This document shows, piece by piece, positions 1 to 64,000 of a stretch of 64,000 nt of DNA. The stretch covers positions 2,269 to 66,268 of the forward strand of contig CAKPER010000003.1 in assembly GCA_934149245.1 (NCBI GenBank), read 5' to 3'. The position numbers were made by a program, and so were the translations under genes. Numbering within the stretch: the stretch's first letter is position 1; every line of letters starts with the position of its first letter. The stretch is from an uncultured Bacilli bacterium. GTDB lineage: Bacteria; Bacillota_I; Bacilli_A; RF39; UBA660. The notes beneath the pieces are model-generated. The model did no database searches. It was not told the origin of the DNA and saw only the letters and a program-made list of their open reading frames with translations.

Positions 1-1
1 A

Positions 2-403
2 TTAAAACAGCATTTATGTAATCTTTTTAACTCTATTAAGATTAAAGATTATAGTGATAATTTTTCTATAAGTGATTTAGAGACTAAAGTATCTATAAAA
101 GATTTTGATTTTAGTGTTAGGAATATTGGTAATATTAATGTTTTGTTTATTGAGTTTCCTAAATCATCATTCGTTTGTAATCAGGCTGAAATAATAGCAA
201 TTGCTTTTTCAAAGGATAGTCCTAGGTATTTTACATTGGAAGTTGAACCTGATTCTATGTATTTAATTGGAGAATGGTTATTAAAAGATAATGTATTTAT
301 TCATATTGATTATGGTGAAGTTACAGAAGACTATTTGATTAGTTTTGTTAAAATTTTGGGTGTCATATTGAACGATGAAACGCAAAAATTATCTAACAAT
401 TAA
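2..403 (+). CDS. hypothetical protein, 3' end of a gene that begins upstream of the window
   Basis: The frame is open from base 2 (LKQHLCNLFNSIKIKDYSDN...) and runs without a stop into the 143..403 track ORF. No motif recognised. It lies directly upstream of T7SS-type genes. Confidence 0.4.
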   Translation, partial: LKQHLCNLFNSIKIKDYSDNFSISDLETKVSIKDFDFSVRNIGNINVLFIEFPKSSFVCNQAEIIAIAFSKDSPRYFTLEVEPDSMYLIGEWLLKDNVFIHIDYGEVTEDYLISFVKILGVILNDETQKLSNN

Positions 404-550
404 TTTTTTGAAGTAAATTGTATAATTAGATGTAAATAATCTTGTTTTATATTTACTTTTTTAAAAAAATATGATTAACTTGTATTAAGTAAAGATATGA
501 GGGCGTCTTTACTATTGAAGTATTAATAAATTATTGATAGGAGGAAAATA

Positions 551-1168
551 ATGGCAAAAATTAATATAGGTGCAACAAAGAGTGCATTAAGTAAATTTTC
601 AGCTTCTTATGACATGGTTGGGAAGTTAATGTTAAAAATTAATAAAGATTATTTTAATGGAATTGACAAATACTGGAATACTTTAACTGCTCATAAGTAT
701 TTTTCAAGTATGGCTGAAAGCCTAAATAGTACTATAAAAACTATGAATAGTGCTTTTAGAGAGGCTAACGAATGTATTCAAAAAGCGGCTAATAATATAG
801 CTTCTGCTGAAGGTGGAACTACTGTTGGAAGTATTTCTTTGAATAATATCTCAGATATTTCAATTGGTTGGGCAGGTAAAGAAGATGGTTATAATTTACC
901 TTTAGAAGGAGAAGCTGCAGCACAAACTAGTTCACATTTTACAGCTCCTATGGCTCAGATTAAAGAGAAATGTGAGAATTGTAAATCAGCTATGGAAACT
1001 ATTAAAAGTAGTGGTTTAGGTGAACAAATTTCTGGCGCTGCAATTGCTGATATTACTAAAATGATTGAAAATGTAAGCAATATCATGGAAAAATATGATA
1101 GTAATGCGGTTAAAAGTGCTTCTAATGAAGATGTTAATGCTAAAAATTACAAAATTAAAACTAGTTAA
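551..1168 (+). CDS. helical WXG-like protein, candidate T7SS substrate
   Basis: AGGAGGA lies 6 nt upstream of the ATG. The 205-aa product has no signal peptide or TM segment and is rich in Ala/Ser/Asn helices. A W-x-G tripeptide (SIGWAGKEDG) sits mid-protein. The gene is in the EssC neighbourhood and is followed by a hairpin terminator. Confidence 0.45.
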   Translation: MAKINIGATKSALSKFSASYDMVGKLMLKINKDYFNGIDKYWNTLTAHKYFSSMAESLNSTIKTMNSAFREANECIQKAANNIASAEGGTTVGSISLNNISDISIGWAGKEDGYNLPLEGEAAAQTSSHFTAPMAQIKEKCENCKSAMETIKSSGLGEQISGAAIADITKMIENVSNIMEKYDSNAVKSASNEDVNAKNYKIKTS

Positions 1169-1205
1169 TTTTTGGTTTTTGTTCTTTGAGAATGTAGAGC
1201 CTTGT

Positions 1206-1237
1206 AAATCACATCTAAAAAATAGATGTGGTTTTTA
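1206..1237 (+). terminator. rho-independent terminator
   Basis: Stem CACATCTA / TAGATGTG with a 5-nt loop, extended by A:T pairs and followed by GTTTTT. Confidence 0.6.
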
Positions 1238-1337
1238 TAATTTTATCTTGAAACTTTTTGAGGGGCTTGAAGTTGAAGAATTACTTGATTATTGTTCTTG
1301 AAAGAATAGTTTATAATTGATTTAATGGAGGTTAGTT

Positions 1338-2258
1338 ATGCTAATAAATGTTGAAAAGATAAAATTTTTGACTCTCAAAATGAAAAAAATAAGAGATAAT
1401 TATGAAGATATCTGCATTAATTATTATGGTAATTTAAATAATGTTAAGGAATGTTGGAAGAGTAATAAAAGTGATGGTTATTTTAATGTTGTTAATAGTG
1501 AAAAAAAGTATTATTTTAGTTTATTAAATAATATTGATGATTTTCTTGATATATTTAAATATTTAATAAATAAGTATGATTCTATAGGTAATATAATTAG
1601 ATATGATTTTAGTTTAGAAGATAGTTATTTACAAAAAAAAATTAGTATAATTGATTCATTAAATGATATCTTAAATATTTATAATAATCTAAATATTAAA
1701 AAAATTAATTCATCTATTTTAAATTTAATAACAAAAGAAAAAGATATTTTATTGAATGGTTTAAAATTTTTAGAAGAATATTGTGATGCAAATAGAAATA
1801 CAATGAATGAAATTGTTTTTGTGGAAAATGATCTTAGAGAAAAGTTTTCTAAATTGGATGTAATAACTATTTCAGTTAGTGATTTTAAAGATTATATCTT
1901 TAATAATAAAGAAAAATATGATGAAATTGTTGTAGATGAAGGGAAAATAAAAACCATATGTAGTAAATTGGAATTTCATCTGAGTGAAGAGCAGAAATTA
2001 ATTAATGATTTGAATGATATCTTTATTGAAATGAGTGATTATTATAAAAGTGATAATATAGATAGAGTTGAAAGAATGGAATGTGAGATTATTTTGGCTA
2101 TGAATAATATTAGAAAAAATAAAATGTTGAATTATCAAATGCTTGTCAAAGAAATTACTAATATTATTCAAACAAGACAAGATGTTAAAAATATTTTAGA
2201 TGGCTTTTCTTCAAATGTTTATGATAATGTAGATAAATTGGAGGGTACTGATGTATAA
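1338..2258 (+). CDS. hypothetical helical protein, T7SS-locus associated
   Basis: GGAGG RBS. The 306-aa product is rich in Asn/Ile/Lys and has no TM segment. Its N-terminal motif ECWKSNKSDGYF resembles the VAWQSENSEAA turn of the paralogs downstream of essC. Confidence 0.4.
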   Translation: MLINVEKIKFLTLKMKKIRDNYEDICINYYGNLNNVKECWKSNKSDGYFNVVNSEKKYYFSLLNNIDDFLDIFKYLINKYDSIGNIIRYDFSLEDSYLQKKISIIDSLNDILNIYNNLNIKKINSSILNLITKEKDILLNGLKFLEEYCDANRNTMNEIVFVENDLREKFSKLDVITISVSDFKDYIFNNKEKYDEIVVDEGKIKTICSKLEFHLSEEQKLINDLNDIFIEMSDYYKSDNIDRVERMECEIILAMNNIRKNKMLNYQMLVKEITNIIQTRQDVKNILDGFSSNVYDNVDKLEGTDV

Positions 2259-2463
2259 TATTAATTATGATAAGATTATTAGTATAAAAGATAAATTAAC
2301 AAAGATAAATATTGAGAAATTATTAGAAATTAATAATAATTTTTTAAATATTGATGATGCTGTTGTTTCTGAGGATGTAATTTTAAATTTTGAGACGGAT
2401 ATTAAAGCTATTCTTAATGAAATTGATTATAGTGTATTACCTTATTTGAATGATGAAGTTTGA
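2251..2463 (+). CDS. small hypothetical protein (70 aa), translationally coupled to the preceding ORF
   Basis: The ATG overlaps the upstream stop by 8 nt and GGAGGG sits just upstream. Its size and helical composition fit the small accessory proteins common in T7SS loci. Confidence 0.35.
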   Translation: MYNINYDKIISIKDKLTKINIEKLLEINNNFLNIDDAVVSEDVILNFETDIKAILNEIDYSVLPYLNDEV

Positions 2464-2556
2464 CTTTAAAAAATTTGAATGATGTAGTTATAATTTTATA
2501 ATGTTACTTGATATTAACATTTTTCATATTGTTGATATCTTTTTTTTATTTTTTAT

Positions 2557-2584
2557 TTGTATTATCTTGATAGTATGTTAAAAT
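2557..2584 (+). promoter_or_regulatory. candidate sigma-A promoter for essC-1 (extended -10)
   Basis: TTGTAT, 16-nt spacer, TGtTAAAAT. It lies about 30 nt upstream of the essC-1 RBS. Confidence 0.35.
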
Positions 2585-2611
2585 AGATATTAAGAATATG
2601 GAGGACTGTTT

Positions 2612-5600
2612 ATGAGGGTATATTTGTTTTTAAATGATAAAATAGTAGATTTTGCTTTACCTAAAGAGATAGTTGGTAGTTTTAGTTTTGATGTTGATGA
2701 AGAGGAAGATATAAAATTAATTAATATTGAGGCTAAAAATGGTGGATGGGTAATATATTCTACTATTGATGTTAGTGTTCTTAGTGGAGAAAATAATATT
2801 TTAGAATTTCAGCAATTGATTAATAATAGTTTTTATATTTTGAGAAGAAGAGATATTAATTATTTAATATATGTTAGTGATTTATCCTTAGATAAAATAT
2901 CTTTGTATTCATATGTAGAGAATATGAATATAAATGTTGGTAATACTAGTAGTGCTACTGTATTGTATCCTTGTTCTTATCTTGTTAATGAGAATATTAA
3001 AATTACTATTAAGAATGAAAAAATTATTTTAGAATGTGATAAAAAAGATGGAATTTATATTAATAAGCTAGCTGTTATGGGAAATACTAATATTGTTAAT
3101 ATTGGAGATGAAGTAAATATTTATGCATTGAGATTAGTTTTTTTGAGTAAGATAGTTGTTATTAATAATCCTACTGGTAATGTATCAGTTTTATCTACTT
3201 CTAATTTGGTAAAATATGTCCTTCCATATGATAAGGAAGTTCCAAATAATCTGATAGTTAGAGATATTGAACTTTATAATAAAAAGGATTATTTTTCTAA
3301 GTCTCCTAGAATTAGAACTATCATTAATGAATTTAATTTAAAATTAAGTCCACCACCTAGAGAGAATAATAATGATGATTTGCCCTCTATTCTAACAATT
3401 GGTCCAATGATTACTATGGGAATAACTTCTGGTGTAATGATGTTGGAAGTTTATATAAAATTAAAAAATGGTGAAGTTAGTTGGAAGGATTCTTGGTCTT
3501 CTTTAGTTATATCTGGTACGATGTTATTATCAATGTTATTTTGGCCATTAATTACTGATTTTTATAATAAAAGAATGCAAAAGAAAAAAAGAAAAAAATT
3601 AGTTGTTAAATATTCCAAATACTTAAATGAAAAGAGAGAAGAATTAATAACGGAGCTTAATAATCAAAAACGTATATTAATAGATAATTTAGTAACTGTT
3701 GATGAGTGCTTAAATGTTATAAAAAATAGAAACATGAATTTTTGGAATAAAAGAATTGATCAAAGTGATTTTTTAACTGTAAGAGTTGGAGTTGGAAATG
3801 ATTTTTTCAAAGTTAATATAGAATATCCTGAAGAAGGATTTACGATGGATGAAGATGAATTAAAAGAACAGGCTGATCAGTTGGTAACGCAATTTAAATA
3901 TATAGAAAATGTTCCAATTGGATATTCGTTGTATGAAAATAAACTTACAGCAGTAATGGGAAGTAATAGATTAAAAAGTATAACATTTGTAAATAATATA
4001 TTATTACAGTTGTTTACTTTTTATAGTTATGAAGATTTAAAAATTGTTGTATTTACTAATAAATATAATGAAAATAATTGGGATTATATAAGGTATTTGA
4101 ATCATAATTTTAGTAATGATAAAAAAATTAGATTTTTTTCAACAAATAATGATAGTGCTGATGTTTTAGCAGATTTTTTATATAATTGTATGGTTACTAG
4201 AAAAAATCAAGAGAAAAATAGTGAAAAGTCGTCTAATATTTATAGACCATACTATTTAATTATTGTTGATGATTATAATATTGTTCGTGATTATGAATTT
4301 GTAAATATATTAACAGAGAACGATAATAATTTTGGAGTTGGTATGCTAATTATTGAAGAAAAGTTGAGTAAACTTCCTAGTAAATGTAACAATTATATTA
4401 CCATTCAGAATGGAAAGTCAGGTATTTTAAAGAATAGATATGATAGACAGGAACAAATAACTTTTGTTGATGAAGTTAATTATAATGTTGATTATATGCA
4501 AGTTGCTAGAATTATTTCTAATATTCCAATAGAATTTGAAGAGAAAGTTGGGTCATTGCCAGATACTATTAGTTTTATGGAAATGGATCATGTTGGTAAG
4601 GTTGAACAATTAAATATATTAAATCGATGGAATACTAATGATGCAACTAGTAGTTTAAGAGCTGAAGTTGGATTGAATAATCAAAAGAAGGTAATATATT
4701 TAGATTTACATGAAAAATATCATGGTCCTCATGGGTTGATAGCTGGAACAACTGGTAGTGGAAAAAGTGAATTTATTATTACTTATATATTATCTATGTG
4801 TGTAAATTATAGTCCTGATGATGTTTCATTTATTTTAATTGATTATAAAGGTGGAGGATTGGCTCTTGCTTTTGAAAATAAAGTAACTGGTATTTGTTTG
4901 CCACATTTAGCTGGAACTATTACTAATTTGGATAAAGCAGAAATGGATAGAACACTTGTTAGTATTGATAGTGAAATTAAAAGAAGGCAAAGAATGTTTA
5001 ATGAAGCTAGAGATGTTTTAGGGGAAAGTACTATGGATATTTATAAGTATCAAACTAATTACAAAATAGGTAAACTTCAAAAACCTATTCCACATTTATT
5101 TATAATATGTGATGAGTTTGCTGAATTAAAGAGTCAACAACCTGATTTTATGGATAATCTTATAAGTGTTGCTAGAATTGGTAGAAGTTTAGGAGTACAT
5201 TTAATTTTGGCTACTCAGAAACCTAGTGGTGTAGTAAATGATCAAATATGGTCCAATACTAGGTTTAGAGTGTGTTTGAAGGTACAAGATGAAGCAGATA
5301 GTAATGAGATGTTGAAACGTCCAGAGGCTGCACATATAACACAAGCTGGTAGATTTTATTTACAAATTGGATATGATGAGATATTTGTGTTAGGACAATC
5401 TGGGTATAGTGGAGCTAAATATTATCCTTCTGATAAGATAATTAAGAAAATTGATAAAAATGTTGATTTTATAGATGATTGTGGGAGTTTGATTAAGTCT
5501 GTTAAAGAAGAAGATAATGTAAAACTTATAGCACAAGGTGAACAGTTAGCGGCAGTTATGAAAAATATTATAAGTGTTGCTAATTCGGTTAATAAAAAGG

Positions 5601-7330
5601 CTAGACGTTTATGGTTAGATAATATTCCTAGCATTATTTTAGTTGATAATATATATAAAAAATACGCTTTAAAGTCTGTTGAATATGATGTTAAAGCAAT
5701 AATTGGAGAATATGATGCTCCGGAAAAGCAAGAACAAGGAATTGTTATTTATGATTATTTAGATAAAGGAAATACTATTGTTTATAGTCAAGTTGGTAGT
5801 GAATCTGAAATGTTTTTGGATTCGTTGATATATTCTTCATCTAAGTATCATTCTGCCAGTGAAATTAACTTTTATATTATAGATTATGGCTCAGAATCAT
5901 TAAGAAAATTTGTAAATCTTCCTCATGTTGGTGGAATAGTTTTTAATGGTGAAGAGGATAGATATAAAAGTTTGATAAGATTTATAAAGAAAGAGTTAGT
6001 TTATCGAAAAAGATTATTTGTTAATTATGGTAGTGATTATAAAAATTATATAAAGAATAGTATGACAAAGTTACCTATTTATACTATTATTATTAATAAT
6101 TTTGATACTTTTTATGAAATTCATGAAGAGGTGTATGATGAATTTCCAGAACTAATTAGAGATTCTTTTAGATATGGTATTGTATTTATATTTACATGTA
6201 GTGCTAGTGGTTCTATTCCAACTAAAATTTCACAAAATTTTAGTAATATATATGCTTTTAAGCTTAAGGAAATTGGAGATTATATAGATGTTTTTAATAC
6301 TAGTTCTAATGGGATTGTTCCAAGAAATATATCAGGAAGAGGTTTAATAAATAATGATGGTATACACGAATTTCAAGTAGCATCAATAGTTCAAAATAAT
6401 AGTGAATTAAATGATTATTTGATTAAATTTTCTGAATATGAGAATAAAATTACTAATTATAGGGCAATTTCTATACCTATGCTTCCAGATTTTGTTAGAT
6501 ATGAGTATGTAAAAACGTATATAAATACTTTAAAAAATATTCCAATTGGTATGACTAGGAGCGATTTAGAAGTATCGTGTTTTGACTTCTTAGAAAATGT
6601 TGGAACAATTATATCATCTAATAAACTTTCAAATATGGATATTTTTGTTAGAAGTTTGTTAGAGATTTTGAGAAATATTCCCAATATTAATTTGATTATT
6701 TTAGATCCATTAAAAAAACTTAGATTAAATCCAAAGTATTATCCTAATTATTTTATGGATGATTTTGGAAATGTATTATTGAAATTGACAGAATTTATAG
6801 AAAACTTGATTAAAAATAGAGATAAAAAAGAAGGAATATTAGTTTTGTATGGTTTAAGTAATTTTCCAAATTGTGTTAATGATATAGCGTTGTCGTCTGG
6901 TAGTGATATTAGCAATAATAATACTTTAGATGAAGATGATGAATATGATGAAGATGACGAGGATGATGAAGATGACGAGGATGATGAAGATTATTCTGAT
7001 GAAAATGTTGGAATATTATCAGGAAATAAAAACTTTATTAAATTCATGCAAATGGTATATGCTGATGGTCATATTGGGGTAATAGGAATAGATGATGCTC
7101 ATAAAATTAGAGATGTACAATATGAAGATTGGTATACACATATTTTTCCATCAGAAAATGGTGTATGGATTGGTGGAGGAGTTAGTGATCAAGGTGTATT
7201 GAAAACAGATGATTTTAATCAAGATTTTCAAGGAAAAATTCCTAATGAAATAGGTTTTAAAATTGAGGATGGTGGAATAGATAGTATAAAGTTATTAGAT
7301 TTTTTTAGTAAGAGTGGTGATTATAAATAG
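2612..7330 (+). CDS. essC: T7SS FtsK/SpoIIIE-family ATPase EssC (copy 1)
   Basis: 1572 aa. The N-terminus is FHA-like (MRVYLFLNDKIVDFALPKEIVGSF), followed by two TM helices (ILTIGPMITMGITSGVMML, LVISGTMLLSMLFWPLI). ATPase domain D1 has LDLHEKYHGPHGLIAGTTGSGKSEF (Walker A) and HLFIICDEFAELK (Walker B). Two further P-loop-like domains have degenerate Walker A sequences. Confidence 0.93.
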   Translation: MRVYLFLNDKIVDFALPKEIVGSFSFDVDEEEDIKLINIEAKNGGWVIYSTIDVSVLSGENNILEFQQLINNSFYILRRRDINYLIYVSDLSLDKISLYSYVENMNINVGNTSSATVLYPCSYLVNENIKITIKNEKIILECDKKDGIYINKLAVMGNTNIVNIGDEVNIYALRLVFLSKIVVINNPTGNVSVLSTSNLVKYVLPYDKEVPNNLIVRDIELYNKKDYFSKSPRIRTIINEFNLKLSPPPRENNNDDLPSILTIGPMITMGITSGVMMLEVYIKLKNGEVSWKDSWSSLVISGTMLLSMLFWPLITDFYNKRMQKKKRKKLVVKYSKYLNEKREELITELNNQKRILIDNLVTVDECLNVIKNRNMNFWNKRIDQSDFLTVRVGVGNDFFKVNIEYPEEGFTMDEDELKEQADQLVTQFKYIENVPIGYSLYENKLTAVMGSNRLKSITFVNNILLQLFTFYSYEDLKIVVFTNKYNENNWDYIRYLNHNFSNDKKIRFFSTNNDSADVLADFLYNCMVTRKNQEKNSEKSSNIYRPYYLIIVDDYNIVRDYEFVNILTENDNNFGVGMLIIEEKLSKLPSKCNNYITIQNGKSGILKNRYDRQEQITFVDEVNYNVDYMQVARIISNIPIEFEEKVGSLPDTISFMEMDHVGKVEQLNILNRWNTNDATSSLRAEVGLNNQKKVIYLDLHEKYHGPHGLIAGTTGSGKSEFIITYILSMCVNYSPDDVSFILIDYKGGGLALAFENKVTGICLPHLAGTITNLDKAEMDRTLVSIDSEIKRRQRMFNEARDVLGESTMDIYKYQTNYKIGKLQKPIPHLFIICDEFAELKSQQPDFMDNLISVARIGRSLGVHLILATQKPSGVVNDQIWSNTRFRVCLKVQDEADSNEMLKRPEAAHITQAGRFYLQIGYDEIFVLGQSGYSGAKYYPSDKIIKKIDKNVDFIDDCGSLIKSVKEEDNVKLIAQGEQLAAVMKNIISVANSVNKKARRLWLDNIPSIILVDNIYKKYALKSVEYDVKAIIGEYDAPEKQEQGIVIYDYLDKGNTIVYSQVGSESEMFLDSLIYSSSKYHSASEINFYIIDYGSESLRKFVNLPHVGGIVFNGEEDRYKSLIRFIKKELVYRKRLFVNYGSDYKNYIKNSMTKLPIYTIIINNFDTFYEIHEEVYDEFPELIRDSFRYGIVFIFTCSASGSIPTKISQNFSNIYAFKLKEIGDYIDVFNTSSNGIVPRNISGRGLINNDGIHEFQVASIVQNNSELNDYLIKFSEYENKITNYRAISIPMLPDFVRYEYVKTYINTLKNIPIGMTRSDLEVSCFDFLENVGTIISSNKLSNMDIFVRSLLEILRNIPNINLIILDPLKKLRLNPKYYPNYFMDDFGNVLLKLTEFIENLIKNRDKKEGILVLYGLSNFPNCVNDIALSSGSDISNNNTLDEDDEYDEDDEDDEDDEDDEDYSDENVGILSGNKNFIKFMQMVYADGHIGVIGIDDAHKIRDVQYEDWYTHIFPSENGVWIGGGVSDQGVLKTDDFNQDFQGKIPNEIGFKIEDGGIDSIKLLDFFSKSGDYK
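6929..6991 (+). repeat. in-frame 18-bp tandem repeat (about 3.5 copies) encoding a poly-Asp/Glu tract in EssC-1
   Basis: GATGAAGATGACGAGGAT occurs at 6947-6964 and identically at 6965-6982. A diverged copy precedes it at 6929-6946 and a half copy follows. Translation: DEDDEYDEDDEDDEDDEDDED. Confidence 0.9.
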
Positions 7331-7594
7331 ATGAATAATAAAGTATTGATAAAATTAATAGTACCTTCTTTAGATAAATCTTACGATTTATTTATTCCGG
7401 TTAATGAGACTATATACAAGATAAAAAAATTAATATTGGAATCTTTGAATGACATAGATACTAATATGTTGAATGTTTCTTATGTTTTAATAAATAAAAT
7501 AAATTCTAGGGTGTATAATAATAAAGAAATAGTTATTAATACTGATATTAGAAATGCAACAGAGTTAATGTTGTTATATAATTTTAATTTATAA
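7331..7594 (+). CDS. esaB: YukD/EsaB-like ubiquitin-fold T7SS protein (copy 1)
   Basis: 87 aa. The ATG directly abuts the essC-1 stop codon. The pattern VLIKLIVPSLDKSYDLFIPVNETIYKIKKLI matches the EsaB/YukD 'YDL..P' beta-grasp N-terminus. Confidence 0.75.
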   Translation: MNNKVLIKLIVPSLDKSYDLFIPVNETIYKIKKLILESLNDIDTNMLNVSYVLINKINSRVYNNKEIVINTDIRNATELMLLYNFNL

Positions 7595-7692
7595 CTTTAC
7601 AAAATGATATTAAATTGTTGCATTTTTCTTTATTATTATTGAATTTTAAAATGTTTTATGTTTTAATTATAATGGAAAGAGGTATTTGGTAT

Positions 7693-8361
7693 ATGAAGAG
7701 TCGTATTGTTGTGAATGTATCTAAGGTGAGAAATACAATTATTTATATTCAGAAACAATATGATCAAATATTTGCTTTTGCAAAAAGAACTCAAAAAAAC
7801 GGAATAGATGTTTTGGAATTAGCTTGGCAGACAGATAATTCTAAAAAAGTTATTAATGAATTAATTGGGAGTCTTAATAATAAAATGAAAAAAATAACTA
7901 ATCATTATAAAATTTTAATTAATTCTTTAAATAGTTATGCTAAGGAAATTTGTAATTCTGGTAATAATTATTGGGTTAATATCGAATTTAAACCCATTTA
8001 TTGGAAGTTTAGTTGTAGAAGTATTGAAAATGATGATTTTGTATATGATGAAGATAAAACTACAAGTTCAATGATTGAATTAAAGAAATTAGTATCTGAT
8101 ATAATAAAAATTCAATATGAAACTATACGTAAATTTAAAAATAATAATGAGTGTTTTGGTATTGAAAATAATAATTTTTGTGTAATTAACAAATTTCAAA
8201 GAGACATGAAGATTTTTATTGATGAAATTGACGGGGAATTGAATAGCTGTATAAAGAAAATTGATTTAAGTGTTAATAATCAAAAATATATTTTGGATAG
8301 TATAAACAAGAAATATAATAAAAGTGATTTTGATGGTAAAGATTGGAGTGTTGTTAATTAA
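7693..8361 (+). CDS. T7SS substrate-like double-hairpin helical protein, paralog A
   Basis: The start was moved to the ATG that aligns with paralogs B and C (MKSRIVVNVSKVRNTIIYIQKQYDQ versus MGTNIIVNREKCNQTIMYIQRQYDQ). It has the WXG-position motif LAWQTDNS and a C-terminal YNKSD (YxxxD). It ends in WSVVN. Confidence 0.6.
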   Translation: MKSRIVVNVSKVRNTIIYIQKQYDQIFAFAKRTQKNGIDVLELAWQTDNSKKVINELIGSLNNKMKKITNHYKILINSLNSYAKEICNSGNNYWVNIEFKPIYWKFSCRSIENDDFVYDEDKTTSSMIELKKLVSDIIKIQYETIRKFKNNNECFGIENNNFCVINKFQRDMKIFIDEIDGELNSCIKKIDLSVNNQKYILDSINKKYNKSDFDGKDWSVVN

Positions 8362-8379
8362 TGAAAAAGGAAGGTAAAT

Positions 8380-9102
8380 ATGGGAACAAATATAATAGTT
8401 AATAGAGAAAAGTGTAATCAAACAATTATGTACATTCAAAGACAATATGATCAGATAATGTATATGGCTAAAAAAAATCAAGAGAGAGGAATAGATGCTC
8501 TTTGCGTAGCTTGGCAGTCTGAGAATTCTGAAGCGGCTGTTAAAGAATTAGTAGTAAATTTAAATGCTACTTTTAAAACAATAACAAAAAGATATAGAAG
8601 ACTAATTAATAAATTAAATAATTTTGCGGAAGCTATATTTAAATCTGGTGGTGGTCATTGGAAAAGAATAGAATTTCAGGCTAGTAAAGAGTATCAATTT
8701 AGTGCAAGAAATGCCAAAAATGGTCAATTTAAGTATAATGAGACTGCTGTAACAGAGGCTATTGGAAGAATTAGACAGTTATCCAGAAGTATAGAAAAAA
8801 ATCAAAGAGAAACAATAGCTAAATTTGCTAGGAATAATGAAGTTTTTGGAAAGTCTGATAATCCACAAGTAATACAAAATTTTAAAAAAGCAATGCAAGC
8901 TTGTTCTAATGAGGTAAAACAAGATGTTAATAGATGTATAAAGAAATTTGGAATAACAGAGAAACAACAAAAGACAATGATTAGGGCTATTGAATCTGAA
9001 TATGGAAATGATGATTTGGATAGTTATACCAAATCTGGAAAAATAGTTGGTAGTGATAGTAATAATAATGATTCTTTAAATAATTGGTATCTCGTTAATT
9101 GA
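8380..9102 (+). CDS. T7SS substrate-like double-hairpin helical protein, paralog B
   Basis: GGAAGG RBS, 240 aa, no signal peptide or TM segment. Motifs: VAWQSENSEAAV, and YGNDD (YxxxD) near residue 208. It ends in WYLVN. Confidence 0.65.
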   Translation: MGTNIIVNREKCNQTIMYIQRQYDQIMYMAKKNQERGIDALCVAWQSENSEAAVKELVVNLNATFKTITKRYRRLINKLNNFAEAIFKSGGGHWKRIEFQASKEYQFSARNAKNGQFKYNETAVTEAIGRIRQLSRSIEKNQRETIAKFARNNEVFGKSDNPQVIQNFKKAMQACSNEVKQDVNRCIKKFGITEKQQKTMIRAIESEYGNDDLDSYTKSGKIVGSDSNNNDSLNNWYLVN

Positions 9103-9852
9103 TAATAGTTTATTTTGGTATTTTTTAAAAAATGTGTAATTTAATAGTGATAATTTTAATTTATAGAAATGTTTTGAAAAATTTATATATATTATATGAG
9201 GAGGAAAATATATGGGAACAAATATAATAGTTAATAGAGAAAAGTGTAATCAAACAATTATGTATATTCAAAGGCAGTATGATCAGATAATGCATATGGC
9301 TCAAAAAAATCAAATAAGAGGAATAGATGCTCTTTGTGTGGCTTGGCAGTCTGAGAATTCTGAAGCGGCTGTTGAAGAATTAGTAGTAAATTTAAATGCT
9401 ACTTTTAGAACAATAACAAAAAGATATAGAAGATTAATCAATAAATTAAATAATTTTGCGGAGGCTATATTTAAATCTGGTGGTGGTCATTGGAAAAGAA
9501 TAGAGTTTCAGGCTAGTAAAGAATATCAGTTTAGTGCTAAAAAGGCCAAAAATGGTCAATTTAAGTATGATGAGGTTGCTGTAACAGAAGCTATCGGAAG
9601 AATTAAGCAGTTATCCAGAAGTATAGAAAAAAATCAAAGAGAAACGGTAGCTAAATTTGCTAGAAATAATGAAGTTTTTGGGAAATCTGATAATCCACAG
9701 GTAATACAAAATTTTAAAAAAGCAATGCAAGCTTGCTCTAATGAGGTAAAGCAAGATGTTAATAGATGCATAAAGAAATTTGGAATAACAGAGGAACAAC
9801 AAAAGGCAATGATTAATAAAATTGAAAGTCAATATGGAAATGAATCTTTAGC
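8380..9852 (+). repeat. tandem gene duplication with an 832-bp period
   Basis: About 8380-9020 and about 9212-9852 are near-identical at the DNA level. The encoded proteins differ at about 11 of the first ~195 residues by eye. The copies then diverge completely at the 3' ends. Confidence 0.85.
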
Positions 9853-9958
9853 AAAATATAGTAGTGATGGCTATTTTAAGTCAGGTTTACAGCAAGGTGT
9901 TGTTTCTAGCTCGTTAACAGCAACGCTTTCTGGTACAATAAACGATGAAAAAAAATAA
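9212..9958 (+). CDS. T7SS substrate-like double-hairpin helical protein, paralog C
   Basis: GAGGAGG RBS, 248 aa. The N-terminal ~200 aa are nearly identical to paralog B. The C-terminal tail is different and Ser/Gly/Thr-rich (GLQQGVVSSSLTATLSGTINDEKK). Confidence 0.65.
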   Translation: MGTNIIVNREKCNQTIMYIQRQYDQIMHMAQKNQIRGIDALCVAWQSENSEAAVEELVVNLNATFRTITKRYRRLINKLNNFAEAIFKSGGGHWKRIEFQASKEYQFSAKKAKNGQFKYDEVAVTEAIGRIKQLSRSIEKNQRETVAKFARNNEVFGKSDNPQVIQNFKKAMQACSNEVKQDVNRCIKKFGITEEQQKAMINKIESQYGNESLAKYSSDGYFKSGLQQGVVSSSLTATLSGTINDEKK

Positions 9959-9986
9959 AAATTTAATTATATGAATAAAAATTAAG

Positions 9987-10025
9987 ATAATCACCCATTA
10001 TGTTATTGAAAGGGTGATTATTTTT
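9987..10025 (+). terminator. rho-independent terminator closing T7SS locus 1
   Basis: 10-bp stem ATAATCACCC / GGGTGATTAT with a 15-nt loop and a T-run. The T-run abuts the spoIIR ATG. Confidence 0.6.
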
Positions 10026-10553
10026 ATGAAGAAAACTATATTTATCATTTTAATAATAATTATTTCAATATTTGTTTATGTTACAGTTAATGCAGAGGTT
10101 ATAATTCCTAATGACGCTATTAGGGTTAGGGTTGTTCCTAATAGTAATAGTACTGTTGATCAGAATATGAAAGAAAAGGTAAAAGATTATGTAAGCCAGT
10201 ATTTGAGTTTAAAATTAAATGGAGTTACAGATGTAGATGAAGCTAGAAAAATTATCAATGATAATATTGACATTATGAATAAAGATATAGAAAAAATATT
10301 TAAAGATAATAATTATAAAATGAATTTTAAAATAAATTTTGGAGATAATCATTTTCCTGATAAGAATTATAAGGGGGTTATATATAAAGAAGGTGATTAT
10401 GAATCTTTAGTTGTTTATATAGGAGAAGCTAGTGGGGATAATTGGTGGTGTGTTTTATTTCCTCCATTATGTTTATTAGAGGCTGATTCTTCTGATACAG
10501 GAGAGGTAGAATATAGAAGTTTGATAAGTGATGTTATAGATAAAATATTTTAG
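10026..10553 (+). CDS. spoIIR: stage II sporulation protein R
   Basis: Signal/anchor helix, IRVRVVPNSNSTVDQ and the hallmark NWWCVLFPPLCL. The start was moved to the ATG at 10026 because the upstream GTG lies inside the terminator stem. Confidence 0.85.
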   Translation: MKKTIFIILIIIISIFVYVTVNAEVIIPNDAIRVRVVPNSNSTVDQNMKEKVKDYVSQYLSLKLNGVTDVDEARKIINDNIDIMNKDIEKIFKDNNYKMNFKINFGDNHFPDKNYKGVIYKEGDYESLVVYIGEASGDNWWCVLFPPLCLLEADSSDTGEVEYRSLISDVIDKIF

Positions 10554-10600
10554 TTATTTAGTGCATTAATTCATAATATTATTATATAGGTGATAATATT

Positions 10601-11137
10601 ATGAATTCTTTTTTTATGACACTTGCTGTTGGAATAAGTTTATCGATGGATGCTTTCTCGTTGTCAATTATTTATGGGATGCAGGGAATTAGTAAAAAAA
10701 ATGAAATTATTTTATCTATAGTGGTTGGAATGTTTCACTTTTTTATGCCTTTAATTGGACTTTTATTTGGTAATTTTATATATAATTATTTTATTTTTAA
10801 TTTTAATATTGTTATTGCTGTTATTTTTGGAATAATAGGGTTATCTATGTTGTTATCTATAAAGGAAGATAAGATTGTTGATGTTTCGTTAGGAATAGTT
10901 GGAATATTTTTGTTTGGACTTTCTGTTAGTATTGATAGTTTAATTACTGGTATTGGGTTTAGAGGTATTAATAATAATTATATTTCAGTATCTAGTATTT
11001 TTATGATATGTAGTGGTTTATTTACCTTTATAGGACTTAGGTTTGGTAATAAACTTAGTCAAAGATTTGGTAAATTATCTACTTTTTGTGGTGGAGGGAT
11101 GCTAGTTGTATTAGCTATCTATTATATTTTCAAATAA
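10601..11137 (+). CDS. DUF204 membrane protein (MntP manganese exporter / sporulation YtaF family)
   Basis: 178 aa with about 6 TM segments. It has the SMDAFSLSI motif at the N-terminus and a second DUF204-like half (SVSIDSLITGIG). Confidence 0.7.
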   Translation: MNSFFMTLAVGISLSMDAFSLSIIYGMQGISKKNEIILSIVVGMFHFFMPLIGLLFGNFIYNYFIFNFNIVIAVIFGIIGLSMLLSIKEDKIVDVSLGIVGIFLFGLSVSIDSLITGIGFRGINNNYISVSSIFMICSGLFTFIGLRFGNKLSQRFGKLSTFCGGGMLVVLAIYYIFK

Positions 11138-11193
11138 TTATAGACTTTAGTTGGTATCTTTGCTATACTTATTATAGTAGGATGGTGTTAGAG

Positions 11194-14100
11194 ATGAGAT
11201 TACTTATTTGTGATTCTTTTAGAATTAGTACTTTTGTTTTACCAACTAAAGTAGAAGATTATTTTACTATTAATTATTATTATTCTAGTGGCAGTTTTTC
11301 TACTATTGAAACTTTAAATTTGGAAGCTAAAAATGGTGTTTGGAATTTGTTAACTAATGAATCATTAATCATTAAACTTGGAGATGTTTTTCTTAAAGAA
11401 GTTGTATTGAAGGAATATTCTATTTATAAAATTAATTTTTCTGATATAAAAGAAAATATTTATATTTATGTTTTAGGGGATAGTGTTAATTATTACAATT
11501 ATTCTACTTTGGAATCTCAAAAAATTGTTATTGGTAATTCTGCTAATGCGACTATTTGTTGTGCAGATAAGGTTTCCCTTGAGGAACAATTAGTAATTTA
11601 TAGAGATGGAAATAGTAATTTTAATGTTGTAAATAATGATAATCCTAATTTATACGTTTATTTAAATGGTTATACATTTAAGGAAAAAAAGTTAGAAATT
11701 GGAGATGTTATTTTTTTAAATGGTTTAAAAATTATATGGATGGGTAATTTTATAAAAGTTAATCAAATAGGGACTCAGGCTCGTTTTGTGAAATTAACTA
11801 CTTTTAATGATTCTGTAAATAATGAATATACAAAGGTTTCTGATTTAGAAAGAAATGTAAAATTATTTAAGGAGAATGACATCTTTTTTCATACGCCTAT
11901 ATTAAGAAGTGATATAAAGGAATATACAGTTAATATTGAATTACCTCCACCACCTTATAATGAACAGGGAATGCCGATGATTTTAACTATAGGTTCTTCT
12001 GTTATGTTTGGACTTGTTTCTTGTGTAACTGGTATATCAGCTGTACAAGGGCTTATCCAAGGTAATATGGATAAAACAAGTGCTATTATTGAGCTTGTTA
12101 TATGTTTTTTAATGATTGTTTCTTCAATAATTTTTCCTATAATTACTGATGTTTGGGAACGAAATAGACAGAAGAAGATGGAAAAGTTACGTCAAGAGCG
12201 TTATAAAAGCTATTTGGATAAAAATATAGAAATGATTAAGGGTTATGTTATTGAACAGGAAAAGATTTTAAAAGAAAATAATTTGGATATGAATACTATT
12301 GCTAATGATATAAAAAATCATTCTAAGAGATTGTGGAGTAGGAATTTATTTGATAATGACTTTTTATCTATTACGTTTGGCGTTGGAGAATTTCCAGCTG
12401 CTATTTCAGTAAAAGTTCCTACTGAAGGGTTTTCAATGACTGATGATAATTTAAAGGAATTAGCATTTAGTAAGTTTGCTAAAAAACCAATGCTTAGCAA
12501 TGTGCCAGTTAATTTATCTGTTATAGATAATAGAATTTTACCAATTTTAATGAATACTAAGCTGAAAGATGATTTTATAAAATCTATTATGTTACAAATT
12601 CTTTATTATCACAGTGGAAAGGATTTAAAAATAGTTATTTTGACTAACAAAAACAATGAGGAGAGATGGGATTATTTGAAATATATGCCCCATTGTTGGG
12701 ATGATAAATTTACAAAAAGATTTTTTGCTGTTTCTGAATCTGAGATGACTGATGTGTCAATATTTTTAGAATCTGTATATGAGAAAAGAGAAAGCAGTTC
12801 CAATAGCAAAGCTGATAATGGTGCTGATAAGGGATATCTCGATTTTCCTGAATATTATTTGATAGTTACTGATGATTTTAAAACTGCTAAAGATACATCT
12901 ATTGTTAAAAAACTTATGGATAGTGATAACAATTTGGGATTTTCTTTGTTAATTTTTGCAAATTCTATTAATAATATGCCTAGTAAATTTAATAATTTTA
13001 TTGATATAAATGATGAAGAATGTTGTGTTTATGGCAGAAAGTTAGAAAAAAGTGAACAAGTAAAATTTAAGATGAATTGTTTGAGTAATATTAATATGAG
13101 TGATTATATTGATGTTTTGGCTAATATTCCTTTGTATAGTAAGGATATTAGTGTTGCTATTCCTAATAATTTGACATTTTTAAATATGTATAATGTAGGA
13201 AAAATTGATCAGTTAAACGTTCTTTCTCGTTGGAAGAATAATGATCCTACTTTTAGTCTTAAAGCACCTATAGGTGAAAAGGAAAAAAATAAAATTATTG
13301 AATTAGATTTGCATGAAAAATATCATGGCCCTCATGGATTAATAGCGGGTTCAACTGGTAGTGGTAAGAGTGAATTTATTATTACTTATATTTTATCGAT
13401 GGCTGTTAATTATCATCCATATGAGGTGCAGTTTATTTTAATTGATTATAAGGGTGGAGGATTAGCATTGGCTTTTGAAAATAGAGAAACTGGGGTTAAA
13501 ATTCCACATCTTGTTGGTACTATAACTAATTTGGATACTAGTGAAATGAATAGAACTTTAGTGTCTTTAAAAAGTGAACTTAAGAGACGTCAAAGAATTT
13601 TTAATGAAACTAGAAATAAACTAGGAGAGAGTACAGTAGATATTTATAAATATCAAAGATTTTACCGAGAAGGTAAAGTTGATGAACCTATGTCTCATTT
13701 GTTTGTTATCTCTGATGAGTTTGCTGAGTTAAAAGATCAACAACCTGATTTTATGGATGAACTTATATCTACTGCTCGTATTGGTAGAAGTTTGGGAGTG
13801 CATTTAATATTAGCAACTCAAAAGCCTAGTGGTGTTGTTAATGACCAGATATGGTCTAATACTAGATTTAGAGTATGTTTAAGGGTTCAAAGTGATGAAG
13901 ATAGTGTTGAAATGTTGAAAAGAAATGATGCTGCAACTCTAAAGAATACAGGAAGATTTTATTTACAAGTTGGTAGCGATGAAATTTTTGAGTTAGGTCA
14001 GTCTGGATGGGCAGGTGCTTTGTATAATCCTTCTGATAAAATAGAAAAGAAGGTAAATGATGATTTAGATTTTGTTGATAATTGTGGTAATATTATTAAA

Positions 14101-15801
14101 TCAGTTAACGATGCTGTTAATAAAGAAATTAATAACCAAGGAGAGCAGCTTACCAATATTGTTAAGTATTTGTATGATATTGCGAATAAAGAACAAATCA
14201 ATTTTAGCTCATTGTGGTTGCCTAGTTTGCCTGATGAAATATATCTTGGCAATCTTATAAAAAAATACAATTTTAAGCCTAATTATGAAAAATTTTCGGT
14301 TATTTTAGGAGAATTTGATCAACCAGCTAGTCAGTTTCAAGGATTATATACTTTGGATTTAATATCATCTAATACTGTTATTTTTGGACTTCCTGGTTGT
14401 GGGAAAGAAAATTTAATTACTACTATTATTTTTTCTGCTTGTATAGGTTATTCACCTACAGCAATTTCGTTTTATATTATGGATTTTGGTGCTCAAGTAT
14501 TAAAATGTTTTGATTCTATGCCTCATGTTGGTGATTGCTTGTTTTCAGAACATATGGATAAAATTTCAACTTTATTTTCAAAAATAGAAAGAGAAATAAA
14601 AAAGAGAAAAACATTATTTTCAGATTATGATGGAACATTTTCTTCGTATGTTAAGGAAAGTGGAAAAAGAATTCCTTTAATGGTTATTGTATTAAATGCT
14701 TATGAATCTTTTATTGAAAATTGTGATGTTGAATATGAAAGTTATTTAGCCCATTTGTTACGTGAAGGAAGTAAATATGGAATAGTGTTTTTAGTTAGTG
14801 CAGTTGCAACTAACTCTATTAGAGGAAGTATGATGGATTGTTTTGAAAATAAAATTATGATGCAAGTTCAAGATCCGTTTGATTATGAATTTTTAATAGG
14901 AGCAGAACATGGTATGCAACCTAGAAAAGCCTTTGGAAGAGGAATTTCTTTGATACCAGCTGTATCGGAAGTTTGTGAATTTCAGACTTGTTTTATAAAT
15001 AAGAAAGATGATATAACGTCTTATGTAAAAAAAGTTGGTGTTGAATTGTATAATAAATATAAATATAAAGTTCCAGAAATAAAGAATTTACCTAAAAAAG
15101 TAACATATAAAGATATGTATAAATATTTAAATGGTATTGATGCAATACCTATAGGATACACTAGAGATGATATATTAGTTTATTATTATAATTTTATTAA
15201 ACATAGATGTAATTTTATATTAGGAAATAGTGTAACTGATAATATTACATTTTTTGGAGGAATAATAGATTTAATTGATAATTTTGCAAAAATAAATTTT
15301 ACTATAATAGATTTTATTAATTGTATAGATTTTGAAGGAAATGCTATGATGTATCAGAGTAATTTTAATGAAGCATTTGATGATATTGTGAATGACGCTA
15401 ATATAGGAATTGTTAATTTATATTTTATTATTGGTTTAGGTAATTATGCTAATGTTTTAAGTGAGGCAGAAATAACTAAATTTGATAATATTATGTTACA
15501 AATGGATAAATTTAATAATAGTTATTTTATATTTGTAGATGATATTTCTAGAATTTCAAATGTAGAATCTAAAGCATGGTTTTCTAATTTTGACTTTTCT
15601 TTTGGAATATGGTCTGGCAAAGGCATTGAGGAGCAGACAATATTTTCAATTGATAACTTATTGGATGATGATGTAGATAGTGATATGAATGATATTGCAT
15701 ATGTTATTGAAAGTGGTAGTTATCAGGTCTTGAAAGTAATTGGCGATGGAGAGGTTGTAGAAAATGACAATGATACGTTAGGAGGATTTTTTAATGGATG
15801 A
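11194..15801 (+). CDS. essC: T7SS FtsK/SpoIIIE-family ATPase EssC (copy 2)
   Basis: The start was set at the ATG that aligns with EssC-1 (MRLLICDSFRISTFVLPTKV). Two TM helices. D1 has HGLIAGSTGSGKSEF and HLFVISDEFAELK. D2 keeps a partial P-loop (GLPGCGKEN). D3 is degenerate. Confidence 0.93.
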   Translation: MRLLICDSFRISTFVLPTKVEDYFTINYYYSSGSFSTIETLNLEAKNGVWNLLTNESLIIKLGDVFLKEVVLKEYSIYKINFSDIKENIYIYVLGDSVNYYNYSTLESQKIVIGNSANATICCADKVSLEEQLVIYRDGNSNFNVVNNDNPNLYVYLNGYTFKEKKLEIGDVIFLNGLKIIWMGNFIKVNQIGTQARFVKLTTFNDSVNNEYTKVSDLERNVKLFKENDIFFHTPILRSDIKEYTVNIELPPPPYNEQGMPMILTIGSSVMFGLVSCVTGISAVQGLIQGNMDKTSAIIELVICFLMIVSSIIFPIITDVWERNRQKKMEKLRQERYKSYLDKNIEMIKGYVIEQEKILKENNLDMNTIANDIKNHSKRLWSRNLFDNDFLSITFGVGEFPAAISVKVPTEGFSMTDDNLKELAFSKFAKKPMLSNVPVNLSVIDNRILPILMNTKLKDDFIKSIMLQILYYHSGKDLKIVILTNKNNEERWDYLKYMPHCWDDKFTKRFFAVSESEMTDVSIFLESVYEKRESSSNSKADNGADKGYLDFPEYYLIVTDDFKTAKDTSIVKKLMDSDNNLGFSLLIFANSINNMPSKFNNFIDINDEECCVYGRKLEKSEQVKFKMNCLSNINMSDYIDVLANIPLYSKDISVAIPNNLTFLNMYNVGKIDQLNVLSRWKNNDPTFSLKAPIGEKEKNKIIELDLHEKYHGPHGLIAGSTGSGKSEFIITYILSMAVNYHPYEVQFILIDYKGGGLALAFENRETGVKIPHLVGTITNLDTSEMNRTLVSLKSELKRRQRIFNETRNKLGESTVDIYKYQRFYREGKVDEPMSHLFVISDEFAELKDQQPDFMDELISTARIGRSLGVHLILATQKPSGVVNDQIWSNTRFRVCLRVQSDEDSVEMLKRNDAATLKNTGRFYLQVGSDEIFELGQSGWAGALYNPSDKIEKKVNDDLDFVDNCGNIIKSVNDAVNKEINNQGEQLTNIVKYLYDIANKEQINFSSLWLPSLPDEIYLGNLIKKYNFKPNYEKFSVILGEFDQPASQFQGLYTLDLISSNTVIFGLPGCGKENLITTIIFSACIGYSPTAISFYIMDFGAQVLKCFDSMPHVGDCLFSEHMDKISTLFSKIEREIKKRKTLFSDYDGTFSSYVKESGKRIPLMVIVLNAYESFIENCDVEYESYLAHLLREGSKYGIVFLVSAVATNSIRGSMMDCFENKIMMQVQDPFDYEFLIGAEHGMQPRKAFGRGISLIPAVSEVCEFQTCFINKKDDITSYVKKVGVELYNKYKYKVPEIKNLPKKVTYKDMYKYLNGIDAIPIGYTRDDILVYYYNFIKHRCNFILGNSVTDNITFFGGIIDLIDNFAKINFTIIDFINCIDFEGNAMMYQSNFNEAFDDIVNDANIGIVNLYFIIGLGNYANVLSEAEITKFDNIMLQMDKFNNSYFIFVDDISRISNVESKAWFSNFDFSFGIWSGKGIEEQTIFSIDNLLDDDVDSDMNDIAYVIESGSYQVLKVIGDGEVVENDNDTLGGFFNG

Positions 15802-16051
15802 TAAAGTTTTAGTTAAATTAATTGTTCCTGAAATAGATTCTGTTTATGATGTTTATTTACCAATTTCTAAAAAAATGGGAAATATTGTTATTTTACTTAA
15901 TAAAGCAGTTAATGAATTATCGTTTGGTAGTTTTCCGATTTCTTTAACTAATAAATTATATAATGCAAAAAATAATAAAAAATATGAAGCAAATATTTTA
16001 TTGTATAATACTGATATAAGAAATGGAACACGACTTATTTTGGTCTCTTGA
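15794..16051 (+). CDS. esaB: YukD/EsaB-like ubiquitin-fold T7SS protein (copy 2)
   Basis: 85 aa. The ATG overlaps the essC-2 stop by 8 nt. VLVKLIVPEIDSVYDVYLPISKKMGNIV parallels copy 1 and EsaB/YukD. Confidence 0.7.
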   Translation: MDDKVLVKLIVPEIDSVYDVYLPISKKMGNIVILLNKAVNELSFGSFPISLTNKLYNAKNNKKYEANILLYNTDIRNGTRLILVS

Positions 16052-16206
16052 TTAGTTAATTAATTTTCAATGTAATTATCTATAATTGGTTGATGTCAAA
16101 TTTTAGTAAAGAATAATTGTAACTATTTACTTTAGTGTATTTTTATGTTATATATGATTATAGTACAGTAGTTTTGTACAAATACGTTAAGATAGGAGGA
16201 ATTGTT

Positions 16207-16548
16207 ATGGGAAATTTAACGATGTCTAATGCTGATTATGCTAGAAATGCATCAGGTGCTAGGAAATTAGAAGTAGAGTTAAAAAGTGATATTAATAAAG
16301 CACATAAGGCTCTTTCTAAAAGTGATAAAGCTTATACTGAATTGGTAAATACTATAAGGACTTATTGGCGTGGTTCTGATGCTAATCAGTTTTTGAAGTT
16401 GCTTGACGATCAGAGAGCTAGTATTCAAGGAAAAATAAAAAAATTTGATACTATTGTATCTAATGCATTGTCTGCTGATCGTCAAAGTTTTGAAAAAACT
16501 CAGTCTGCAAATGCTAATAGAATACAAAGTAATATAAAGAAAATTTAA
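16207..16548 (+). CDS. WXG100-family protein (EsxA-like)
   Basis: The start was moved to the ATG 6 nt after TAGGAGGA. The 113-aa product is a helical hairpin with a true W-x-G (RTYWRGSDANQF) at residues 54-56. Confidence 0.75.
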   Translation: MGNLTMSNADYARNASGARKLEVELKSDINKAHKALSKSDKAYTELVNTIRTYWRGSDANQFLKLLDDQRASIQGKIKKFDTIVSNALSADRQSFEKTQSANANRIQSNIKKI

Positions 16549-16570
16549 ATTTTGGAAAGGAAGTGAAAAT

Positions 16571-16918
16571 GTGGCAACTAAAAAGAAAGCTAAAGCAGGT
16601 TCTAGTGATACAACAATAGGTATTGATATTAATGGTATTGCTAAGATGCAAAGTGCAATAACTAATTATGAAAAGACTATGAAAAGAGATGTAAAAATTG
16701 GTGCTACTGCAAACCAAATTAATCAAGCTATAAAAGGTAAGGATACTCAAAATTCTTTGAGACAATTAACAAGTCAAATTCAAGTTAAAATAAGGTCATA
16801 TTTAGGAGCGTTGGATCAATTTAATACACAATTAGGACAATTGAAATCTCAATATTCTACGGCTGATAAAAATAATGGTGTATTTTCTACTGCAACTAAA
16901 GAGGTAAAAAACAAGTAA
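16571..16918 (+). CDS. small helical Esx partner protein (EsxB-like, no WXG)
   Basis: GTG start after GGAAAGGAAG. The 115-aa helical product lies 22 nt downstream of the WXG gene. Its C-terminal region has YSTAD (a YxxxD/E-type motif). Confidence 0.5.
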   Translation: MATKKKAKAGSSDTTIGIDINGIAKMQSAITNYEKTMKRDVKIGATANQINQAIKGKDTQNSLRQLTSQIQVKIRSYLGALDQFNTQLGQLKSQYSTADKNNGVFSTATKEVKNK

Positions 16919-16994
16919 GTTAGTTATGAGTTAAGTATAAAAGCGTGAATTAAGTATAAAAGTATTGACTTTAGTTATAATTTATTTTAATATA

Positions 16995-17023
16995 AAATCA
17001 GTTGTTTAGTGACTGGTTTTTTT
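16995..17023 (+). terminator. rho-independent terminator closing T7SS locus 2
   Basis: Stem AAATCAGT / ACTGGTTT (one G:U pair), 9-nt loop, T7 run. Confidence 0.55.
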
Positions 17024-17055
17024 AATTTAAATATAATATGGTAGGAGGAAGTAGT

Positions 17056-18312
17056 ATGCCTAAAATAAAAATAAATGGAAATATGAGACTTAGTGGAGAA
17101 ATTATTGTTGGAGGTGCTAAGAATAGTGCTGTTGCGTTAATACCGGCTTCTATTTTGTGTGATGAAAAAGTAGAGATTAGTAATGTTCCTAATATAAGTG
17201 ATATTGATGCTTTAGAGGAAATATTGTCTTTTTTAGGAGTTAAATTAGAACGTGGGGAACATAGTGTTGTTATAAATGATACTAATATGCAAAATAGAGA
17301 TATTCCTTGTTCTATGTCTAGTAAGTTGCGAGCTTCTTATTATTTTATGGGAGCACTTTTAGGTAAATATAAAAGAGTTGATATGTGTTTTCCTGGGGGG
17401 TGTTCTATAGGTGAGAGACCTATAAATTTGCATTTGAAGGGTTTTGAGAAGCTTGGAGCTTCTATTAGAGAAGATGATGGAAGATTTATAATTGAGGCTT
17501 CTGAGCTTGTTGGAGATGAGATATTTTTAGATTTTCCTAGTGTTGGTGCTACTATTAATGTAGTGCTTGCTGCTGTTAAGGCTAAAGGTGTAACTGTTAT
17601 TAATAATGCTGCTAAAGAACCACATGTTATAGATGTTTGTAATTTTTTGAATAGTATGGGTGCAAAAATTAGCGGAGCAGGAACAGGTAGAATTGAAATA
17701 GTTGGGGTTGACTATTTACATGCTACTAAATATAGTGTTGTTCCAGATATGATAGAGGCAGGAACTTATGTTATAATTGCTTCTTTATTAGGAAAAAATT
17801 TAAAGGTTAGTAATATTAATCCTTTGCATATTGAGAGTTTGACAAGTAAGTTGGAGGAAGCAGGGGTTAATTTAGAGATTGGTAGTGATTATATATTTGT
17901 TGCTGATGTTGGAAGTTATACAGGAGTTGATATAAAAACTATGGTTTATCCAGGCTTTCCTACTGATTTACAACAACCTATGACGCCTTTTTTAGTAAGT
18001 TGTAATGGTATTAGTCATATTGAGGAAACAATATATGAGAATAGATTTCAAAATGTTGCTGATACTATTAAAATGGGAGCTTCTATAGATGTAAGAAATG
18101 ATAATAAATTGGCTACTATATATGGAAAGAGTTCTTTAGTTGGTAAAAATGTTAGAGCTACTGATTTGAGAGGCGGAGCTTCTATGGTTATTTGTGGCTT
18201 AATAGCAGATGGGATTACAGTTGTTGATAATATTCATTATATTCTTAGAGGATATGATGATATGATTGGAAAACTTAGTAATGTTGGGGCAGATATTCAA
18301 GTTATTGATTAA
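17056..18312 (+). CDS. murA: UDP-N-acetylglucosamine 1-carboxyvinyltransferase
   Basis: TAGGAGGA RBS. Motifs: GGAKNSAVALIPA, active-site PGGCSIGERPINLH, GFPTDLQQP. Confidence 0.93.
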   Translation: MPKIKINGNMRLSGEIIVGGAKNSAVALIPASILCDEKVEISNVPNISDIDALEEILSFLGVKLERGEHSVVINDTNMQNRDIPCSMSSKLRASYYFMGALLGKYKRVDMCFPGGCSIGERPINLHLKGFEKLGASIREDDGRFIIEASELVGDEIFLDFPSVGATINVVLAAVKAKGVTVINNAAKEPHVIDVCNFLNSMGAKISGAGTGRIEIVGVDYLHATKYSVVPDMIEAGTYVIIASLLGKNLKVSNINPLHIESLTSKLEEAGVNLEIGSDYIFVADVGSYTGVDIKTMVYPGFPTDLQQPMTPFLVSCNGISHIEETIYENRFQNVADTIKMGASIDVRNDNKLATIYGKSSLVGKNVRATDLRGGASMVICGLIADGITVVDNIHYILRGYDDMIGKLSNVGADIQVID

Positions 18313-18411
18313 AATTTAATAAAGTTATTGAAAAATTAGAAGAAAATTGTTATAATAGTCTTCGTAATTTATTATCTATGACTTTTAAGTCATGGCGAAG
18401 GAGGAGAAAAA

Positions 18412-18624
18412 ATGAAAAAAGGTATTCATCCTAATTATGTAGAAGCTACTGTTACTTGTGCTTGTGGAAATACATTTAAAACTATGTCAACTGTTTCTAA
18501 TATAAATGTTGAGGTATGTAATAAGTGTCATCCTTTCTATACTGGAAAACAAAATATTGGTGGAAGAAAAGGACAAGTAGAGAAGTTTAATAAAAAGTAT
18601 GGATTTGATAAGGAAGCAAAATAG
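18412..18624 (+). CDS. rpmE: 50S ribosomal protein L31 (zinc-binding type)
   Basis: MKKGIHPNY..., two Cys pairs (CACG, CNKC) and HPFYTGKQ. Confidence 0.95.
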
Positions 18625-18637
18625 TTGCTTCTTTTTG
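18613..18637 (+). terminator. rho-independent terminator of rpmE
   Basis: Stem GAAGCAA / TTGCTTC with the TAG stop codon in the loop, followed by TTTTT. Confidence 0.7.
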
Positions 18638-18819
18638 TATAAAGTTCTGTTATACTTTGTCACTGATAACATTAAATTTTTATTTTTTTAGTTTATTATT
18701 TTTCAGAAATTATGAGTTATAATTTTATATTGTTATAAATGTTTAGTATCAGTCGTTATGGTTAATACAACTTTGTATAAAAAAATATTTATGAATTAAT
18801 CATAAATATTTGATGATAG

Positions 18820-19623
18820 TTATTCGTCAGTGTATTCTCCAGATTTAAAGTCATAGTGGCCATTGCCATATTTTTCTTTAAGTTTTTTATTATCATAGCC
18901 GAATGGATCACTTCCTTTTGAAGGATGACAGTAGTAAGTCCAAGTAATGGCATCATTACCAAAACTATCAGAACTTTGTTTACATTTAGAAACATAACGT
19001 ACATATTCTTTTTTATTATTCTTATTAATAAGTTTTCCGTTGTTGGAAACTTCTTCTAAATCATTGACATCATCATGCTGATTGATATATTTTGGGAGTG
19101 TTCTTTTTCCATCTACTAAAACTTTTTTTACGGCATCAATTACTTTATCTGTAGCTTTATTTTCGCTTGATCCATTGTCCATGTAGTAGCTAGCATTAGC
19201 AAACCAGCCACTGTTTCTAATGTAATCGTAAAGTCCTTCTGAACCTGTTTGACCATCATATTTGCCATTATTATTAACTTCAAATAGATTTGCCATCAGT
19301 GATGCTTCAGCAGCAGCTCCTTCTACTGTTCCTTGTTCTTGAACACATAATCTAGCTATTTTTTTGACTTGTTCATCGCTTAAGTCATAAGTAGAGAAAT
19401 CTGTATTAATTTCTTCAGCAGAAGATGTATTTAGAATATTTTCGTTATCAAGATCAAAATCCTCTATTGAAACATTTCGATTAGCTTCTTTGTTTTTATA
19501 GTTTAATGGATTATTTAACTGTAATATTGAGCTTGGGGGAAGTTCTATATCTGGTATCCATAGGTCAATTTCTTTGCCGGTATATACATTTTTTGTAATT
19601 CTTTTTATTTCCATACTATTCAC
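18820..19623 (-). CDS. hypothetical protein with weak SleB/CwlJ-type cell-wall-hydrolase resemblance
   Basis: 267 aa, no signal peptide. IARLCVQEQGTVEGAAAEASLMANLFE loosely resembles the Hydrolase_2 core. It is one of the few minus-strand genes in a + strand block. Confidence 0.35.
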   Translation of the reverse strand: MNSMEIKRITKNVYTGKEIDLWIPDIELPPSSILQLNNPLNYKNKEANRNVSIEDFDLDNENILNTSSAEEINTDFSTYDLSDEQVKKIARLCVQEQGTVEGAAAEASLMANLFEVNNNGKYDGQTGSEGLYDYIRNSGWFANASYYMDNGSSENKATDKVIDAVKKVLVDGKRTLPKYINQHDDVNDLEEVSNNGKLINKNNKKEYVRYVSKCKQSSDSFGNDAITWTYYCHPSKGSDPFGYDNKKLKEKYGNGHYDFKSGEYTDE

Positions 19624-19759
19624 TCCAGTTCTTTTTATTTAGATATTTTTGGTTAGTAGAATTTTTCTACTCAAGTAGATATTATCATTATTTTTATGTT
19701 TTGGCAATATGAATTTTGTTTGATTTATAATAAAAAAGTTTTTTTATTTGGTGAATATA

Positions 19760-19788
19760 TTGACATGTTTACTAATATTTATTATCAT
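19760..19788 (+). promoter_or_regulatory. sigma-A type promoter upstream of rpiB
   Basis: TTGACA, 17-nt spacer, TATCAT. It lies about 30 nt upstream of the rpiB start. Confidence 0.55.
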
Positions 19789-19818
19789 TAATTTAGCGTA
19801 TATGAAGGAGGAATAAAA

Positions 19819-20262
19819 ATGAAGATAGGTATTTGTTCTGATCATAGAGGATTTTATATGAAAAGTGTAATACTTGAGTATTTAGAACATTCTGGTTATG
19901 AAGTAATTGATTTTGGAACTGATAGTGATGAATCTGTTGATTTTCCAGTTTATGCTTTTAAACTTGGTGATGCTATTAGTAAGAGAAAAGTTAATTTTGG
20001 AATAGCTATATGTGGTACTGGTATTGGAATGAGTATAGCCTTAAATAAAGTAAAAGGCGTTTATTGTGCTAAAATTAGTAGTATAAATGAGGCTGTTTTA
20101 TGTAGACAACATAATAATGCAAATGCTATTGCATTTAGTGCAGATATTGATCAAGAGTTGGCAAAAGAAATGGTTGATAAGTTTTTAGAAACAACATTTT
20201 TAGATGCAGATAAATATAAAAGAAGAAATAAAATGATAAAAGATAGAGAAAAAAATGATTAA
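19819..20262 (+). CDS. rpiB: ribose-5-phosphate isomerase B (RpiB/LacAB family)
   Basis: MKIGICSDHRGF and GIAICGTGIGMSIALNKV. Confidence 0.9.
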   Translation: MKIGICSDHRGFYMKSVILEYLEHSGYEVIDFGTDSDESVDFPVYAFKLGDAISKRKVNFGIAICGTGIGMSIALNKVKGVYCAKISSINEAVLCRQHNNANAIAFSADIDQELAKEMVDKFLETTFLDADKYKRRNKMIKDREKND

Positions 20263-20446
20263 AATAGTTCTTTATATTATTGTTATTCCAATAGTTGTTT
20301 ATTGTTTGGATAGTGTTGATATAAATAAGTTCTTTAAAAAGGGACGTAGTAATTATTATCAAGCAAGAATATTTTATATATTTTTAGTGATGATGATGTC
20401 TTATTTAATAGTAAATTTTATGAATGATTTTTTAGGAGTATTTTAA
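20255..20446 (+). CDS. DUF1146 (YwzB-like) small membrane protein
   Basis: 63 aa with two hydrophobic helices. The YQARIFYIFLVMMMSYLIVNFMNDFL pattern resembles Bacillus YwzB. It overlaps the rpiB stop. Confidence 0.65.
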   Translation: MIKIVLYIIVIPIVVYCLDSVDINKFFKKGRSNYYQARIFYIFLVMMMSYLIVNFMNDFLGVF

Positions 20447-20459
20447 AGCGAGGTTAATT

Positions 20460-21398
20460 ATGAAAAAAATGTTATTAATTACAGTAGTTTTAATTATTAT
20501 TCCTTTTTTTGTGGTTAAAATAAGTAATAAGGATTTAAAAAAGTATACGGAATCTGAGATAAAATTGGATTTTGTATCAAATAGAATAGTGAGAGTTAAG
20601 AGAGTAAATAAAAATAGAATAGATAATGTTAGATTAGAGGAATATGTTGTTGGAGCTGTTGGAGGAGAGATGCCAGTTAGTTTTTCGATTGAGGCTTTGA
20701 AGGCACAAGCTGTTGCTAGTAGAAGTTATGTTTTAAAAAAACAAGAAAATAATAAGGATGGTACTTATGATGTTGTTGATACAACTAGTAATCAGGTTTA
20801 TTTAGATGATGATGATTTGAAAGAAAAATGGAAAGATAGTTATGTTAGTTATATAAATAAAGTTAGAGAAGCAGTTAATGAAACTTCTATGGAATATTTG
20901 GAATATAATGGAGAGATTGCTAATACAATGTTTTTTTCTACTAGTAATGGTTATACTGAAGATAGTCAAGTAGTTTTTTCTGAAGATATTCCTTATTTAA
21001 AGAGTGTTGATTCAAAGTGGGATGAATCTATTTCTAGTTCTTTTAATTATGAAGTTGAAATGAGTTTAGATGATTTTTATAAAAAATTGGATTTAAATTA
21101 TGATAAAAATTTATCTATAGTTTTATTAGATAGAAGTAGTAGTGGAAGAATAATTTCTTTAAAAATAAATGGTAAACTATTTACAGGAAGGGAAGTATAT
21201 AATAAATTAAAAATTAGATCTACAGATTTTGCTATTATTCAGGAAGGGGAAAAAGTTAAAATTAAGACTAAAGGATTTGGTCATGGTGTTGGAATGAGTC
21301 AGTATGGTGCATTTGGTATGGCTAAAAATGGTTATAAATATAACGAAATATTAGCACATTACTATAAAGGAACAAATTTAAAAAAATTAGCAAACTAG
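20460..21398 (+). CDS. spoIID: stage II sporulation protein D (lytic transglycosylase)
   Basis: EEYVVGAVGGEMP, ALKAQAVASRSY, GHGVGMSQYGAFGMA. Confidence 0.9.
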   Translation: MKKMLLITVVLIIIPFFVVKISNKDLKKYTESEIKLDFVSNRIVRVKRVNKNRIDNVRLEEYVVGAVGGEMPVSFSIEALKAQAVASRSYVLKKQENNKDGTYDVVDTTSNQVYLDDDDLKEKWKDSYVSYINKVREAVNETSMEYLEYNGEIANTMFFSTSNGYTEDSQVVFSEDIPYLKSVDSKWDESISSSFNYEVEMSLDDFYKKLDLNYDKNLSIVLLDRSSSGRIISLKINGKLFTGREVYNKLKIRSTDFAIIQEGEKVKIKTKGFGHGVGMSQYGAFGMAKNGYKYNEILAHYYKGTNLKKLAN

Positions 21399-21438
21399 TG
21401 TATAAAAAACTTTACTTTAGTAAATAATTAGAGTAGAG

Positions 21439-22095
21439 GTGAGAAAGGTGAAAAAAAGAAAATTAAAACCATTTTTAGTTCCTGTTGTTTATGTTTTATC
21501 TTTTGCAATGTTAATTACAAGTGTTTACTTTATAGAAAGAATTATAAATAATACTGTCTTTAAGAGTGAAAATATCAAAGAAGTAAATAAAGATGAGGAT
21601 GAAGATATTAATATTTCTAATGATATGCCAGTTGTTAATACTGAACCACAGATAATAAGGCCATATATAAATGAGAAAGTTTCTGTTGTAAAGAATTATT
21701 ATAATTATAAAGCTGATAATGCTAGTCAAGAGAATTCAATTTTATATTATGGTAATACTTATATGCAAAATTCTGGTATTGATTATAGTGCTAATGAAGA
21801 ATTTGAGGTTGTTAGTGTTTTAGACGGTACTATTACTGAAATAGTAGATGATGAGGTAATGGGTAAGACAATAAAAATAAAGCATAATAATGATTTAGTT
21901 AGTGTATATCAAAGTATGGGAACTGTTGATTTTAAGGTTAATGATACTGTTACTCAAGGTGCTGTAATAGGACTTAGTGGTGTAAATAATGTTAGTAAAG
22001 ATTTAGGTAATCACTTACATTTTGAATTATACCATAAGGGTAATGTTGTGAATCCTGATGATTATTATGGTAAGCTTGTTAGTGAGCTTAAGTAA
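21439..22095 (+). CDS. M23/LytM-domain membrane protein, SpoIIQ-like by position
   Basis: N-terminal TM helix. The LytM domain keeps HLHFELY, but its HxxxD motif reads NSGID. The gene lies between spoIID and spoIIID, as spoIIQ does in Clostridia. The true start may be the GTG at 21448, which has better spacing to GAGGTGA. Confidence 0.7.
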   Translation: MRKVKKRKLKPFLVPVVYVLSFAMLITSVYFIERIINNTVFKSENIKEVNKDEDEDINISNDMPVVNTEPQIIRPYINEKVSVVKNYYNYKADNASQENSILYYGNTYMQNSGIDYSANEEFEVVSVLDGTITEIVDDEVMGKTIKIKHNNDLVSVYQSMGTVDFKVNDTVTQGAVIGLSGVNNVSKDLGNHLHFELYHKGNVVNPDDYYGKLVSELK

Positions 22096-22162
22096 GGTGG
22101 TACTATTCCACTTTTTTTCATATATTTTTGAATATCCAATATATTTTATAAAGGAGATGTTT

Positions 22163-22420
22163 ATGAATAAAAGAATAATTAATCGGGTAAAAGAAGAGGG
22201 TAAGTGTATGATTGATACTGGTAAAACAGTTAGGGAGATTGCTTCTATATTTGGAGTTAGTAAGAGTACAGTACATAAGGATCTTAAGGATAGATTACTT
22301 GAAATAGATAGTTCTATGTATGATGAAGTTTCTAAAATTTTGCAATATCATATTGATGTTAGGCATATTAGAGGTGGAGAATCTACTAGGAGAAAATTTT
22401 TTGAAGAAAATGCAAATTAG
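22163..22420 (+). CDS. spoIIID: sporulation transcriptional regulator SpoIIID
   Basis: The start was moved to the ATG 6 nt after AAGGAG. The 85-aa product has the HTH GKTVREIASIFGVSKSTVHKDL and the RHIRGGESTRRKF tail. Confidence 0.9.
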   Translation: MNKRIINRVKEEGKCMIDTGKTVREIASIFGVSKSTVHKDLKDRLLEIDSSMYDEVSKILQYHIDVRHIRGGESTRRKFFEENAN

Positions 22421-22473
22421 TAGTATTCAAACTTGTTAATATGTGGTAAAATAATGGTTAGGATGGTGATATT

Positions 22474-23469
22474 ATGTTTAACAAAGACATTGGAATAGAT
22501 TTAGGAACTGCAAATGTGCTTATATATATAAAGGGACAAGGGATAGTATTGGATGAACCAAGTGTGGTGGCTATTGATACTGATACTAAGAAACCTTTAG
22601 CTGTTGGTACAGAGGCAAGAGAAATGTTAGGTAGAACACCAGGTAAAGTTAAGGCTATAAGACCTATGAAAGATGGTGTAATTGCTGATTTTGATACTAC
22701 TGAGGTTATGCTTAATTATTTTATTAAGAAAGTTAGTGGAAAAAGTTTCTTTTCGCGTCCTAGAATACTTATTTGTTGTCCTTCTAATATCACTCAGGTA
22801 GAAAAAAATGCCATTATTGAAGCAGCTGAAAGAACTGGAGCTAAGAAAGTTTTTATTGATGAAGAACCTAAAGTAGCAGCTATAGGAGCTGGAATGGATA
22901 TTTCTAAACCTAGTGGAAATATGGTTATTGATATTGGTGGTGGTACTACTGATATTGCAATTCTATCTTTAGGTGGAATTGTTAACAGTGCTTCTATTAG
23001 AGTTGCTGGTAATGCTTTTGATAGTGACATAGTAAAGTATATTAAAGATAAATATAAATTACTTGTTGGTGATAGGACTGCTGAGGATATTAAAATAACG
23101 ATAGGTACAGTTTATCCTGGATCTAGAAATGAAAAGATGGAAGTTAGGGGAAGAGATTTAGTTACAGGTCTTCCACATTCTATAACTATTACTAGTGATG
23201 AGGTTGAAGAAGCTTTAAGAGAAAGTATTTATACTATTGTTCATGCCGCTAAAGGAATATTAGAACAAACTCCTCCTGAATTATCTGCTGATATTATTGA
23301 TAAAGGTATAGTTCTTACTGGTGGTGGTTGTATGGTTGATGGATTTAGTCAATTATTATCTCAAGAGTTAAAAGTACCAGTCTTTATAGCTGAAAGTCCT
23401 CTAACATGTGTAGCTGAGGGTACTGGAGTTTTACTAGATAATATAAATTTAATAGATGGAAGATTGTAA
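22474..23469 (+). CDS. mreB: rod-shape determining actin homolog MreB/Mbl
   Basis: IGIDLGTANVLIY, IDIGGGTTDIAILSLGG, VLTGGG. It lies downstream of spoIIID, as mbl does. Confidence 0.93.
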   Translation: MFNKDIGIDLGTANVLIYIKGQGIVLDEPSVVAIDTDTKKPLAVGTEAREMLGRTPGKVKAIRPMKDGVIADFDTTEVMLNYFIKKVSGKSFFSRPRILICCPSNITQVEKNAIIEAAERTGAKKVFIDEEPKVAAIGAGMDISKPSGNMVIDIGGGTTDIAILSLGGIVNSASIRVAGNAFDSDIVKYIKDKYKLLVGDRTAEDIKITIGTVYPGSRNEKMEVRGRDLVTGLPHSITITSDEVEEALRESIYTIVHAAKGILEQTPPELSADIIDKGIVLTGGGCMVDGFSQLLSQELKVPVFIAESPLTCVAEGTGVLLDNINLIDGRL

Positions 23470-23477
23470 GAATATTT

Positions 23478-23510
23478 AAATTATTACTTTTTATGAGTAG
23501 TAATTTTTTT
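23478..23510 (+). terminator. rho-independent terminator of mreB/mbl
   Basis: 11-bp stem AAATTATTACT / AGTAGTAATTT (one G:U pair), 7-nt loop, T-run. Confidence 0.6.
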
Positions 23511-23606
23511 ATTTTACATTTTTATAAAAATTTTAAATAGGTGATTACTTTTCCTTTTATATAATTTATATTTGTTATATAATTATGATAATAGGAGAGT
23601 GAAAAA

Positions 23607-26600
23607 GTGGATAGAGTATGTAAAGATTTATTAGATAATTTAGAAAATCGAAGTAGTGAAGAAAATTTTAATATATTTTGTTCTTTGGATAAACAGCATA
23701 AAATTGAAGTTTTAGACCAAGTTAATGATTATTATGGTTTTATGTTTGTTTCTAATTTACAATCAAAAGTGATTATGGTAGAACTTTTATGTGAAGTAAA
23801 ATCTGATAATCTTAAAATTAAATGTGTTAATGATATTAAATTTAATGATTATGATAGAGTAGATATTTTATGTAGTTTAGAGTCGGATGATTTAAAAATA
23901 AAATATTTGAATGAACTTGATGGAGTGTCTAAAATAGAAATTATTTGTAGTTTAAAATCAGATGAATTAAAATGTCGTTATATTGATAATTATAGTGATA
24001 ATTTTGATGATGATGTGGCATATTCGAGTAGACATGCGGAAAAATATTTTGACAAAAATAGTATTATCTGTAGTTTAAAATCAGATGAATTAAAGTTAAA
24101 GTATTTTAATGATTTTGGTGATTCAGAGATTCTTTGTAGTTTAGGGTCAGATGATTTAAAACTAAAATATTTTAATGAACTTTATGATGATTATTCCAAA
24201 GTATCAGTTATTGAGAGTTTAAAATCAGATATTTTAAAAGAAAAATATTTGAATACTATTACTCTAGAGAATGGTTATGATGAATTGGATATTGACTATT
24301 TGAAAAGTGTTGTTATAAAAAGTTTTGCTTCAGATGAATTAAAGGTTAAATACTTAGAAAATTTTGATCTTGATGGGGTTTATATAGTTTGTAGTTTAAA
24401 ATCAGATGATTTAAAACTAAAATATTTAGATAGTTTTGATGATTCAGCTGGATTAAAAAGATTAAAAATAATCTGTAGTTTTGCTTCAGATGAATTAAAA
24501 CTTAAATTTTTAGATGACTATAATAAAGCTGGTAAAGCAGAAATTATCTGTAGTTTAAAATCAGATGAATTGAAGATAAAAAATTTACCAAAATTTTATG
24601 GTAAATTGAAAGAGAAAATTGTTCTTAGTCTTTCTAGTACAGAAAAATTATTTGATTATTTGCAAAAAAGTAATAATTCTGAATTAATAAATAGTTTGTT
24701 ATTTAGTAGTAGTTCAGAAAAACAATATGTAGTAATAATTGACTTATTATTTATGAAAGATAAGGATTATTCTCCAGAATTAATAGAGAAACTTTGGGAC
24801 GATAAATTGGACTTAGAAAAGAAAATTTATATGGTATCAAAAATTTCTTCTTTAAGTATAGATGATGAAATAATACCAAAAATTATTTTTTTAATTAAAT
24901 ATTCTTGGGGAGATGAGGTTAGTTTTATCAAAAATTTTAAGAAAGTTAATACATTTGTTGAAAAGGTAGGAATTTCTACGGATGAATTTTGGAAGTATTG
25001 TGTTGGTGATGTTACTGTTTTTGATAAAATTTCATTAATTACTGATGAAGATAATTTTATTAGAGTGAAAAACTACTTTTTTAAAAATATTTATGAAAAA
25101 AATGATTCAATAGTAAATCAGGTAAAAAATTTTATTAATTTAGTTAAAAATTATGATGATTATAAGGATTTATGTAATGATGTATTGAATAATAGTTCTC
25201 AGTTAAAAAATAATTATAAAGATGATATATTATTTTTATTCAATAGAAATACTGTTATGGTTGATTTTGATAAACCTCACGATTTAGACGAATGTAGTTT
25301 AATTAGAGAAAATATTAAGAATAAATATAAAAAAAGTTTGATTAATGTTTCACATCTAAATGATGAGGAATTAAAGGATAATATTTGTAAGGTATTATTT
25401 AATAGAGATTTGAAATCTTTACAAAAAATCATTGATATTTATGGTAATGTTGAAGAATTAAGAAAGTTGCAATTTAATGATAGAAATGATCCTGTTATAG
25501 TTGATGAGATAGAAAAAATGATTGTTTATGTATCTTTTTTTGAAGAAATAATAAGTTTAGATGATAGGGGGATTTTAGAGAAACTTGCCTCTAATATTAG
25601 TAATAATTTAGATTTGATTTTAGATTTTTCTTTACAGAAAAATAATTTAGAAGAAAAGTATCGAGATTTATATGGATTAGAATCTGAAAGAGGGACTACA
25701 AAAATAATTAAAGGGGAAGCTTCTTATTATTCAGTTATTGATAAAGAGAAGACTTCTAAGTATGGCGTTGATGTATATGATTTTTCTCGTAAGGAGTATT
25801 GTTTATATGCTCATGTTTGTAGTAAATCTGAGTCTTATGAAGATTTAATAAATGGAAAAGCTACGTTAGATACCAATTTTATTTCTTTTTCACCAATAAG
25901 TTATAGAAATCAATTATATCGTGATTATAGAAAAAATAAAATTATATTCGGATATGATAATGTTCCAAGTGATAAATTTATTATGAGTTCTCCTAAAAAT
26001 TTGGGTAGTAATTTTTTCTTGAAGAGGGGAAATATTGATGCTCATTATGAAGTAGTTAATAGGTATCAAAGAGGAATTTTGGAAACTAGTCGAGCTAGTT
26101 ATTCAAATGCAGAAACTTTGTGTATTAGGGAAGGTTTGAAACCAAAGTATATTATTTTACCTAAAGGTAAAGAACCAACTTCTGAAGAATTGGAAATAGC
26201 AAAAAAATATAATTTAAAATTTGTTATTACTCAACCTAATCAAGCTTCTATTAATAATCCAGAGAAAATTCCACAAGAATATAATGAATTAGAAAAAGAA
26301 GATTTAAGTAATATAAATAAATTAAAAGAATTGAGAGATAAGTTAGCTAAGTATAGTAAAAAAGGTAAAAAAAGAAGAATTGCTATAATGACAGATTCAC
26401 ATGCTTTATTTGAACCAACTTTGGCAATTTTAGAAGATGCTAGAAGAAATGGTATTAGTGAAATCTATTCTTTAGGCGATAACATTGGTACTGGCTCTAA
26501 CCCTAGAGAAGTTTTAGAATTGCTGGATAAATATAATGTACAATCTATAATGGGGAATCATGAATTATATGTTACCAAAGGAGTCGAAGCTTTAAGAGAA

Positions 26601-27059
26601 CATTTAGAACAAGTAGGTGCTTATGGTTCGGCTAAAAGAAATAGTGATTGGACTAGAAAACAATTAACTTCTGAGCAAATAAAAAACTTAACATTATATC
26701 CTAAGGCAAAAGAGTTATTGATTGGAAATAAAAAGATACTATTATGTCATTCAATTAAAGATTTTAATACTGGAAAGTTGTTATATAATACTGATGATTA
26801 TGATAAAGTATTTCAAGGACATATTCATTTTAAAAGAAGTGATGGAAATGTTGAAACAGTAAGAGGAGCTGGAATAGGTTCGGAAAATGATCAGTATGAT
26901 GCTTCTTATATTATTTTAGAAGAAGATGGAGATGATTTTAAAATTATTGAAAGAAATATTCCATTTGATAATAAAAATTTAACTCAAAGTATAAATTTAA
27001 GTAGTTTAAGTGATGGAGAAAAGAATAAAATTTATAATTGGGTTGGTGGAAGGAGATAG
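23607..27059 (+). CDS. large repeat protein with a C-terminal calcineurin-like metallophosphoesterase domain
   Basis: GTG start 8 nt after AGGAGAG, 1150 aa. The N-terminal ~330 aa carry about 11 copies of the I-C-S-L-K-S-D-E-L-K-L-K-Y-L motif. The last ~230 aa carry the MPP motifs IAIMTDSHA, SLGDNIGTG, GNHELY, LLCHS, QGHIHF. Confidence 0.75.
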   Translation: MDRVCKDLLDNLENRSSEENFNIFCSLDKQHKIEVLDQVNDYYGFMFVSNLQSKVIMVELLCEVKSDNLKIKCVNDIKFNDYDRVDILCSLESDDLKIKYLNELDGVSKIEIICSLKSDELKCRYIDNYSDNFDDDVAYSSRHAEKYFDKNSIICSLKSDELKLKYFNDFGDSEILCSLGSDDLKLKYFNELYDDYSKVSVIESLKSDILKEKYLNTITLENGYDELDIDYLKSVVIKSFASDELKVKYLENFDLDGVYIVCSLKSDDLKLKYLDSFDDSAGLKRLKIICSFASDELKLKFLDDYNKAGKAEIICSLKSDELKIKNLPKFYGKLKEKIVLSLSSTEKLFDYLQKSNNSELINSLLFSSSSEKQYVVIIDLLFMKDKDYSPELIEKLWDDKLDLEKKIYMVSKISSLSIDDEIIPKIIFLIKYSWGDEVSFIKNFKKVNTFVEKVGISTDEFWKYCVGDVTVFDKISLITDEDNFIRVKNYFFKNIYEKNDSIVNQVKNFINLVKNYDDYKDLCNDVLNNSSQLKNNYKDDILFLFNRNTVMVDFDKPHDLDECSLIRENIKNKYKKSLINVSHLNDEELKDNICKVLFNRDLKSLQKIIDIYGNVEELRKLQFNDRNDPVIVDEIEKMIVYVSFFEEIISLDDRGILEKLASNISNNLDLILDFSLQKNNLEEKYRDLYGLESERGTTKIIKGEASYYSVIDKEKTSKYGVDVYDFSRKEYCLYAHVCSKSESYEDLINGKATLDTNFISFSPISYRNQLYRDYRKNKIIFGYDNVPSDKFIMSSPKNLGSNFFLKRGNIDAHYEVVNRYQRGILETSRASYSNAETLCIREGLKPKYIILPKGKEPTSEELEIAKKYNLKFVITQPNQASINNPEKIPQEYNELEKEDLSNINKLKELRDKLAKYSKKGKKRRIAIMTDSHALFEPTLAILEDARRNGISEIYSLGDNIGTGSNPREVLELLDKYNVQSIMGNHELYVTKGVEALREHLEQVGAYGSAKRNSDWTRKQLTSEQIKNLTLYPKAKELLIGNKKILLCHSIKDFNTGKLLYNTDDYDKVFQGHIHFKRSDGNVETVRGAGIGSENDQYDASYIILEEDGDDFKIIERNIPFDNKNLTQSINLSSLSDGEKNKIYNWVGGRR
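23680..24590 (+). repeat. intragenic coding repeats
   Basis: ATCTGTAGTTTAAAATCAGATGAATTAAA-like 35-40-nt units recur about 9-11 times with variable spacers, for example near 23941, 24066, 24131, 24389, 24470 and 24545. Confidence 0.85.
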
Positions 27060-27063
27060 TAAA

Positions 27064-27240
27064 ATGAGAGAAATTGTAAATGATTCAGAAATTAAAGAAA
27101 TAAAAAAAATAGTTGATATTCTTGATCCTGATAACAAAATGTTTTTGGATACTAGAGAATATTTAAAGAAACAAGAAAAAACTTCAAAAAAAAGAGTTAA
27201 GTATTTTGAACAAAAAAATAATAAAAGAATGGAAAAATAG
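27064..27240 (+). CDS. small hypothetical Lys/Glu-rich protein (58 aa)
   Basis: ATG 5 nt after the stop of the 1150-aa gene, with GGAAGGAG upstream. No motif recognised. Confidence 0.35.
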   Translation: MREIVNDSEIKEIKKIVDILDPDNKMFLDTREYLKKQEKTSKKRVKYFEQKNNKRMEK

Positions 27241-27302
27241 TTATTTAATAATAAAGATTATTTTGCTTTTAGATTATTATAGAGAAATTTTCTGCTTATA
27301 GC

Positions 27303-27488
27303 GGTTCTTCGAATTTCGGTGGACCTAGAAAAAATTAGTTCAAAATAATTGAGCTAATTTTTTTGATAAATAAAAAGACATTGACATACTTCTTTAGTAC
27401 AATGTTTATATAACAAAAAAATACAAAGTACAATATTTCAAAGTATACCTAACTAAATTAAGCCAGGTCCATCGAATTTCGAAGAACC
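27303..27488. mobile_element. MITE-like non-autonomous element (186 bp), copy 1
   Basis: Terminal inverted repeats GGTTCTTCGAATTTCGGTGGACCT (27303-27326) and AGGTCCATCGAATTTCGAAGAACC (27465-27488). These are flanked by a perfect 8-bp direct repeat CTTATAGC (27295-27302 and 27489-27496). There is no ORF inside. Confidence 0.65.
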
Positions 27489-27559
27489 CTTATAGCAATG
27501 GTTAGGAATTTCTCTTTTTTGTTTTAGATGCATTTTTATATAATGTAAAAGTTTTTTTC

Positions 27560-27588
27560 TTGCATAATAGCAAGCTTTACACTATAAT
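27560..27588 (+). promoter_or_regulatory. sigma-A type promoter for the ecf operon
   Basis: TTGCAT, 17-nt spacer, TATAAT. It lies about 20 nt upstream of the ecfA1 ATG. Confidence 0.6.
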
Positions 27589-27608
27589 ACTTGTAGGTCG
27601 TGATAATT

Positions 27609-28418
27609 ATGTTTAATGTTATAAGTCTAGATAATGTTAGTTTAGCTATGAATAATAAAATGTTATTTTCTAATTTGAATTTAGAAGTAGCATCTGGAAG
27701 TTTTGTATCAATTATTGGAAAGAGTAATTCTGGTAAAAGTAGTTTTGTTAAATTGCTAGCAGGTCTTTTACAATATAGAGGATATATTAATATAAATGGA
27801 TACTCTCTTGATGATGAAAATATTTCTTCTATTAGAAAAGGTGTTAGTGTAGTATTTAGTGATGATTGTAGAGAGTTTTCAAATTTTTTAGTGTATGATA
27901 TTCTTTCTTTAGAACTTGTTCATATGGGGCTTGATAGAAAAACGATAGATAAAAAAGTAAGTGATGTTAGCAGTAAATTTTTATTAGACGATATATTGTA
28001 TACACAAATGGGAGAAATCTCTGAGAGTAGGCAAGTTTTAGTAATGGTTTTATCTTCGGTTTTATCAGGATGTAATATTTTGATTATGGATGATTGTTTG
28101 GATAAAATTATAGATAAAGATAAAAATAAACTTATGAAATATTTGAAAAAGTTAAAAAAAACAGATGATTTGACTGTTTTAATGACTACTCATGAAATGG
28201 AGAATGTACTTTATTGTGATAAAGTGATAGTTTTAGATGAAGGTAAAAAAGTATATGATGATAGTGTTAGACATTTGTTTGAAGATAGGCAAGTATTGAA
28301 AAAATTTGATATAGAAGTACCTTTTGTTGTTAATTTGTCATATAGGCTTGTTAAAGAGGGAAGAATTTCTAATATTTGTCTTGATGAGAGAAAGTTAGTT
28401 GATGAGTTATGGAAATAG
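27609..28418 (+). CDS. ecfA1: ECF-transporter ATPase EcfA1-like, with non-consensus catalytic motifs
   Basis: Walker A is present (GKSNSGKSS) and the H-loop is present (TTHEM). The signature motif reads ISESRQ and Walker B reads ILIMDD. Its position upstream of ecfA2-ecfT-truA matches the conserved Firmicute arrangement. Confidence 0.75.
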   Translation: MFNVISLDNVSLAMNNKMLFSNLNLEVASGSFVSIIGKSNSGKSSFVKLLAGLLQYRGYININGYSLDDENISSIRKGVSVVFSDDCREFSNFLVYDILSLELVHMGLDRKTIDKKVSDVSSKFLLDDILYTQMGEISESRQVLVMVLSSVLSGCNILIMDDCLDKIIDKDKNKLMKYLKKLKKTDDLTVLMTTHEMENVLYCDKVIVLDEGKKVYDDSVRHLFEDRQVLKKFDIEVPFVVNLSYRLVKEGRISNICLDERKLVDELWK

Positions 28419-29206
28419 AATTAAAAGATATATATTATAAAGATAAATTATATAATTTTAATTATAAATTTGTTCAGGGAAAAGTTACTGCTATTATGGG
28501 AGATAATCCAAGTAATAGCTTAATTGCTTCTATTATTATGGGACAAGTTAGGGATTTTTATGGTAGTGTTTTAGTAGATGGTTTGTATAATTATGATAAG
28601 CATAGCTTTTATAAAAATATAGGTTATGTTTCAGCTTGTCCAGTTAATCAATTTGTGTGTTCTATTGTTAAAGATGAACTTATTATGAAATTAAAAAAAT
28701 TTAATTATAAACTTGATAAGGTAGATAAAGTTATTAATGATGTTTTAAAAATGGTTGATTTGGATGTAGAAATTTTAGAAAGAAAAGTTTTTTCTCTTAG
28801 TGACAGCGAAATACTAAAAATTTCACTAGCCATGTCTTTGATACTTAATCCTAAGGTGTTGCTTTTAGATAATGTTACAATTTATATGGATTATGAAATG
28901 AAACAGAAATTTTTAAGTCTATTTAAGAAATTAAAAGATAGGTATAATAAGACTATTATTATTATTTCTAATGATATTCAATTTTTATCTTGTATTGTAG
29001 ATAATTATTTGATAGTAGATAAGGGCTTGGTAAAGGAAAGTGGTATGTTTAAGGATTTTGTTTTTGAACAGAAAAGGTTAAATAAATATGGAATAAATAT
29101 GCCAGCAAAATATAAATTTATTGATATTATGAGTAAATATAAAAAGATTAATAAAAAAGATATTAATAGTATAGATGATTTAGTAGAGGTGATATGTTGT
29201 GAATAA
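28409..29206 (+). CDS. ecfA2: ECF-transporter ATPase EcfA2-like, with a degenerate nucleotide-binding site
   Basis: ABC fold by length and pattern. Walker A reads GDNPSNSLIAS (no Lys), the signature reads LSDSE, Walker B reads LLLDNV, and the H-loop His is replaced (ISNDI). It overlaps ecfA1 by 10 nt. Confidence 0.65.
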   Translation: MEIELKDIYYKDKLYNFNYKFVQGKVTAIMGDNPSNSLIASIIMGQVRDFYGSVLVDGLYNYDKHSFYKNIGYVSACPVNQFVCSIVKDELIMKLKKFNYKLDKVDKVINDVLKMVDLDVEILERKVFSLSDSEILKISLAMSLILNPKVLLLDNVTIYMDYEMKQKFLSLFKKLKDRYNKTIIIISNDIQFLSCIVDNYLIVDKGLVKESGMFKDFVFEQKRLNKYGINMPAKYKFIDIMSKYKKINKKDINSIDDLVEVICCE

Positions 29207-29909
29207 TAAGAGTAGTATTGTTCATCAATTAAATTGGTCATATAAAGTTATATCTGTTTTTCTTTTTATAATCTCTGTTGTGTTTGTAAAACAATCTGTT
29301 GGTTTATTTATTGTAAGTTTCTTTTTGTTTATTATTATGCTATTTAGTAATATTAGATTTAGAGTTTATTTAAAAAATTTAAATATGTTTAGTATTTTTT
29401 TGTTTGTAGTTTTCTTTTTTATTACTATGTTTAGTTTGAGTTTATATAAGGGAATTTTCATTATAGTTAAATTAATAGATATTATTATGTATGTGTCTGT
29501 TATTTCTATTACTAGTAGCTATTATGAACTTTCTTGTGGCGTTAGAGATATTTTAAATAGATTTGGGCACTTTTTAGATGTTAGTTCTATTTCTTTTAAA
29601 GTGGCATCATTTTTAAGCTTTTTTAATTATTTATATGAAGAGAGAGAAAGATATAGATTTTGGATGATGGTTAATGGAAAGAGATATAATTTTAGTTTTA
29701 TAGATAGAATTGATTATTTAATTAAAGAATTTAGAAATTTATTTTGTAATGTGGTTAGAAAAATTGATAGTAATAAGAATCGTTTGAGTGTAAAGAAATA
29801 TAATATAGATAGTTATAAGTATAATTATAGGTTGAATAAATGGAAAAAAACTGATACAATATTGTTAGTAATAAATTTGCTAGTTATGTTTATAGCTTTT
29901 ATTTATTAG
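29199..29909 (+). CDS. ecfT: ECF-transporter transmembrane T component (EcfT), highly diverged
   Basis: GTG start after GAGGTGA, 236 aa, about 5 hydrophobic segments. The call rests mainly on its position between ecfA2 and truA. I could not recognise the Ala-Arg-Gly coupling motifs. Confidence 0.5.
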   Translation: MNNKSSIVHQLNWSYKVISVFLFIISVVFVKQSVGLFIVSFFLFIIMLFSNIRFRVYLKNLNMFSIFLFVVFFFITMFSLSLYKGIFIIVKLIDIIMYVSVISITSSYYELSCGVRDILNRFGHFLDVSSISFKVASFLSFFNYLYEERERYRFWMMVNGKRYNFSFIDRIDYLIKEFRNLFCNVVRKIDSNKNRLSVKKYNIDSYKYNYRLNKWKKTDTILLVINLLVMFIAFIY

Positions 29910-29924
29910 AAAGAGGTAAGTAGT

Positions 29925-30665
29925 ATGAGGTATTTTATGACTTTTTCTTATGATGGAAGTGATTTTAAGGGGTATCAGAAACAACCTCGTTGCAGAACTG
30001 TACAGGGTGAGCTTGAAAAAGTTTTAAAAAAAATAAATGGAGATAAGGAAGTTAGCGTTACAGCATCTGGAAGAACTGATGCTGGTGTTCATGCTATCTC
30101 ACAAAAGGCACATTTTGATTTAAAAGAAGAAATGGAGCCTGCTGATGTAATGAAGAGTATGAATTCTATGTTACCTGATGATATTTATATTAAAAATATT
30201 GAACATGTTTCAGATAATTTTCATGCTAGGTTTAACGCTATTGGTAAGGAATATATCTATCAAATAAATATGGGAGAATATAATCCTCTTGAGAGAAAAT
30301 ATGTTTATCAATATAATAAAAAGCTTGATGTTGTTGAGATGCAGAGGGCAATGAAATATTTAGAGGGAACACATAGTTTTAAGGCTTTTGTGTGTGCTGA
30401 TGATGTTAGAGATGATTATGTAAGGACTTTATCACAAACTAATATTATTAGGGATTTAAAAGATGTTAGTAAGATTACTCTTGTATTTATTGGCGATGGA
30501 TTTATGAGATATATGGTTAGAAATATGGTTGGAACGTTAATTGAGATTGGTGAAGGAAAGAGACGTAGTGAAGAAATTATAGATATAATTAGTAGTGAAG
30601 ATAGAACAAGAGCTGGGAAGACAGCGGCAGCTAGAGGACTGTTTCTTAGAAATGTTTTTTACTAA
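29925..30665 (+). CDS. truA: tRNA pseudouridine(38-40) synthase
   Basis: YDGSDFKGYQKQ, SGRTDAGVHA, MVRNMVGTL. Confidence 0.93.
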   Translation: MRYFMTFSYDGSDFKGYQKQPRCRTVQGELEKVLKKINGDKEVSVTASGRTDAGVHAISQKAHFDLKEEMEPADVMKSMNSMLPDDIYIKNIEHVSDNFHARFNAIGKEYIYQINMGEYNPLERKYVYQYNKKLDVVEMQRAMKYLEGTHSFKAFVCADDVRDDYVRTLSQTNIIRDLKDVSKITLVFIGDGFMRYMVRNMVGTLIEIGEGKRRSEEIIDIISSEDRTRAGKTAAARGLFLRNVFY

Positions 30666-30706
30666 TTATATTAGAAAAAATAAGAAAAAATTGAGGCTTG
30701 AAATCA

Positions 30707-31609
30707 ATGTTTGATGAATGTAGGCTATGTCCGAGAGAATGTGGAGTTGATAGAAATAGGAAAGAAGTTGGTGTATGTGGTGCACCTTCTTCTATGGTAA
30801 TAGCTAGATTTTCTTTACATATGTGGGAAGAACCTTGTATTAGTGGAGATAATGGTTCAGGCACAATCTTTTTTTCGGGTTGTAATTTAAAATGTATTTT
30901 TTGTCAAAATTATATGATAAGTTCTAAAGTAAGAGGAACTGTTGTAGATATAGAGCAATTTTCTGATATTTGTTTAAAATTACAAAATAATGGAGCTAAT
31001 AATATTAATCTTGTTACAGGAGTTATGTATATTCCTAAAATTATAGAGGGAATTTTACTTGCTCGGGAAAGTGGGCTTAGTATTCCTATTATTTATAATA
31101 GTAGTGGTTATGAGAAATGTTCTAGTATTAAACTTTTAGATGGTATTGTAGATGTTTATTTACCTGATTTTAAATATTGGAGTGATGATCTTGCTTTAAA
31201 ATATAGTAAATGTTGTGATTATAGAGAGAGTGCTATTAAGGCTATAGATGAGATGTATAATCAGGTTGGAAAAGTTGTATTTGATGATGAGGGAAATATA
31301 GTTAAGGGTGTTATAGTTCGGCATTTAGTATTACCAGGATGTTTAGAGGATAGTAAGAAAGTATTGAATTACTTATATAATAAATATGGTAATAATATAT
31401 ATATTAGTATTATGAATCAATATACTCCTGTTAGAAGGGTTAATATTGATAGTTTGGATAGGACACTGCAAAAAAGAGAGTATGATGAGATTATTGATTA
31501 TGCATATGATTTAGGAATTAGAAATGCTTATGTGCAAGAAGATGAGACGCAGAAAGAAAGTTTTATACCTGATTTTTTTGTGTTTGATGGACTTGATAAT
31601 GATAATTAG
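30707..31609 (+). CDS. radical SAM protein, PflX-type (pyruvate formate-lyase activase-like)
   Basis: N-terminal CRLCPRECGVDR and the CX3CX2C cluster motif GCNLKCIFCQNY. The ATG at 30707 is preferred over the TTG at 30698 because of its spacing to the RBS. Confidence 0.8.
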   Translation: MFDECRLCPRECGVDRNRKEVGVCGAPSSMVIARFSLHMWEEPCISGDNGSGTIFFSGCNLKCIFCQNYMISSKVRGTVVDIEQFSDICLKLQNNGANNINLVTGVMYIPKIIEGILLARESGLSIPIIYNSSGYEKCSSIKLLDGIVDVYLPDFKYWSDDLALKYSKCCDYRESAIKAIDEMYNQVGKVVFDDEGNIVKGVIVRHLVLPGCLEDSKKVLNYLYNKYGNNIYISIMNQYTPVRRVNIDSLDRTLQKREYDEIIDYAYDLGIRNAYVQEDETQKESFIPDFFVFDGLDNDN

Positions 31610-31624
31610 TTTGGAGAGTGTGTT

Positions 31625-32344
31625 ATGGAGAGAATACAGAAAATAATCGCAGAGCGAGGTTATTGCTCTAGAAGACGAGCTGAAGAGTTGATGCTTGCTG
31701 GTAAAGTTAAGGTTAATGGTATGGTAGTGCGAGAGTTAGGAACAAAAGCTAGTAGTAATGCTTCTATAGAAGTTGAAGGAATTGCGTTAGATAATAATAA
31801 AAATTATGAATATTATTTATTATATAAACCTAGAGGTGTTGTTAGTTCTGTAACTGATGATAGAGGTAGAAAGACAGTTGTTGACTTAATAACTGGTACA
31901 GATACTAGAATTTATCCTATTGGAAGGCTTGATTATGATACATCGGGACTTATTTTACTTACTAATGATGGTAACCTTGCTAATGGACTTATACAACCAG
32001 CGAAAAAAATAGAAAAGTCATATATTGTTAAGGTGTCTGGAATATTAACTGGTTATGATATAAAGAGACTTAAAGATGGAGTTATTATAGATGGATATAA
32101 AACAAGAAGAGCAAAAGTAAAATTAAAAAGTTCTAATATTAAAAAAAATACTTGTTTGATTGAACTTGTTATAACTGAGGGAAAAAATAGACAAATTAGA
32201 AAGATGATTGAGGCTGTTGGTAAGAGTGTTTTGAAATTAAAAAGAGAAAGATATGCTTTTCTTACTTTGGATGGTCTTAAATCTGGCGAGTATCGAAAGT
32301 TATCTAATAAAGAAATTGCTATTTTATATAGTTTAATTAAGTGA
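31625..32344 (+). CDS. rluB: 23S rRNA pseudouridine synthase, RluB/RsuA family
   Basis: S4 domain (RIQKIIAERGYCSRRRAEELM), catalytic GRLDYDTSGLILLTNDG, and GKNRQIRKM. Confidence 0.88.
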   Translation: MERIQKIIAERGYCSRRRAEELMLAGKVKVNGMVVRELGTKASSNASIEVEGIALDNNKNYEYYLLYKPRGVVSSVTDDRGRKTVVDLITGTDTRIYPIGRLDYDTSGLILLTNDGNLANGLIQPAKKIEKSYIVKVSGILTGYDIKRLKDGVIIDGYKTRRAKVKLKSSNIKKNTCLIELVITEGKNRQIRKMIEAVGKSVLKLKRERYAFLTLDGLKSGEYRKLSNKEIAILYSLIK

Positions 32345-32546
32345 TTTTTAATAAATTGTATATGTCTTTAGAAGTTGATATTAATGTATTAACTTTTTTT
32401 GTTATAAAATTACAATATAATGTATACAATTATGATGTATTAGTTAATGAGAAAGTTATTTTTTGTTCTAAAACTATAGACAAAGCTAGAAAAAAGTATT
32501 ATAATAATTAACCAATATGTAATTTTGCTCAAGGAGGACTGATAAA

Positions 32547-33866
32547 ATGGATAGTTATGAAGAAAAAGAACTAAAAAAATTTTTTTGGAAATATGAGCAA
32601 GCTTTAAAATATTTAGATTTAGTGATGGAGTCTTATGTTAGCTCATTAGAAATTAGTGATGAACATAATCCGGTAGAGCATTATAAGGGAAGAATAAAAA
32701 ATATTGATAGTATTAGAAAAAAACTAGCAAAGAAAGGTTTTGAATTTACTATTAAAAATATGGAAGAACAACTTCATGATATTGCTGGTATAAGAATTGT
32801 TTGTCATTTTAGAAACGATTTAAATGAATTAATAGAGATATTTAAGAATAATCCTAATATTTCTGTTGTAGAGGAAGAAGATTATATTACTAATCCTAAA
32901 AAGAGTGGATATTTAAGTTATCATATGACGGTAAAAGTTCCTGTTGTTGATGAGGCGAAAATTGTTATGGTTCCTGCAGAAATTCAGATTAGAACTCTTC
33001 TTATGGATTTACCAGCTAGTTTGGAACATAAAACAAGATATAAGAAAGAATGGTCTTTACCTAAAGAGATGGATAAAAATATAACAGAAATATCTGAACT
33101 TTCCTCACAAGTTGATGAAGAATTAGAAAGAAGAATAAATAGTCTTATTAATGTTGGTACTAGGACGAAATCGCCTAATTCAATTATTTATGATATGAAT
33201 TTTAATAATGTTATAAATGACGAAATGATGATAAAGTATTCTATGGCTTTAGAAAAATTAAGATATATGATTGAAAGAGAAATTTTTGGAAATAGTAATA
33301 AAGATGGTGAAGATATTATTGATAATATTAAGTTTAGATTGAAAACAAAAAAAAGTACTGTTAAGAAATTATTATCTAAAGGATTTGAGGTAAATGAGGA
33401 GAATATTGCAAAAGAACTTAGTGATGTTGTTGGGGCTAGAATAGTTTGTTCTTTTATAAGTGATATGCCTTCAATTATAGATAAAATTTGTAATTATCCT
33501 ATGTTGGAGGTAGCAGGATTTAAAGATTATGTTAATAACCCCAAACCTAATGGTTATTCTAGTTATCATTTATTAGTGTTAGTTCCTATTTATTATAATG
33601 GTAATTATGAATATGTAAAAGCTGAGATTCAGATTAGAACTAAGGCTATGAATGTTTGGTCTAGTTTACATCATAAGATTTGTTATAAGAAAGAGACTAT
33701 ACCTGAGGTTGAAGAAGAACTTAGAGCATTAGCTGGTCTTACGAATGAAATAGATCAAAAATATGATGAAATTTATAGAAATGTTAAGGATAATTTAGGG
33801 GATGATGTTAAAAACAAGGCTGTTAAAAAATTAGTTAAAACTATTAATGAAAAGACGCTTTGTTAA
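32547..33866 (+). CDS. tandem (duplicated) RelQ/RelP-type small alarmone synthetase
   Basis: Two complete RelA_SpoT synthetase cores in one 439-aa chain. Core 1: GRIKNIDSIRKKL, DIAGIRIVCHF, SGYLSYHM, EIQIRTLLMD..LEH..YK. Core 2: FRLKTKKSTVKKL, DVVGARIVCSF, NGYSSYHL, EIQIRTKAMNVWSSLHH..YK. Confidence 0.85.
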   Translation: MDSYEEKELKKFFWKYEQALKYLDLVMESYVSSLEISDEHNPVEHYKGRIKNIDSIRKKLAKKGFEFTIKNMEEQLHDIAGIRIVCHFRNDLNELIEIFKNNPNISVVEEEDYITNPKKSGYLSYHMTVKVPVVDEAKIVMVPAEIQIRTLLMDLPASLEHKTRYKKEWSLPKEMDKNITEISELSSQVDEELERRINSLINVGTRTKSPNSIIYDMNFNNVINDEMMIKYSMALEKLRYMIEREIFGNSNKDGEDIIDNIKFRLKTKKSTVKKLLSKGFEVNEENIAKELSDVVGARIVCSFISDMPSIIDKICNYPMLEVAGFKDYVNNPKPNGYSSYHLLVLVPIYYNGNYEYVKAEIQIRTKAMNVWSSLHHKICYKKETIPEVEEELRALAGLTNEIDQKYDEIYRNVKDNLGDDVKNKAVKKLVKTINEKTLC

Positions 33867-34154
33867 ATAATGCATGTTATACTAGTAACTATTAAGTATT
33901 ATAAAATCTAATTTTTCCTTTTAAGTATAAAGTGGATTATAGTGTATATAATTAATGATTATACTAGTTGTTTATATGAAATAAATAGATAAATTATAAT
34001 TTCTTTCAAAAAAGTTTTAAATTGAAAATAAAAGTACTGATAAGTTTATTTATGTGATAATTGACATAATTTTATAAAAAGAGAAAATAAAAGAAAATTC
34101 TCTTTTTTTTTACAAAAATAAATGATATAATCTAGATAATAGGATAGTGATAAT

Positions 34155-35345
34155 ATGAATAATAACTTAAATTTAATTAATCAAATAGGTCGCAATTATA
34201 ATCTAACAGCAGAGCAATTTAATCTTTTAACGGTAAAATATAAAGATGATAATAGGGATCCGATTACTTTGGAGAGAGAATTAAACAATATTTGTGATTT
34301 TTACAAATTTCATAATAATTTACAAGCTACTATTAATAAAACACCACCTTTACCAAATGGTAAAAATTATTATGTAACAGCATTTGATCAAAATAGTAAC
34401 TTTTATCTTCAACCAGTAAGTGTTGTTGTAACTAATCCTGAAACTTCAGAAGTACTAGTAGATAATAGTTTTAAAGGCTATCAGAAACATACTCAGGTTG
34501 ATGATATAGAAATAGCAATATGTCAGTTGGGTAAAGCATTGAAGTTTGACGTAGCAGAAGAATATAGATTGTATAGTCCATCTAAACAAAAAGATTCCAT
34601 TGTTATAAAAGATTTAATAAATGAAGATGAATTTTATGATGTAGAAAATCTAAAAAAAAGATTTTTAAAGCTAATAAATGCTGGTAAATACAAAAAAGAA
34701 TCGTGGCAAGAAAAAAGCGAAAATTTGAAAGTGTGTAATACTAAAGAAGATTATAAAATAGCAGTGGACTATGGTTTAAAACTTTTGAAAAGTTTGCCTA
34801 GTATTATGGCAGAAGATTATGAACAAATAGAAAAAAAATATTTTGAAATGTTAATTTTTGATAGTATTATTACCCAGAGTGAAAGAAATTTTAAAGATTA
34901 TGGAATTATTTGTGATAAAGAAACAAAAAGATATAGCTTTGCACCATTGTTTGATAATGTTTTTCCAACAATTTTAAAGAATAATGATGTTTTTTCTTTC
35001 AATGGAATAGTATGCAATAGATATGAATTGATGGAATGTTTATTTTATAATTATTATGATAAAATTAAAGATAAGGTAGAATATTTATTAAATCGTAAGG
35101 AAAAAGTACTTCAAATGTCTTCAATGATCTTAAGATATAATGTAGATATTGGAACTTACAATATGATTATGGATAATATAATTACTAATCTAAATTATTT
35201 TGAAAAATTATTACAAGAAAAAGCTATTATGGAAAAAAATAAACAAAATGCAGGTTATGTAGATGCTCTACACATGTTAATTGCATTAGCAATAATAATA
35301 GCCTTTTCAATTTGTATAGCATATTTGTTATACAGTACTATATAG
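34155..35345 (+). CDS. hypothetical tail-anchored membrane protein
   Basis: 396 aa with a single C-terminal TM helix (LIALAIIIAFSICIAYLLY). FDSIITQSERNFKDYGIIC...FAPLFDN faintly resembles the HipA_C kinase-like core, but the catalytic Asp/His are not conserved. Confidence 0.45.
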   Translation: MNNNLNLINQIGRNYNLTAEQFNLLTVKYKDDNRDPITLERELNNICDFYKFHNNLQATINKTPPLPNGKNYYVTAFDQNSNFYLQPVSVVVTNPETSEVLVDNSFKGYQKHTQVDDIEIAICQLGKALKFDVAEEYRLYSPSKQKDSIVIKDLINEDEFYDVENLKKRFLKLINAGKYKKESWQEKSENLKVCNTKEDYKIAVDYGLKLLKSLPSIMAEDYEQIEKKYFEMLIFDSIITQSERNFKDYGIICDKETKRYSFAPLFDNVFPTILKNNDVFSFNGIVCNRYELMECLFYNYYDKIKDKVEYLLNRKEKVLQMSSMILRYNVDIGTYNMIMDNIITNLNYFEKLLQEKAIMEKNKQNAGYVDALHMLIALAIIIAFSICIAYLLYSTI

Positions 35346-35423
35346 GATTTTGGTAAAAAAATACAAAATTCCTTTTTATTTTCATTTTTCTAATGTATAA
35401 TATACTTAAGTCAGGTGATAAAA

Positions 35424-36734
35424 ATGAAATTAACAGTGGAAGATATAAAACAAATATCTAGTATAAAACAAGAGCCATCATGGATGCTGGAATATCGATT
35501 AGAGTCATTTAAATACTTTGAAAATTTCAAAGATCCTGAATTTGGTCCAAAACTGAATATAAATTATGATAGTATTAATTATTATAAAAAAAGAGAAGAA
35601 GAATTAACTAATAATTGGGATAATATATCATCTAATATTAGATGTGTTTTTGATAATTTAGGCGTAATAAGTGCTGAAAAAAAATATTTAGATGGGATGG
35701 GAGCTCAATTTGATAGTGAAGTTATATATCATAATATGATTAAAGAATTAGAAGATAAAAATGTAATTTTTTTAGATACAGATAGTGCTTTAAAAGAATA
35801 TCCTGATATTTTTAAAAAATATTTTGGTAAATTGGTTCATAATAATGAAAATAAATTTACTGCTCTAAATGGTGCTGTTTGGAGTGGGGGAACATTTATA
35901 TATATACCACCATATACAAAATTAGATAGACCGTTGCAAAGTTATTTTAGAATAAATAGTAAAAATATGGGGCAATTTGAAAGAACTTTAATTATTGTAG
36001 ATGAGGGTAGCGAATTACATTACATTGAAGGATGTACTGCTCCTACATATACAGAAGATGCATTACATGCAGCAGTAGTAGAAATATATGTTGAAAAAAA
36101 TGCTAAGTGTCGTTATACAACAATTCAAAATTGGTCTAGTGATGTATATAATTTAGTAACTAAAAGGAGCATTGTAGAAGAAAACGGTCTTATGGAATGG
36201 ATTGATGGTAACGTTGGTTCAAAAACAAATATGAAATATCCAGCCTGCATTTTAAAAGGACCGTACGCTAGAGGTACATGTATAACAGTAGCAGGTGCTG
36301 GTACAAATCAAATTCAAGATACAGGAGCAAAAATGATTCATCTTGCTCCATATACAAAAAGTAACATTGTCTCTAAATCAATAGCCTCTAACGGAGGCAA
36401 TGCAACATATAGAGGAAAGGTATATATATCAAAAAAAGCCCAGCACTCTAAAGCTAGCGTAAAATGTGATACAATTATCCTTGATAAAGAGTCTAAAAGT
36501 GATACTTTTCCAACTAATATAGTAAATAATAAAACATCACTTTTAGAACACGAAGCAACGGTAAGTAAAATAAGTGAAGATAAATTATTTTATTTAATGT
36601 CTAAAGGCCTAACAGAGGACGCAGCTAAGGAATTAATAATATTAGGTTTTGTAAATGAATTCAGGGAGGAACTTCCAATGGAGTATGCAGTAGAATTAAA
36701 TAGATTACTTCAAGCTACTATAGGAGGTGCTTAA
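35424..36734 (+). CDS. sufB: Fe-S cluster assembly scaffold protein SufB
   Basis: ATG 7 nt after AGGTGA. Hallmark HYIEGCTAPTY, plus NWSSDVYNLVTKR and the C-terminal FVNEF...LPMEYAVELNRL. Confidence 0.88.
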   Translation: MKLTVEDIKQISSIKQEPSWMLEYRLESFKYFENFKDPEFGPKLNINYDSINYYKKREEELTNNWDNISSNIRCVFDNLGVISAEKKYLDGMGAQFDSEVIYHNMIKELEDKNVIFLDTDSALKEYPDIFKKYFGKLVHNNENKFTALNGAVWSGGTFIYIPPYTKLDRPLQSYFRINSKNMGQFERTLIIVDEGSELHYIEGCTAPTYTEDALHAAVVEIYVEKNAKCRYTTIQNWSSDVYNLVTKRSIVEENGLMEWIDGNVGSKTNMKYPACILKGPYARGTCITVAGAGTNQIQDTGAKMIHLAPYTKSNIVSKSIASNGGNATYRGKVYISKKAQHSKASVKCDTIILDKESKSDTFPTNIVNNKTSLLEHEATVSKISEDKLFYLMSKGLTEDAAKELIILGFVNEFREELPMEYAVELNRLLQATIGGA

Positions 36735-36735
36735 T

Positions 36736-38022
36736 TTGAAGAAAATAATATTTATAATTATAATTTTATTGGGAAGCATAGGGGGATACTATTACTATCA
36801 AAATATCTATCTTCCAAGTCAAAAGCCAACATTAGAAGTAGAAACAAATAAGGTAGATATATCTGAATATTATATATATGGTAATCATTTAAATATAAAA
36901 GGAACAATAAAAAAATTAAATGCTAATTTTAAAAATGCTGATATAATATTATGGAATTCTGAAACGGGAGAAAAGATAAAGTATAAAATAAACTATAAGA
37001 AAAATATTAATACACTTAATTTTAATATATCAGATTCAATTAATGATGGGATTTATTTAGATAACATAAAACCAGGAAAATATCAAATATATTTAAGGTT
37101 AAAATATGTTAAACAAGTAAAGAAAAAGGAAGAAGTAACTTATAAATACTTCCCACTAGAGAACAAAACTTCTTACAAAACAACAGATTATTATACAATT
37201 TCTAAAACAAATAATAAATTGCATATATATTCAAATAAAAAAACTTTATCTATAAAAGTAAGTAAAAATAATGAAGAAGTATATGATGTTGTGATTGATC
37301 CATCTGGTGGTGGAATTGATAAAGGTTCAACAGGAAATGGTCATAATGAAGCTGATATTACTTTAGAAATGGCTGAAAAAATAAAAGAAGAATTGGAAAA
37401 AAGCAAAATCAAAGTAAAACTTACTAGAACTAAAGATAGCTTATCAGCAACAGATTATTTTGATGAATATAATGATGGTGGGCGTGCTGTTATTTCTCAT
37501 GAAGTAAATGCTAAATATGTATTCTCATTAGAAGCAACAAGCAGTCAAAATGTTCAAACTAGTGGTTTTAGTATTTATACAGCATCAGATATAAACTATG
37601 ATTTTGCAGCTAAATTAACAGAAAATATTATATCAAAAACTAATTTGAAAACATCAGCTATAACAGCATATAGAGTTGATTACGGAATTTATAGTCATAA
37701 TTTTACAGAAAGTGAAATATCTGATAATATGGCATATTATGATCGTAAAGGGTATACTCATTACAACATAACAACAAATTCTAATTATTTATATATGATT
37801 AGAGAAACTGGTGGAATTATGACTGGAGCATATGTTGATGATAGTAATCCAGAAAAAGTAGGAGTAAACAAATATTATAATAGCAATATTGGGGCAGAAG
37901 CTTATGTCATAAGATTAGGATATTTATCCAATCAAGATGATTTAAATGCTATGACAACTAATCAAGGAACTTATGCCCAAGCTATAGCAAATAGTATAAT
38001 TAATGAACTAAAGAGCAAATAA
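36736..38022 (+). CDS. membrane-anchored Amidase_3-like protein (N-acetylmuramoyl-L-alanine amidase fold, probably inactive)
   Basis: TTG start 8 nt after AGGAGG, with an N-terminal TM helix. The C-terminal Amidase_3 pattern VVIDPSGGGIDKGS...NEADITLEMAEKIKEEL...KVKLTRTKD...VFSLEATSS has Ser and Glu where the family normally has the zinc-ligand His residues (GHGG, SIHxN). Confidence 0.65.
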   Translation: MKKIIFIIIILLGSIGGYYYYQNIYLPSQKPTLEVETNKVDISEYYIYGNHLNIKGTIKKLNANFKNADIILWNSETGEKIKYKINYKKNINTLNFNISDSINDGIYLDNIKPGKYQIYLRLKYVKQVKKKEEVTYKYFPLENKTSYKTTDYYTISKTNNKLHIYSNKKTLSIKVSKNNEEVYDVVIDPSGGGIDKGSTGNGHNEADITLEMAEKIKEELEKSKIKVKLTRTKDSLSATDYFDEYNDGGRAVISHEVNAKYVFSLEATSSQNVQTSGFSIYTASDINYDFAAKLTENIISKTNLKTSAITAYRVDYGIYSHNFTESEISDNMAYYDRKGYTHYNITTNSNYLYMIRETGGIMTGAYVDDSNPEKVGVNKYYNSNIGAEAYVIRLGYLSNQDDLNAMTTNQGTYAQAIANSIINELKSK

Positions 38023-38036
38023 TTTTTGCTTTTTTT
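38012..38036 (+). terminator. rho-independent terminator
   Basis: Stem AGCAAA / TTTGCT with the TAA stop codon in the loop, followed by T6. Confidence 0.5.
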
Positions 38037-38147
38037 GATAAATTTATATAAATTTAGATGTGATTTTCAAAAGACATACAATTAAAGAATTTGTTTTGAA
38101 TTGTGCTTATTTATTACTTAAATACAATTGTTATTATAAAAAATATT

Positions 38148-38322
38148 GGTTCTTTGAAATTCGGTGTGTCTAAAAAAATCACATCTAAATTTTAGGCGTG
38201 ATTTTATCATATTTTATTTTTTAAAACTTAAAAAACTAAATCATTCTTTAAAAAATTCAAATTAATATTAAGTAAATTTATAATGAATACTTTTTGCTAG
38301 CCATACCGAATTTCGAAGAACC
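38148..38322. mobile_element. MITE-like non-autonomous element (175 bp), copy 2
   Basis: Ends GGTTCTTTGAAATTCGGTGTGTC (38148-) and ATACCGAATTTCGAAGAACC (-38322) match the copy 1 inverted repeats. A perfect 8-bp direct repeat AAAATATT flanks the element (38140-38147 and 38323-38330). The interior is unrelated to copy 1. Confidence 0.55.
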
Positions 38323-38328
38323 AAAATA

Positions 38329-39339
38329 TTATGGAATTACTCCCCAACCTGTTACAACATTTCTTCCTCCATTTTTTTTTGCAAGATAATTTGGTGTATT
38401 AATTAATTTATTGTTTATGACAAGAGAAGCTGATTGACCACCATCAAGATTGGCAGCATTACGTGCTCCATATTTTTTTAATGTTTTTATAACATCTTTT
38501 AATGTAGCTCCATTAGCATAAGTTTTTCCTTCGGTTACTAAAAAAAGAACAATACCATCTTTTCTTTGGGCAATAGCGCATTTGTTAGCAATTCCATATG
38601 GTGTTCCTTCTATTTTTGAGGTTTGACCATTGATTATTAAAAATGGACCAAATTCTATTCCTTGTCTAATTCCCGCTGCGATAGCTTCCTCACCACTTAC
38701 ATTACTCATAAGTTTTAGTTTTCCGTCCTGTGTAAAGCCTATAATATTTCCTTTATTATTGCTTTGCCATACTATTTTACCATTATCTATTACATATCCT
38801 TGAGGAATACTAGAATTATCCATTAATCCATTTTCAAATCCTCCACCATTTATGCAAACAGTTCCTTTGTATCTTTTGCACAAATCGATAACTCTTTCGC
38901 CTTTATCATCAGCTACAAATTTTTTCGTTCTGATAAGCGATATTTTTGTTGGGTCATATATGATAACAATATATCCTTTTGCATTACCAACTTTTGTTGT
39001 TATTAGTTTGTATAAATCATTTTTATGTTTTTTCATTAAAACTTGTTTTTCATAACTACTTTTATAAATAACAGAATTATCAAATTTTATTTCATTAGTA
39101 TTTACATTTTCATTAATTGGAACTATATAGTTTTTTTTCATTATTTTTTTTATTTCTTTATCATTAAAAAATATTTTAGCTAGCCATTTATGATTCATTG
39201 TTTGCATACTCGTTGTCACATATATGTTTCTGACATAATCCCATGGACCGTACAATATTATTGCTAATATTATAAAAGTTAAATCAATTATAACTACTGA
39301 AATTATTACTTTCTTCATTTTTACACTACTTTCATACAA
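38329..39339 (-). CDS. phosphodiester glycosidase family protein (DUF2233/NAGPA-like), membrane anchored
   Basis: N-terminal TM helix. Motifs: CINGGGFE, YVIDNGKIV, AIAQRKDGIVLFLVTEG, ANLDGGQSASLV. Confidence 0.75.
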   Translation of the reverse strand: MYESSVKMKKVIISVVIIDLTFIILAIILYGPWDYVRNIYVTTSMQTMNHKWLAKIFFNDKEIKKIMKKNYIVPINENVNTNEIKFDNSVIYKSSYEKQVLMKKHKNDLYKLITTKVGNAKGYIVIIYDPTKISLIRTKKFVADDKGERVIDLCKRYKGTVCINGGGFENGLMDNSSIPQGYVIDNGKIVWQSNNKGNIIGFTQDGKLKLMSNVSGEEAIAAGIRQGIEFGPFLIINGQTSKIEGTPYGIANKCAIAQRKDGIVLFLVTEGKTYANGATLKDVIKTLKKYGARNAANLDGGQSASLVINNKLINTPNYLAKKNGGRNVVTGWGVIP

Positions 39340-39406
39340 TAACTTAATCTATGTTTTTATTATAACTAATTACATTGCAATTTTCAACATTTTTATTTTA
39401 AATTGA

Positions 39407-39435
39407 TTGACAAACTTGTTAATCTATTATATTAT
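39407..39435 (+). promoter_or_regulatory. sigma-A type promoter for the tasA/sipW-like operon
   Basis: TTGACA, 17-nt spacer, TATTAT. Confidence 0.5.
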
Positions 39436-39515
39436 TACAATAGTAGTAAGATAGGGGTTCTTGCTATGTACTATATGTACTATGAGATATTTTGATGAAG
39501 TGGGAGGTGTGATGT

Positions 39516-40064
39516 ATGGCAATAATAAATAGAAAAAAGAAAATAGGTGGTATCTTTTTAGGTGCTATGACAATTATAGGAATTGGATATGCAGCTTTAT
39601 CTAATATTGATTTAAAAATTACTGGTGATGCTGTTGTTGGACCAAGTGGAGATAAATTTAATGTAAAATTGGTTTCTGTTAAAAAAAATCTTGATGGTAG
39701 TTCAAATCCTTTATCATGTGAAATAGCTTCAGATGGATTAACTGCCCATTGTACTGCTAATTTAGAAGGAGCAACTAACTGGGAAAATACACATAATAAC
39801 TATGGCGAAAATGTTTTTACTATTAAATATACTGGTAGTGATTCATATGATGCTGGTTTAACATATGAAGTTTCAAAAAGTGGTTCAAATAACATTGAAG
39901 TTGGTGTTTCTCAAACAAATGGTAGTGATGGATTAGTTAATAAATTATCTGCTGGAGAAAGTGCTGATTTTTCCGTTTATCTTTATACTTCTGCTAGAGC
40001 GCAGCTTGGTGATAAAATAGATTTTACTATTAATATAAAGGCGAAACCTATTGAAAAAAAATAA
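39516..40064 (+). CDS. small secreted protein with a TasA/camelysin-type (SipW-cognate-like) signal peptide
   Basis: N-terminus is RKKKIGGIFLGAMTIIGIGYAALSNIDLKITGD. The mature part is rich in Gly/Ser/Thr/Asn. It lies immediately upstream of a SipW-like peptidase gene. Confidence 0.45.
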   Translation: MAIINRKKKIGGIFLGAMTIIGIGYAALSNIDLKITGDAVVGPSGDKFNVKLVSVKKNLDGSSNPLSCEIASDGLTAHCTANLEGATNWENTHNNYGENVFTIKYTGSDSYDAGLTYEVSKSGSNNIEVGVSQTNGSDGLVNKLSAGESADFSVYLYTSARAQLGDKIDFTINIKAKPIEKK

Positions 40065-40084
40065 ATTAATTTAGGGTGAAATAA

Positions 40085-41191
40085 ATGAGAAATGATTTGT
40101 CAAAAATATACATAATTGAATTGTTTGCAATTTTTTTCACTCTTCTTAATTTTTTTATATTTAAATTAAATTATGTATGGTTAGTTGTTGTTTTTACTTT
40201 CTTTACATTACTGGCTTTTTTAATTATAGGAAATAAAAAGGTAAAATTTATAAATGCTATAGAAGTTAGATTATTAATGATTGCTTTTGGAATTGTTTAT
40301 TTAATTTTATTTTATTTATTAGGAATATATTTTGGGTTTTATAGATCAGTTGTAACAGTTAGTTTTAATTCTCTGTTTCGTTATTTAGTTCCAATTATTA
40401 TAATAATAGTAGAAACAGAATTATTAAAAAATTTGTTTTTTTCAAGAAAGAATAAGATTTCTTATGTTTTAGGAACTGTGCTATTTGTTATGATAGATAT
40501 TAATTTAAATAAGAGTATTACAGTAGATTATAATTTGTCATCTCTTTTAAATTTTTTTGGGTACGTAGTATTAACTTCGATTTCATCTAACTTATTGTAC
40601 AATTATATTTGTATTAACTTTGGTTATGAATCTAATATAGTTTTTCGAATACTTACGACATGTTATATTTATGTTATTCCTTTTGTTCCTAATGTTTATA
40701 TGTTTATTAGAATATTTTTGAAAATGTTTAGTCATTTTCTAATTTATATAATTCTATATAATCTTTATTATAAAAAGTACCATAGGTTTGAGAAAACAAA
40801 TTTATTTGAAAAGTTATTATGGAGTATATCTTTTTGCTTTGTAATTATTTTTTGTGTTTTAGTTTCTTGTAAATTTAAGTACGGTATGTTGGTTGTAGGT
40901 TCTGGTTCAATGACTGGAACTATTAATAAGGGTGATGCAGTTATTTTTGAAAAATATAAATCTCAAAATTTAGATGTTGGTGATATTGTTGTTTTTCAGA
41001 GAAATAATATGGTAGTCATTCATAGAATTATTAATATTGATGGAGATGGTACACGAATATATACTAAAGGTGATTTTAATGTTCAGGAAGATGATGGGTA
41101 TGCGAGTGATAAAGATATCATTGGTATAGTTAGATTTAAAATTCATTATTTTGGTATTCCATCTTTACTATTAAAAGAATTAGTAGGATGA
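40085..41191 (+). CDS. polytopic membrane domain fused to an ER/archaeal-type (SipW-like, S26B) signal peptidase
   Basis: Residues 1-260 form about 8 hydrophobic helices. The C-terminal ~105 aa read VVGSGSMTGTINKGDAVIF...VVIHRII...TKGDFNVQEDD, matching the SipW Ser/His dyad context. Confidence 0.7.
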   Translation: MRNDLSKIYIIELFAIFFTLLNFFIFKLNYVWLVVVFTFFTLLAFLIIGNKKVKFINAIEVRLLMIAFGIVYLILFYLLGIYFGFYRSVVTVSFNSLFRYLVPIIIIIVETELLKNLFFSRKNKISYVLGTVLFVMIDINLNKSITVDYNLSSLLNFFGYVVLTSISSNLLYNYICINFGYESNIVFRILTTCYIYVIPFVPNVYMFIRIFLKMFSHFLIYIILYNLYYKKYHRFEKTNLFEKLLWSISFCFVIIFCVLVSCKFKYGMLVVGSGSMTGTINKGDAVIFEKYKSQNLDVGDIVVFQRNNMVVIHRIINIDGDGTRIYTKGDFNVQEDDGYASDKDIIGIVRFKIHYFGIPSLLLKELVG

Positions 41192-41195
41192 TAGT

Positions 41196-42272
41196 ATGAA
41201 GAATAAAAAAAAGTGGTCTTTATTGAAAATGTTGTTGACATTGATTATAACAAATTTTATATGCATAATATTTGGTATTGTTATTTGTTATCAAAAAAAT
41301 AATGATATTAGTCTTGCGTATAATAGTACACAAGACATTGATTATAAGGTTTATTTGATAGATAATAATTTTTTTAAAGATGATTATTTAGAAAAAGGAA
41401 ATCAATATATTTCAGAAATTGTTGATTATATTAATATTAAATTTAAATATAAATTTAATATTGCAGATTATATGAATTTAAATTCAAAATATAAGTATAA
41501 AATAATTTCTAATTTGCAAATAATTGATAAAGAAAATGGTAATATTTTATACAATAGTGATAATGATTTATTAAAAAAAGAATTAACAGGATATTATAAT
41601 TCTTTTAAGATTGACGAAGAAGTTAAAATAGATTATAAAAAGTATAATGAAATTGTTTGTGATATTATAAATAAGTATGATTTACAAAATATAAAATCTG
41701 AATTAAAGATTAGTTTAAAAGTTGACAATTTGATTAATGCTAAAGGTTTAAAAAAGCAAAAGAATCTAGATAGTACTATTTCGGCATCTATTCCTCTTAA
41801 TATTAAAACGTTTAATATTAGAACTGATAAGAGAAAAATTGATACTCATGAAGATAATTATATAAAAGTTGCTAATAAAAATATAAATAATAATTCTAAA
41901 TTTGTTATTATGTTTATGATTGTTATTGAATTGTTAATGCTGATTGGCTATATTATTTTAAAAGTTGGTAGAATGAAAAACAATTATCAATTAATATATA
42001 ATAGAGAGATTAATAGAATAATAAAAAAATATGGTTGTTTTATTCAAAGGGTTTATAATACATTTGATTTGACAGGATATCAAATAATAAGAGTAAGAGA
42101 TTTTAAAAATTTGCTGGATATAATGGAAATTATTAATTCACCTATATTAATGCTGGAGAATAAAACTAAAGATGGTTGTTTTTTTGTTGTAATAACAAAC
42201 ACAAAATTTATTTATGTATATGGTGTTAAGGTAAGTGAAATAAAAAAAAGATTAAATAATAAAGATAATTAA
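41196..42272 (+). CDS. bitopic membrane protein, possibly DUF5305-like, SipW-operon partner
   Basis: N-terminal TM helix, an extracytoplasmic region of about 210 aa, a second TM helix (FVIMFMIVIELLMLIGYIIL) and a cytoplasmic tail. The start lies 4 nt after the peptidase stop. Confidence 0.4.
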   Translation: MKNKKKWSLLKMLLTLIITNFICIIFGIVICYQKNNDISLAYNSTQDIDYKVYLIDNNFFKDDYLEKGNQYISEIVDYINIKFKYKFNIADYMNLNSKYKYKIISNLQIIDKENGNILYNSDNDLLKKELTGYYNSFKIDEEVKIDYKKYNEIVCDIINKYDLQNIKSELKISLKVDNLINAKGLKKQKNLDSTISASIPLNIKTFNIRTDKRKIDTHEDNYIKVANKNINNNSKFVIMFMIVIELLMLIGYIILKVGRMKNNYQLIYNREINRIIKKYGCFIQRVYNTFDLTGYQIIRVRDFKNLLDIMEIINSPILMLENKTKDGCFFVVITNTKFIYVYGVKVSEIKKRLNNKDN

Positions 42273-42587
42273 TTGAGAAAGGTTATCTTTTTTTCTTTGT
42301 GTGTATATCTTAAAAAAATTATAGACTAAATATAATATAATATGAATTTTTAAAGTAAAATGTCAAATTAGTGTCAAATAAAAAAAGTAAAACTTACAGT
42401 TTTTATGGAATTTTATTCTAAAAAAAATAAGTTTTATAGAAATTTAATCGTTAAAAATTAAATTTTAAGTATAAATCTTAAATTTATGGCCAAAAATTAC
42501 CAATATATTTATTAATAAATATTTAAAATAGTCATTTTGAATAAAAAAATAAGTGTGTTATATTCTCTAACGAAGGGAGGAAATAAT

Positions 42588-42962
42588 ATGTTGAATCAAG
42601 TAGTTTTAGTTGGTAGAATAGTTAAAACACCTGAACTTAGAATAACAGAGAATGGTAAGAAAACCAGTCGTATGACGCTTGCTGTTCCAAGAAATTACAA
42701 AAATATGGAAGGTGAATATGATACCGATTTTTTAGATTGTACTTTATGGACTAGTGTTGCTGAGAATACTAGTGAATATTGTCAAACTGGCGATATGGTT
42801 GGTGTTAAAGGAAGACTTCAAACTAGAATAATTCAAAATGAAGATGGAACTAAGAAAAAAAGAACTGAAATAGTTGCTGAAAGAGTTACTTTTTTAGCTC
42901 AATCAACTGCAAATAAAGAAGCAAATACTGGTAAAAAATCAATTAAAGAAACAAAGGAGTAA
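42588..42962 (+). CDS. ssb: single-stranded DNA-binding protein without an acidic C-terminal tip (SsbB-like)
   Basis: GGGAGG RBS. OB-fold N-terminus MLNQVVLVGRIVKTPELR and LDCTLWTSVAEN. It ends in KKSIKETKE rather than D-(D/I)-(L/P)-P-F. Confidence 0.85.
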   Translation: MLNQVVLVGRIVKTPELRITENGKKTSRMTLAVPRNYKNMEGEYDTDFLDCTLWTSVAENTSEYCQTGDMVGVKGRLQTRIIQNEDGTKKKRTEIVAERVTFLAQSTANKEANTGKKSIKETKE

Positions 42963-42998
42963 TATCTTAAAAATTAAGGGGAAAATTACTCCTTTTTT
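42954..42998 (+). terminator. rho-independent terminator of ssb
   Basis: 10-bp stem AAGGAGTAAT / ATTACTCCTT followed by T6. Confidence 0.65.
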
Positions 42999-43092
42999 AA
43001 TAGATATTTTACTATCTAATATATGTAAAATACATTATTATTAATTGTCAAATAATTTATATTATGCTAGACTAAAATTAGAAGGTGATTGC

Positions 43093-44466
43093 ATGGTGAT
43101 TTTTAATAAAAAAGCAAAAAGTGATGATAAAACAAAAAAATCACTTGAAATAATAAAAAAGGAAAAAACGAGGATAAAAGATTCTAAAAAAAAGTTAAAA
43201 TTGGAAAAGAAAAAAATAAGGCAAGAAAGGTATAGAAAATTTTTTTCCACAAAACTGGGGAAAATTATAAAAAAAGCATTATTTTTAAATGAAAAGGAGG
43301 AAAAACCATCATTAAGGGAACAATTTTTTATAGCCTTATATTATGAATTTTTAGGAGCAATAATATGCTTATTGATATTATTTGTTTTATCAGGTGGAAA
43401 AAATTACTTTAAACTTTATAGAGAATTAAACAAATTGATTGATACCTACGATACAATTACAAATAATTATTACGGACAAATTGATAAAAAAGAATTAGTA
43501 GATTCTGCAACGTCATCTATGGTTTCAAGTATAAATGATAGTTTCACTAATTATACAAATCAAGATGATACAAATTCTTTTATGGAAAATATTAAAGGTA
43601 AATATAAAGGAATAGGTGCAACAGTAGCAACTGACAAAGATAATAATAATATCGTTGTAGAAATATTCGATGATAGTCCAGCAAAAAAGGCAGGTTTAAA
43701 AGTAAATGATATTATTTTAAAAATAAATAATAAGTCATTTAAAAATAAGACAAGTTCTGATATTGCTGATTATGTTAAAAATAGTCCTACTTCTAAATTA
43801 AATATATTAGTAAAAAGAAATAATAAAGAAATAAAAATAACCATTAAACGCGAAGAAATTGACATTCCAACAGTAACTGGTAAAATAATAGAACAAGATA
43901 ATAAAAAAATAGGATACATAAATATCTCTATATTTACATCTATTACAACAAATCAGTTTAAGAAGCAATTAGCTAAATTAGAAGGCAAAGAAATAGATGG
44001 CTTGATTATTGATGTAAGAGACAACTCGGGTGGTTATTTATCAACGGTAACTGATATATCAAGTTTATTTCTAAAAAAGGGGCAAATAATTTATCAGCTT
44101 TCTAGTAAAAGTGGTGTTGAAAAGATAAAAGATAATACCAAAGAAAGTAGGAGTTATCCAATTGCAGTTATAATAAACAAAAATAGTGCTTCAGCTTCAG
44201 AAATATTGGCTTCATCTATAAAAGAAAGTTATAAAGGTCACATTATAGGTGTTAACAGCTATGGTAAAGGAACTGTTCAAAAAACAAAGCAATTATTAGA
44301 TGGCAGTATGATAAAATTTACAATAGAAAAATGGTTAACTCCAACTGGAAAGTGGATTAATAAAAAAGGTGTAAAACCAACAGAATATATAGAATATGAT
44401 CCAACAACTGCAGATAATCAATTATCTAAATCTGTAGAAATAATTTTAGGGGACTTATCTAAATAA
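43093..44466 (+). CDS. S41 C-terminal processing peptidase (CtpA/CtpB family)
   Basis: ATG after GAAGGTGA, with a Lys-rich N-terminus and a TM helix. PDZ domain (GLKVNDIILKINN), then IDVRDNSGGYL, NKNSASASEILA, GKGTVQ. Confidence 0.88.
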   Translation: MVIFNKKAKSDDKTKKSLEIIKKEKTRIKDSKKKLKLEKKKIRQERYRKFFSTKLGKIIKKALFLNEKEEKPSLREQFFIALYYEFLGAIICLLILFVLSGGKNYFKLYRELNKLIDTYDTITNNYYGQIDKKELVDSATSSMVSSINDSFTNYTNQDDTNSFMENIKGKYKGIGATVATDKDNNNIVVEIFDDSPAKKAGLKVNDIILKINNKSFKNKTSSDIADYVKNSPTSKLNILVKRNNKEIKITIKREEIDIPTVTGKIIEQDNKKIGYINISIFTSITTNQFKKQLAKLEGKEIDGLIIDVRDNSGGYLSTVTDISSLFLKKGQIIYQLSSKSGVEKIKDNTKESRSYPIAVIINKNSASASEILASSIKESYKGHIIGVNSYGKGTVQKTKQLLDGSMIKFTIEKWLTPTGKWINKKGVKPTEYIEYDPTTADNQLSKSVEIILGDLSK

Positions 44467-44569
44467 AGTCTTCTTTTTAGGTGCTAAAACATATGTAAAA
44501 ATATGGAAAAAATTGCTAAAAAGTGATATAATAAAGGTGTTACTACATGAAAGGAGTGAACAACCTAAA

Positions 44570-45292
44570 ATGTTAAGGTTTATTATATGTGAAGATAACA
44601 AAGAATTTAATAGTAGAATTTCTGAGATAATTAACAAAGTCATGATGTCCTACAATTTTGAGTACAAACTAAATAAGTTCTTTGAATATAATAAAGAAGT
44701 AGAACAAGTTATATTTTTAAAGAACGAACATAAAATCTATATATTAGATATAGAATTGCCCGAAATATCTGGTTTAGAAATAGCTTCAATTATAAGAGAA
44801 AATGACCAAGAAAGTACTATAATTTTTATAACATCACATCCAGAATGTCAAAATGATATCTTTTATTCAAGACTATTAGCAATTGACTATATCAATAAAG
44901 ATAAGTTGTGGGCTGGAAGACTGGAAAGCACTTTAAACTATTCTATAAAGAAGTTAAATAAAAAAAGAGTATTTATCTTTGAATTTAATTACAATAGTTA
45001 TCGATTATTAATAGATGAAATACTATATATTGAAAGAGCAAGAATAAATAAAAGATGTATTATTCATACAGAAAGTGGAGAGACTTATAAAATATGTGCA
45101 TCTATTTCAGAACTTAAAGGTAAATTAGGACCAAGCTTTTATCAAACTCATCAATCCTGTTTAGTAAATGTTGAAAAAATAAAATGGGTTAATTACAATA
45201 AGAATTTGATAGTATTTAACAATAATACTGAATTATATTTACTATCAAATAGAAATAGGAAAGGATTGAAAGAATATGTCACAAGTTATTGA
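44570..45292 (+). CDS. LytTR-family response regulator (AgrA-like)
   Basis: ATG after AAAGGAG. The receiver domain has ILDIELPEISGLE. The C-terminal LytTR domain has ILYIERARINKRCIIHT...FYQTHQSCLVNVEKI. Confidence 0.85.
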   Translation: MLRFIICEDNKEFNSRISEIINKVMMSYNFEYKLNKFFEYNKEVEQVIFLKNEHKIYILDIELPEISGLEIASIIRENDQESTIIFITSHPECQNDIFYSRLLAIDYINKDKLWAGRLESTLNYSIKKLNKKRVFIFEFNYNSYRLLIDEILYIERARINKRCIIHTESGETYKICASISELKGKLGPSFYQTHQSCLVNVEKIKWVNYNKNLIVFNNNTELYLLSNRNRKGLKEYVTSY

Positions 45293-46625
45293 AGCAATAA
45301 TTGAATTAGTCATAACGACAATAGGAGTGTATTTGTTTGGTAGAATAGCCTTAAATAAGAAAATAGAGGTTTCTAAGTCAAAATTTCTAGTCTTCTTTAT
45401 AATAACTGTTGTTTGTAACACGATAATATATCTAAATTTAACTGGTACATTGAAAACAATACTAATGGAAATAATAAATATAATATTTTTTGTTAAAGTT
45501 TTTAAGATTTCAATGTCAAAGTCAATATTTTTAACGTTAATACATTTATTATTTCTGGTTCTTGCTGAGTTATTACAATTCTTTGTAATTACAAAAATAT
45601 TAATAATAGATGTGGAATTTTGCTATAGAGAAATTATGGGAAGTATTTATTCTAGTTTTATAAGTTGTGTACTATTAATTACTATTACAATTTTTATCAG
45701 AAAATTGCTAAGATTTATATTAAATACAAAGATATCTTCGAATTTAAAAATAATAATATATTCTATAATGACACTCTTATGTACAATAGGACTTTTCTAT
45801 AAAATGATAAGTGAATTTAAAATAAGTAATGATATTATGAGTTATTTGGTTTCATTAATGATGTTGATAGTGGTTTTAATTGGACTAATTAGACAAGCAA
45901 TAGACAATGTTATTTTAAGCGAAAAATATGAAAATGTATTAGATTATATGTCTGGATATGAACATGAAGTAGAAAATCAAAGAATAGTAAGACATGAAGC
46001 TAAAAATGAATTAATAATAATAAAAAGTAAAATATGTGATGGAGAAAGTTCCAAAGAACTGATGGATTATATAGATGAAATTTTAGATGAAAAAGTAGAG
46101 TTTAAAGAAGAAAAGTATGCTAAGTTTGGGTATTTACCTCCAAATGGTATAAAAGGCTTATTATATTTTAAAGCACAACAGGGTCAAAATGAAGGGTTAA
46201 ATATTTCGTTAAATGTATCTAGTAGAGTTGAAAATTCAAATATTTATAATCTTAATTCTAAAGAGGAAAAGTGTCTAGGAAAAATTTTAGGAGTATTCTT
46301 AGATAATGCTGTTGAAGCATCATTAAAATCTAAGGCTAAAGAGTTTGGAATAGAAGTATATTTAAATTCTGATAGTGAATGTGAAATAATAATAGGTAAT
46401 TCTTTTGATGAAGATATTGATGTAACTAAAATTGGTAAAGAAAGATTTTCTACTAAAGGTAAAACAAGAGGACATGGACTTTTACTAGTAAATTTATTGC
46501 TAGAGATGAATAAAAAGGCCTTTAATGTAAAAACAGATATTGGACAAGGAATATATGTTCAAACTATTACAATCAAAAAAAGACCAATAAATAGGATTAA
46601 AAAGAAAAAACATAGTAATAAATAA
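45276..46625 (+). CDS. AgrC-like (HPK10) sensor histidine kinase
   Basis: About 6 N-terminal TM helices, the H-box RIVRHEAKNEL, and a GHKL ATPase domain (LDNAVEAS, TKGKTRGHGLLL). It overlaps the regulator gene by 17 nt. Confidence 0.8.
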   Translation: MSQVIEAIIELVITTIGVYLFGRIALNKKIEVSKSKFLVFFIITVVCNTIIYLNLTGTLKTILMEIINIIFFVKVFKISMSKSIFLTLIHLLFLVLAELLQFFVITKILIIDVEFCYREIMGSIYSSFISCVLLITITIFIRKLLRFILNTKISSNLKIIIYSIMTLLCTIGLFYKMISEFKISNDIMSYLVSLMMLIVVLIGLIRQAIDNVILSEKYENVLDYMSGYEHEVENQRIVRHEAKNELIIIKSKICDGESSKELMDYIDEILDEKVEFKEEKYAKFGYLPPNGIKGLLYFKAQQGQNEGLNISLNVSSRVENSNIYNLNSKEEKCLGKILGVFLDNAVEASLKSKAKEFGIEVYLNSDSECEIIIGNSFDEDIDVTKIGKERFSTKGKTRGHGLLLVNLLLEMNKKAFNVKTDIGQGIYVQTITIKKRPINRIKKKKHSNK

Positions 46626-46663
46626 TATCTAGTAATTATTCGTGATGATTGAAGTAATATATA

Positions 46664-46696
46664 AAAAGAACATCTAAAAATTAAGATGTTCTTTTC
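46664..46696 (+). terminator. rho-independent terminator of the regulator-kinase operon
   Basis: Stem GAACATCT / AGATGTTC extended by A:T pairs, 8-nt loop, TTTT. Confidence 0.65.
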
Positions 46697-46776
46697 GATA
46701 TTTATTAACTTGATTTATTAACTTGAATCTAGTTTTAGTTTGAATATTTTAAAAAACAAAGTTTCTATTTTATGTA

Positions 46777-46808
46777 GAAAATCCCATTTCGATTATCGAA
46801 ATAGGATT
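46777..46808 (-). terminator. rho-independent terminator of agrBD (minus strand)
   Basis: On the minus strand: AATCCTATTTCGA-TAA-TCGAAATGGGATT (one mismatch) followed by TTTT. Confidence 0.55.
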
Positions 46809-46841
46809 AAGTGTTGATTTTGAAAGTAAAATAATTTAGAT

Positions 46842-46964
46842 TTATTTTTCAATTAAAGATTTTGGAGCGGTTGGTTCGTCAAATACTATTATAGGACAAC
46901 TAACAGTTCCCATATCAGCAGTCATGCCTCCTATTTTAGCTAATAGATTAGCAATAAAATTCAT
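46842..46964 (-). CDS. agrD: AgrD-type autoinducing peptide precursor (40 aa, not in the ORF track)
   Basis: GGAGGA lies 6-7 nt upstream of the ATG. Product: MNFIANLLAKIGGMTADMGTVSCPIIVFDEPTAPKSLIEK. It has an amphipathic leader, a single Cys, and an acidic DEP....PKSL tail like known AgrD C-termini. It lies 41 nt downstream of agrB. Confidence 0.7.
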   Translation of the reverse strand: MNFIANLLAKIGGMTADMGTVSCPIIVFDEPTAPKSLIEK

Positions 46965-47005
46965 AATAATTCCTCCTTCTAAATTTTTATTTATGTTTAA
47001 ATTTA

Positions 47006-47611
47006 TTAAACACCATACTTATAAGTTTTGTAGTTGTTATAAGGTAACCCAAATATTTTATACGTAACAGGTAAAATACTGATTACAACTTCTAACATAC
47101 CAATTAATAAATAATTAACTATAGAATAATTATGACATATTATAATTATAATAGTATAAATTATTCCTAGAATAGAACTAATTGATTTAAATCTCATTCT
47201 TTTTCTTTTATTAATGAGTGGTCTTTTATAAGTATCAGCAGGGGCGTATAATATAATACAAACGTTACATATTAATGAACATGTAATCAAGAATTCAGCA
47301 GGAAAGATAACATATTTACATATTAATGCTCCTCCTAAGAATAAGATAGATGATGATATTAAACAATATATACTCTTAGTAGCATGTATCCCAAAAGCTT
47401 GTGATCTGATTATGTTATACATAAGTAATAATATCAGTGTTTCTTTCAAGATTCCTAACAAATATGCAAGTGCAAATATTACAATTAACTTACTAAAAGT
47501 TAAGTAAATTCCTTCGAGTCCGTAAGCAATCATTTCCAAATCATCTTGGCTATATTTCTTATCAGAATTTTTAATAAGATTCATTGAAGTCTCCAAGAAT
47601 TTTTTTTTCAT
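47006..47611 (-). CDS. agrB: AgrB-type membrane peptidase / AIP maturation protein
   Basis: 201 aa, polytopic. IRSQAFGIHATKSIYC matches the AgrB R..A.G.HA....C catalytic His/Cys context. YAPADTYKRPL matches YAPA.T...P. Confidence 0.85.
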   Translation of the reverse strand: MKKKFLETSMNLIKNSDKKYSQDDLEMIAYGLEGIYLTFSKLIVIFALAYLLGILKETLILLLMYNIIRSQAFGIHATKSIYCLISSSILFLGGALICKYVIFPAEFLITCSLICNVCIILYAPADTYKRPLINKRKRMRFKSISSILGIIYTIIIIICHNYSIVNYLLIGMLEVVISILPVTYKIFGLPYNNYKTYKYGV

Positions 47612-47830
47612 TCTATCACCAACTTGCCATAATTATACTCTTGGTTTTGCTATTTGTATTAAAAGTATGTATATAAAGAGTAGTACATAACTTATTAAGT
47701 AAAAAATAACTTTTAAATTAACTGTTTTTTTCATTTACAATACATATTTTAATTTTAATTTAAATTATAATATTTTCTTGTTTCTAAAAAAAAATTATGA
47801 TATAATACACTTATGATAGGAGGAGAATAA

Positions 47831-48115
47831 ATGGGGAATACAAGAAGAATAACTTTAATCGATGGCTATCGTGAAGTTGGGGAAGTAGATTTAATATGTG
47901 CTTTTACAATACCAGATTATTCAGAAAAATATATTATTTATACAAAAAATGAAAAAGATAGAGATGGAAATACTATAATATACTCTGGAAAAATAATATC
48001 AATTGGTCAAAAACAATTTATTGAAAATATTAAAGAAGGATCAGAATGGGAAAAATTAAAAGAAATAATGAAAACCATTGCTAAATACAGTTTAGAAGGT
48101 GAAAATAATGTATAA
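47831..48115 (+). CDS. DUF1292 family protein
   Basis: 94 aa. ITLIDGYREVGEVDLICAFTIPDYSEKYIIYTKNE...SEWEKLKEIM follows the YrzB/DUF1292 pattern. Confidence 0.55.
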   Translation: MGNTRRITLIDGYREVGEVDLICAFTIPDYSEKYIIYTKNEKDRDGNTIIYSGKIISIGQKQFIENIKEGSEWEKLKEIMKTIAKYSLEGENNV

Positions 48116-48872
48116 CAGTCAAAATAGAATTAGAAATATTGAACTCCCTGAAAATTTGTTTTCTAATTTAGGAGAAAGTAAAAAAAGCAAAAAGATAATA
48201 TCAGAAGAAAATGATATTATTAAGAAATATACTGAAAAATATAAAGAAAATGATTTGAAATTAACTAACTATTCTAATCGTAAAGAATACCGAAATAGAA
48301 TTAATAATATGTATAATAATATCAAAGATATGACGCCAATTGATAATGAAATTAATGATACTCTTTATTTTAATAATTATATTGAAAAAGGCATTGTTGT
48401 AAAACCAAAAGTTTCTTCTCTAAAACAGTTTTGGACAGAATATAGATTAATAAAAAATGAAAAAAAATTACCAAAATATCATTTAGAAACTGAACATTTA
48501 AATGTATTTGATGATAAGGAAAAAGATAATGAAGAAATACATTTAGAAAAAACAAGAGAAAATAATGAAAAAGATATTAGTAAGAAATTAGATAATTTTG
48601 ATAAACTTTTTGAAGCATTATCTACTAGAGTTGAAGAAATTAACGAATATATTGATGAATTAAAAGAAATGCGTATAAACATTGATGCATCAAATACAAA
48701 ATTACAAGAAGATCAAGAAAAACTACAAAAAGAAAGAAAAAGCTTTATAGATTATAAAAATGAAGAAGAAGAAAAACTACAAAAAGAAAAAGAAAGTCTA
48801 AAAACAAATTACGATAGATTACAAACAATAATAGATGATTTAGATAAAAAATTAAACGAATTAGATAATTAA
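48099..48872 (+). CDS. hypothetical coiled-coil protein
   Basis: 257 aa. The C-terminal half is rich in Lys/Glu/Asn heptad-like sequence. It overlaps the DUF1292 gene by 17 nt. Confidence 0.45.
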
Positions 48873-48900
48873 AGCTAAAGTTTTTTCTTTAGCTTATTTT
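48872..48900 (+). terminator. rho-independent terminator
   Basis: 9-bp stem AAGCTAAAG / CTTTAGCTT, T6 loop, then ATTTT. Confidence 0.6.
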
Positions 48901-48918
48901 AAAAATATGGAGGCAAAA

Positions 48919-51249
48919 ATGGGAAAAGAATTAGAAAAAATAGATGCTTATTGGAGAGCTGCTAATTATTTATCAGCTTGTCAACTATATCTTTTAGATA
49001 ACCCCTTACTAAAAAGAAGTTTATCTCTAAAGGATATTAAACATAAGATAGTAGGTCATTGGGGAACAACTCCTGGTCAAAATTTTATATATGTTCATTT
49101 AAATAGGGTAATCAAAAAGTATGATTTAAATATGATTTATATTTCTGGACCAGGACATGGTGGTCAAGCTGCTGTATCTAATGCTTACTTAGAGGGAACA
49201 TATAGTGAAATTTATCCAAATATTACTCAAGATGAAATTGGTTTAAAAAAATTATTTAAGCAATTTTCATTTCCTGGTGGTATTTCCTCTCACGTTGCTC
49301 CAGAAACTCCAGGTTCAATAAATGAAGGAGGAGAATTAGGATATAGTATGGCTCATGCTTATGGTGCAGTGTTAGATAATCCAAGTTTAATAGCGGCTTG
49401 TGTTATAGGAGATGGTGAACTAGAAACTGGACCATTACAAGCATCTCTTCAAATAAATAAGATTATAAATCCAAAAACTGATGGAGTAGTACTTCCTATA
49501 TTGCATTTAAATGGTTATAAAATAGCAAATCCAACAATATTTTCAAGAATAACAGATATGGAATTAGATGACTATTTTAGAGGTTGTGGATATTTACCAT
49601 TTTATGTGGAAGGTAGCGATCCTGAATATATGCACAAAAAGATGTCTGAGGTATTAGATGAAGTAATTGAAAAAATACAAGATATTAAATATAAAAAATC
49701 AAATAAAAGACCACGTTGGCCAATGATAATACTTCGTTCTCCAAAAGGATGGACTGGTCCTAAAGAAGTAGATGGAAAACAAATAGAAGGAACATTTCGT
49801 TCACACCAAGTACCTATAGATAACATAAATAGCCGTGAAAAATTAGAATTATTAGAAAATTGGTTGAAAAGCTATCATCCAGAAGAATTATTTGATAAAA
49901 ATGGAAAATTAATAGATGAACTTCAAGAACTAGCACCAATAGGAAATAAACGTATGAGTGCTAATCCTAATACAAATGGTGGTAAATTATTGAAAGAATT
50001 AAATTTACCTGATTTTAGAAATTATAAAATTGTAGCAAATCATGGCGAAACTACTGCTCAAGATATGATGGAGTTAGGTTCATATATAAGGGACATAATA
50101 AAATTAAATAAAGATAAGCATAACTTTCGTATTTTTGCTCCAGACGAGACACTATCTAATCGCCTAAATTATGTATTTGAAACGACAAATAGAAAGTGGA
50201 ATGCTAAAAAAATAGAAAATGATGAATATTTAAGTGCTGATGGAGTGGTAATAGATTCTATTCTTTCAGAGCATGTTTGTCAGGGATTACTTGAAGGATA
50301 TTTATTAACAGGAAGACATGGATTTTTTACAAGTTACGAGGCTTTTATAAGAATAGTTGATTCTATGGCTAGTCAGCACGCTAAATGGTTGAAGGTTTCA
50401 AAACAATTACCTTGGCGTAGACCAATATCATCATTAAATTATATTTTAACTTCTCACGTATGGCAGCAAGATCATAACGGTTACACTCATCAAGATCCAG
50501 GTTTTTTAAATCATTTAGTAACCAAAAAAGCTGACATAGTAAGAATTTATTTGCCACCAGACACTAATTGTTTACTTTCTTGTTTTAATCACTGTATAAA
50601 AAGTAAAGATTATATAAATGTTATGATAGCTTCAAAACATCCAAGACCTCAATGGTTAAACATGGAAGAAGCTGTAATTCATTGTACTCAAGGAATTGGA
50701 ATATGGAATTGGGCAAGTAACGATCAAATGAGTGAGCCAGATATAGTAATGGCTTGTTGTGGTGATACTCCAACTCTAGAAATATTAGCAGCAACTTCTA
50801 TTTTAAGAAAATATTTTAAAGAAATAAAAATAAGAGTAGTAAATGTTGTAGATTTAATGCGTCTACAATCAGAATATGAGCATCCACATGGACTTAGTGA
50901 TGAAGATTATGATTCTATCTTTACAAAGAATAAACCAATTATCTTTGCTTTCCATGGATATCCAAATTTAATTCATCAGCTAACATATAAAAGACATAAT
51001 CAGGATTTACATGTTCATGGATATAAAGAAGAAGGTACAATAACAACTCCATTTGATATGAGAGTACAAAATGGAATAGATAGATATCATTTAGTATTAT
51101 CAGCATTAAAGAGATTACCTAATTTAGGAAATAAAAGCGCTGTTTTAAGTCAAATGTGCCATGATAAGTTAGTGGAACATAGACAATATATAGATGAATA
51201 TGGTAAAGATTTACCAGAAGTAGCAGAATGGAAATGGGAAGATAATTAA
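48919..51249 (+). CDS. xfp: xylulose-5-phosphate/fructose-6-phosphate phosphoketolase
   Basis: ATG 5 nt after [64 protein letters not shown]. Confidence 0.93.
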
Positions 51250-51273
51250 AGTTAACCCATATATTAATTTAGT

Positions 51274-51606
51274 ATGAATTTAGTTTATAACCAGGAAAAA
51301 ATACCCGTTACAATAACAAAAAATAAAAATATAATGCGCTATAAATTTCCTAAACTCTACTATGCTATAATTATAGAAGATTGTAATAGGTATAGTTCAA
51401 TTGCCTCTAAACAACGAGTAGATATAGTAATGACTGATAATGACTTAAAAATATTATCCTACAAAAAAGAAATGCATGAAAATACTGTATATGAGAATAA
51501 AATAGCTACTAAAACAGTTCTCTTGCCATTAAACTCATTTCCCAATCTTCAGCTAGAACAAAAGTTTGAATTAGAAAATACTAAAACAAATATTAAAAAA
51601 TTCTGA
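51274..51606 (+). CDS. hypothetical protein
   Basis: 110-aa ORF with no recognised motif. Only its codon composition supports it. Confidence 0.35.
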   Translation: MNLVYNQEKIPVTITKNKNIMRYKFPKLYYAIIIEDCNRYSSIASKQRVDIVMTDNDLKILSYKKEMHENTVYENKIATKTVLLPLNSFPNLQLEQKFELENTKTNIKKF

Positions 51607-51639
51607 ATGTTACATACAAAAAATAAGGGAGTGAGAATT

Positions 51640-52260
51640 ATGAGTAAAAAAAAGTGTTTATTATCAATACTAGTGATGTTATTAATTGTAGTAATTTCTT
51701 TAATAACATATAAAGTACAAAATAATCAATCTTTAATAATTGATAATATAGCTTATAACATACTAGTAGAAAATTTAAGAAATCCTACTCTAACAATTTT
51801 TATGAAATTAGTTACTTCTCTGATTAATGCCTCAGTAGTAATTTTTATTTCAATTATATTGTTAATAGTTATAAAACCAAAAAAAATAGCTGTAACTGTA
51901 CCAATAAATTTAAGTATTATCACAATTTTAAATCAATTACTGAAACTTATCTTTAAACGTCCAAGACCATCTGGATATAGATTATTAGAAATAGGAGGAT
52001 ATAGTTTTCCAAGTGGACATGCAATGGTCAGTATGGCTTTTTATGGCTTTTTAGCATATTTATCTTATTGCTATATAGAAAATAAGTATCTAAAATATTT
52101 ATTTATGATATTAAATATTTTTATAATAATATCAATAGGAATAAGCAGAATATATTTAGGTGTTCACTATTGTAGTGATATAGTTGTAGGTTATAGCGTA
52201 TCACTAATATATTTAATACTATATGTAAAAATATTAAAAAAAGTAAATGTTTTAAATTAA
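51640..52260 (+). CDS. PAP2-family phosphatase (undecaprenyl-diphosphate / lipid phosphatase type)
   Basis: ATG after AGGGAG. The three PAP2 motifs are present: KLIFKRPRP, SFPSGHA, SRIYLGVHYCSD. Confidence 0.85.
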   Translation: MSKKKCLLSILVMLLIVVISLITYKVQNNQSLIIDNIAYNILVENLRNPTLTIFMKLVTSLINASVVIFISIILLIVIKPKKIAVTVPINLSIITILNQLLKLIFKRPRPSGYRLLEIGGYSFPSGHAMVSMAFYGFLAYLSYCYIENKYLKYLFMILNIFIIISIGISRIYLGVHYCSDIVVGYSVSLIYLILYVKILKKVNVLN

Positions 52261-52339
52261 AATCCCAAAATAAACCATAATTGTTTTATAATTATTTGAA
52301 ATTTAAATCATAAAATGAAGAAGAAAAGGAGAAGTAGAG

Positions 52340-53701
52340 ATGAAAAAAAACGGAAATGATAACTTAGACGAAGAAAAAAAACAACTAGAAAAGCGATTGA
52401 AAGAAATAAAAGAAGAAGAAAAGAAAAATAAGAAAAAAATAAGGGGTAGAGTACTAAGAAAAACTAAGCTAAGTAGTAATACTAAAAACAATGATGAAGC
52501 TAAAACTATAGAGTATATTGAACCTAGTGTGGAAAATAATGACTTTAGTAGCTATACAAATGCTAATTATAATACTTCACGTTCAAAAATAAAAGATAAT
52601 AATAGTAACATGAATATGAGTGTTTTAATTATAATAGTAATAATTGTTTCTGTTATTAGTGGATTAATAGGAGCATTAATAGTAACAAAATTAAATGGAG
52701 GAACAACTACAACTGGTGGAGTTACAACAAGTAGTGTCAAGTTAACTGAAACAAATTCAATAGCAGATTCTGTTGAAAAAGTTTATGACTCAGTAGTTGT
52801 AGTAGAAGGTTACTCAAAAAAACAATTGTCATCAACTGGAACAGGATTTGTCTACAAGAAAGCAAATGGGAAAGCTTATATAATGACTAATAGCCATGTA
52901 GTATCAGATTGTGAAACAGTAAAAGTATTATTTACAAATGGTGATGAGCTAGAAACAACTATAGTAGGTAATGATACTTACTCAGATATAGCTGTTCTAA
53001 GTGTAAAGGATTCTGATAAAATTAAATCAGCTACAATGGGGGCAAGTAAAAAATCTAAAGTAGGTGACACTATATTTGCAGTTGGTTCACCTGAAGGAGC
53101 TGATTATGCAGGAACAGTCACCAAAGGAGTATTATCAGGAAAAGATAGATTAGTAGCTGTAGCATTATCAAATAGTACTAGTTCTGATTATTATATGAAT
53201 GTTTTACAGACAGATACAGCAATTAACCCTGGTAATAGTGGTGGCCCATTATGTAACATTAACGGAGAAGTAATTGGTATTACAAATATGAAATTAGTAG
53301 AAGATTCAGTAGAAGGAATGGGATTTGCAATTCCTATTGAAGATGCGTTAACTTATGCTAATACATTAGAAAAAAATGGAAAAATCGAAAGACCATATGT
53401 AGGAATAAGTATGCTAGATATAACTAATGATTATTATTTATGGCAAGCTGGCATAACATTACCTGAAAATGTAACAGCAGGAGTAGCGGTATACAGTGTA
53501 GAAAAAGATTCACCAGCAGAAAAAGCGGGCTTAAAAAAAGGTGATATTATAACGAAAATAGAAGATAAAAAAACAGATAATTTAGCAGAATTTAGATATC
53601 AACTATATAAACATTCTCCTAATGATAAAATAAAAATAACTTATATTAGAGATGGTAAAGAAGAATCAACTACCATAACATTAGGTGAAAATAAGAATTA
53701 A
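52340..53701 (+). CDS. htrA: HtrA/DegP-family serine protease with a PDZ domain
   Basis: Lys/Glu-rich N-terminus and a TM helix. The triad contexts are TNSHVV, DIAVLSV, NPGNSGGPL. PDZ domain: GLKKGDIITKIED. Confidence 0.9.
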   Translation: MKKNGNDNLDEEKKQLEKRLKEIKEEEKKNKKKIRGRVLRKTKLSSNTKNNDEAKTIEYIEPSVENNDFSSYTNANYNTSRSKIKDNNSNMNMSVLIIIVIIVSVISGLIGALIVTKLNGGTTTTGGVTTSSVKLTETNSIADSVEKVYDSVVVVEGYSKKQLSSTGTGFVYKKANGKAYIMTNSHVVSDCETVKVLFTNGDELETTIVGNDTYSDIAVLSVKDSDKIKSATMGASKKSKVGDTIFAVGSPEGADYAGTVTKGVLSGKDRLVAVALSNSTSSDYYMNVLQTDTAINPGNSGGPLCNINGEVIGITNMKLVEDSVEGMGFAIPIEDALTYANTLEKNGKIERPYVGISMLDITNDYYLWQAGITLPENVTAGVAVYSVEKDSPAEKAGLKKGDIITKIEDKKTDNLAEFRYQLYKHSPNDKIKITYIRDGKEESTTITLGENKN

Positions 53702-53754
53702 GAAAAATAAATTGATTCTAATATTTCAAGAATTTTAATATTATGTAAAAAAAG

Positions 53755-53875
53755 ATTTTCAACAATTGTTGGAGATTTTTTTTGACCTCTGTAATTTTGT
53801 ATTTATTTTTACTAAGTTTACTAAATAAAAATAAATAATATCTTCTATTTAAAAATAAATATTTTCAACAATTGT
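53755..53875 (+). repeat. exact 15-bp direct repeat ATTTTCAACAATTGT (2 copies, 106 bp apart) between htrA and arcA
   Basis: Copies lie at 53755-53769 and 53861-53875. The first is part of a CAACAATTGTTG palindrome/hairpin followed by T8, which is probably the htrA terminator. The second lies about 155 nt upstream of arcA. Confidence 0.8.
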
Positions 53876-54031
53876 AAGAGAAATATACTAGTTTAGAATA
53901 ATATATTCTTTTTAGTTAAAAATAATAAATGGAAAAATGGAAAAAAGGTTTACTTTAATTTTTAATTTGTTATAATTATGATAGATAGATAGAGAAGTTC
54001 TATTATCAAAAAGAGTAAAAGGAGAGATAAA

Positions 54032-55279
54032 GTGAGTAATATTTATGTAAAAAGTGAAATAGGAAAGTTAAAGAAAGTTTTACTTCATAGACCAGGTAAA
54101 GAGTTGTTAAACTTGACACCTGATACTTTAAGTGAATTATTATTTGATGATATTCCTTATTTACAAGATGCTCAAAAAGAACATGATGCTTTTGCAAAAG
54201 CATTGATAGATAACGGAATTGAGGTTGTCTATTTAGAAGATTTAGTTAGTGAGGTTATAGGAAGTAGTGAAAAAATTCGTGATAAATTTATAAAACAATT
54301 TATAAAAGAAGCTGGAATAACTACTATTAAGTATAGTACCCTAACATATAATTTTTTAAATGGTATAAAAAGTCCTAAAAAATTAGTTCTAAAAACAATG
54401 GAAGGAATTCAAATTAAAGATATTCCTAAAAAGAAAAGGGATATTGAAAAAACATTAGTTGATTTAGTAGAGAAACCCGAAAAATTCATAGCACCACCTA
54501 TGCCAAATTTATATTTTACTAGAGATAATTTTGCTAGTGTTGGTACAGGAGTAAATCTAAATCATATGTATTCTAAAACAAGAAATAGAGAATGTATTTA
54601 TGCAGAATATGTGTTTAAATATCATAAAGATTTTAAAGATACACCACTATATTACAACAGAGAATATGATTGGCATACCGAAGGTGGAGATGTTCTAAAT
54701 ATTAATAACAAAATCATTGCTGTTGGTATTTCTCAAAGAACAGAACCAGCTGCTATAGATCAAATGGCCAAAAATTTCTTTAAAGATCCTACTTGTGAAA
54801 TTGAAACAATATTGGCTTTTAATATCCCTGTTTCAAGGGCTTTCATGCATTTAGATACAGTGTTTACCCAAATAGATAAATATACATTTACATATCATCC
54901 AGGTATTTCTGATACTTTACAAGTCTATGAAATAACTGAAGGTTTTGATCCAACAACTTTTGAGGATTTAAACGTTAAAGAGGTAAAAGGTTCATTGTCA
55001 GATATTCTTGAGAAATATTTACACCACCCAGTAACACTAATACCATGTGCTGGTGGCGATAAAGTAGCTTCAGAACGTGAACAATGGAATGATGGTTCTA
55101 ATACATTATGTATAGCTCCAGGAACGGTTGTAGTTTATGATAGAAATAATGTAACAAATAATGAACTTCGTAAAGCTGGATTAAAAGTAATAGAAGTACA
55201 TGGTTCTGAGTTAGGTCGTGGTCGTGGCGGCCCTAGATGTATGTCTATGCCACTAGTAAGGGATGATGTTGAATGGTAG
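54032..55279 (+). CDS. arcA: arginine deiminase
   Basis: GTG start 5 nt after [37 protein letters not shown], and catalytic Cys in [10 protein letters not shown]. Confidence 0.93.
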
Positions 55280-56265
55280 ATTTAAGAGGAAGAGATTTTC
55301 TAAAATTATTAGATTATACTCCAGAAGAGATAAATTATCTTTTAAAAGTAGCTGAAAAATTAAAAAAGCAAAAAAGAACAGGTAATCAACACCGTCATCT
55401 AAAAGGAAAACAAATAGCAATGATTTTTGAAAAGGATTCCACTAGAACAAGATGTGCTTTTGAAGCTGGGGCTCATGATCTTGGAATGCAAGCAACTTAC
55501 TTAGGACCAACAGGCTCACAATTGGGAAAAAAGGAAACCATTGAAGATACTGCTAGAGTATTATCAAGTATGTATGATGGAATAGAATATAGAGGCTATG
55601 GTCAGGAAATTGTTGAAGCTTTAGCTAAATATAGTACTGTACCTGTATGGAATGGTCTGACAAATGAATTCCATCCAACTCAAATGTTAGCAGATGTTAT
55701 GACAATCAAAGAAGAATTTGGTGACCTAAAAGGAAGAAAATTAACATTTTTTGGGGATGCTAGAAACAATGTTGGTAATTCATTAATGGTAGTTTGCTCA
55801 AAACTTGGAATGAATTTTTGCTGTTGTGCTCCTAAAGAACTATGGCCAGATGAAAAATTAATATCAGAGTGTAAAGAAATATCTAAAGAAACATTAGCTA
55901 CTATCACTTTAACAGAGAATGTTGAAGAAGGAGCTAAGAATGCTGATGCAATATATACAGATGTATGGGTTTCTATGGGAGAGGCAATGGACTTATGGGA
56001 ACAAAGAATTAAATTATTACAACCATATCAAGTGAATATGAAAGTTATGAAACAGGCAAAACCCAAAGCCATATTCTTACATTGCTTACCATCTTTTCAT
56101 AATAATGAAACAACAATTGGTAAGCAAATAGAAGAAAAATTTGGGTTAAAAGAAATGGAAGTTACAGATGAAGTATTTGAATCAACTCAATCACGTGTAT
56201 TTGAAGAAGCAGAAAATAGATTGCATACAATAAAAGCTGTAATGTTGGAGACTTTGAAAAAATGA
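55273..56265 (+). CDS. arcB: catabolic ornithine carbamoyltransferase
   Basis: [28 protein letters not shown]. It overlaps the arcA stop. Confidence 0.93.
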
Positions 56266-58643
56266 AAAAGATAGTAATAGCGTTGGGAGGAAATGCGCTA
56301 GGAAAAACTCCCCAAGAGCAACATGATTTAATAGAAAAAACAGTTAAATATATTGTAGATTTAGTAGAAGATGGTAATCAAATTGTTATAACGCATGGCA
56401 ATGGGCCACAAGTAGGTATGATATATAATGCTATGAAAAGAGACAATATGCCATTTGCTGAAAGTGGTGCTATGTCACAAGGGTATATAGGTTATCAACT
56501 TCAACAAACATTAAAAGATGAATTAGATAAAAGAAAAATAGACAAAAGTGTAGTAACAGTCGTTACTCAGGTAGAAGTAGATCCTAAAGATAAAGCATTT
56601 AAAAATCCAACCAAACCAATAGGAGAATTTTTAAAAAAGGGAGAAGCTCAAAAAAGACAATCAGAAGATCATTCTATATATAAAGAGGATTCAGGTAGAG
56701 GTTGGAGAAAAGTGGTTGCATCTCCAGAGCCTAAAAAAATTCTTGAAATAAAGACCATTGAAAAATTAATGAGTGAAGGAACCATTGTTATTGCTTGTGG
56801 TGGTGGTGGCATTCCTGTTGTAATGACAAAAAAACAAGGATATGAAGGAATTGATGCTGTAATTGATAAAGATAAGACTAGTGCTATGTTAGCAAAAGAA
56901 TTAAATGCTGATGAATTATTAATTTTAACATCAGTAGATAAAGTATCGTTAAACTATAATAAACCAGATGAAAAAAAATTATCTAAAATGTCTGTAGCAG
57001 AAGCTAAAGTTGGAATAAGAAATGAACAATTTGGAGAGGGAAGTATGTTACCAAAGGTTGAAGCGGCTATAGATTTTGTAACTAATACTGGTAATAAGGC
57101 AATAATAACTTCTTTAGAAAAAGCAGCTTTAGCTACCTCGGGTAAAGCTGGAACAGTAATCTATAAAAGTTATAATCCTAAAGAAAAGCCTAAAAAAAGA
57201 GTTGCATTTTCATTAAGTGCCTTTACTATAATCTTAATTTTAATATATTTATTAGCCTTATCAACTCATTTTTTACCTAAGGCTACATTTAATGGAAATG
57301 AAATAGTAAATGGAACAGGAGTTGTTGGAGCAACATTATCACAAACACTATTAGCACCTATAAAAGGTTTTGGTGATGCTATAGATATATGTGTATTTGT
57401 TTTAATACTAGGTTCTTTCTTAAAAATAGTAAATTCGACAAACTCTATAGAAACAGGTGTTCAAGTATTAATAAAAAAATTACATGGACATGAATTAATA
57501 TTGATACCAATTCTTATGATTTTATTTTCCATAGGAGGAACCACTTATGGAATGTTAGAAGAAACGGTAGGTTTTTATGCGTTATTAGCAGCTGCTATGG
57601 TTGCTGCTGGAATGGATACAATAGTATCATCAGCAATAGTATTGTTGGGGGCTGGTTCCGGAGTACTAGGTTCAACAGTTAATCCATTTGCTGTTGGTGT
57701 AGCAATAGATGCTGCAAAAAAAGTATTACCAGCAGGAACAGAAATAAATCAAGGAATTATAATAGGGTTAGGCATTGTTTTATGGCTAACAACTCTACTT
57801 ATATCAATTTTGTTTGTAGTATCCTATGCTAAAAAAATAATAAAGAAAAAAGGTTCTACAATTTTAAGTATTCAAGAACAAAAAGCTATGGAAGCAACAT
57901 ATGGAGAAGAAATTAGTAAAAATGTAAAATTATCTGGAAGTCAGAAAATAACACTTATTCTATTTGCTTTAACTTTTATAGTAATGATAGTAAGTTTTAT
58001 ACCTTGGGAAGATTTTGGAATAAATATATTTGCCAATTCTAAAATTATAGGTTTATCATGGCTAGTAGGCTGTCCTCTTGGGCAATGGTATTTTCAGGAA
58101 GCAACTTTGTGGTTTTTAATTATGACAATTATAATTGCCTTAGTAAATCGTATGACAGAACATGAAATTGTAGATAAACTAGTAGATGGTGCTGATGATA
58201 TGGTAGGTGTTATTCTAATAATAGCTCTAGCAAGAGGCGCATCAGTATTAATGAGTCAAACATACTTGGACAACTATTTAATTTATAATGCTTCTAAAGT
58301 ATTAGAATCTGTACCTAAAATAGTATTTGCACCACTAAATTATATATTCCATCTAGGATTATCTGTATTAGTACCATCTAGTAGTGGGCTTGCTACCTTA
58401 TCAGCACCGATTATGGCACCACTTGCTCAAAAAGTAGGTTATAGTGTAGAGACAACTATTATGGAAATGGTTGCTGCTAACGGTTTTGTAAATTTATTTA
58501 CTCCAACTTGTGGTGCTATAATGGGAGGATTAGCTCTTGCTAAAGTGGAATACACTACTTGGTTAAAATGGGTATTTAAAGTTCTAATAACTATAGCGAT
58601 AGCTAATATCTTAATTTTAACAATAGCAATGTTAATATTGTAA
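56262..58643 (+). CDS. arcC: carbamate kinase fused in frame to a YfcC/DcuC-like polytopic transporter
   Basis: Residues 1-305 are carbamate kinase: [39 protein letters not shown] short linker follows ([11 protein letters not shown]). The remaining ~480 aa have about 11 TM helices and begin [15 protein letters not shown], like YfcC-family N-termini. There is no stop codon and no ATG/GTG/TTG codon in frame around the junction. Confidence 0.85.
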
Positions 58644-58784
58644 TTTATCATTATGTATATTTAAAAAGTCTCTGCTAGCGATATAAAATATTAATTGTTA
58701 ATAATTTAGTTATTATTTTAGAAAACAAAAAACGCTTATAATGATTTTTAAATATTTTCAAACTTAATGATATTAGAAGAATAA

Positions 58785-58815
58785 AACAGCATTCAAAATT
58801 TTGAGTGCTGTTTTT
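58785..58815 (+). terminator. rho-independent terminator of the arc operon (possibly bidirectional)
   Basis: 12-bp stem AACAGCATTCAA / TTGAGTGCTGTT (one G:U pair), 4-nt loop, T5. An A-run upstream would give a T-run on the minus strand. Confidence 0.65.
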
Positions 58816-58928
58816 ACACGGTATAAATATAATATTATTAATTGAATATAAAGTAACATAAGGTATACAGTTTTATTTAGGTAATTTTCTTTAGAAAACA
58901 TCTTCTTATTTTTGATACCTATTACTAT

Positions 58929-59378
58929 TTATTTAAAAATACCTCTTTTATATACTGGTAATATTTTTGGCTTTTGTCTACTTAAATAATTATTAACCTC
59001 TTGAAAAAACATTCTAATTTTGTTTACATTGTTAATAACTATATCTTTATTCTCTAAGTTATAAAGATTTTTATATTTATTAGGACTAATTCCAATATAT
59101 TTCTTAAAAGTTTCTGAGTAATACTCCAAACTATTAAAACCACTACTAATAGAAATGTTAAGAATTGATTTATTACTATCGAGTAATTGTATACTTTTAT
59201 ATATCTTCAATTTATTTATATAATTAATAATACTATCACCGATTTCTCTTTTAAATAATTTCATAATATAAAATCTATTATAAGAAAAATAATTGGATAT
59301 TTCATCTATTGAGATATCTTTTTTATAATTATTATTAATATAAATTAAAATATTACAAACAAGGTCATTTGAATACAT
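58929..59378 (-). CDS. AraC-family transcriptional regulator (DNA-binding domain only)
   Basis: 149 aa. It has a double HTH (ISIDEISNYFSYNRFYIMKLFKREIG and ISISSGFNSLEYYSETFKKYIGISPNKYK) and no ligand-binding domain. Confidence 0.8.
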   Translation of the reverse strand: MYSNDLVCNILIYINNNYKKDISIDEISNYFSYNRFYIMKLFKREIGDSIINYINKLKIYKSIQLLDSNKSILNISISSGFNSLEYYSETFKKYIGISPNKYKNLYNLENKDIVINNVNKIRMFFQEVNNYLSRQKPKILPVYKRGIFK

Positions 59379-59480
59379 AAAATACCTCCACTTAAGAAAA
59401 TTATATCATAAAAAGCCACTATTGTTTAAAAAATACTCAAAATATGGTTGTATATTAGAAAGTGAAAGGAGAGAAAAAAT

Positions 59481-60827
59481 ATGGAAAGCTATGCAAGATG
59501 GACTACTAAGAAAGAGTTAATTAATTTATTAACTAAAGTAAATCCAAAAGAAAAAATTAAAAATTCTGGTATCGTAATGGACTATGATTCTGATAATTTA
59601 TATCTAGATACTACTGATGCCCCAACATTAGTAATAGGAGGACAAGCATCTGGAAAATCTCAAGCTATCAGTCTTCCTTTAATAAAATCAACGTGTTTAG
59701 CTGAAGAATCAATTATTATAAATGATGTAGGAGGATTTTTCTATGAAAACACTTCAAAAGAATTCATTAATAATAACTATGATGTAAAAGTAATTAATTT
59801 TTCAGATGTAACTAAAACTAACTACTATAATCCACTAGCACTACCATATCTATTATACAAGGAAGGTAATAAAGATAAATCTTTAGAACTTATAGAAAAT
59901 TTAAGTTATTATATATTTAAAGATGAAGAAAATACTGATTCGTTTTGGATAAATTCATCAAGAGATTATTTTACAGGAATTGTTTTATATTTATTTGAAA
60001 ATGCTAAAGAGGAGGAAATTAATTTATCTAGTGTTTATTCTTTATCACTAAGTTTAAATGAAAATAAAAAATTAATAGAAGAAATAAATTCTTTAGACAG
60101 ACTAAACAGTATTTATATTTATCTTACAAATATAATAAGTGCTCCCAAAGAAACAAAAGGTGGAATAGTTGCTACATTTACTAAAAACTTAACACAATAT
60201 ATAGCTAAAGAAAATTTATCCAATATGTTATCATTTAATGATATTGATTTAACATCAATAACAAAAAATAAAACAGCTATCTACATCATAAATAAAACTG
60301 AACAATTAGCTAATAATTTAGCCTCATTACTTATAAATCAACTAATTGAAGCAACTATTATTTATGGTAAGAAAGAAAGAAGACTAAATATACTATTAGA
60401 TGAATTTAACAACTTGGCACCAATTTGCAATTTATCTAATTTGATTAATTATACAAGAAGCTTAAATATGAGATTTACAATTCTTTTAAATAGTTATATT
60501 GAATTAAAAAATAAATATGGAAAAGAAGAGAGTGAATTAATTAAATATTCTTGTTCTAATATCATTTACTTATTAGCAAAAGATGATTATACTTTAGAAG
60601 AAATAAGTAAATTATGTGGCAATCAAAACAGTAAATCAGCTTTGATAACCAAAGAAGAATTAAAAACTTTAAAACTGTTTGAAGCTATCATCTTAAAAAC
60701 TAGAGTAATGCCAATTAAAACAAAATTAAAACCTGACTATTTAATAAATTGGAATATCGATTTTTCTGAAAATAAAGATTATCCTCAAACTATCTTAAAA
60801 GAAAAAAACGTATATACTTATGAATGA
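59481..60827 (+). CDS. TraG/VirD4-like type IV coupling protein ATPase, lacking an N-terminal membrane anchor
   Basis: Walker A context TLVIGGQASGKSQAISLPLI resembles the T4CP APTRSGKG..V.P. Walker B NILLDEFNNLAPI and RSLNMRFTILLNSYIELKNKYGKEE follow the T4CP LDEF..lg / Qs..Ql...YG pattern. No hydrophobic helix is seen. Confidence 0.65.
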   Translation: MESYARWTTKKELINLLTKVNPKEKIKNSGIVMDYDSDNLYLDTTDAPTLVIGGQASGKSQAISLPLIKSTCLAEESIIINDVGGFFYENTSKEFINNNYDVKVINFSDVTKTNYYNPLALPYLLYKEGNKDKSLELIENLSYYIFKDEENTDSFWINSSRDYFTGIVLYLFENAKEEEINLSSVYSLSLSLNENKKLIEEINSLDRLNSIYIYLTNIISAPKETKGGIVATFTKNLTQYIAKENLSNMLSFNDIDLTSITKNKTAIYIINKTEQLANNLASLLINQLIEATIIYGKKERRLNILLDEFNNLAPICNLSNLINYTRSLNMRFTILLNSYIELKNKYGKEESELIKYSCSNIIYLLAKDDYTLEEISKLCGNQNSKSALITKEELKTLKLFEAIILKTRVMPIKTKLKPDYLINWNIDFSENKDYPQTILKEKNVYTYE

Positions 60828-60834
60828 TGAAAAG

Positions 60835-60868
60835 TCCTATTAGCAATAAAATTTGTTAATAGGATTTT
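60835..60868 (+). terminator. rho-independent terminator
   Basis: 12-bp stem TCCTATTAGCAA / TTGTTAATAGGA (one G:U pair), 6-nt loop, TTTT. Confidence 0.6.
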
Positions 60869-61025
60869 GCTATACGCACAAAAAATAACACTTAATTAAT
60901 AGTTGCCATAACACTAGTAGATGTGTTAGAATATACATCAAGGAAAATTCTAACTACTTTAAATAAAAACTATTGTATTTATCTAAAAAAGGGATTTTTC
61001 AATAATTTGAAAAGGAGTTAATAAA

Positions 61026-61982
61026 ATGGCAAAGAATGAAGAAATAACATTAAAAAATACAAAAGCAGAAATATTAGAGGCATTAAATGAAGCTTTAAAA
61101 AGAGAAAAAAATATGACTAAAGTTAAGTCTGATCCTGTAAAAGAAGAGCAAACAAAAAAAGAAAAAGAAGCAATAAATAACACTAGAGAAAATGTTGAAA
61201 AAAATATATTTTCTAATGAACTAATTAATAAATTTAATGAATTAGAATTAGCTATAAGAACTTTAGAAAATAAGTTAAAAGAACTTTATGGTGTAGAAAA
61301 AGAACTAAATAATCTTACTGTAATTATGAATGCTGGTAAGGATTGTATTGCAAATATTGAAGAGGAAAAGAAAATTAAAAAGCAAGAATTAGAAGATAAA
61401 ATTCAAAAACTAGATGAAGAATATAAGGAAAAGAAAGAAGAGCTAGAAAAAAATTATACTAATCAATTAAATAATATAAAACTAGAAAGAAAAAGAGAAG
61501 AAGAGGAATACAGCTATAATCTTAAACGTGAAAGAGAAATTAGCAATAATAAATGGCAAGATGAAAAAGCAAAAAGAGAACAAGAATTAGCAATAAAAGA
61601 AGCTGAAACATTAAAGATTAATAAAGAAGCAAAAGAAAAAGAAAAATATATTAGTGATTTAGAGAAAAGGGTAGAAGATATTCCAAAAACTTTACAAAAT
61701 GAATATGAAAAAGGAGTTAAAGATACTAAATTAGAATTAGAAAAAGAACATAAATATGCAACAGAACTTCTAAAAAAAGATTTTCAATCAACAATAGATA
61801 GACAAAATGATAAAATAGAATCTTTAACAGAAGAATTAAAATCTGTAACAAACCAAAATGCTTTGCTACAAGATAAAGTTGATAAAGCTTATCTAGAAAT
61901 TAAAGAACTAGCATCTAAAACAGTAGAAACAACAGGTGCTGTAAAGATAATCGGAAATTCTAATCAAGAAACAATTAGATAA
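61026..61982 (+). CDS. hypothetical Lys/Glu-rich coiled-coil protein
   Basis: AAAGGAG RBS. 318 aa, almost entirely charged heptad-like sequence. No TM segment or signal peptide. Confidence 0.45.
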   Translation: MAKNEEITLKNTKAEILEALNEALKREKNMTKVKSDPVKEEQTKKEKEAINNTRENVEKNIFSNELINKFNELELAIRTLENKLKELYGVEKELNNLTVIMNAGKDCIANIEEEKKIKKQELEDKIQKLDEEYKEKKEELEKNYTNQLNNIKLERKREEEEYSYNLKREREISNNKWQDEKAKREQELAIKEAETLKINKEAKEKEKYISDLEKRVEDIPKTLQNEYEKGVKDTKLELEKEHKYATELLKKDFQSTIDRQNDKIESLTEELKSVTNQNALLQDKVDKAYLEIKELASKTVETTGAVKIIGNSNQETIR

Positions 61983-62093
61983 AAATTCTCTTTTTTCTAT
62001 ACCTTTTACATAATTATTTAATAATGACATCTAAAATAGCGTTTACCTATATTGATAAATGCTATTTTTTTAATTAAATTGCTTTTAACATAT

Positions 62094-62122
62094 TTACTAA
62101 TACCTCCTAGGGGTGTTATAAT
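62094..62122 (+). promoter_or_regulatory. copper-operon promoter with a CsoR-type operator
   Basis: The GC-rich pseudo-palindrome ATACCTCCTAGGGGTGT (62100-62116) is conspicuous in AT-rich DNA. It resembles CsoR boxes (TACCC-N-GGGGTA type). It sits between a weak -35 (TTACTA) and a consensus TATAAT (62117-62122). Confidence 0.6.
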
Positions 62123-62143
62123 TACGCAAGGAGATGATAATAT

Positions 62144-62452
62144 ATGAATAATAACTGTAAACATTGTATCGATTGTACCAAAATTACTCATAGAGATGAA
62201 GAAACAAAGAAAAAATTAAATAAAAGATTAAAAACTATCGAAGGTCAAATTCGTGGTGTCCAAAATATGATTAATGAGGATAAATATTGTAATGATATAT
62301 TAATTCAACTCTTAGCAATAAATAAATCCATTAAAAGCGTTAGTAATGAAATTTTTAAAAATCATTTATCTACCTGTGTTGTTAGAGATATTAAAAATAA
62401 TGATCCCAAAATTATTGATGAAGTAATGGAACTAATAAGGAGATTAGATTAA
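62144..62452 (+). CDS. csoR: CsoR-family copper-sensing repressor
   Basis: KRLKTIEGQIRGVQNMI, Cys in DKYCNDIL, and H-x-x-x-C in NHLSTC. Confidence 0.88.
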   Translation: MNNNCKHCIDCTKITHRDEETKKKLNKRLKTIEGQIRGVQNMINEDKYCNDILIQLLAINKSIKSVSNEIFKNHLSTCVVRDIKNNDPKIIDEVMELIRRLD

Positions 62453-62784
62453 TGCAAGTTATATACGTAAAAATAGATGGCATAAGTTGTGATAATTGCA
62501 GAAATAAAATAACTAAAGAATTATTAAAGGTAAACAATATAACTGATGTGAGAATAGTTAAAAACATTGCTAAAATAACTACTACAACAAAAATTGATGA
62601 GGTAAAAATTGTGAATGTAATAAATTCATTAGGTTATTTTACCAAAAAAGACTATATAAGCACAAATATCATAGAATTCACGCCAAAAAAAGTAGGAGTT
62701 TACTCTATGAATTGTTGGATGAATATGCTTACAAATAACATTAAAGTTGTAGATGATGAAAAATATTTTGAGGTGAAAAAATGA
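62452..62784 (+). CDS. heavy-metal-associated (CopZ-like) domain protein with a cupredoxin-like C-terminal fragment
   Basis: HMA fold with GISCDNC in place of GMTCxxC. The tail EFTPKKVGVYSMNCWMNMLTNNIKVV resembles the last strands of Cupredoxin_1 proteins (G.Y...C.M.M....I.V). It has a TAATG overlap with csoR and an ATGA overlap with copA. Confidence 0.65.
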   Translation: MQVIYVKIDGISCDNCRNKITKELLKVNNITDVRIVKNIAKITTTTKIDEVKIVNVINSLGYFTKKDYISTNIIEFTPKKVGVYSMNCWMNMLTNNIKVVDDEKYFEVKK

Positions 62785-64000
62785 AAAAAATAATATTAAA
62801 AATAGAAGGAATGACTTGTAGTGCCTGTTCTTCAAGTTTAGAAAAATATTTACTAAAACAAGAAGGAATAAATGATGCCCTAGTAAACTTAGTAATGTCA
62901 TCAGCAAGTATTAGTTATGAAGATAATATTACAGAAGATGATTTAAATAGATTCATAAGTGAAGCTGGCTTTAAATCTCTAGGAATTTATGATGAACAGA
63001 AAGAAAATGTCAATCCTAATAAAAATAAATATTTTCTAGTTAATGGCCTAATTGCCTTATTAGTTCTATATATTTCAATGTCTCATATGCTCTCTCTACC
63101 AACAATCCCATTTTTAAATATGATTAATTATCCCATAAACTATTCAGTATGTCTCTTTATCTTCAGTATATATTTTATATATTTTGGTAAAGATATCTTA
63201 ATAAGTGGCTTAAAAAATCTAAAACATAAATCTCCTAATATGGATACTCTAGTAATGTTAGGCGTTGCCTCTAGCTTTATACTTAGTACTTTCAATATGT
63301 TTATGATATTAAAAGGCCATAATGAATATGTAGAAAATTTATATTTTGAAAGTGTCTGTATTATCCTTTACTTAATCAAATTTGGAAGATATATAGATAA
63401 TATCAGTAAAGAAAAAACTAAAGATGCTATAAAAGGCTTAGTAACCATTACTCCCAAAGCAGCACTTCTACTTATTAATGACAAAGAACAAGAAGTATCT
63501 ATTGATGAAGTTAAAAAAGGTGATATCTTAGTAGCCAAACCAGGAAATAGATTTGCAGTAGATGGTATTATCGTAAAAGGAAATTCTCATATAGATGAAT
63601 CGTTTATAAGTGGTGAATCAACACCAGTTAAAAAAAATAAACATGACAAAGTTGTAGCCGGATCAATTAACTTAGATGGAGAAGTTTTGTATAAAGCCGA
63701 AAATATCGGTAAAGATTCTACAATATCTGAAATAGTTAGATTAGTAGTAGAAGCCACAAATACCAAAGTTCCAATAGCTAGAATTGCCGACAAGGTAAGT
63801 GGCATCTTTGTCCCAATAGTTATGGTAATAGCCATAATAACTCTTATTATTCATTTACTACTTGGATTTACTCCAAGCGAATCTATTATTTATTTCGTAA
63901 CCGTACTAGTATGTGCATGTCCTTGCGCCTTAGGATTAGCAACTCCACTTGCAATTGTAGTAAGTGAAGGATTATGTGCCCAAAATGGGATATTAATTAA
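62781..64000 (+). CDS. copA: copper-translocating P1B-type ATPase, 5' part (it continues beyond the window and is absent from the ORF track)
   Basis: ATG after GAGGTGA. MKKIILKIEGMTCSACSSSLEKYL (HMA domain), the actuator motif ISGESTPV, and the CPC motif VCACPCALGLATP near 63910. The frame is open to base 64000. Confidence 0.92.
   Translation, partial: MKKIILKIEGMTCSACSSSLEKYLLKQEGINDALVNLVMSSASISYEDNITEDDLNRFISEAGFKSLGIYDEQKENVNPNKNKYFLVNGLIALLVLYISMSHMLSLPTIPFLNMINYPINYSVCLFIFSIYFIYFGKDILISGLKNLKHKSPNMDTLVMLGVASSFILSTFNMFMILKGHNEYVENLYFESVCIILYLIKFGRYIDNISKEKTKDAIKGLVTITPKAALLLINDKEQEVSIDEVKKGDILVAKPGNRFAVDGIIVKGNSHIDESFISGESTPVKKNKHDKVVAGSINLDGEVLYKAENIGKDSTISEIVRLVVEATNTKVPIARIADKVSGIFVPIVMVIAIITLIIHLLLGFTPSESIIYFVTVLVCACPCALGLATPLAIVVSEGLCAQNGILI

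Follow-up and report, generated by a model that had tools for sequence, protein, structure and literature searches.

A tandem three-motor EssC island in an uncultured gut Bacilli bacterium, probably a reduced T7SSb-derived variant without EssB, EsaA and EssA homologues

Introduction

[quoted passage not shown] A 2025 structure from B. subtilis places YukB/EssC at the centre of the machine and assigns assembly roles to YukD and YukC (PMC12637312); in this cryo-EM work the FHA and DUF domains of YukB are seen to grip YukD, lateral contacts between YukB subunits form a central channel, and the T7SSb FHA2 domain docks YukC, which is itself required for a stable core unit (PMC12637312).

Beyond this system, a catalogue of subtypes T7SSa-j has been compiled, built from RefSeq genomes only, and across subtypes T7SSc-j the TsxC and TsxA components are always kept and TsxB nearly always, with other parts varying (PMC11217815). 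The simplest subtype described so far is T7SSg, found in Acetivibrio and Paenibacillus, which comprises two WXG100 proteins, a ubiquitin-like (ubl) protein TsgB, the ATPase TsgC and few extras (PMC11217815).

Here, we describe a ~31-kb island from an uncultured gut member of the Bacilli (~25% GC), in which three EssC motor modules stand in tandem. We consider it probable that the island encodes a reduced, T7SSb-derived variant, likely without homologues of EssB, EsaA and EssA. The system falls outside subtypes T7SSa-j, and our literature searches found no description of such an arrangement.

Results

The window (the whole stretch of 64,000 nucleotides analysed here) spans most of the island. 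Where the initial annotation counted two modules there are three, since a further EssC, with its own ubl and an ADP-ribosyltransferase toxin, sits just upstream of base 1; it became visible through locus L001, which agrees with the window at 100% identity and, with L086, supplies ~24 kb of sequence upstream of base 1. Module 0 starts ~14 kb 5' of the window and runs EssC-0, ubl, polymorphic toxin, small genes and then a soluble cassette, with the 205-, 306- and 70-aa ORFs (c3, c2+c5 and c4, respectively) forming its end inside the window (Table 1). Module 1 is made up of EssC-1, ubl and three c3-like paralogues, and module 2 of EssC-2, ubl, a divergent WXG100 protein and a 115-aa ORF. The modules, first described as paralogous, are not simple copies of one another: EssC-0 and EssC-1 share 59% identity, EssC-2 shares only 35-39% with each of them, and the cargo sets differ. 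Housekeeping genes border the island upstream (thrS, prfA, prmC, and genes for a P-type ATPase, an SDR protein and a VanY-like peptidase) and downstream (murA, rpmE), and a Pfam scan confirms the boundaries given earlier for the second locus, namely spoIIR, the Mntp/DUF204 gene and murA. The 169-aa gene that straddles the start of the window is the final gene of the EssC-0 toxin/accessory block; its product, with no Pfam match and no TM helix, possibly has an immunity or accessory role.

Table 1. Positions of island features within the window
Feature	Position	Strand	Basis or remark
3' part of 169-aa gene (133 codons in window)	2..403	+	full gene visible in L001
205-aa c3 member, first gene of cassette	551..1168	+	hhalign vs c3 95.7%, E 8.4e-9
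Terminator-like hairpin (predicted)	1206..1234	+	12-bp stem then T-rich tail
306-aa c2+c5 fusion	1338..2258	+	clusters with c2; W40 invariant
70-aa helical c4 protein, last gene of cassette	2251..2463	+	hhalign c4 vs c17 89.5%, E 2e-6
EssC-1, FtsK/SpoIIIE ATPase, 1572 aa	2612..7330	+	TIGR03928 952.8 bits
ubl-1, 87 aa, beta-grasp (predicted)	7331..7594	+	AF2 model; linkage to EssC
c3-like paralogue a, 222 aa	7693..8361	+	from ATG 7693; start in ORF list TTG 7615
c3-like paralogue b, 240 aa	8380..9102	+	c3 vs c10 profile match
c3-like paralogue c, 248 aa	9212..9958	+	c3 vs c10 profile match
EssC-2, architecture as EssC-1, 1535 aa	11194..15801	+	TIGR03928 917.1 bits
ubl-2, 85 aa	15794..16051	+	35% identical to ubl-1; same BLAST cluster and alignment
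114-aa divergent WXG100-family protein	16204..16548	+	motif YWRGSDANQF
115-aa ORF	16571..16918	+	22 nt after 114-aa ORF

Both motors in the window exceed the curated NCBIfam cutoff of 778.4 bits for TIGR03928 (T7_EssCb_Firm), which bears out their original assignment as EssC-type proteins; B. subtilis YukB (9qks) matches EssC-1 over residues 227-989 with an E-value of 7.7e-125, and relatives carry the NCBI label ‘type VII secretion protein EssC’. The N-terminus is FHA-like, as had been suggested: a 41-sequence profile of residues 1-235 matches the FHA domain of Ki-67 (E 1.1e-5), that of Geobacillus EssC (5fwh, E 5e-4) and also GarA, with the phosphothreonine-binding residues not conserved in the EssC domains. 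Two hydrophobic segments per EssC, at approximately residues 260-315, agree with the pair of TM helices noted previously, and D1 is intact in both proteins (Walker A GxxGSGKS, Walker B hhhhDE). The P-loops of D2 and D3 are degenerate in EssC-1 and EssC-2 (that of D2 in EssC-2 reads GLPGCGKE), and EssC-1 further contains a DUF/stalk region and an acidic insert at amino acids 1439-1464. For EssC-2, the ORF list gives a TTG start at 11086, but ATG 11194 agrees better with the N-terminus of the family. By profile match, YukB similarity, FHA domains, TM segments and motifs, these are thus EssC proteins of the T7SSb type, sharing with T7SSb the two-FHA-type N-terminus, two TM helices, an active-looking D1 and degenerate D2 and D3. 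Identity amongst the three paralogues is concentrated in the D1 region (73-88%), with the C-terminal third highly divergent (13-34%); amongst metagenome contigs, no orthologue of EssC-2 rises above about 43% identity.

Each motor in the window is tightly coupled to its ubl gene, as first described: the EssC-1 stop codon abuts the ubl-1 ATG (7330/7331), and ubl-2 overlaps the end of EssC-2 by 8 nt. The AF2 model of the 87-aa ubl-1, the protein on which the fold was modelled and whose alignment includes its paralogue ubl-2, is a confident beta-grasp (pLDDT 90.1, pTM 0.78). Its Foldseek matches include ubiquitin, NEDD8 and Hub1 (E ~4e-5), and among the 50 listed the highest query-normalised TM-score (TMq 0.75) is that of the EccD5 ubl domain; YukD is absent from these best 50. 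The ‘YukD/EsaB-like’ description therefore stands by fold and gene position, but not by sequence family, as Pfam and NCBIfam return no significant YukD match for the 85-87-aa ORFs, and Pfam YukD appears in just two of 29 family members (E 0.065). Matches of the ubl profile to Rabex-5 amongst PDB sequences were set aside as spurious. On the strength of the model and of its linkage, the predicted ubl-1 corresponds in position and structure to EsaB/YukD/TsxB, and, in common with the T7SSb partner, it is a small ubiquitin-fold protein without a C-terminal Gly-Gly.

The genes that accompany EssC-ubl encode soluble proteins, of which the modelled or profile-matched ones look helical and resemble WXG proteins. 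Our comparison set consisted of 79 species loci from related MAGs, plus 27 loci at greater distance, and in most of the 79 a cassette follows EssC-ubl, in the conserved order EssC-ubl-c3-c2-c5-c4. The 205-aa c3 protein has weak matches to the WXG100 families of TIGR03930 (E 9.4e-5) and Pfam (E 0.015); a homologue search with it returned 4 proteins. Its AF2 model, of low confidence (7-sequence alignment, pLDDT 62), puts the invariant W42 of the family in the turn that joins H6-41 to H45-86, and the protein is predicted to be WXG-like, with two helical hairpins; Foldseek with this model was uninformative. Across the c3 family, EsxA-type character is confined to sub-threshold WXG100 matches, and searches of PDB sequences with the c3 and c2 profiles gave only weak EsxA matches or coiled-coil noise. 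The c2 family is present in 57 loci; many related species encode c2 and c5 separately, and the c5 profile finds a counterpart in the C-terminal part of long c2 forms (97.2% probability, E 3e-11). Neither the 306-aa c2+c5 protein nor the 70-aa c4 protein has a Pfam match. Similarity of the c2-c5 families to WXG100 or LXG is faint or nil, LXG being matched by 1 of 67 c2/c5/c4 members; by their position, the c2-c5 proteins, and likewise the 115-aa ORF product, may be T7 substrates.

Downstream of EssC-1, what had been called small WXG-type ORFs are three paralogues of ~240 aa, which are not small, although they do belong to a WXG-like helical family (c3 vs c10 profiles, 95.7% probability, E 9.1e-9 over 199 columns). 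Paralogue a is 38-41% identical to b and c, which are 93% identical to one another over their first ~200 aa and 32% in the C-terminal tail; all three are probable EssC-1 cargo. After EssC-2, the same description is supported for one ORF alone, the 114-aa protein, and at family level. Its 101 homologues (~100-115 aa) share an invariant W55-x-G57-x-D59, and Pfam WXG100 (PF06013) is the top family, matched by 22 of 71 homologues (best E 8.6e-5); the 114-aa ORF itself has no Pfam match at E<0.1, and S. aureus EsxA matches with an E-value of 0.16. We regard this protein as a candidate EsxA/TsxA of module 2. The 115-aa ORF that follows, with no family match and no profile match to the other island families, is possibly its partner.

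The toxin of the EssC-0 module is a strain-variable ADP-ribosyltransferase, and two of the five toxins scanned have such domains. Related loci encode DUF4176 proteins (24 members) and ADPrib_exo_Tox toxins, and in some strains the toxin genes are split. LXG polymorphic toxin systems have this domain at the toxin N-terminus, along with Lap1/Lap2 or DUF4176 partners; Pfam found no LXG domain (PF04740) in any of the five, and a c3/c2-like targeting domain at the toxin N-termini was considered and dropped, being unsupported by hmmsearch.

It had been noted that the T7SSb membrane components EssB, EsaA and EssA are not encoded locally, and this is upheld over a larger stretch, none being found among the window ORFs scanned or in the ~24 kb before base 1, where their genes would have undercut the argument. 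EssB/YukC was sought in the island ORFs, the larger and membrane-protein ORFs of the window and the upstream ~24 kb, without a match. No ORF of the island or window resembles EsaA/YueB, the large ORFs inspected being toxins, a metallophosphoesterase protein and a DcuC fusion. As for EssA/YueC, no small TM protein is conserved beside EssC and the small island ORFs lack TM helices. Nor are the 205-, 306- and 70-aa ORFs diverged EssB or EssA equivalents, as might have been supposed: they belong to the conserved soluble families c3, c2+c5 and c4, with no match to YukC, EssA or EsaA and, like every accessory family, with no TM helix.

The same pattern extends to relatives: in over 100 related loci, the 10 kb to either side of EssC contain no conserved membrane partner, and ten sampled upstream neighbours in distant ubl-EssC loci include no T7SS membrane component. 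Two sets of candidates were examined and rejected. A soluble kinase (c22), present in seven related loci and absent from the window genome, might have been an EssB without a TM helix; it matches the Hanks-type kinases PknB, StkP and Stk1 at E ~1e-30. Proteins of ~620 aa and 1074 aa upstream of distant ubl-EssC genes, considered as EssB/EsaA, proved to be ABC/FtsX, cadherin-like, DUF2779, VanZ and DUF285 proteins, the 1074-aa, 6-TM neighbour in L104 being of the ABC/FtsX kind.

Could these instead be ordinary T7SSb motors, all three served by a single distant set of EssB, EsaA and EssA, encoded at an unlinked site or in a fourth, canonical locus? The EssCs do score as T7SSb equivalogs, and they retain FHA domains without phosphothreonine-binding residues, as in T7SSb. 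Moreover, the sequence inspected amounts to ~98 kb of the host genome and ±10 kb around EssC in relatives, and the genome scan for relatives used patterns specific to the present EssC clade, which would miss a distant canonical locus. We nonetheless think this unlikely, as no membrane-protein family is conserved near EssC across the 79 related and 27 distant loci, the conserved neighbours being a different and soluble set; characterised T7SSb has such genes within the essC operon (PMC12637312), and subtypes c-j show EssB, EsaA and EssA to be dispensable for T7SS as a class (PMC11217815). Of the two options initially put forward, the lineage-wide pattern favours an EssC/ubl-only apparatus over a distant shared core, and most likely the lineage runs its system without EssB, EsaA and EssA homologues.

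A second alternative is that the modules are decaying, inactive T7SSb remnants that have lost their membrane partners and no longer secrete. The missing partners, the degenerate D2 and D3 P-loops and the split toxin genes of some strains would fit; degenerate P-loops at these positions are not known to be, by themselves, evidence of decay in EssC proteins. We judge this very improbable, given three uninterrupted ORFs of 4.6-4.7 kb at 25% GC, the degree of D1 conservation between paralogues that are otherwise 35-59% identical, and the retention of the EssC-ubl pair, adjoining in 78 of 85 loci and across many species, with 830 homologues in the ubl family. Diversification of the toxins between strains likewise suggests ongoing selection.

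The proximity of spoIIR, spoIID, a spoIIQ-like gene and spoIIID had also been taken to hint at a developmental link, whereby EssC-like ATPases would serve sporulation or development, for example in the transfer of protein or DNA between mother cell and forespore. Module 2 is flanked by spoIIR, an Mntp/YtaF-like gene, spoIID, an M23 peptidase gene and spoIIID; spoIIR, mntP and EssC-2 are co-oriented, with gaps of 47 and 56 nt and no predicted terminator between them. This link is not borne out by the wider comparison, where the upstream neighbours of EssC vary widely across the 79 species loci and spoIIR lies near EssC in one other (L066), and the cargo genes encode products of toxin, DUF4176 and WXG type; we judge it, too, very improbable. 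The background order, prfA-prmC...spoIIR-ywlD-like...murA-rpmE...rpiB-spoIID...spoIIID, agrees with the conserved B. subtilis arrangement, and because of this agreement the T7 modules look like insertions. The spo genes appear to belong to an ancestral synteny block of housekeeping and sporulation genes.

Discussion

Set against T7SSb, the system shares, in addition to its motors and ubl partners, small proteins with candidate WXG100 character, DUF4176 proteins, polymorphic toxins followed by small genes, and a variable EssC C-terminus tied to variable cargo. It differs in that EssB/YukC, EsaA/YueB and EssA/YueC are found neither in the island nor near EssC in relatives, in the placement of ubl immediately 3' of essC (T7SSb esaB lies upstream of essB-essC), in having a lineage-specific soluble cassette in place of any canonical EsxA above the Pfam threshold, and in its three tandem motors. 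In S. aureus and Listeria monocytogenes, essC variants likewise couple divergence of the C-terminal ATPase region to different downstream effector sets; those, however, are alternative alleles of the single essC of each genome, whereas here three complete essC genes coexist in tandem in one genome, each with its own ubl.

In content, module 2 (EssC-2, ubl, the WXG100-like protein and the 115-aa ORF) matches the minimal complement of T7SSg and, with its candidate TsxA, carries the broad T7SS core of TsxA, TsxB and TsxC (PMC11217815); in modules 0 and 1, WXG-like c3 proteins accompany TsxC and TsxB. TsgC is without the FHA domains seen in the EssCs here, and T7SSg further has a DUF5050 beta-propeller protein, TsgL, and adjacent Tad pilus genes, with no match among the island ORFs scanned. 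The T7SSf systems of Clostridia also occur in Bacillota and, like the island, combine a ubl and a WXG100 protein with an ATPase that bears FHA domains, but they have in addition the PPM phosphatase TsfF, the membrane protein TsfJ (DUF6382-FHA) and the TadZ-like AAA+ ATPase TsfV, none of which is in the island. More broadly, the parts of T7SSf, T7SSj and T7SSe (a membrane Ser/Thr kinase, a large Ig-like TsxI and others) are absent from the island ORFs, and no neighbours of these types are conserved near EssC in related loci. Mycobacterial ESX systems (T7SSa) are alike in having several motors per genome with their own substrates and a ubiquitin-like domain that contacts the motor, yet each ESX locus has a full membrane complex (EccB, EccD, EccE and MycP) and EccC is without FHA domains.

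We propose that the conserved core of the machine would be EssC, ubl and the soluble helical proteins. By analogy with YukB-YukD, the FHA and DUF domains of each EssC may clamp the matching ubl between them, and the ubl may lock the motor in an assembly-competent state, with EssC hexamers forming the membrane channel; as YukC stabilises the core unit in B. subtilis, a YukC-less machine would need some other means of stabilising its FHA domains and hexamer. Hydrolysis of ATP at D1 would power the export of helical-hairpin substrates, these being c3-type proteins, the WXG100 protein and toxins complexed with small helical partners, and the divergent C-terminal third of EssC might set the cargo specificity of each motor, much as in the S. 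aureus and Listeria variants. Taken to its conclusion, this describes a natural minimal T7SS, with a ubl-locked EssC as the sole membrane component, the c3/c2/c5/c4 proteins replacing the functions of EsxA, EssB, EsaA and EssA, and three motors with their own cargo; we offer this full scheme tentatively, as a serious possibility that falls somewhat short of an even chance.

The most likely role is contact-dependent interbacterial antagonism in the gut, and the strain-variable ADP-ribosyltransferase toxins point to such warfare in a common uncultured gut organism. Were the minimal reading true, an EssC hexamer alone could form a channel across the Gram-positive envelope; and if this widespread lineage, which keeps EssC and ubl, has truly dropped EssB, EsaA and EssA, it provides a ready-made minimal system for reconstitution and structure determination. 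The island would also extend the T7SSa-j catalogue into uncultured gut Bacilli, and three motors that share one genome yet differ in C-terminus and cargo allow substrate selection by EssC to be tested cleanly.

With regard to transcription signals, a scan for sigma-70 promoters gave 143 sites against the 144.6 expected from shuffled sequence, and so no enrichment. The predicted terminator-like hairpin lies directly 3' of the 205-aa gene, and is the sole strong intergenic site on the + strand of the island.

Three EssC motors share one island

Both EssC motors of the window, EssC-1 and EssC-2, score above the cutoff (778.4 bits) of TIGR03928, the NCBIfam equivalog model for firmicute EssC (see table), and their closest solved relative is YukB of B. 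subtilis (9qks; E 7.7e-125, residues 227-989). A single-sequence search returned no PDB match for the N-terminal 226 residues of EssC-1; a profile of 41 EssC N-termini matches FHA domains, including those of Ki-67 (E 1.1e-5), Geobacillus EssC (5fwh; E 5e-4) and GarA. The aligned stretch does not conserve the Arg, Ser and His that canonically bind phosphothreonine, and the FHA domain of T7SSb EssC has likewise been reported to lack conserved phosphothreonine-binding residues (PMC11217815). Around residues 260-315 each motor has a pair of hydrophobic segments; its D1 carries the GxxGSGKS and hhhhDE motifs, and the P-loops of its D2 and D3 are degenerate. At the 3′ end, the 87-aa ubiquitin-like (ubl) ORF begins one base past the EssC-1 stop, and its 85-aa counterpart overlaps the end of EssC-2 by 8 nt. 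Together, model scores, FHA matches, hydrophobic segments, D1 motifs and gene junctions bear out the initial annotation, which had described two such motors, each with an intact D1 and an abutting or overlapping ubl ORF.

The count of two modules is correct for the window but too low for the locus, which holds three. Exact-match look-ups identified a metagenome contig (L001), 100% identical to the window and extending 9.45 kb upstream, where a further motor (EssC-0) lies with its own ubl and toxin in ‘module 0’. Upstream of this module are thrS, prfA, prmC, a P-type ATPase, a short-chain dehydrogenase and, in divergent orientation, a VanY/M15 peptidase, and downstream of module 2 (that of EssC-2) are murA and rpmE, so that the island of ~31 kb is bounded by housekeeping genes. 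It encodes no EssB, EsaA or EssA, and the ~24 kb upstream of base 1, which housekeeping genes and module 0 occupy, has none either. The VanY-type enzyme, a predicted cell-wall peptidase, adjoins EssC-0 on the opposite strand, ~14 kb before the window begins; a wall hydrolase so close to a T7 motor could be relevant to crossing the wall.

EssC-0 and EssC-1 are 59% identical, and EssC-2 is 35-39% identical to either. By domain, identity among the three reaches 73-88% in D1, but only 13-34% in the C-terminal third. The C-terminal domain of EssC-1 also contains an acidic 26-residue insert, LDEDDEYDEDDEDDEDDEDDEDYSDE, that is absent from EssC-0 and EssC-2.

Features of the window, of the region upstream and of related cassettes (window positions unless a contig, L-number, is named; L001 and L086 reach upstream of base 1)
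Feature	Position	Size	Remark
EssC-0 module (module 0)	upstream of base 1 (L001:1-9450; L086:10001-22000)	EssC-0 1524 aa; ubl 79 aa	with large polymorphic toxin
VanY/Peptidase_M15_4	L086:8419-9837	472 aa	opposite strand
Terminator-like hairpin	1206..1234	12-bp stem	after 205-aa c3 gene
c2+c5 fusion ORF	1338..2258	306 aa
EssC-1	2612..7330	1572 aa	TIGR03928 952.8 bits
Acidic insert of EssC-1	6926..7003	26 aa	aa 1439-1464
ubl-1	7331..7594	87 aa
Tandem paralogues	8380..9102 / 9212..9958
Inverted repeat	9993..10022 (approximate)
EssC-2	11194..15801	1535 aa	TIGR03928 917.1 bits
ubl-2	15794..16051	85 aa
Metallophosphoesterase ORF	23607..27059	1150 aa
ORF with C-terminal TM helix	34155..35345	396 aa
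c22 kinase	L012:19270-20025, L017:19319-20047, L022:17221-17949 and four other loci	~250 aa	PknB, StkP, Stk1 matches, E ~1e-30

A ubiquitin-like partner in a sequence family of its own

Pfam YukD gave no significant match to the 85- and 87-aa ORFs, or to any of the 29 members of their family (best result E 0.065, in two of the 29), and sub-threshold UBL matches were returned for 14; the 830 homologues in the database are all unnamed and carry no Pfam domain. AlphaFold2, given a 45-sequence alignment, predicts a confident beta-grasp for the 87-aa ORF (pLDDT 90.1, pTM 0.78), for which Foldseek retrieves ubiquitin, NEDD8 and Hub1 at E ~4e-5 with query-normalised TM-scores of ~0.7; among the 50 matches listed, EccD5 of the ESX-5 complex reaches the top TM-scores (0.75) with its ubiquitin-like domain. 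A C-terminal Gly-Gly is absent in both ubl-1 and ubl-2. With this fold, these matches and a location beside EssC, the label ‘YukD/EsaB-like’ is right as to fold and gene position, while in sequence the ubl proteins form a family of their own.

A soluble helical cassette and its cargo

Profile-profile comparison assigns the 205-aa ORF to the helical family c3 (95.7%, E 8e-9), the 70-aa ORF to c4 (89.5%, E 2e-6) and the 306-aa ORF to a fusion of c2 and c5 (97.2%, E 3e-11); these three therefore constitute the soluble, conserved cassette that belongs to module 0, and the proposal that they are diverged EssB or EssA is rejected on the same profiles. The three ORFs that follow EssC-1 prove to be c3-like paralogues (95.7%, E 9e-9). 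In many related species c2 and c5 are separate adjacent genes, and species with a long c2 have no separate c5.

In c3, and likewise in c2, a single Trp is invariant, and the motif around it looks by eye like the WxG region of WXG100 proteins; the WXG100 matches of both families are sub-threshold only. A low-confidence model of the 205-aa protein places the Trp at the first turn of two predicted helical hairpins. Downstream of EssC-2, the 114-aa ORF is one of a family of proteins, ~100-115 aa long, in which a WxGxD motif is invariant and for which Pfam WXG100 is by far the commonest match (22 of 71 members).

The c3-like array after EssC-1 is not the same in strain L001 as in the window, a difference suggestive of recombination between its copies. 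Two tandem paralogues are 93% identical over their first ~200 aa and 32% identical in their C-terminal tails. The hairpin right after the 205-aa gene is the sole strong inter-genic one on the island's coding strand, and may allow that gene to be expressed more highly than the remaining cassette. The module 0 toxin ranges from 741 to 1966 aa across strains of one species and varies in its C-terminal domain, some versions ending with an ADP-ribosyltransferase domain; some contigs have it as a split gene.

Conservation of the arrangement and the membrane components

A genome-collection scan gave 79 loci from different species, whose 1,489 neighbouring ORFs were clustered. The hosts are nearly all uncultured gut MAGs that carry the label Bacilli, ‘Tenericutes’ or Erysipelotrichaceae, and include Clostridium sp. 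CAG:417 and Candidatus Onthousia (NCBI: Bacilli incertae sedis). The conserved order is EssC, ubl (78 loci), c3 (~215 aa, 53), c2 (~190-300 aa, 57), c5 (~100 aa, 29) and c4 (~80 aa, 32), often with a DUF4176 protein, a large toxin and small genes inserted after ubl; none of the accessory families has a TM helix.

EssB/YukC, EsaA/YueB and EssA/YueC gave zero matches among the island ORFs scanned and the remaining window ORFs that are large or encode membrane proteins, and across the 79 loci no cluster of membrane proteins recurs as a conserved neighbour within eight genes of EssC. Ten upstream neighbours sampled in 27 distant low-GC loci yielded only ABC/FtsX, VanZ, cadherin-like, DUF285 or DUF2779 proteins, or nothing. 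That the membrane components are encoded unlinked elsewhere in the genome, or that a separate canonical locus exists, we consider rather unlikely.

Seven related cassettes carry a soluble Hanks-type Ser/Thr kinase domain (c22) between the toxin/immunity genes and c3, with a conserved HCDLKPSN and a variable DFG; it is of PknB/StkP type, and was rejected as a YukC-type kinase. The window genome lacks it. Elsewhere in the window, the 396-aa ORF has a C-terminal TM helix and no Pfam match, and the sole domain of the 1150-aa ORF is a C-terminal metallophosphoesterase, its other ~900 residues being without a match.

In many of the distant low-GC loci (L092-L117) ubl precedes EssC, followed by a ~205-aa gene resembling c3 or the c3-like family c10 and then by an ORF of very large size (1325-2909 aa) that may encode a toxin; one (L107) has a neighbour with mycoplasma-type DUF285. 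This suggests a broader clade of EssC and ubl systems in wall-reduced or small-genome Bacilli.

Among the subtypes T7SSc-j, defined by Garrett, Higginson and Palmer (2024) from RefSeq genomes only, none joins an EssC of T7SSb type, with its FHA and with ubl downstream, to a soluble helical cassette while also dispensing with further membrane, kinase, phosphatase or propeller parts (PMC11217815). T7SSg comes nearest in simplicity, but lacks an FHA domain and has TsgL. Literature searches returned no account of the present gene arrangement or lineage.

A proposed model for export

By analogy with the B. subtilis cryo-EM work (PMC12637312), we propose that each ubl would be clamped between the FHA and DUF domains of its own EssC, fixing the conformation of the FHA, that lateral contacts between EssC subunits would form the channel, and that D1 would power export. 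Cargo may be selected by the C-terminal domain of EssC, as the essC-variant literature and the pattern of divergence would imply, such that each motor would serve its own downstream genes. The toxins, the DUF4176 proteins and the replacement of toxins from strain to strain suggest a role in interbacterial antagonism.

Sporulation genes and genomic setting

The sporulation genes remarked upon nearby (spoIIR, spoIID and spoIIID) are real, as are an Mntp/YtaF-like gene and an M23 peptidase gene among them, but the developmental link drawn from them is not supported: EssC neighbourhoods vary between species, and spoIIR lies near EssC in only one other locus. The order prfA-prmC ... spoIIR-ywlD-like ... 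murA-rpmE ... rpiB-spoIID ... spoIIID is presumably ancestral and conserved, as on the B. subtilis map, and the T7 modules look like insertions within it.

A promoter scan performed no better than chance. Given short gaps and no predicted terminator, transcription may read through from spoIIR into EssC-2. An inverted repeat, AATCACCC ... GGGTGATT, followed by a T-rich stretch, sits just before the likely spoIIR ATG (near 10026; approximate, read by eye) and may terminate the transcript of the EssC-1 module. The window has a GC content of ~25% and a strongly positive GC skew, about +0.4 over its first 36 kb, with nearly all genes on the + strand; skew and gene orientation are consistent with leading-strand placement.
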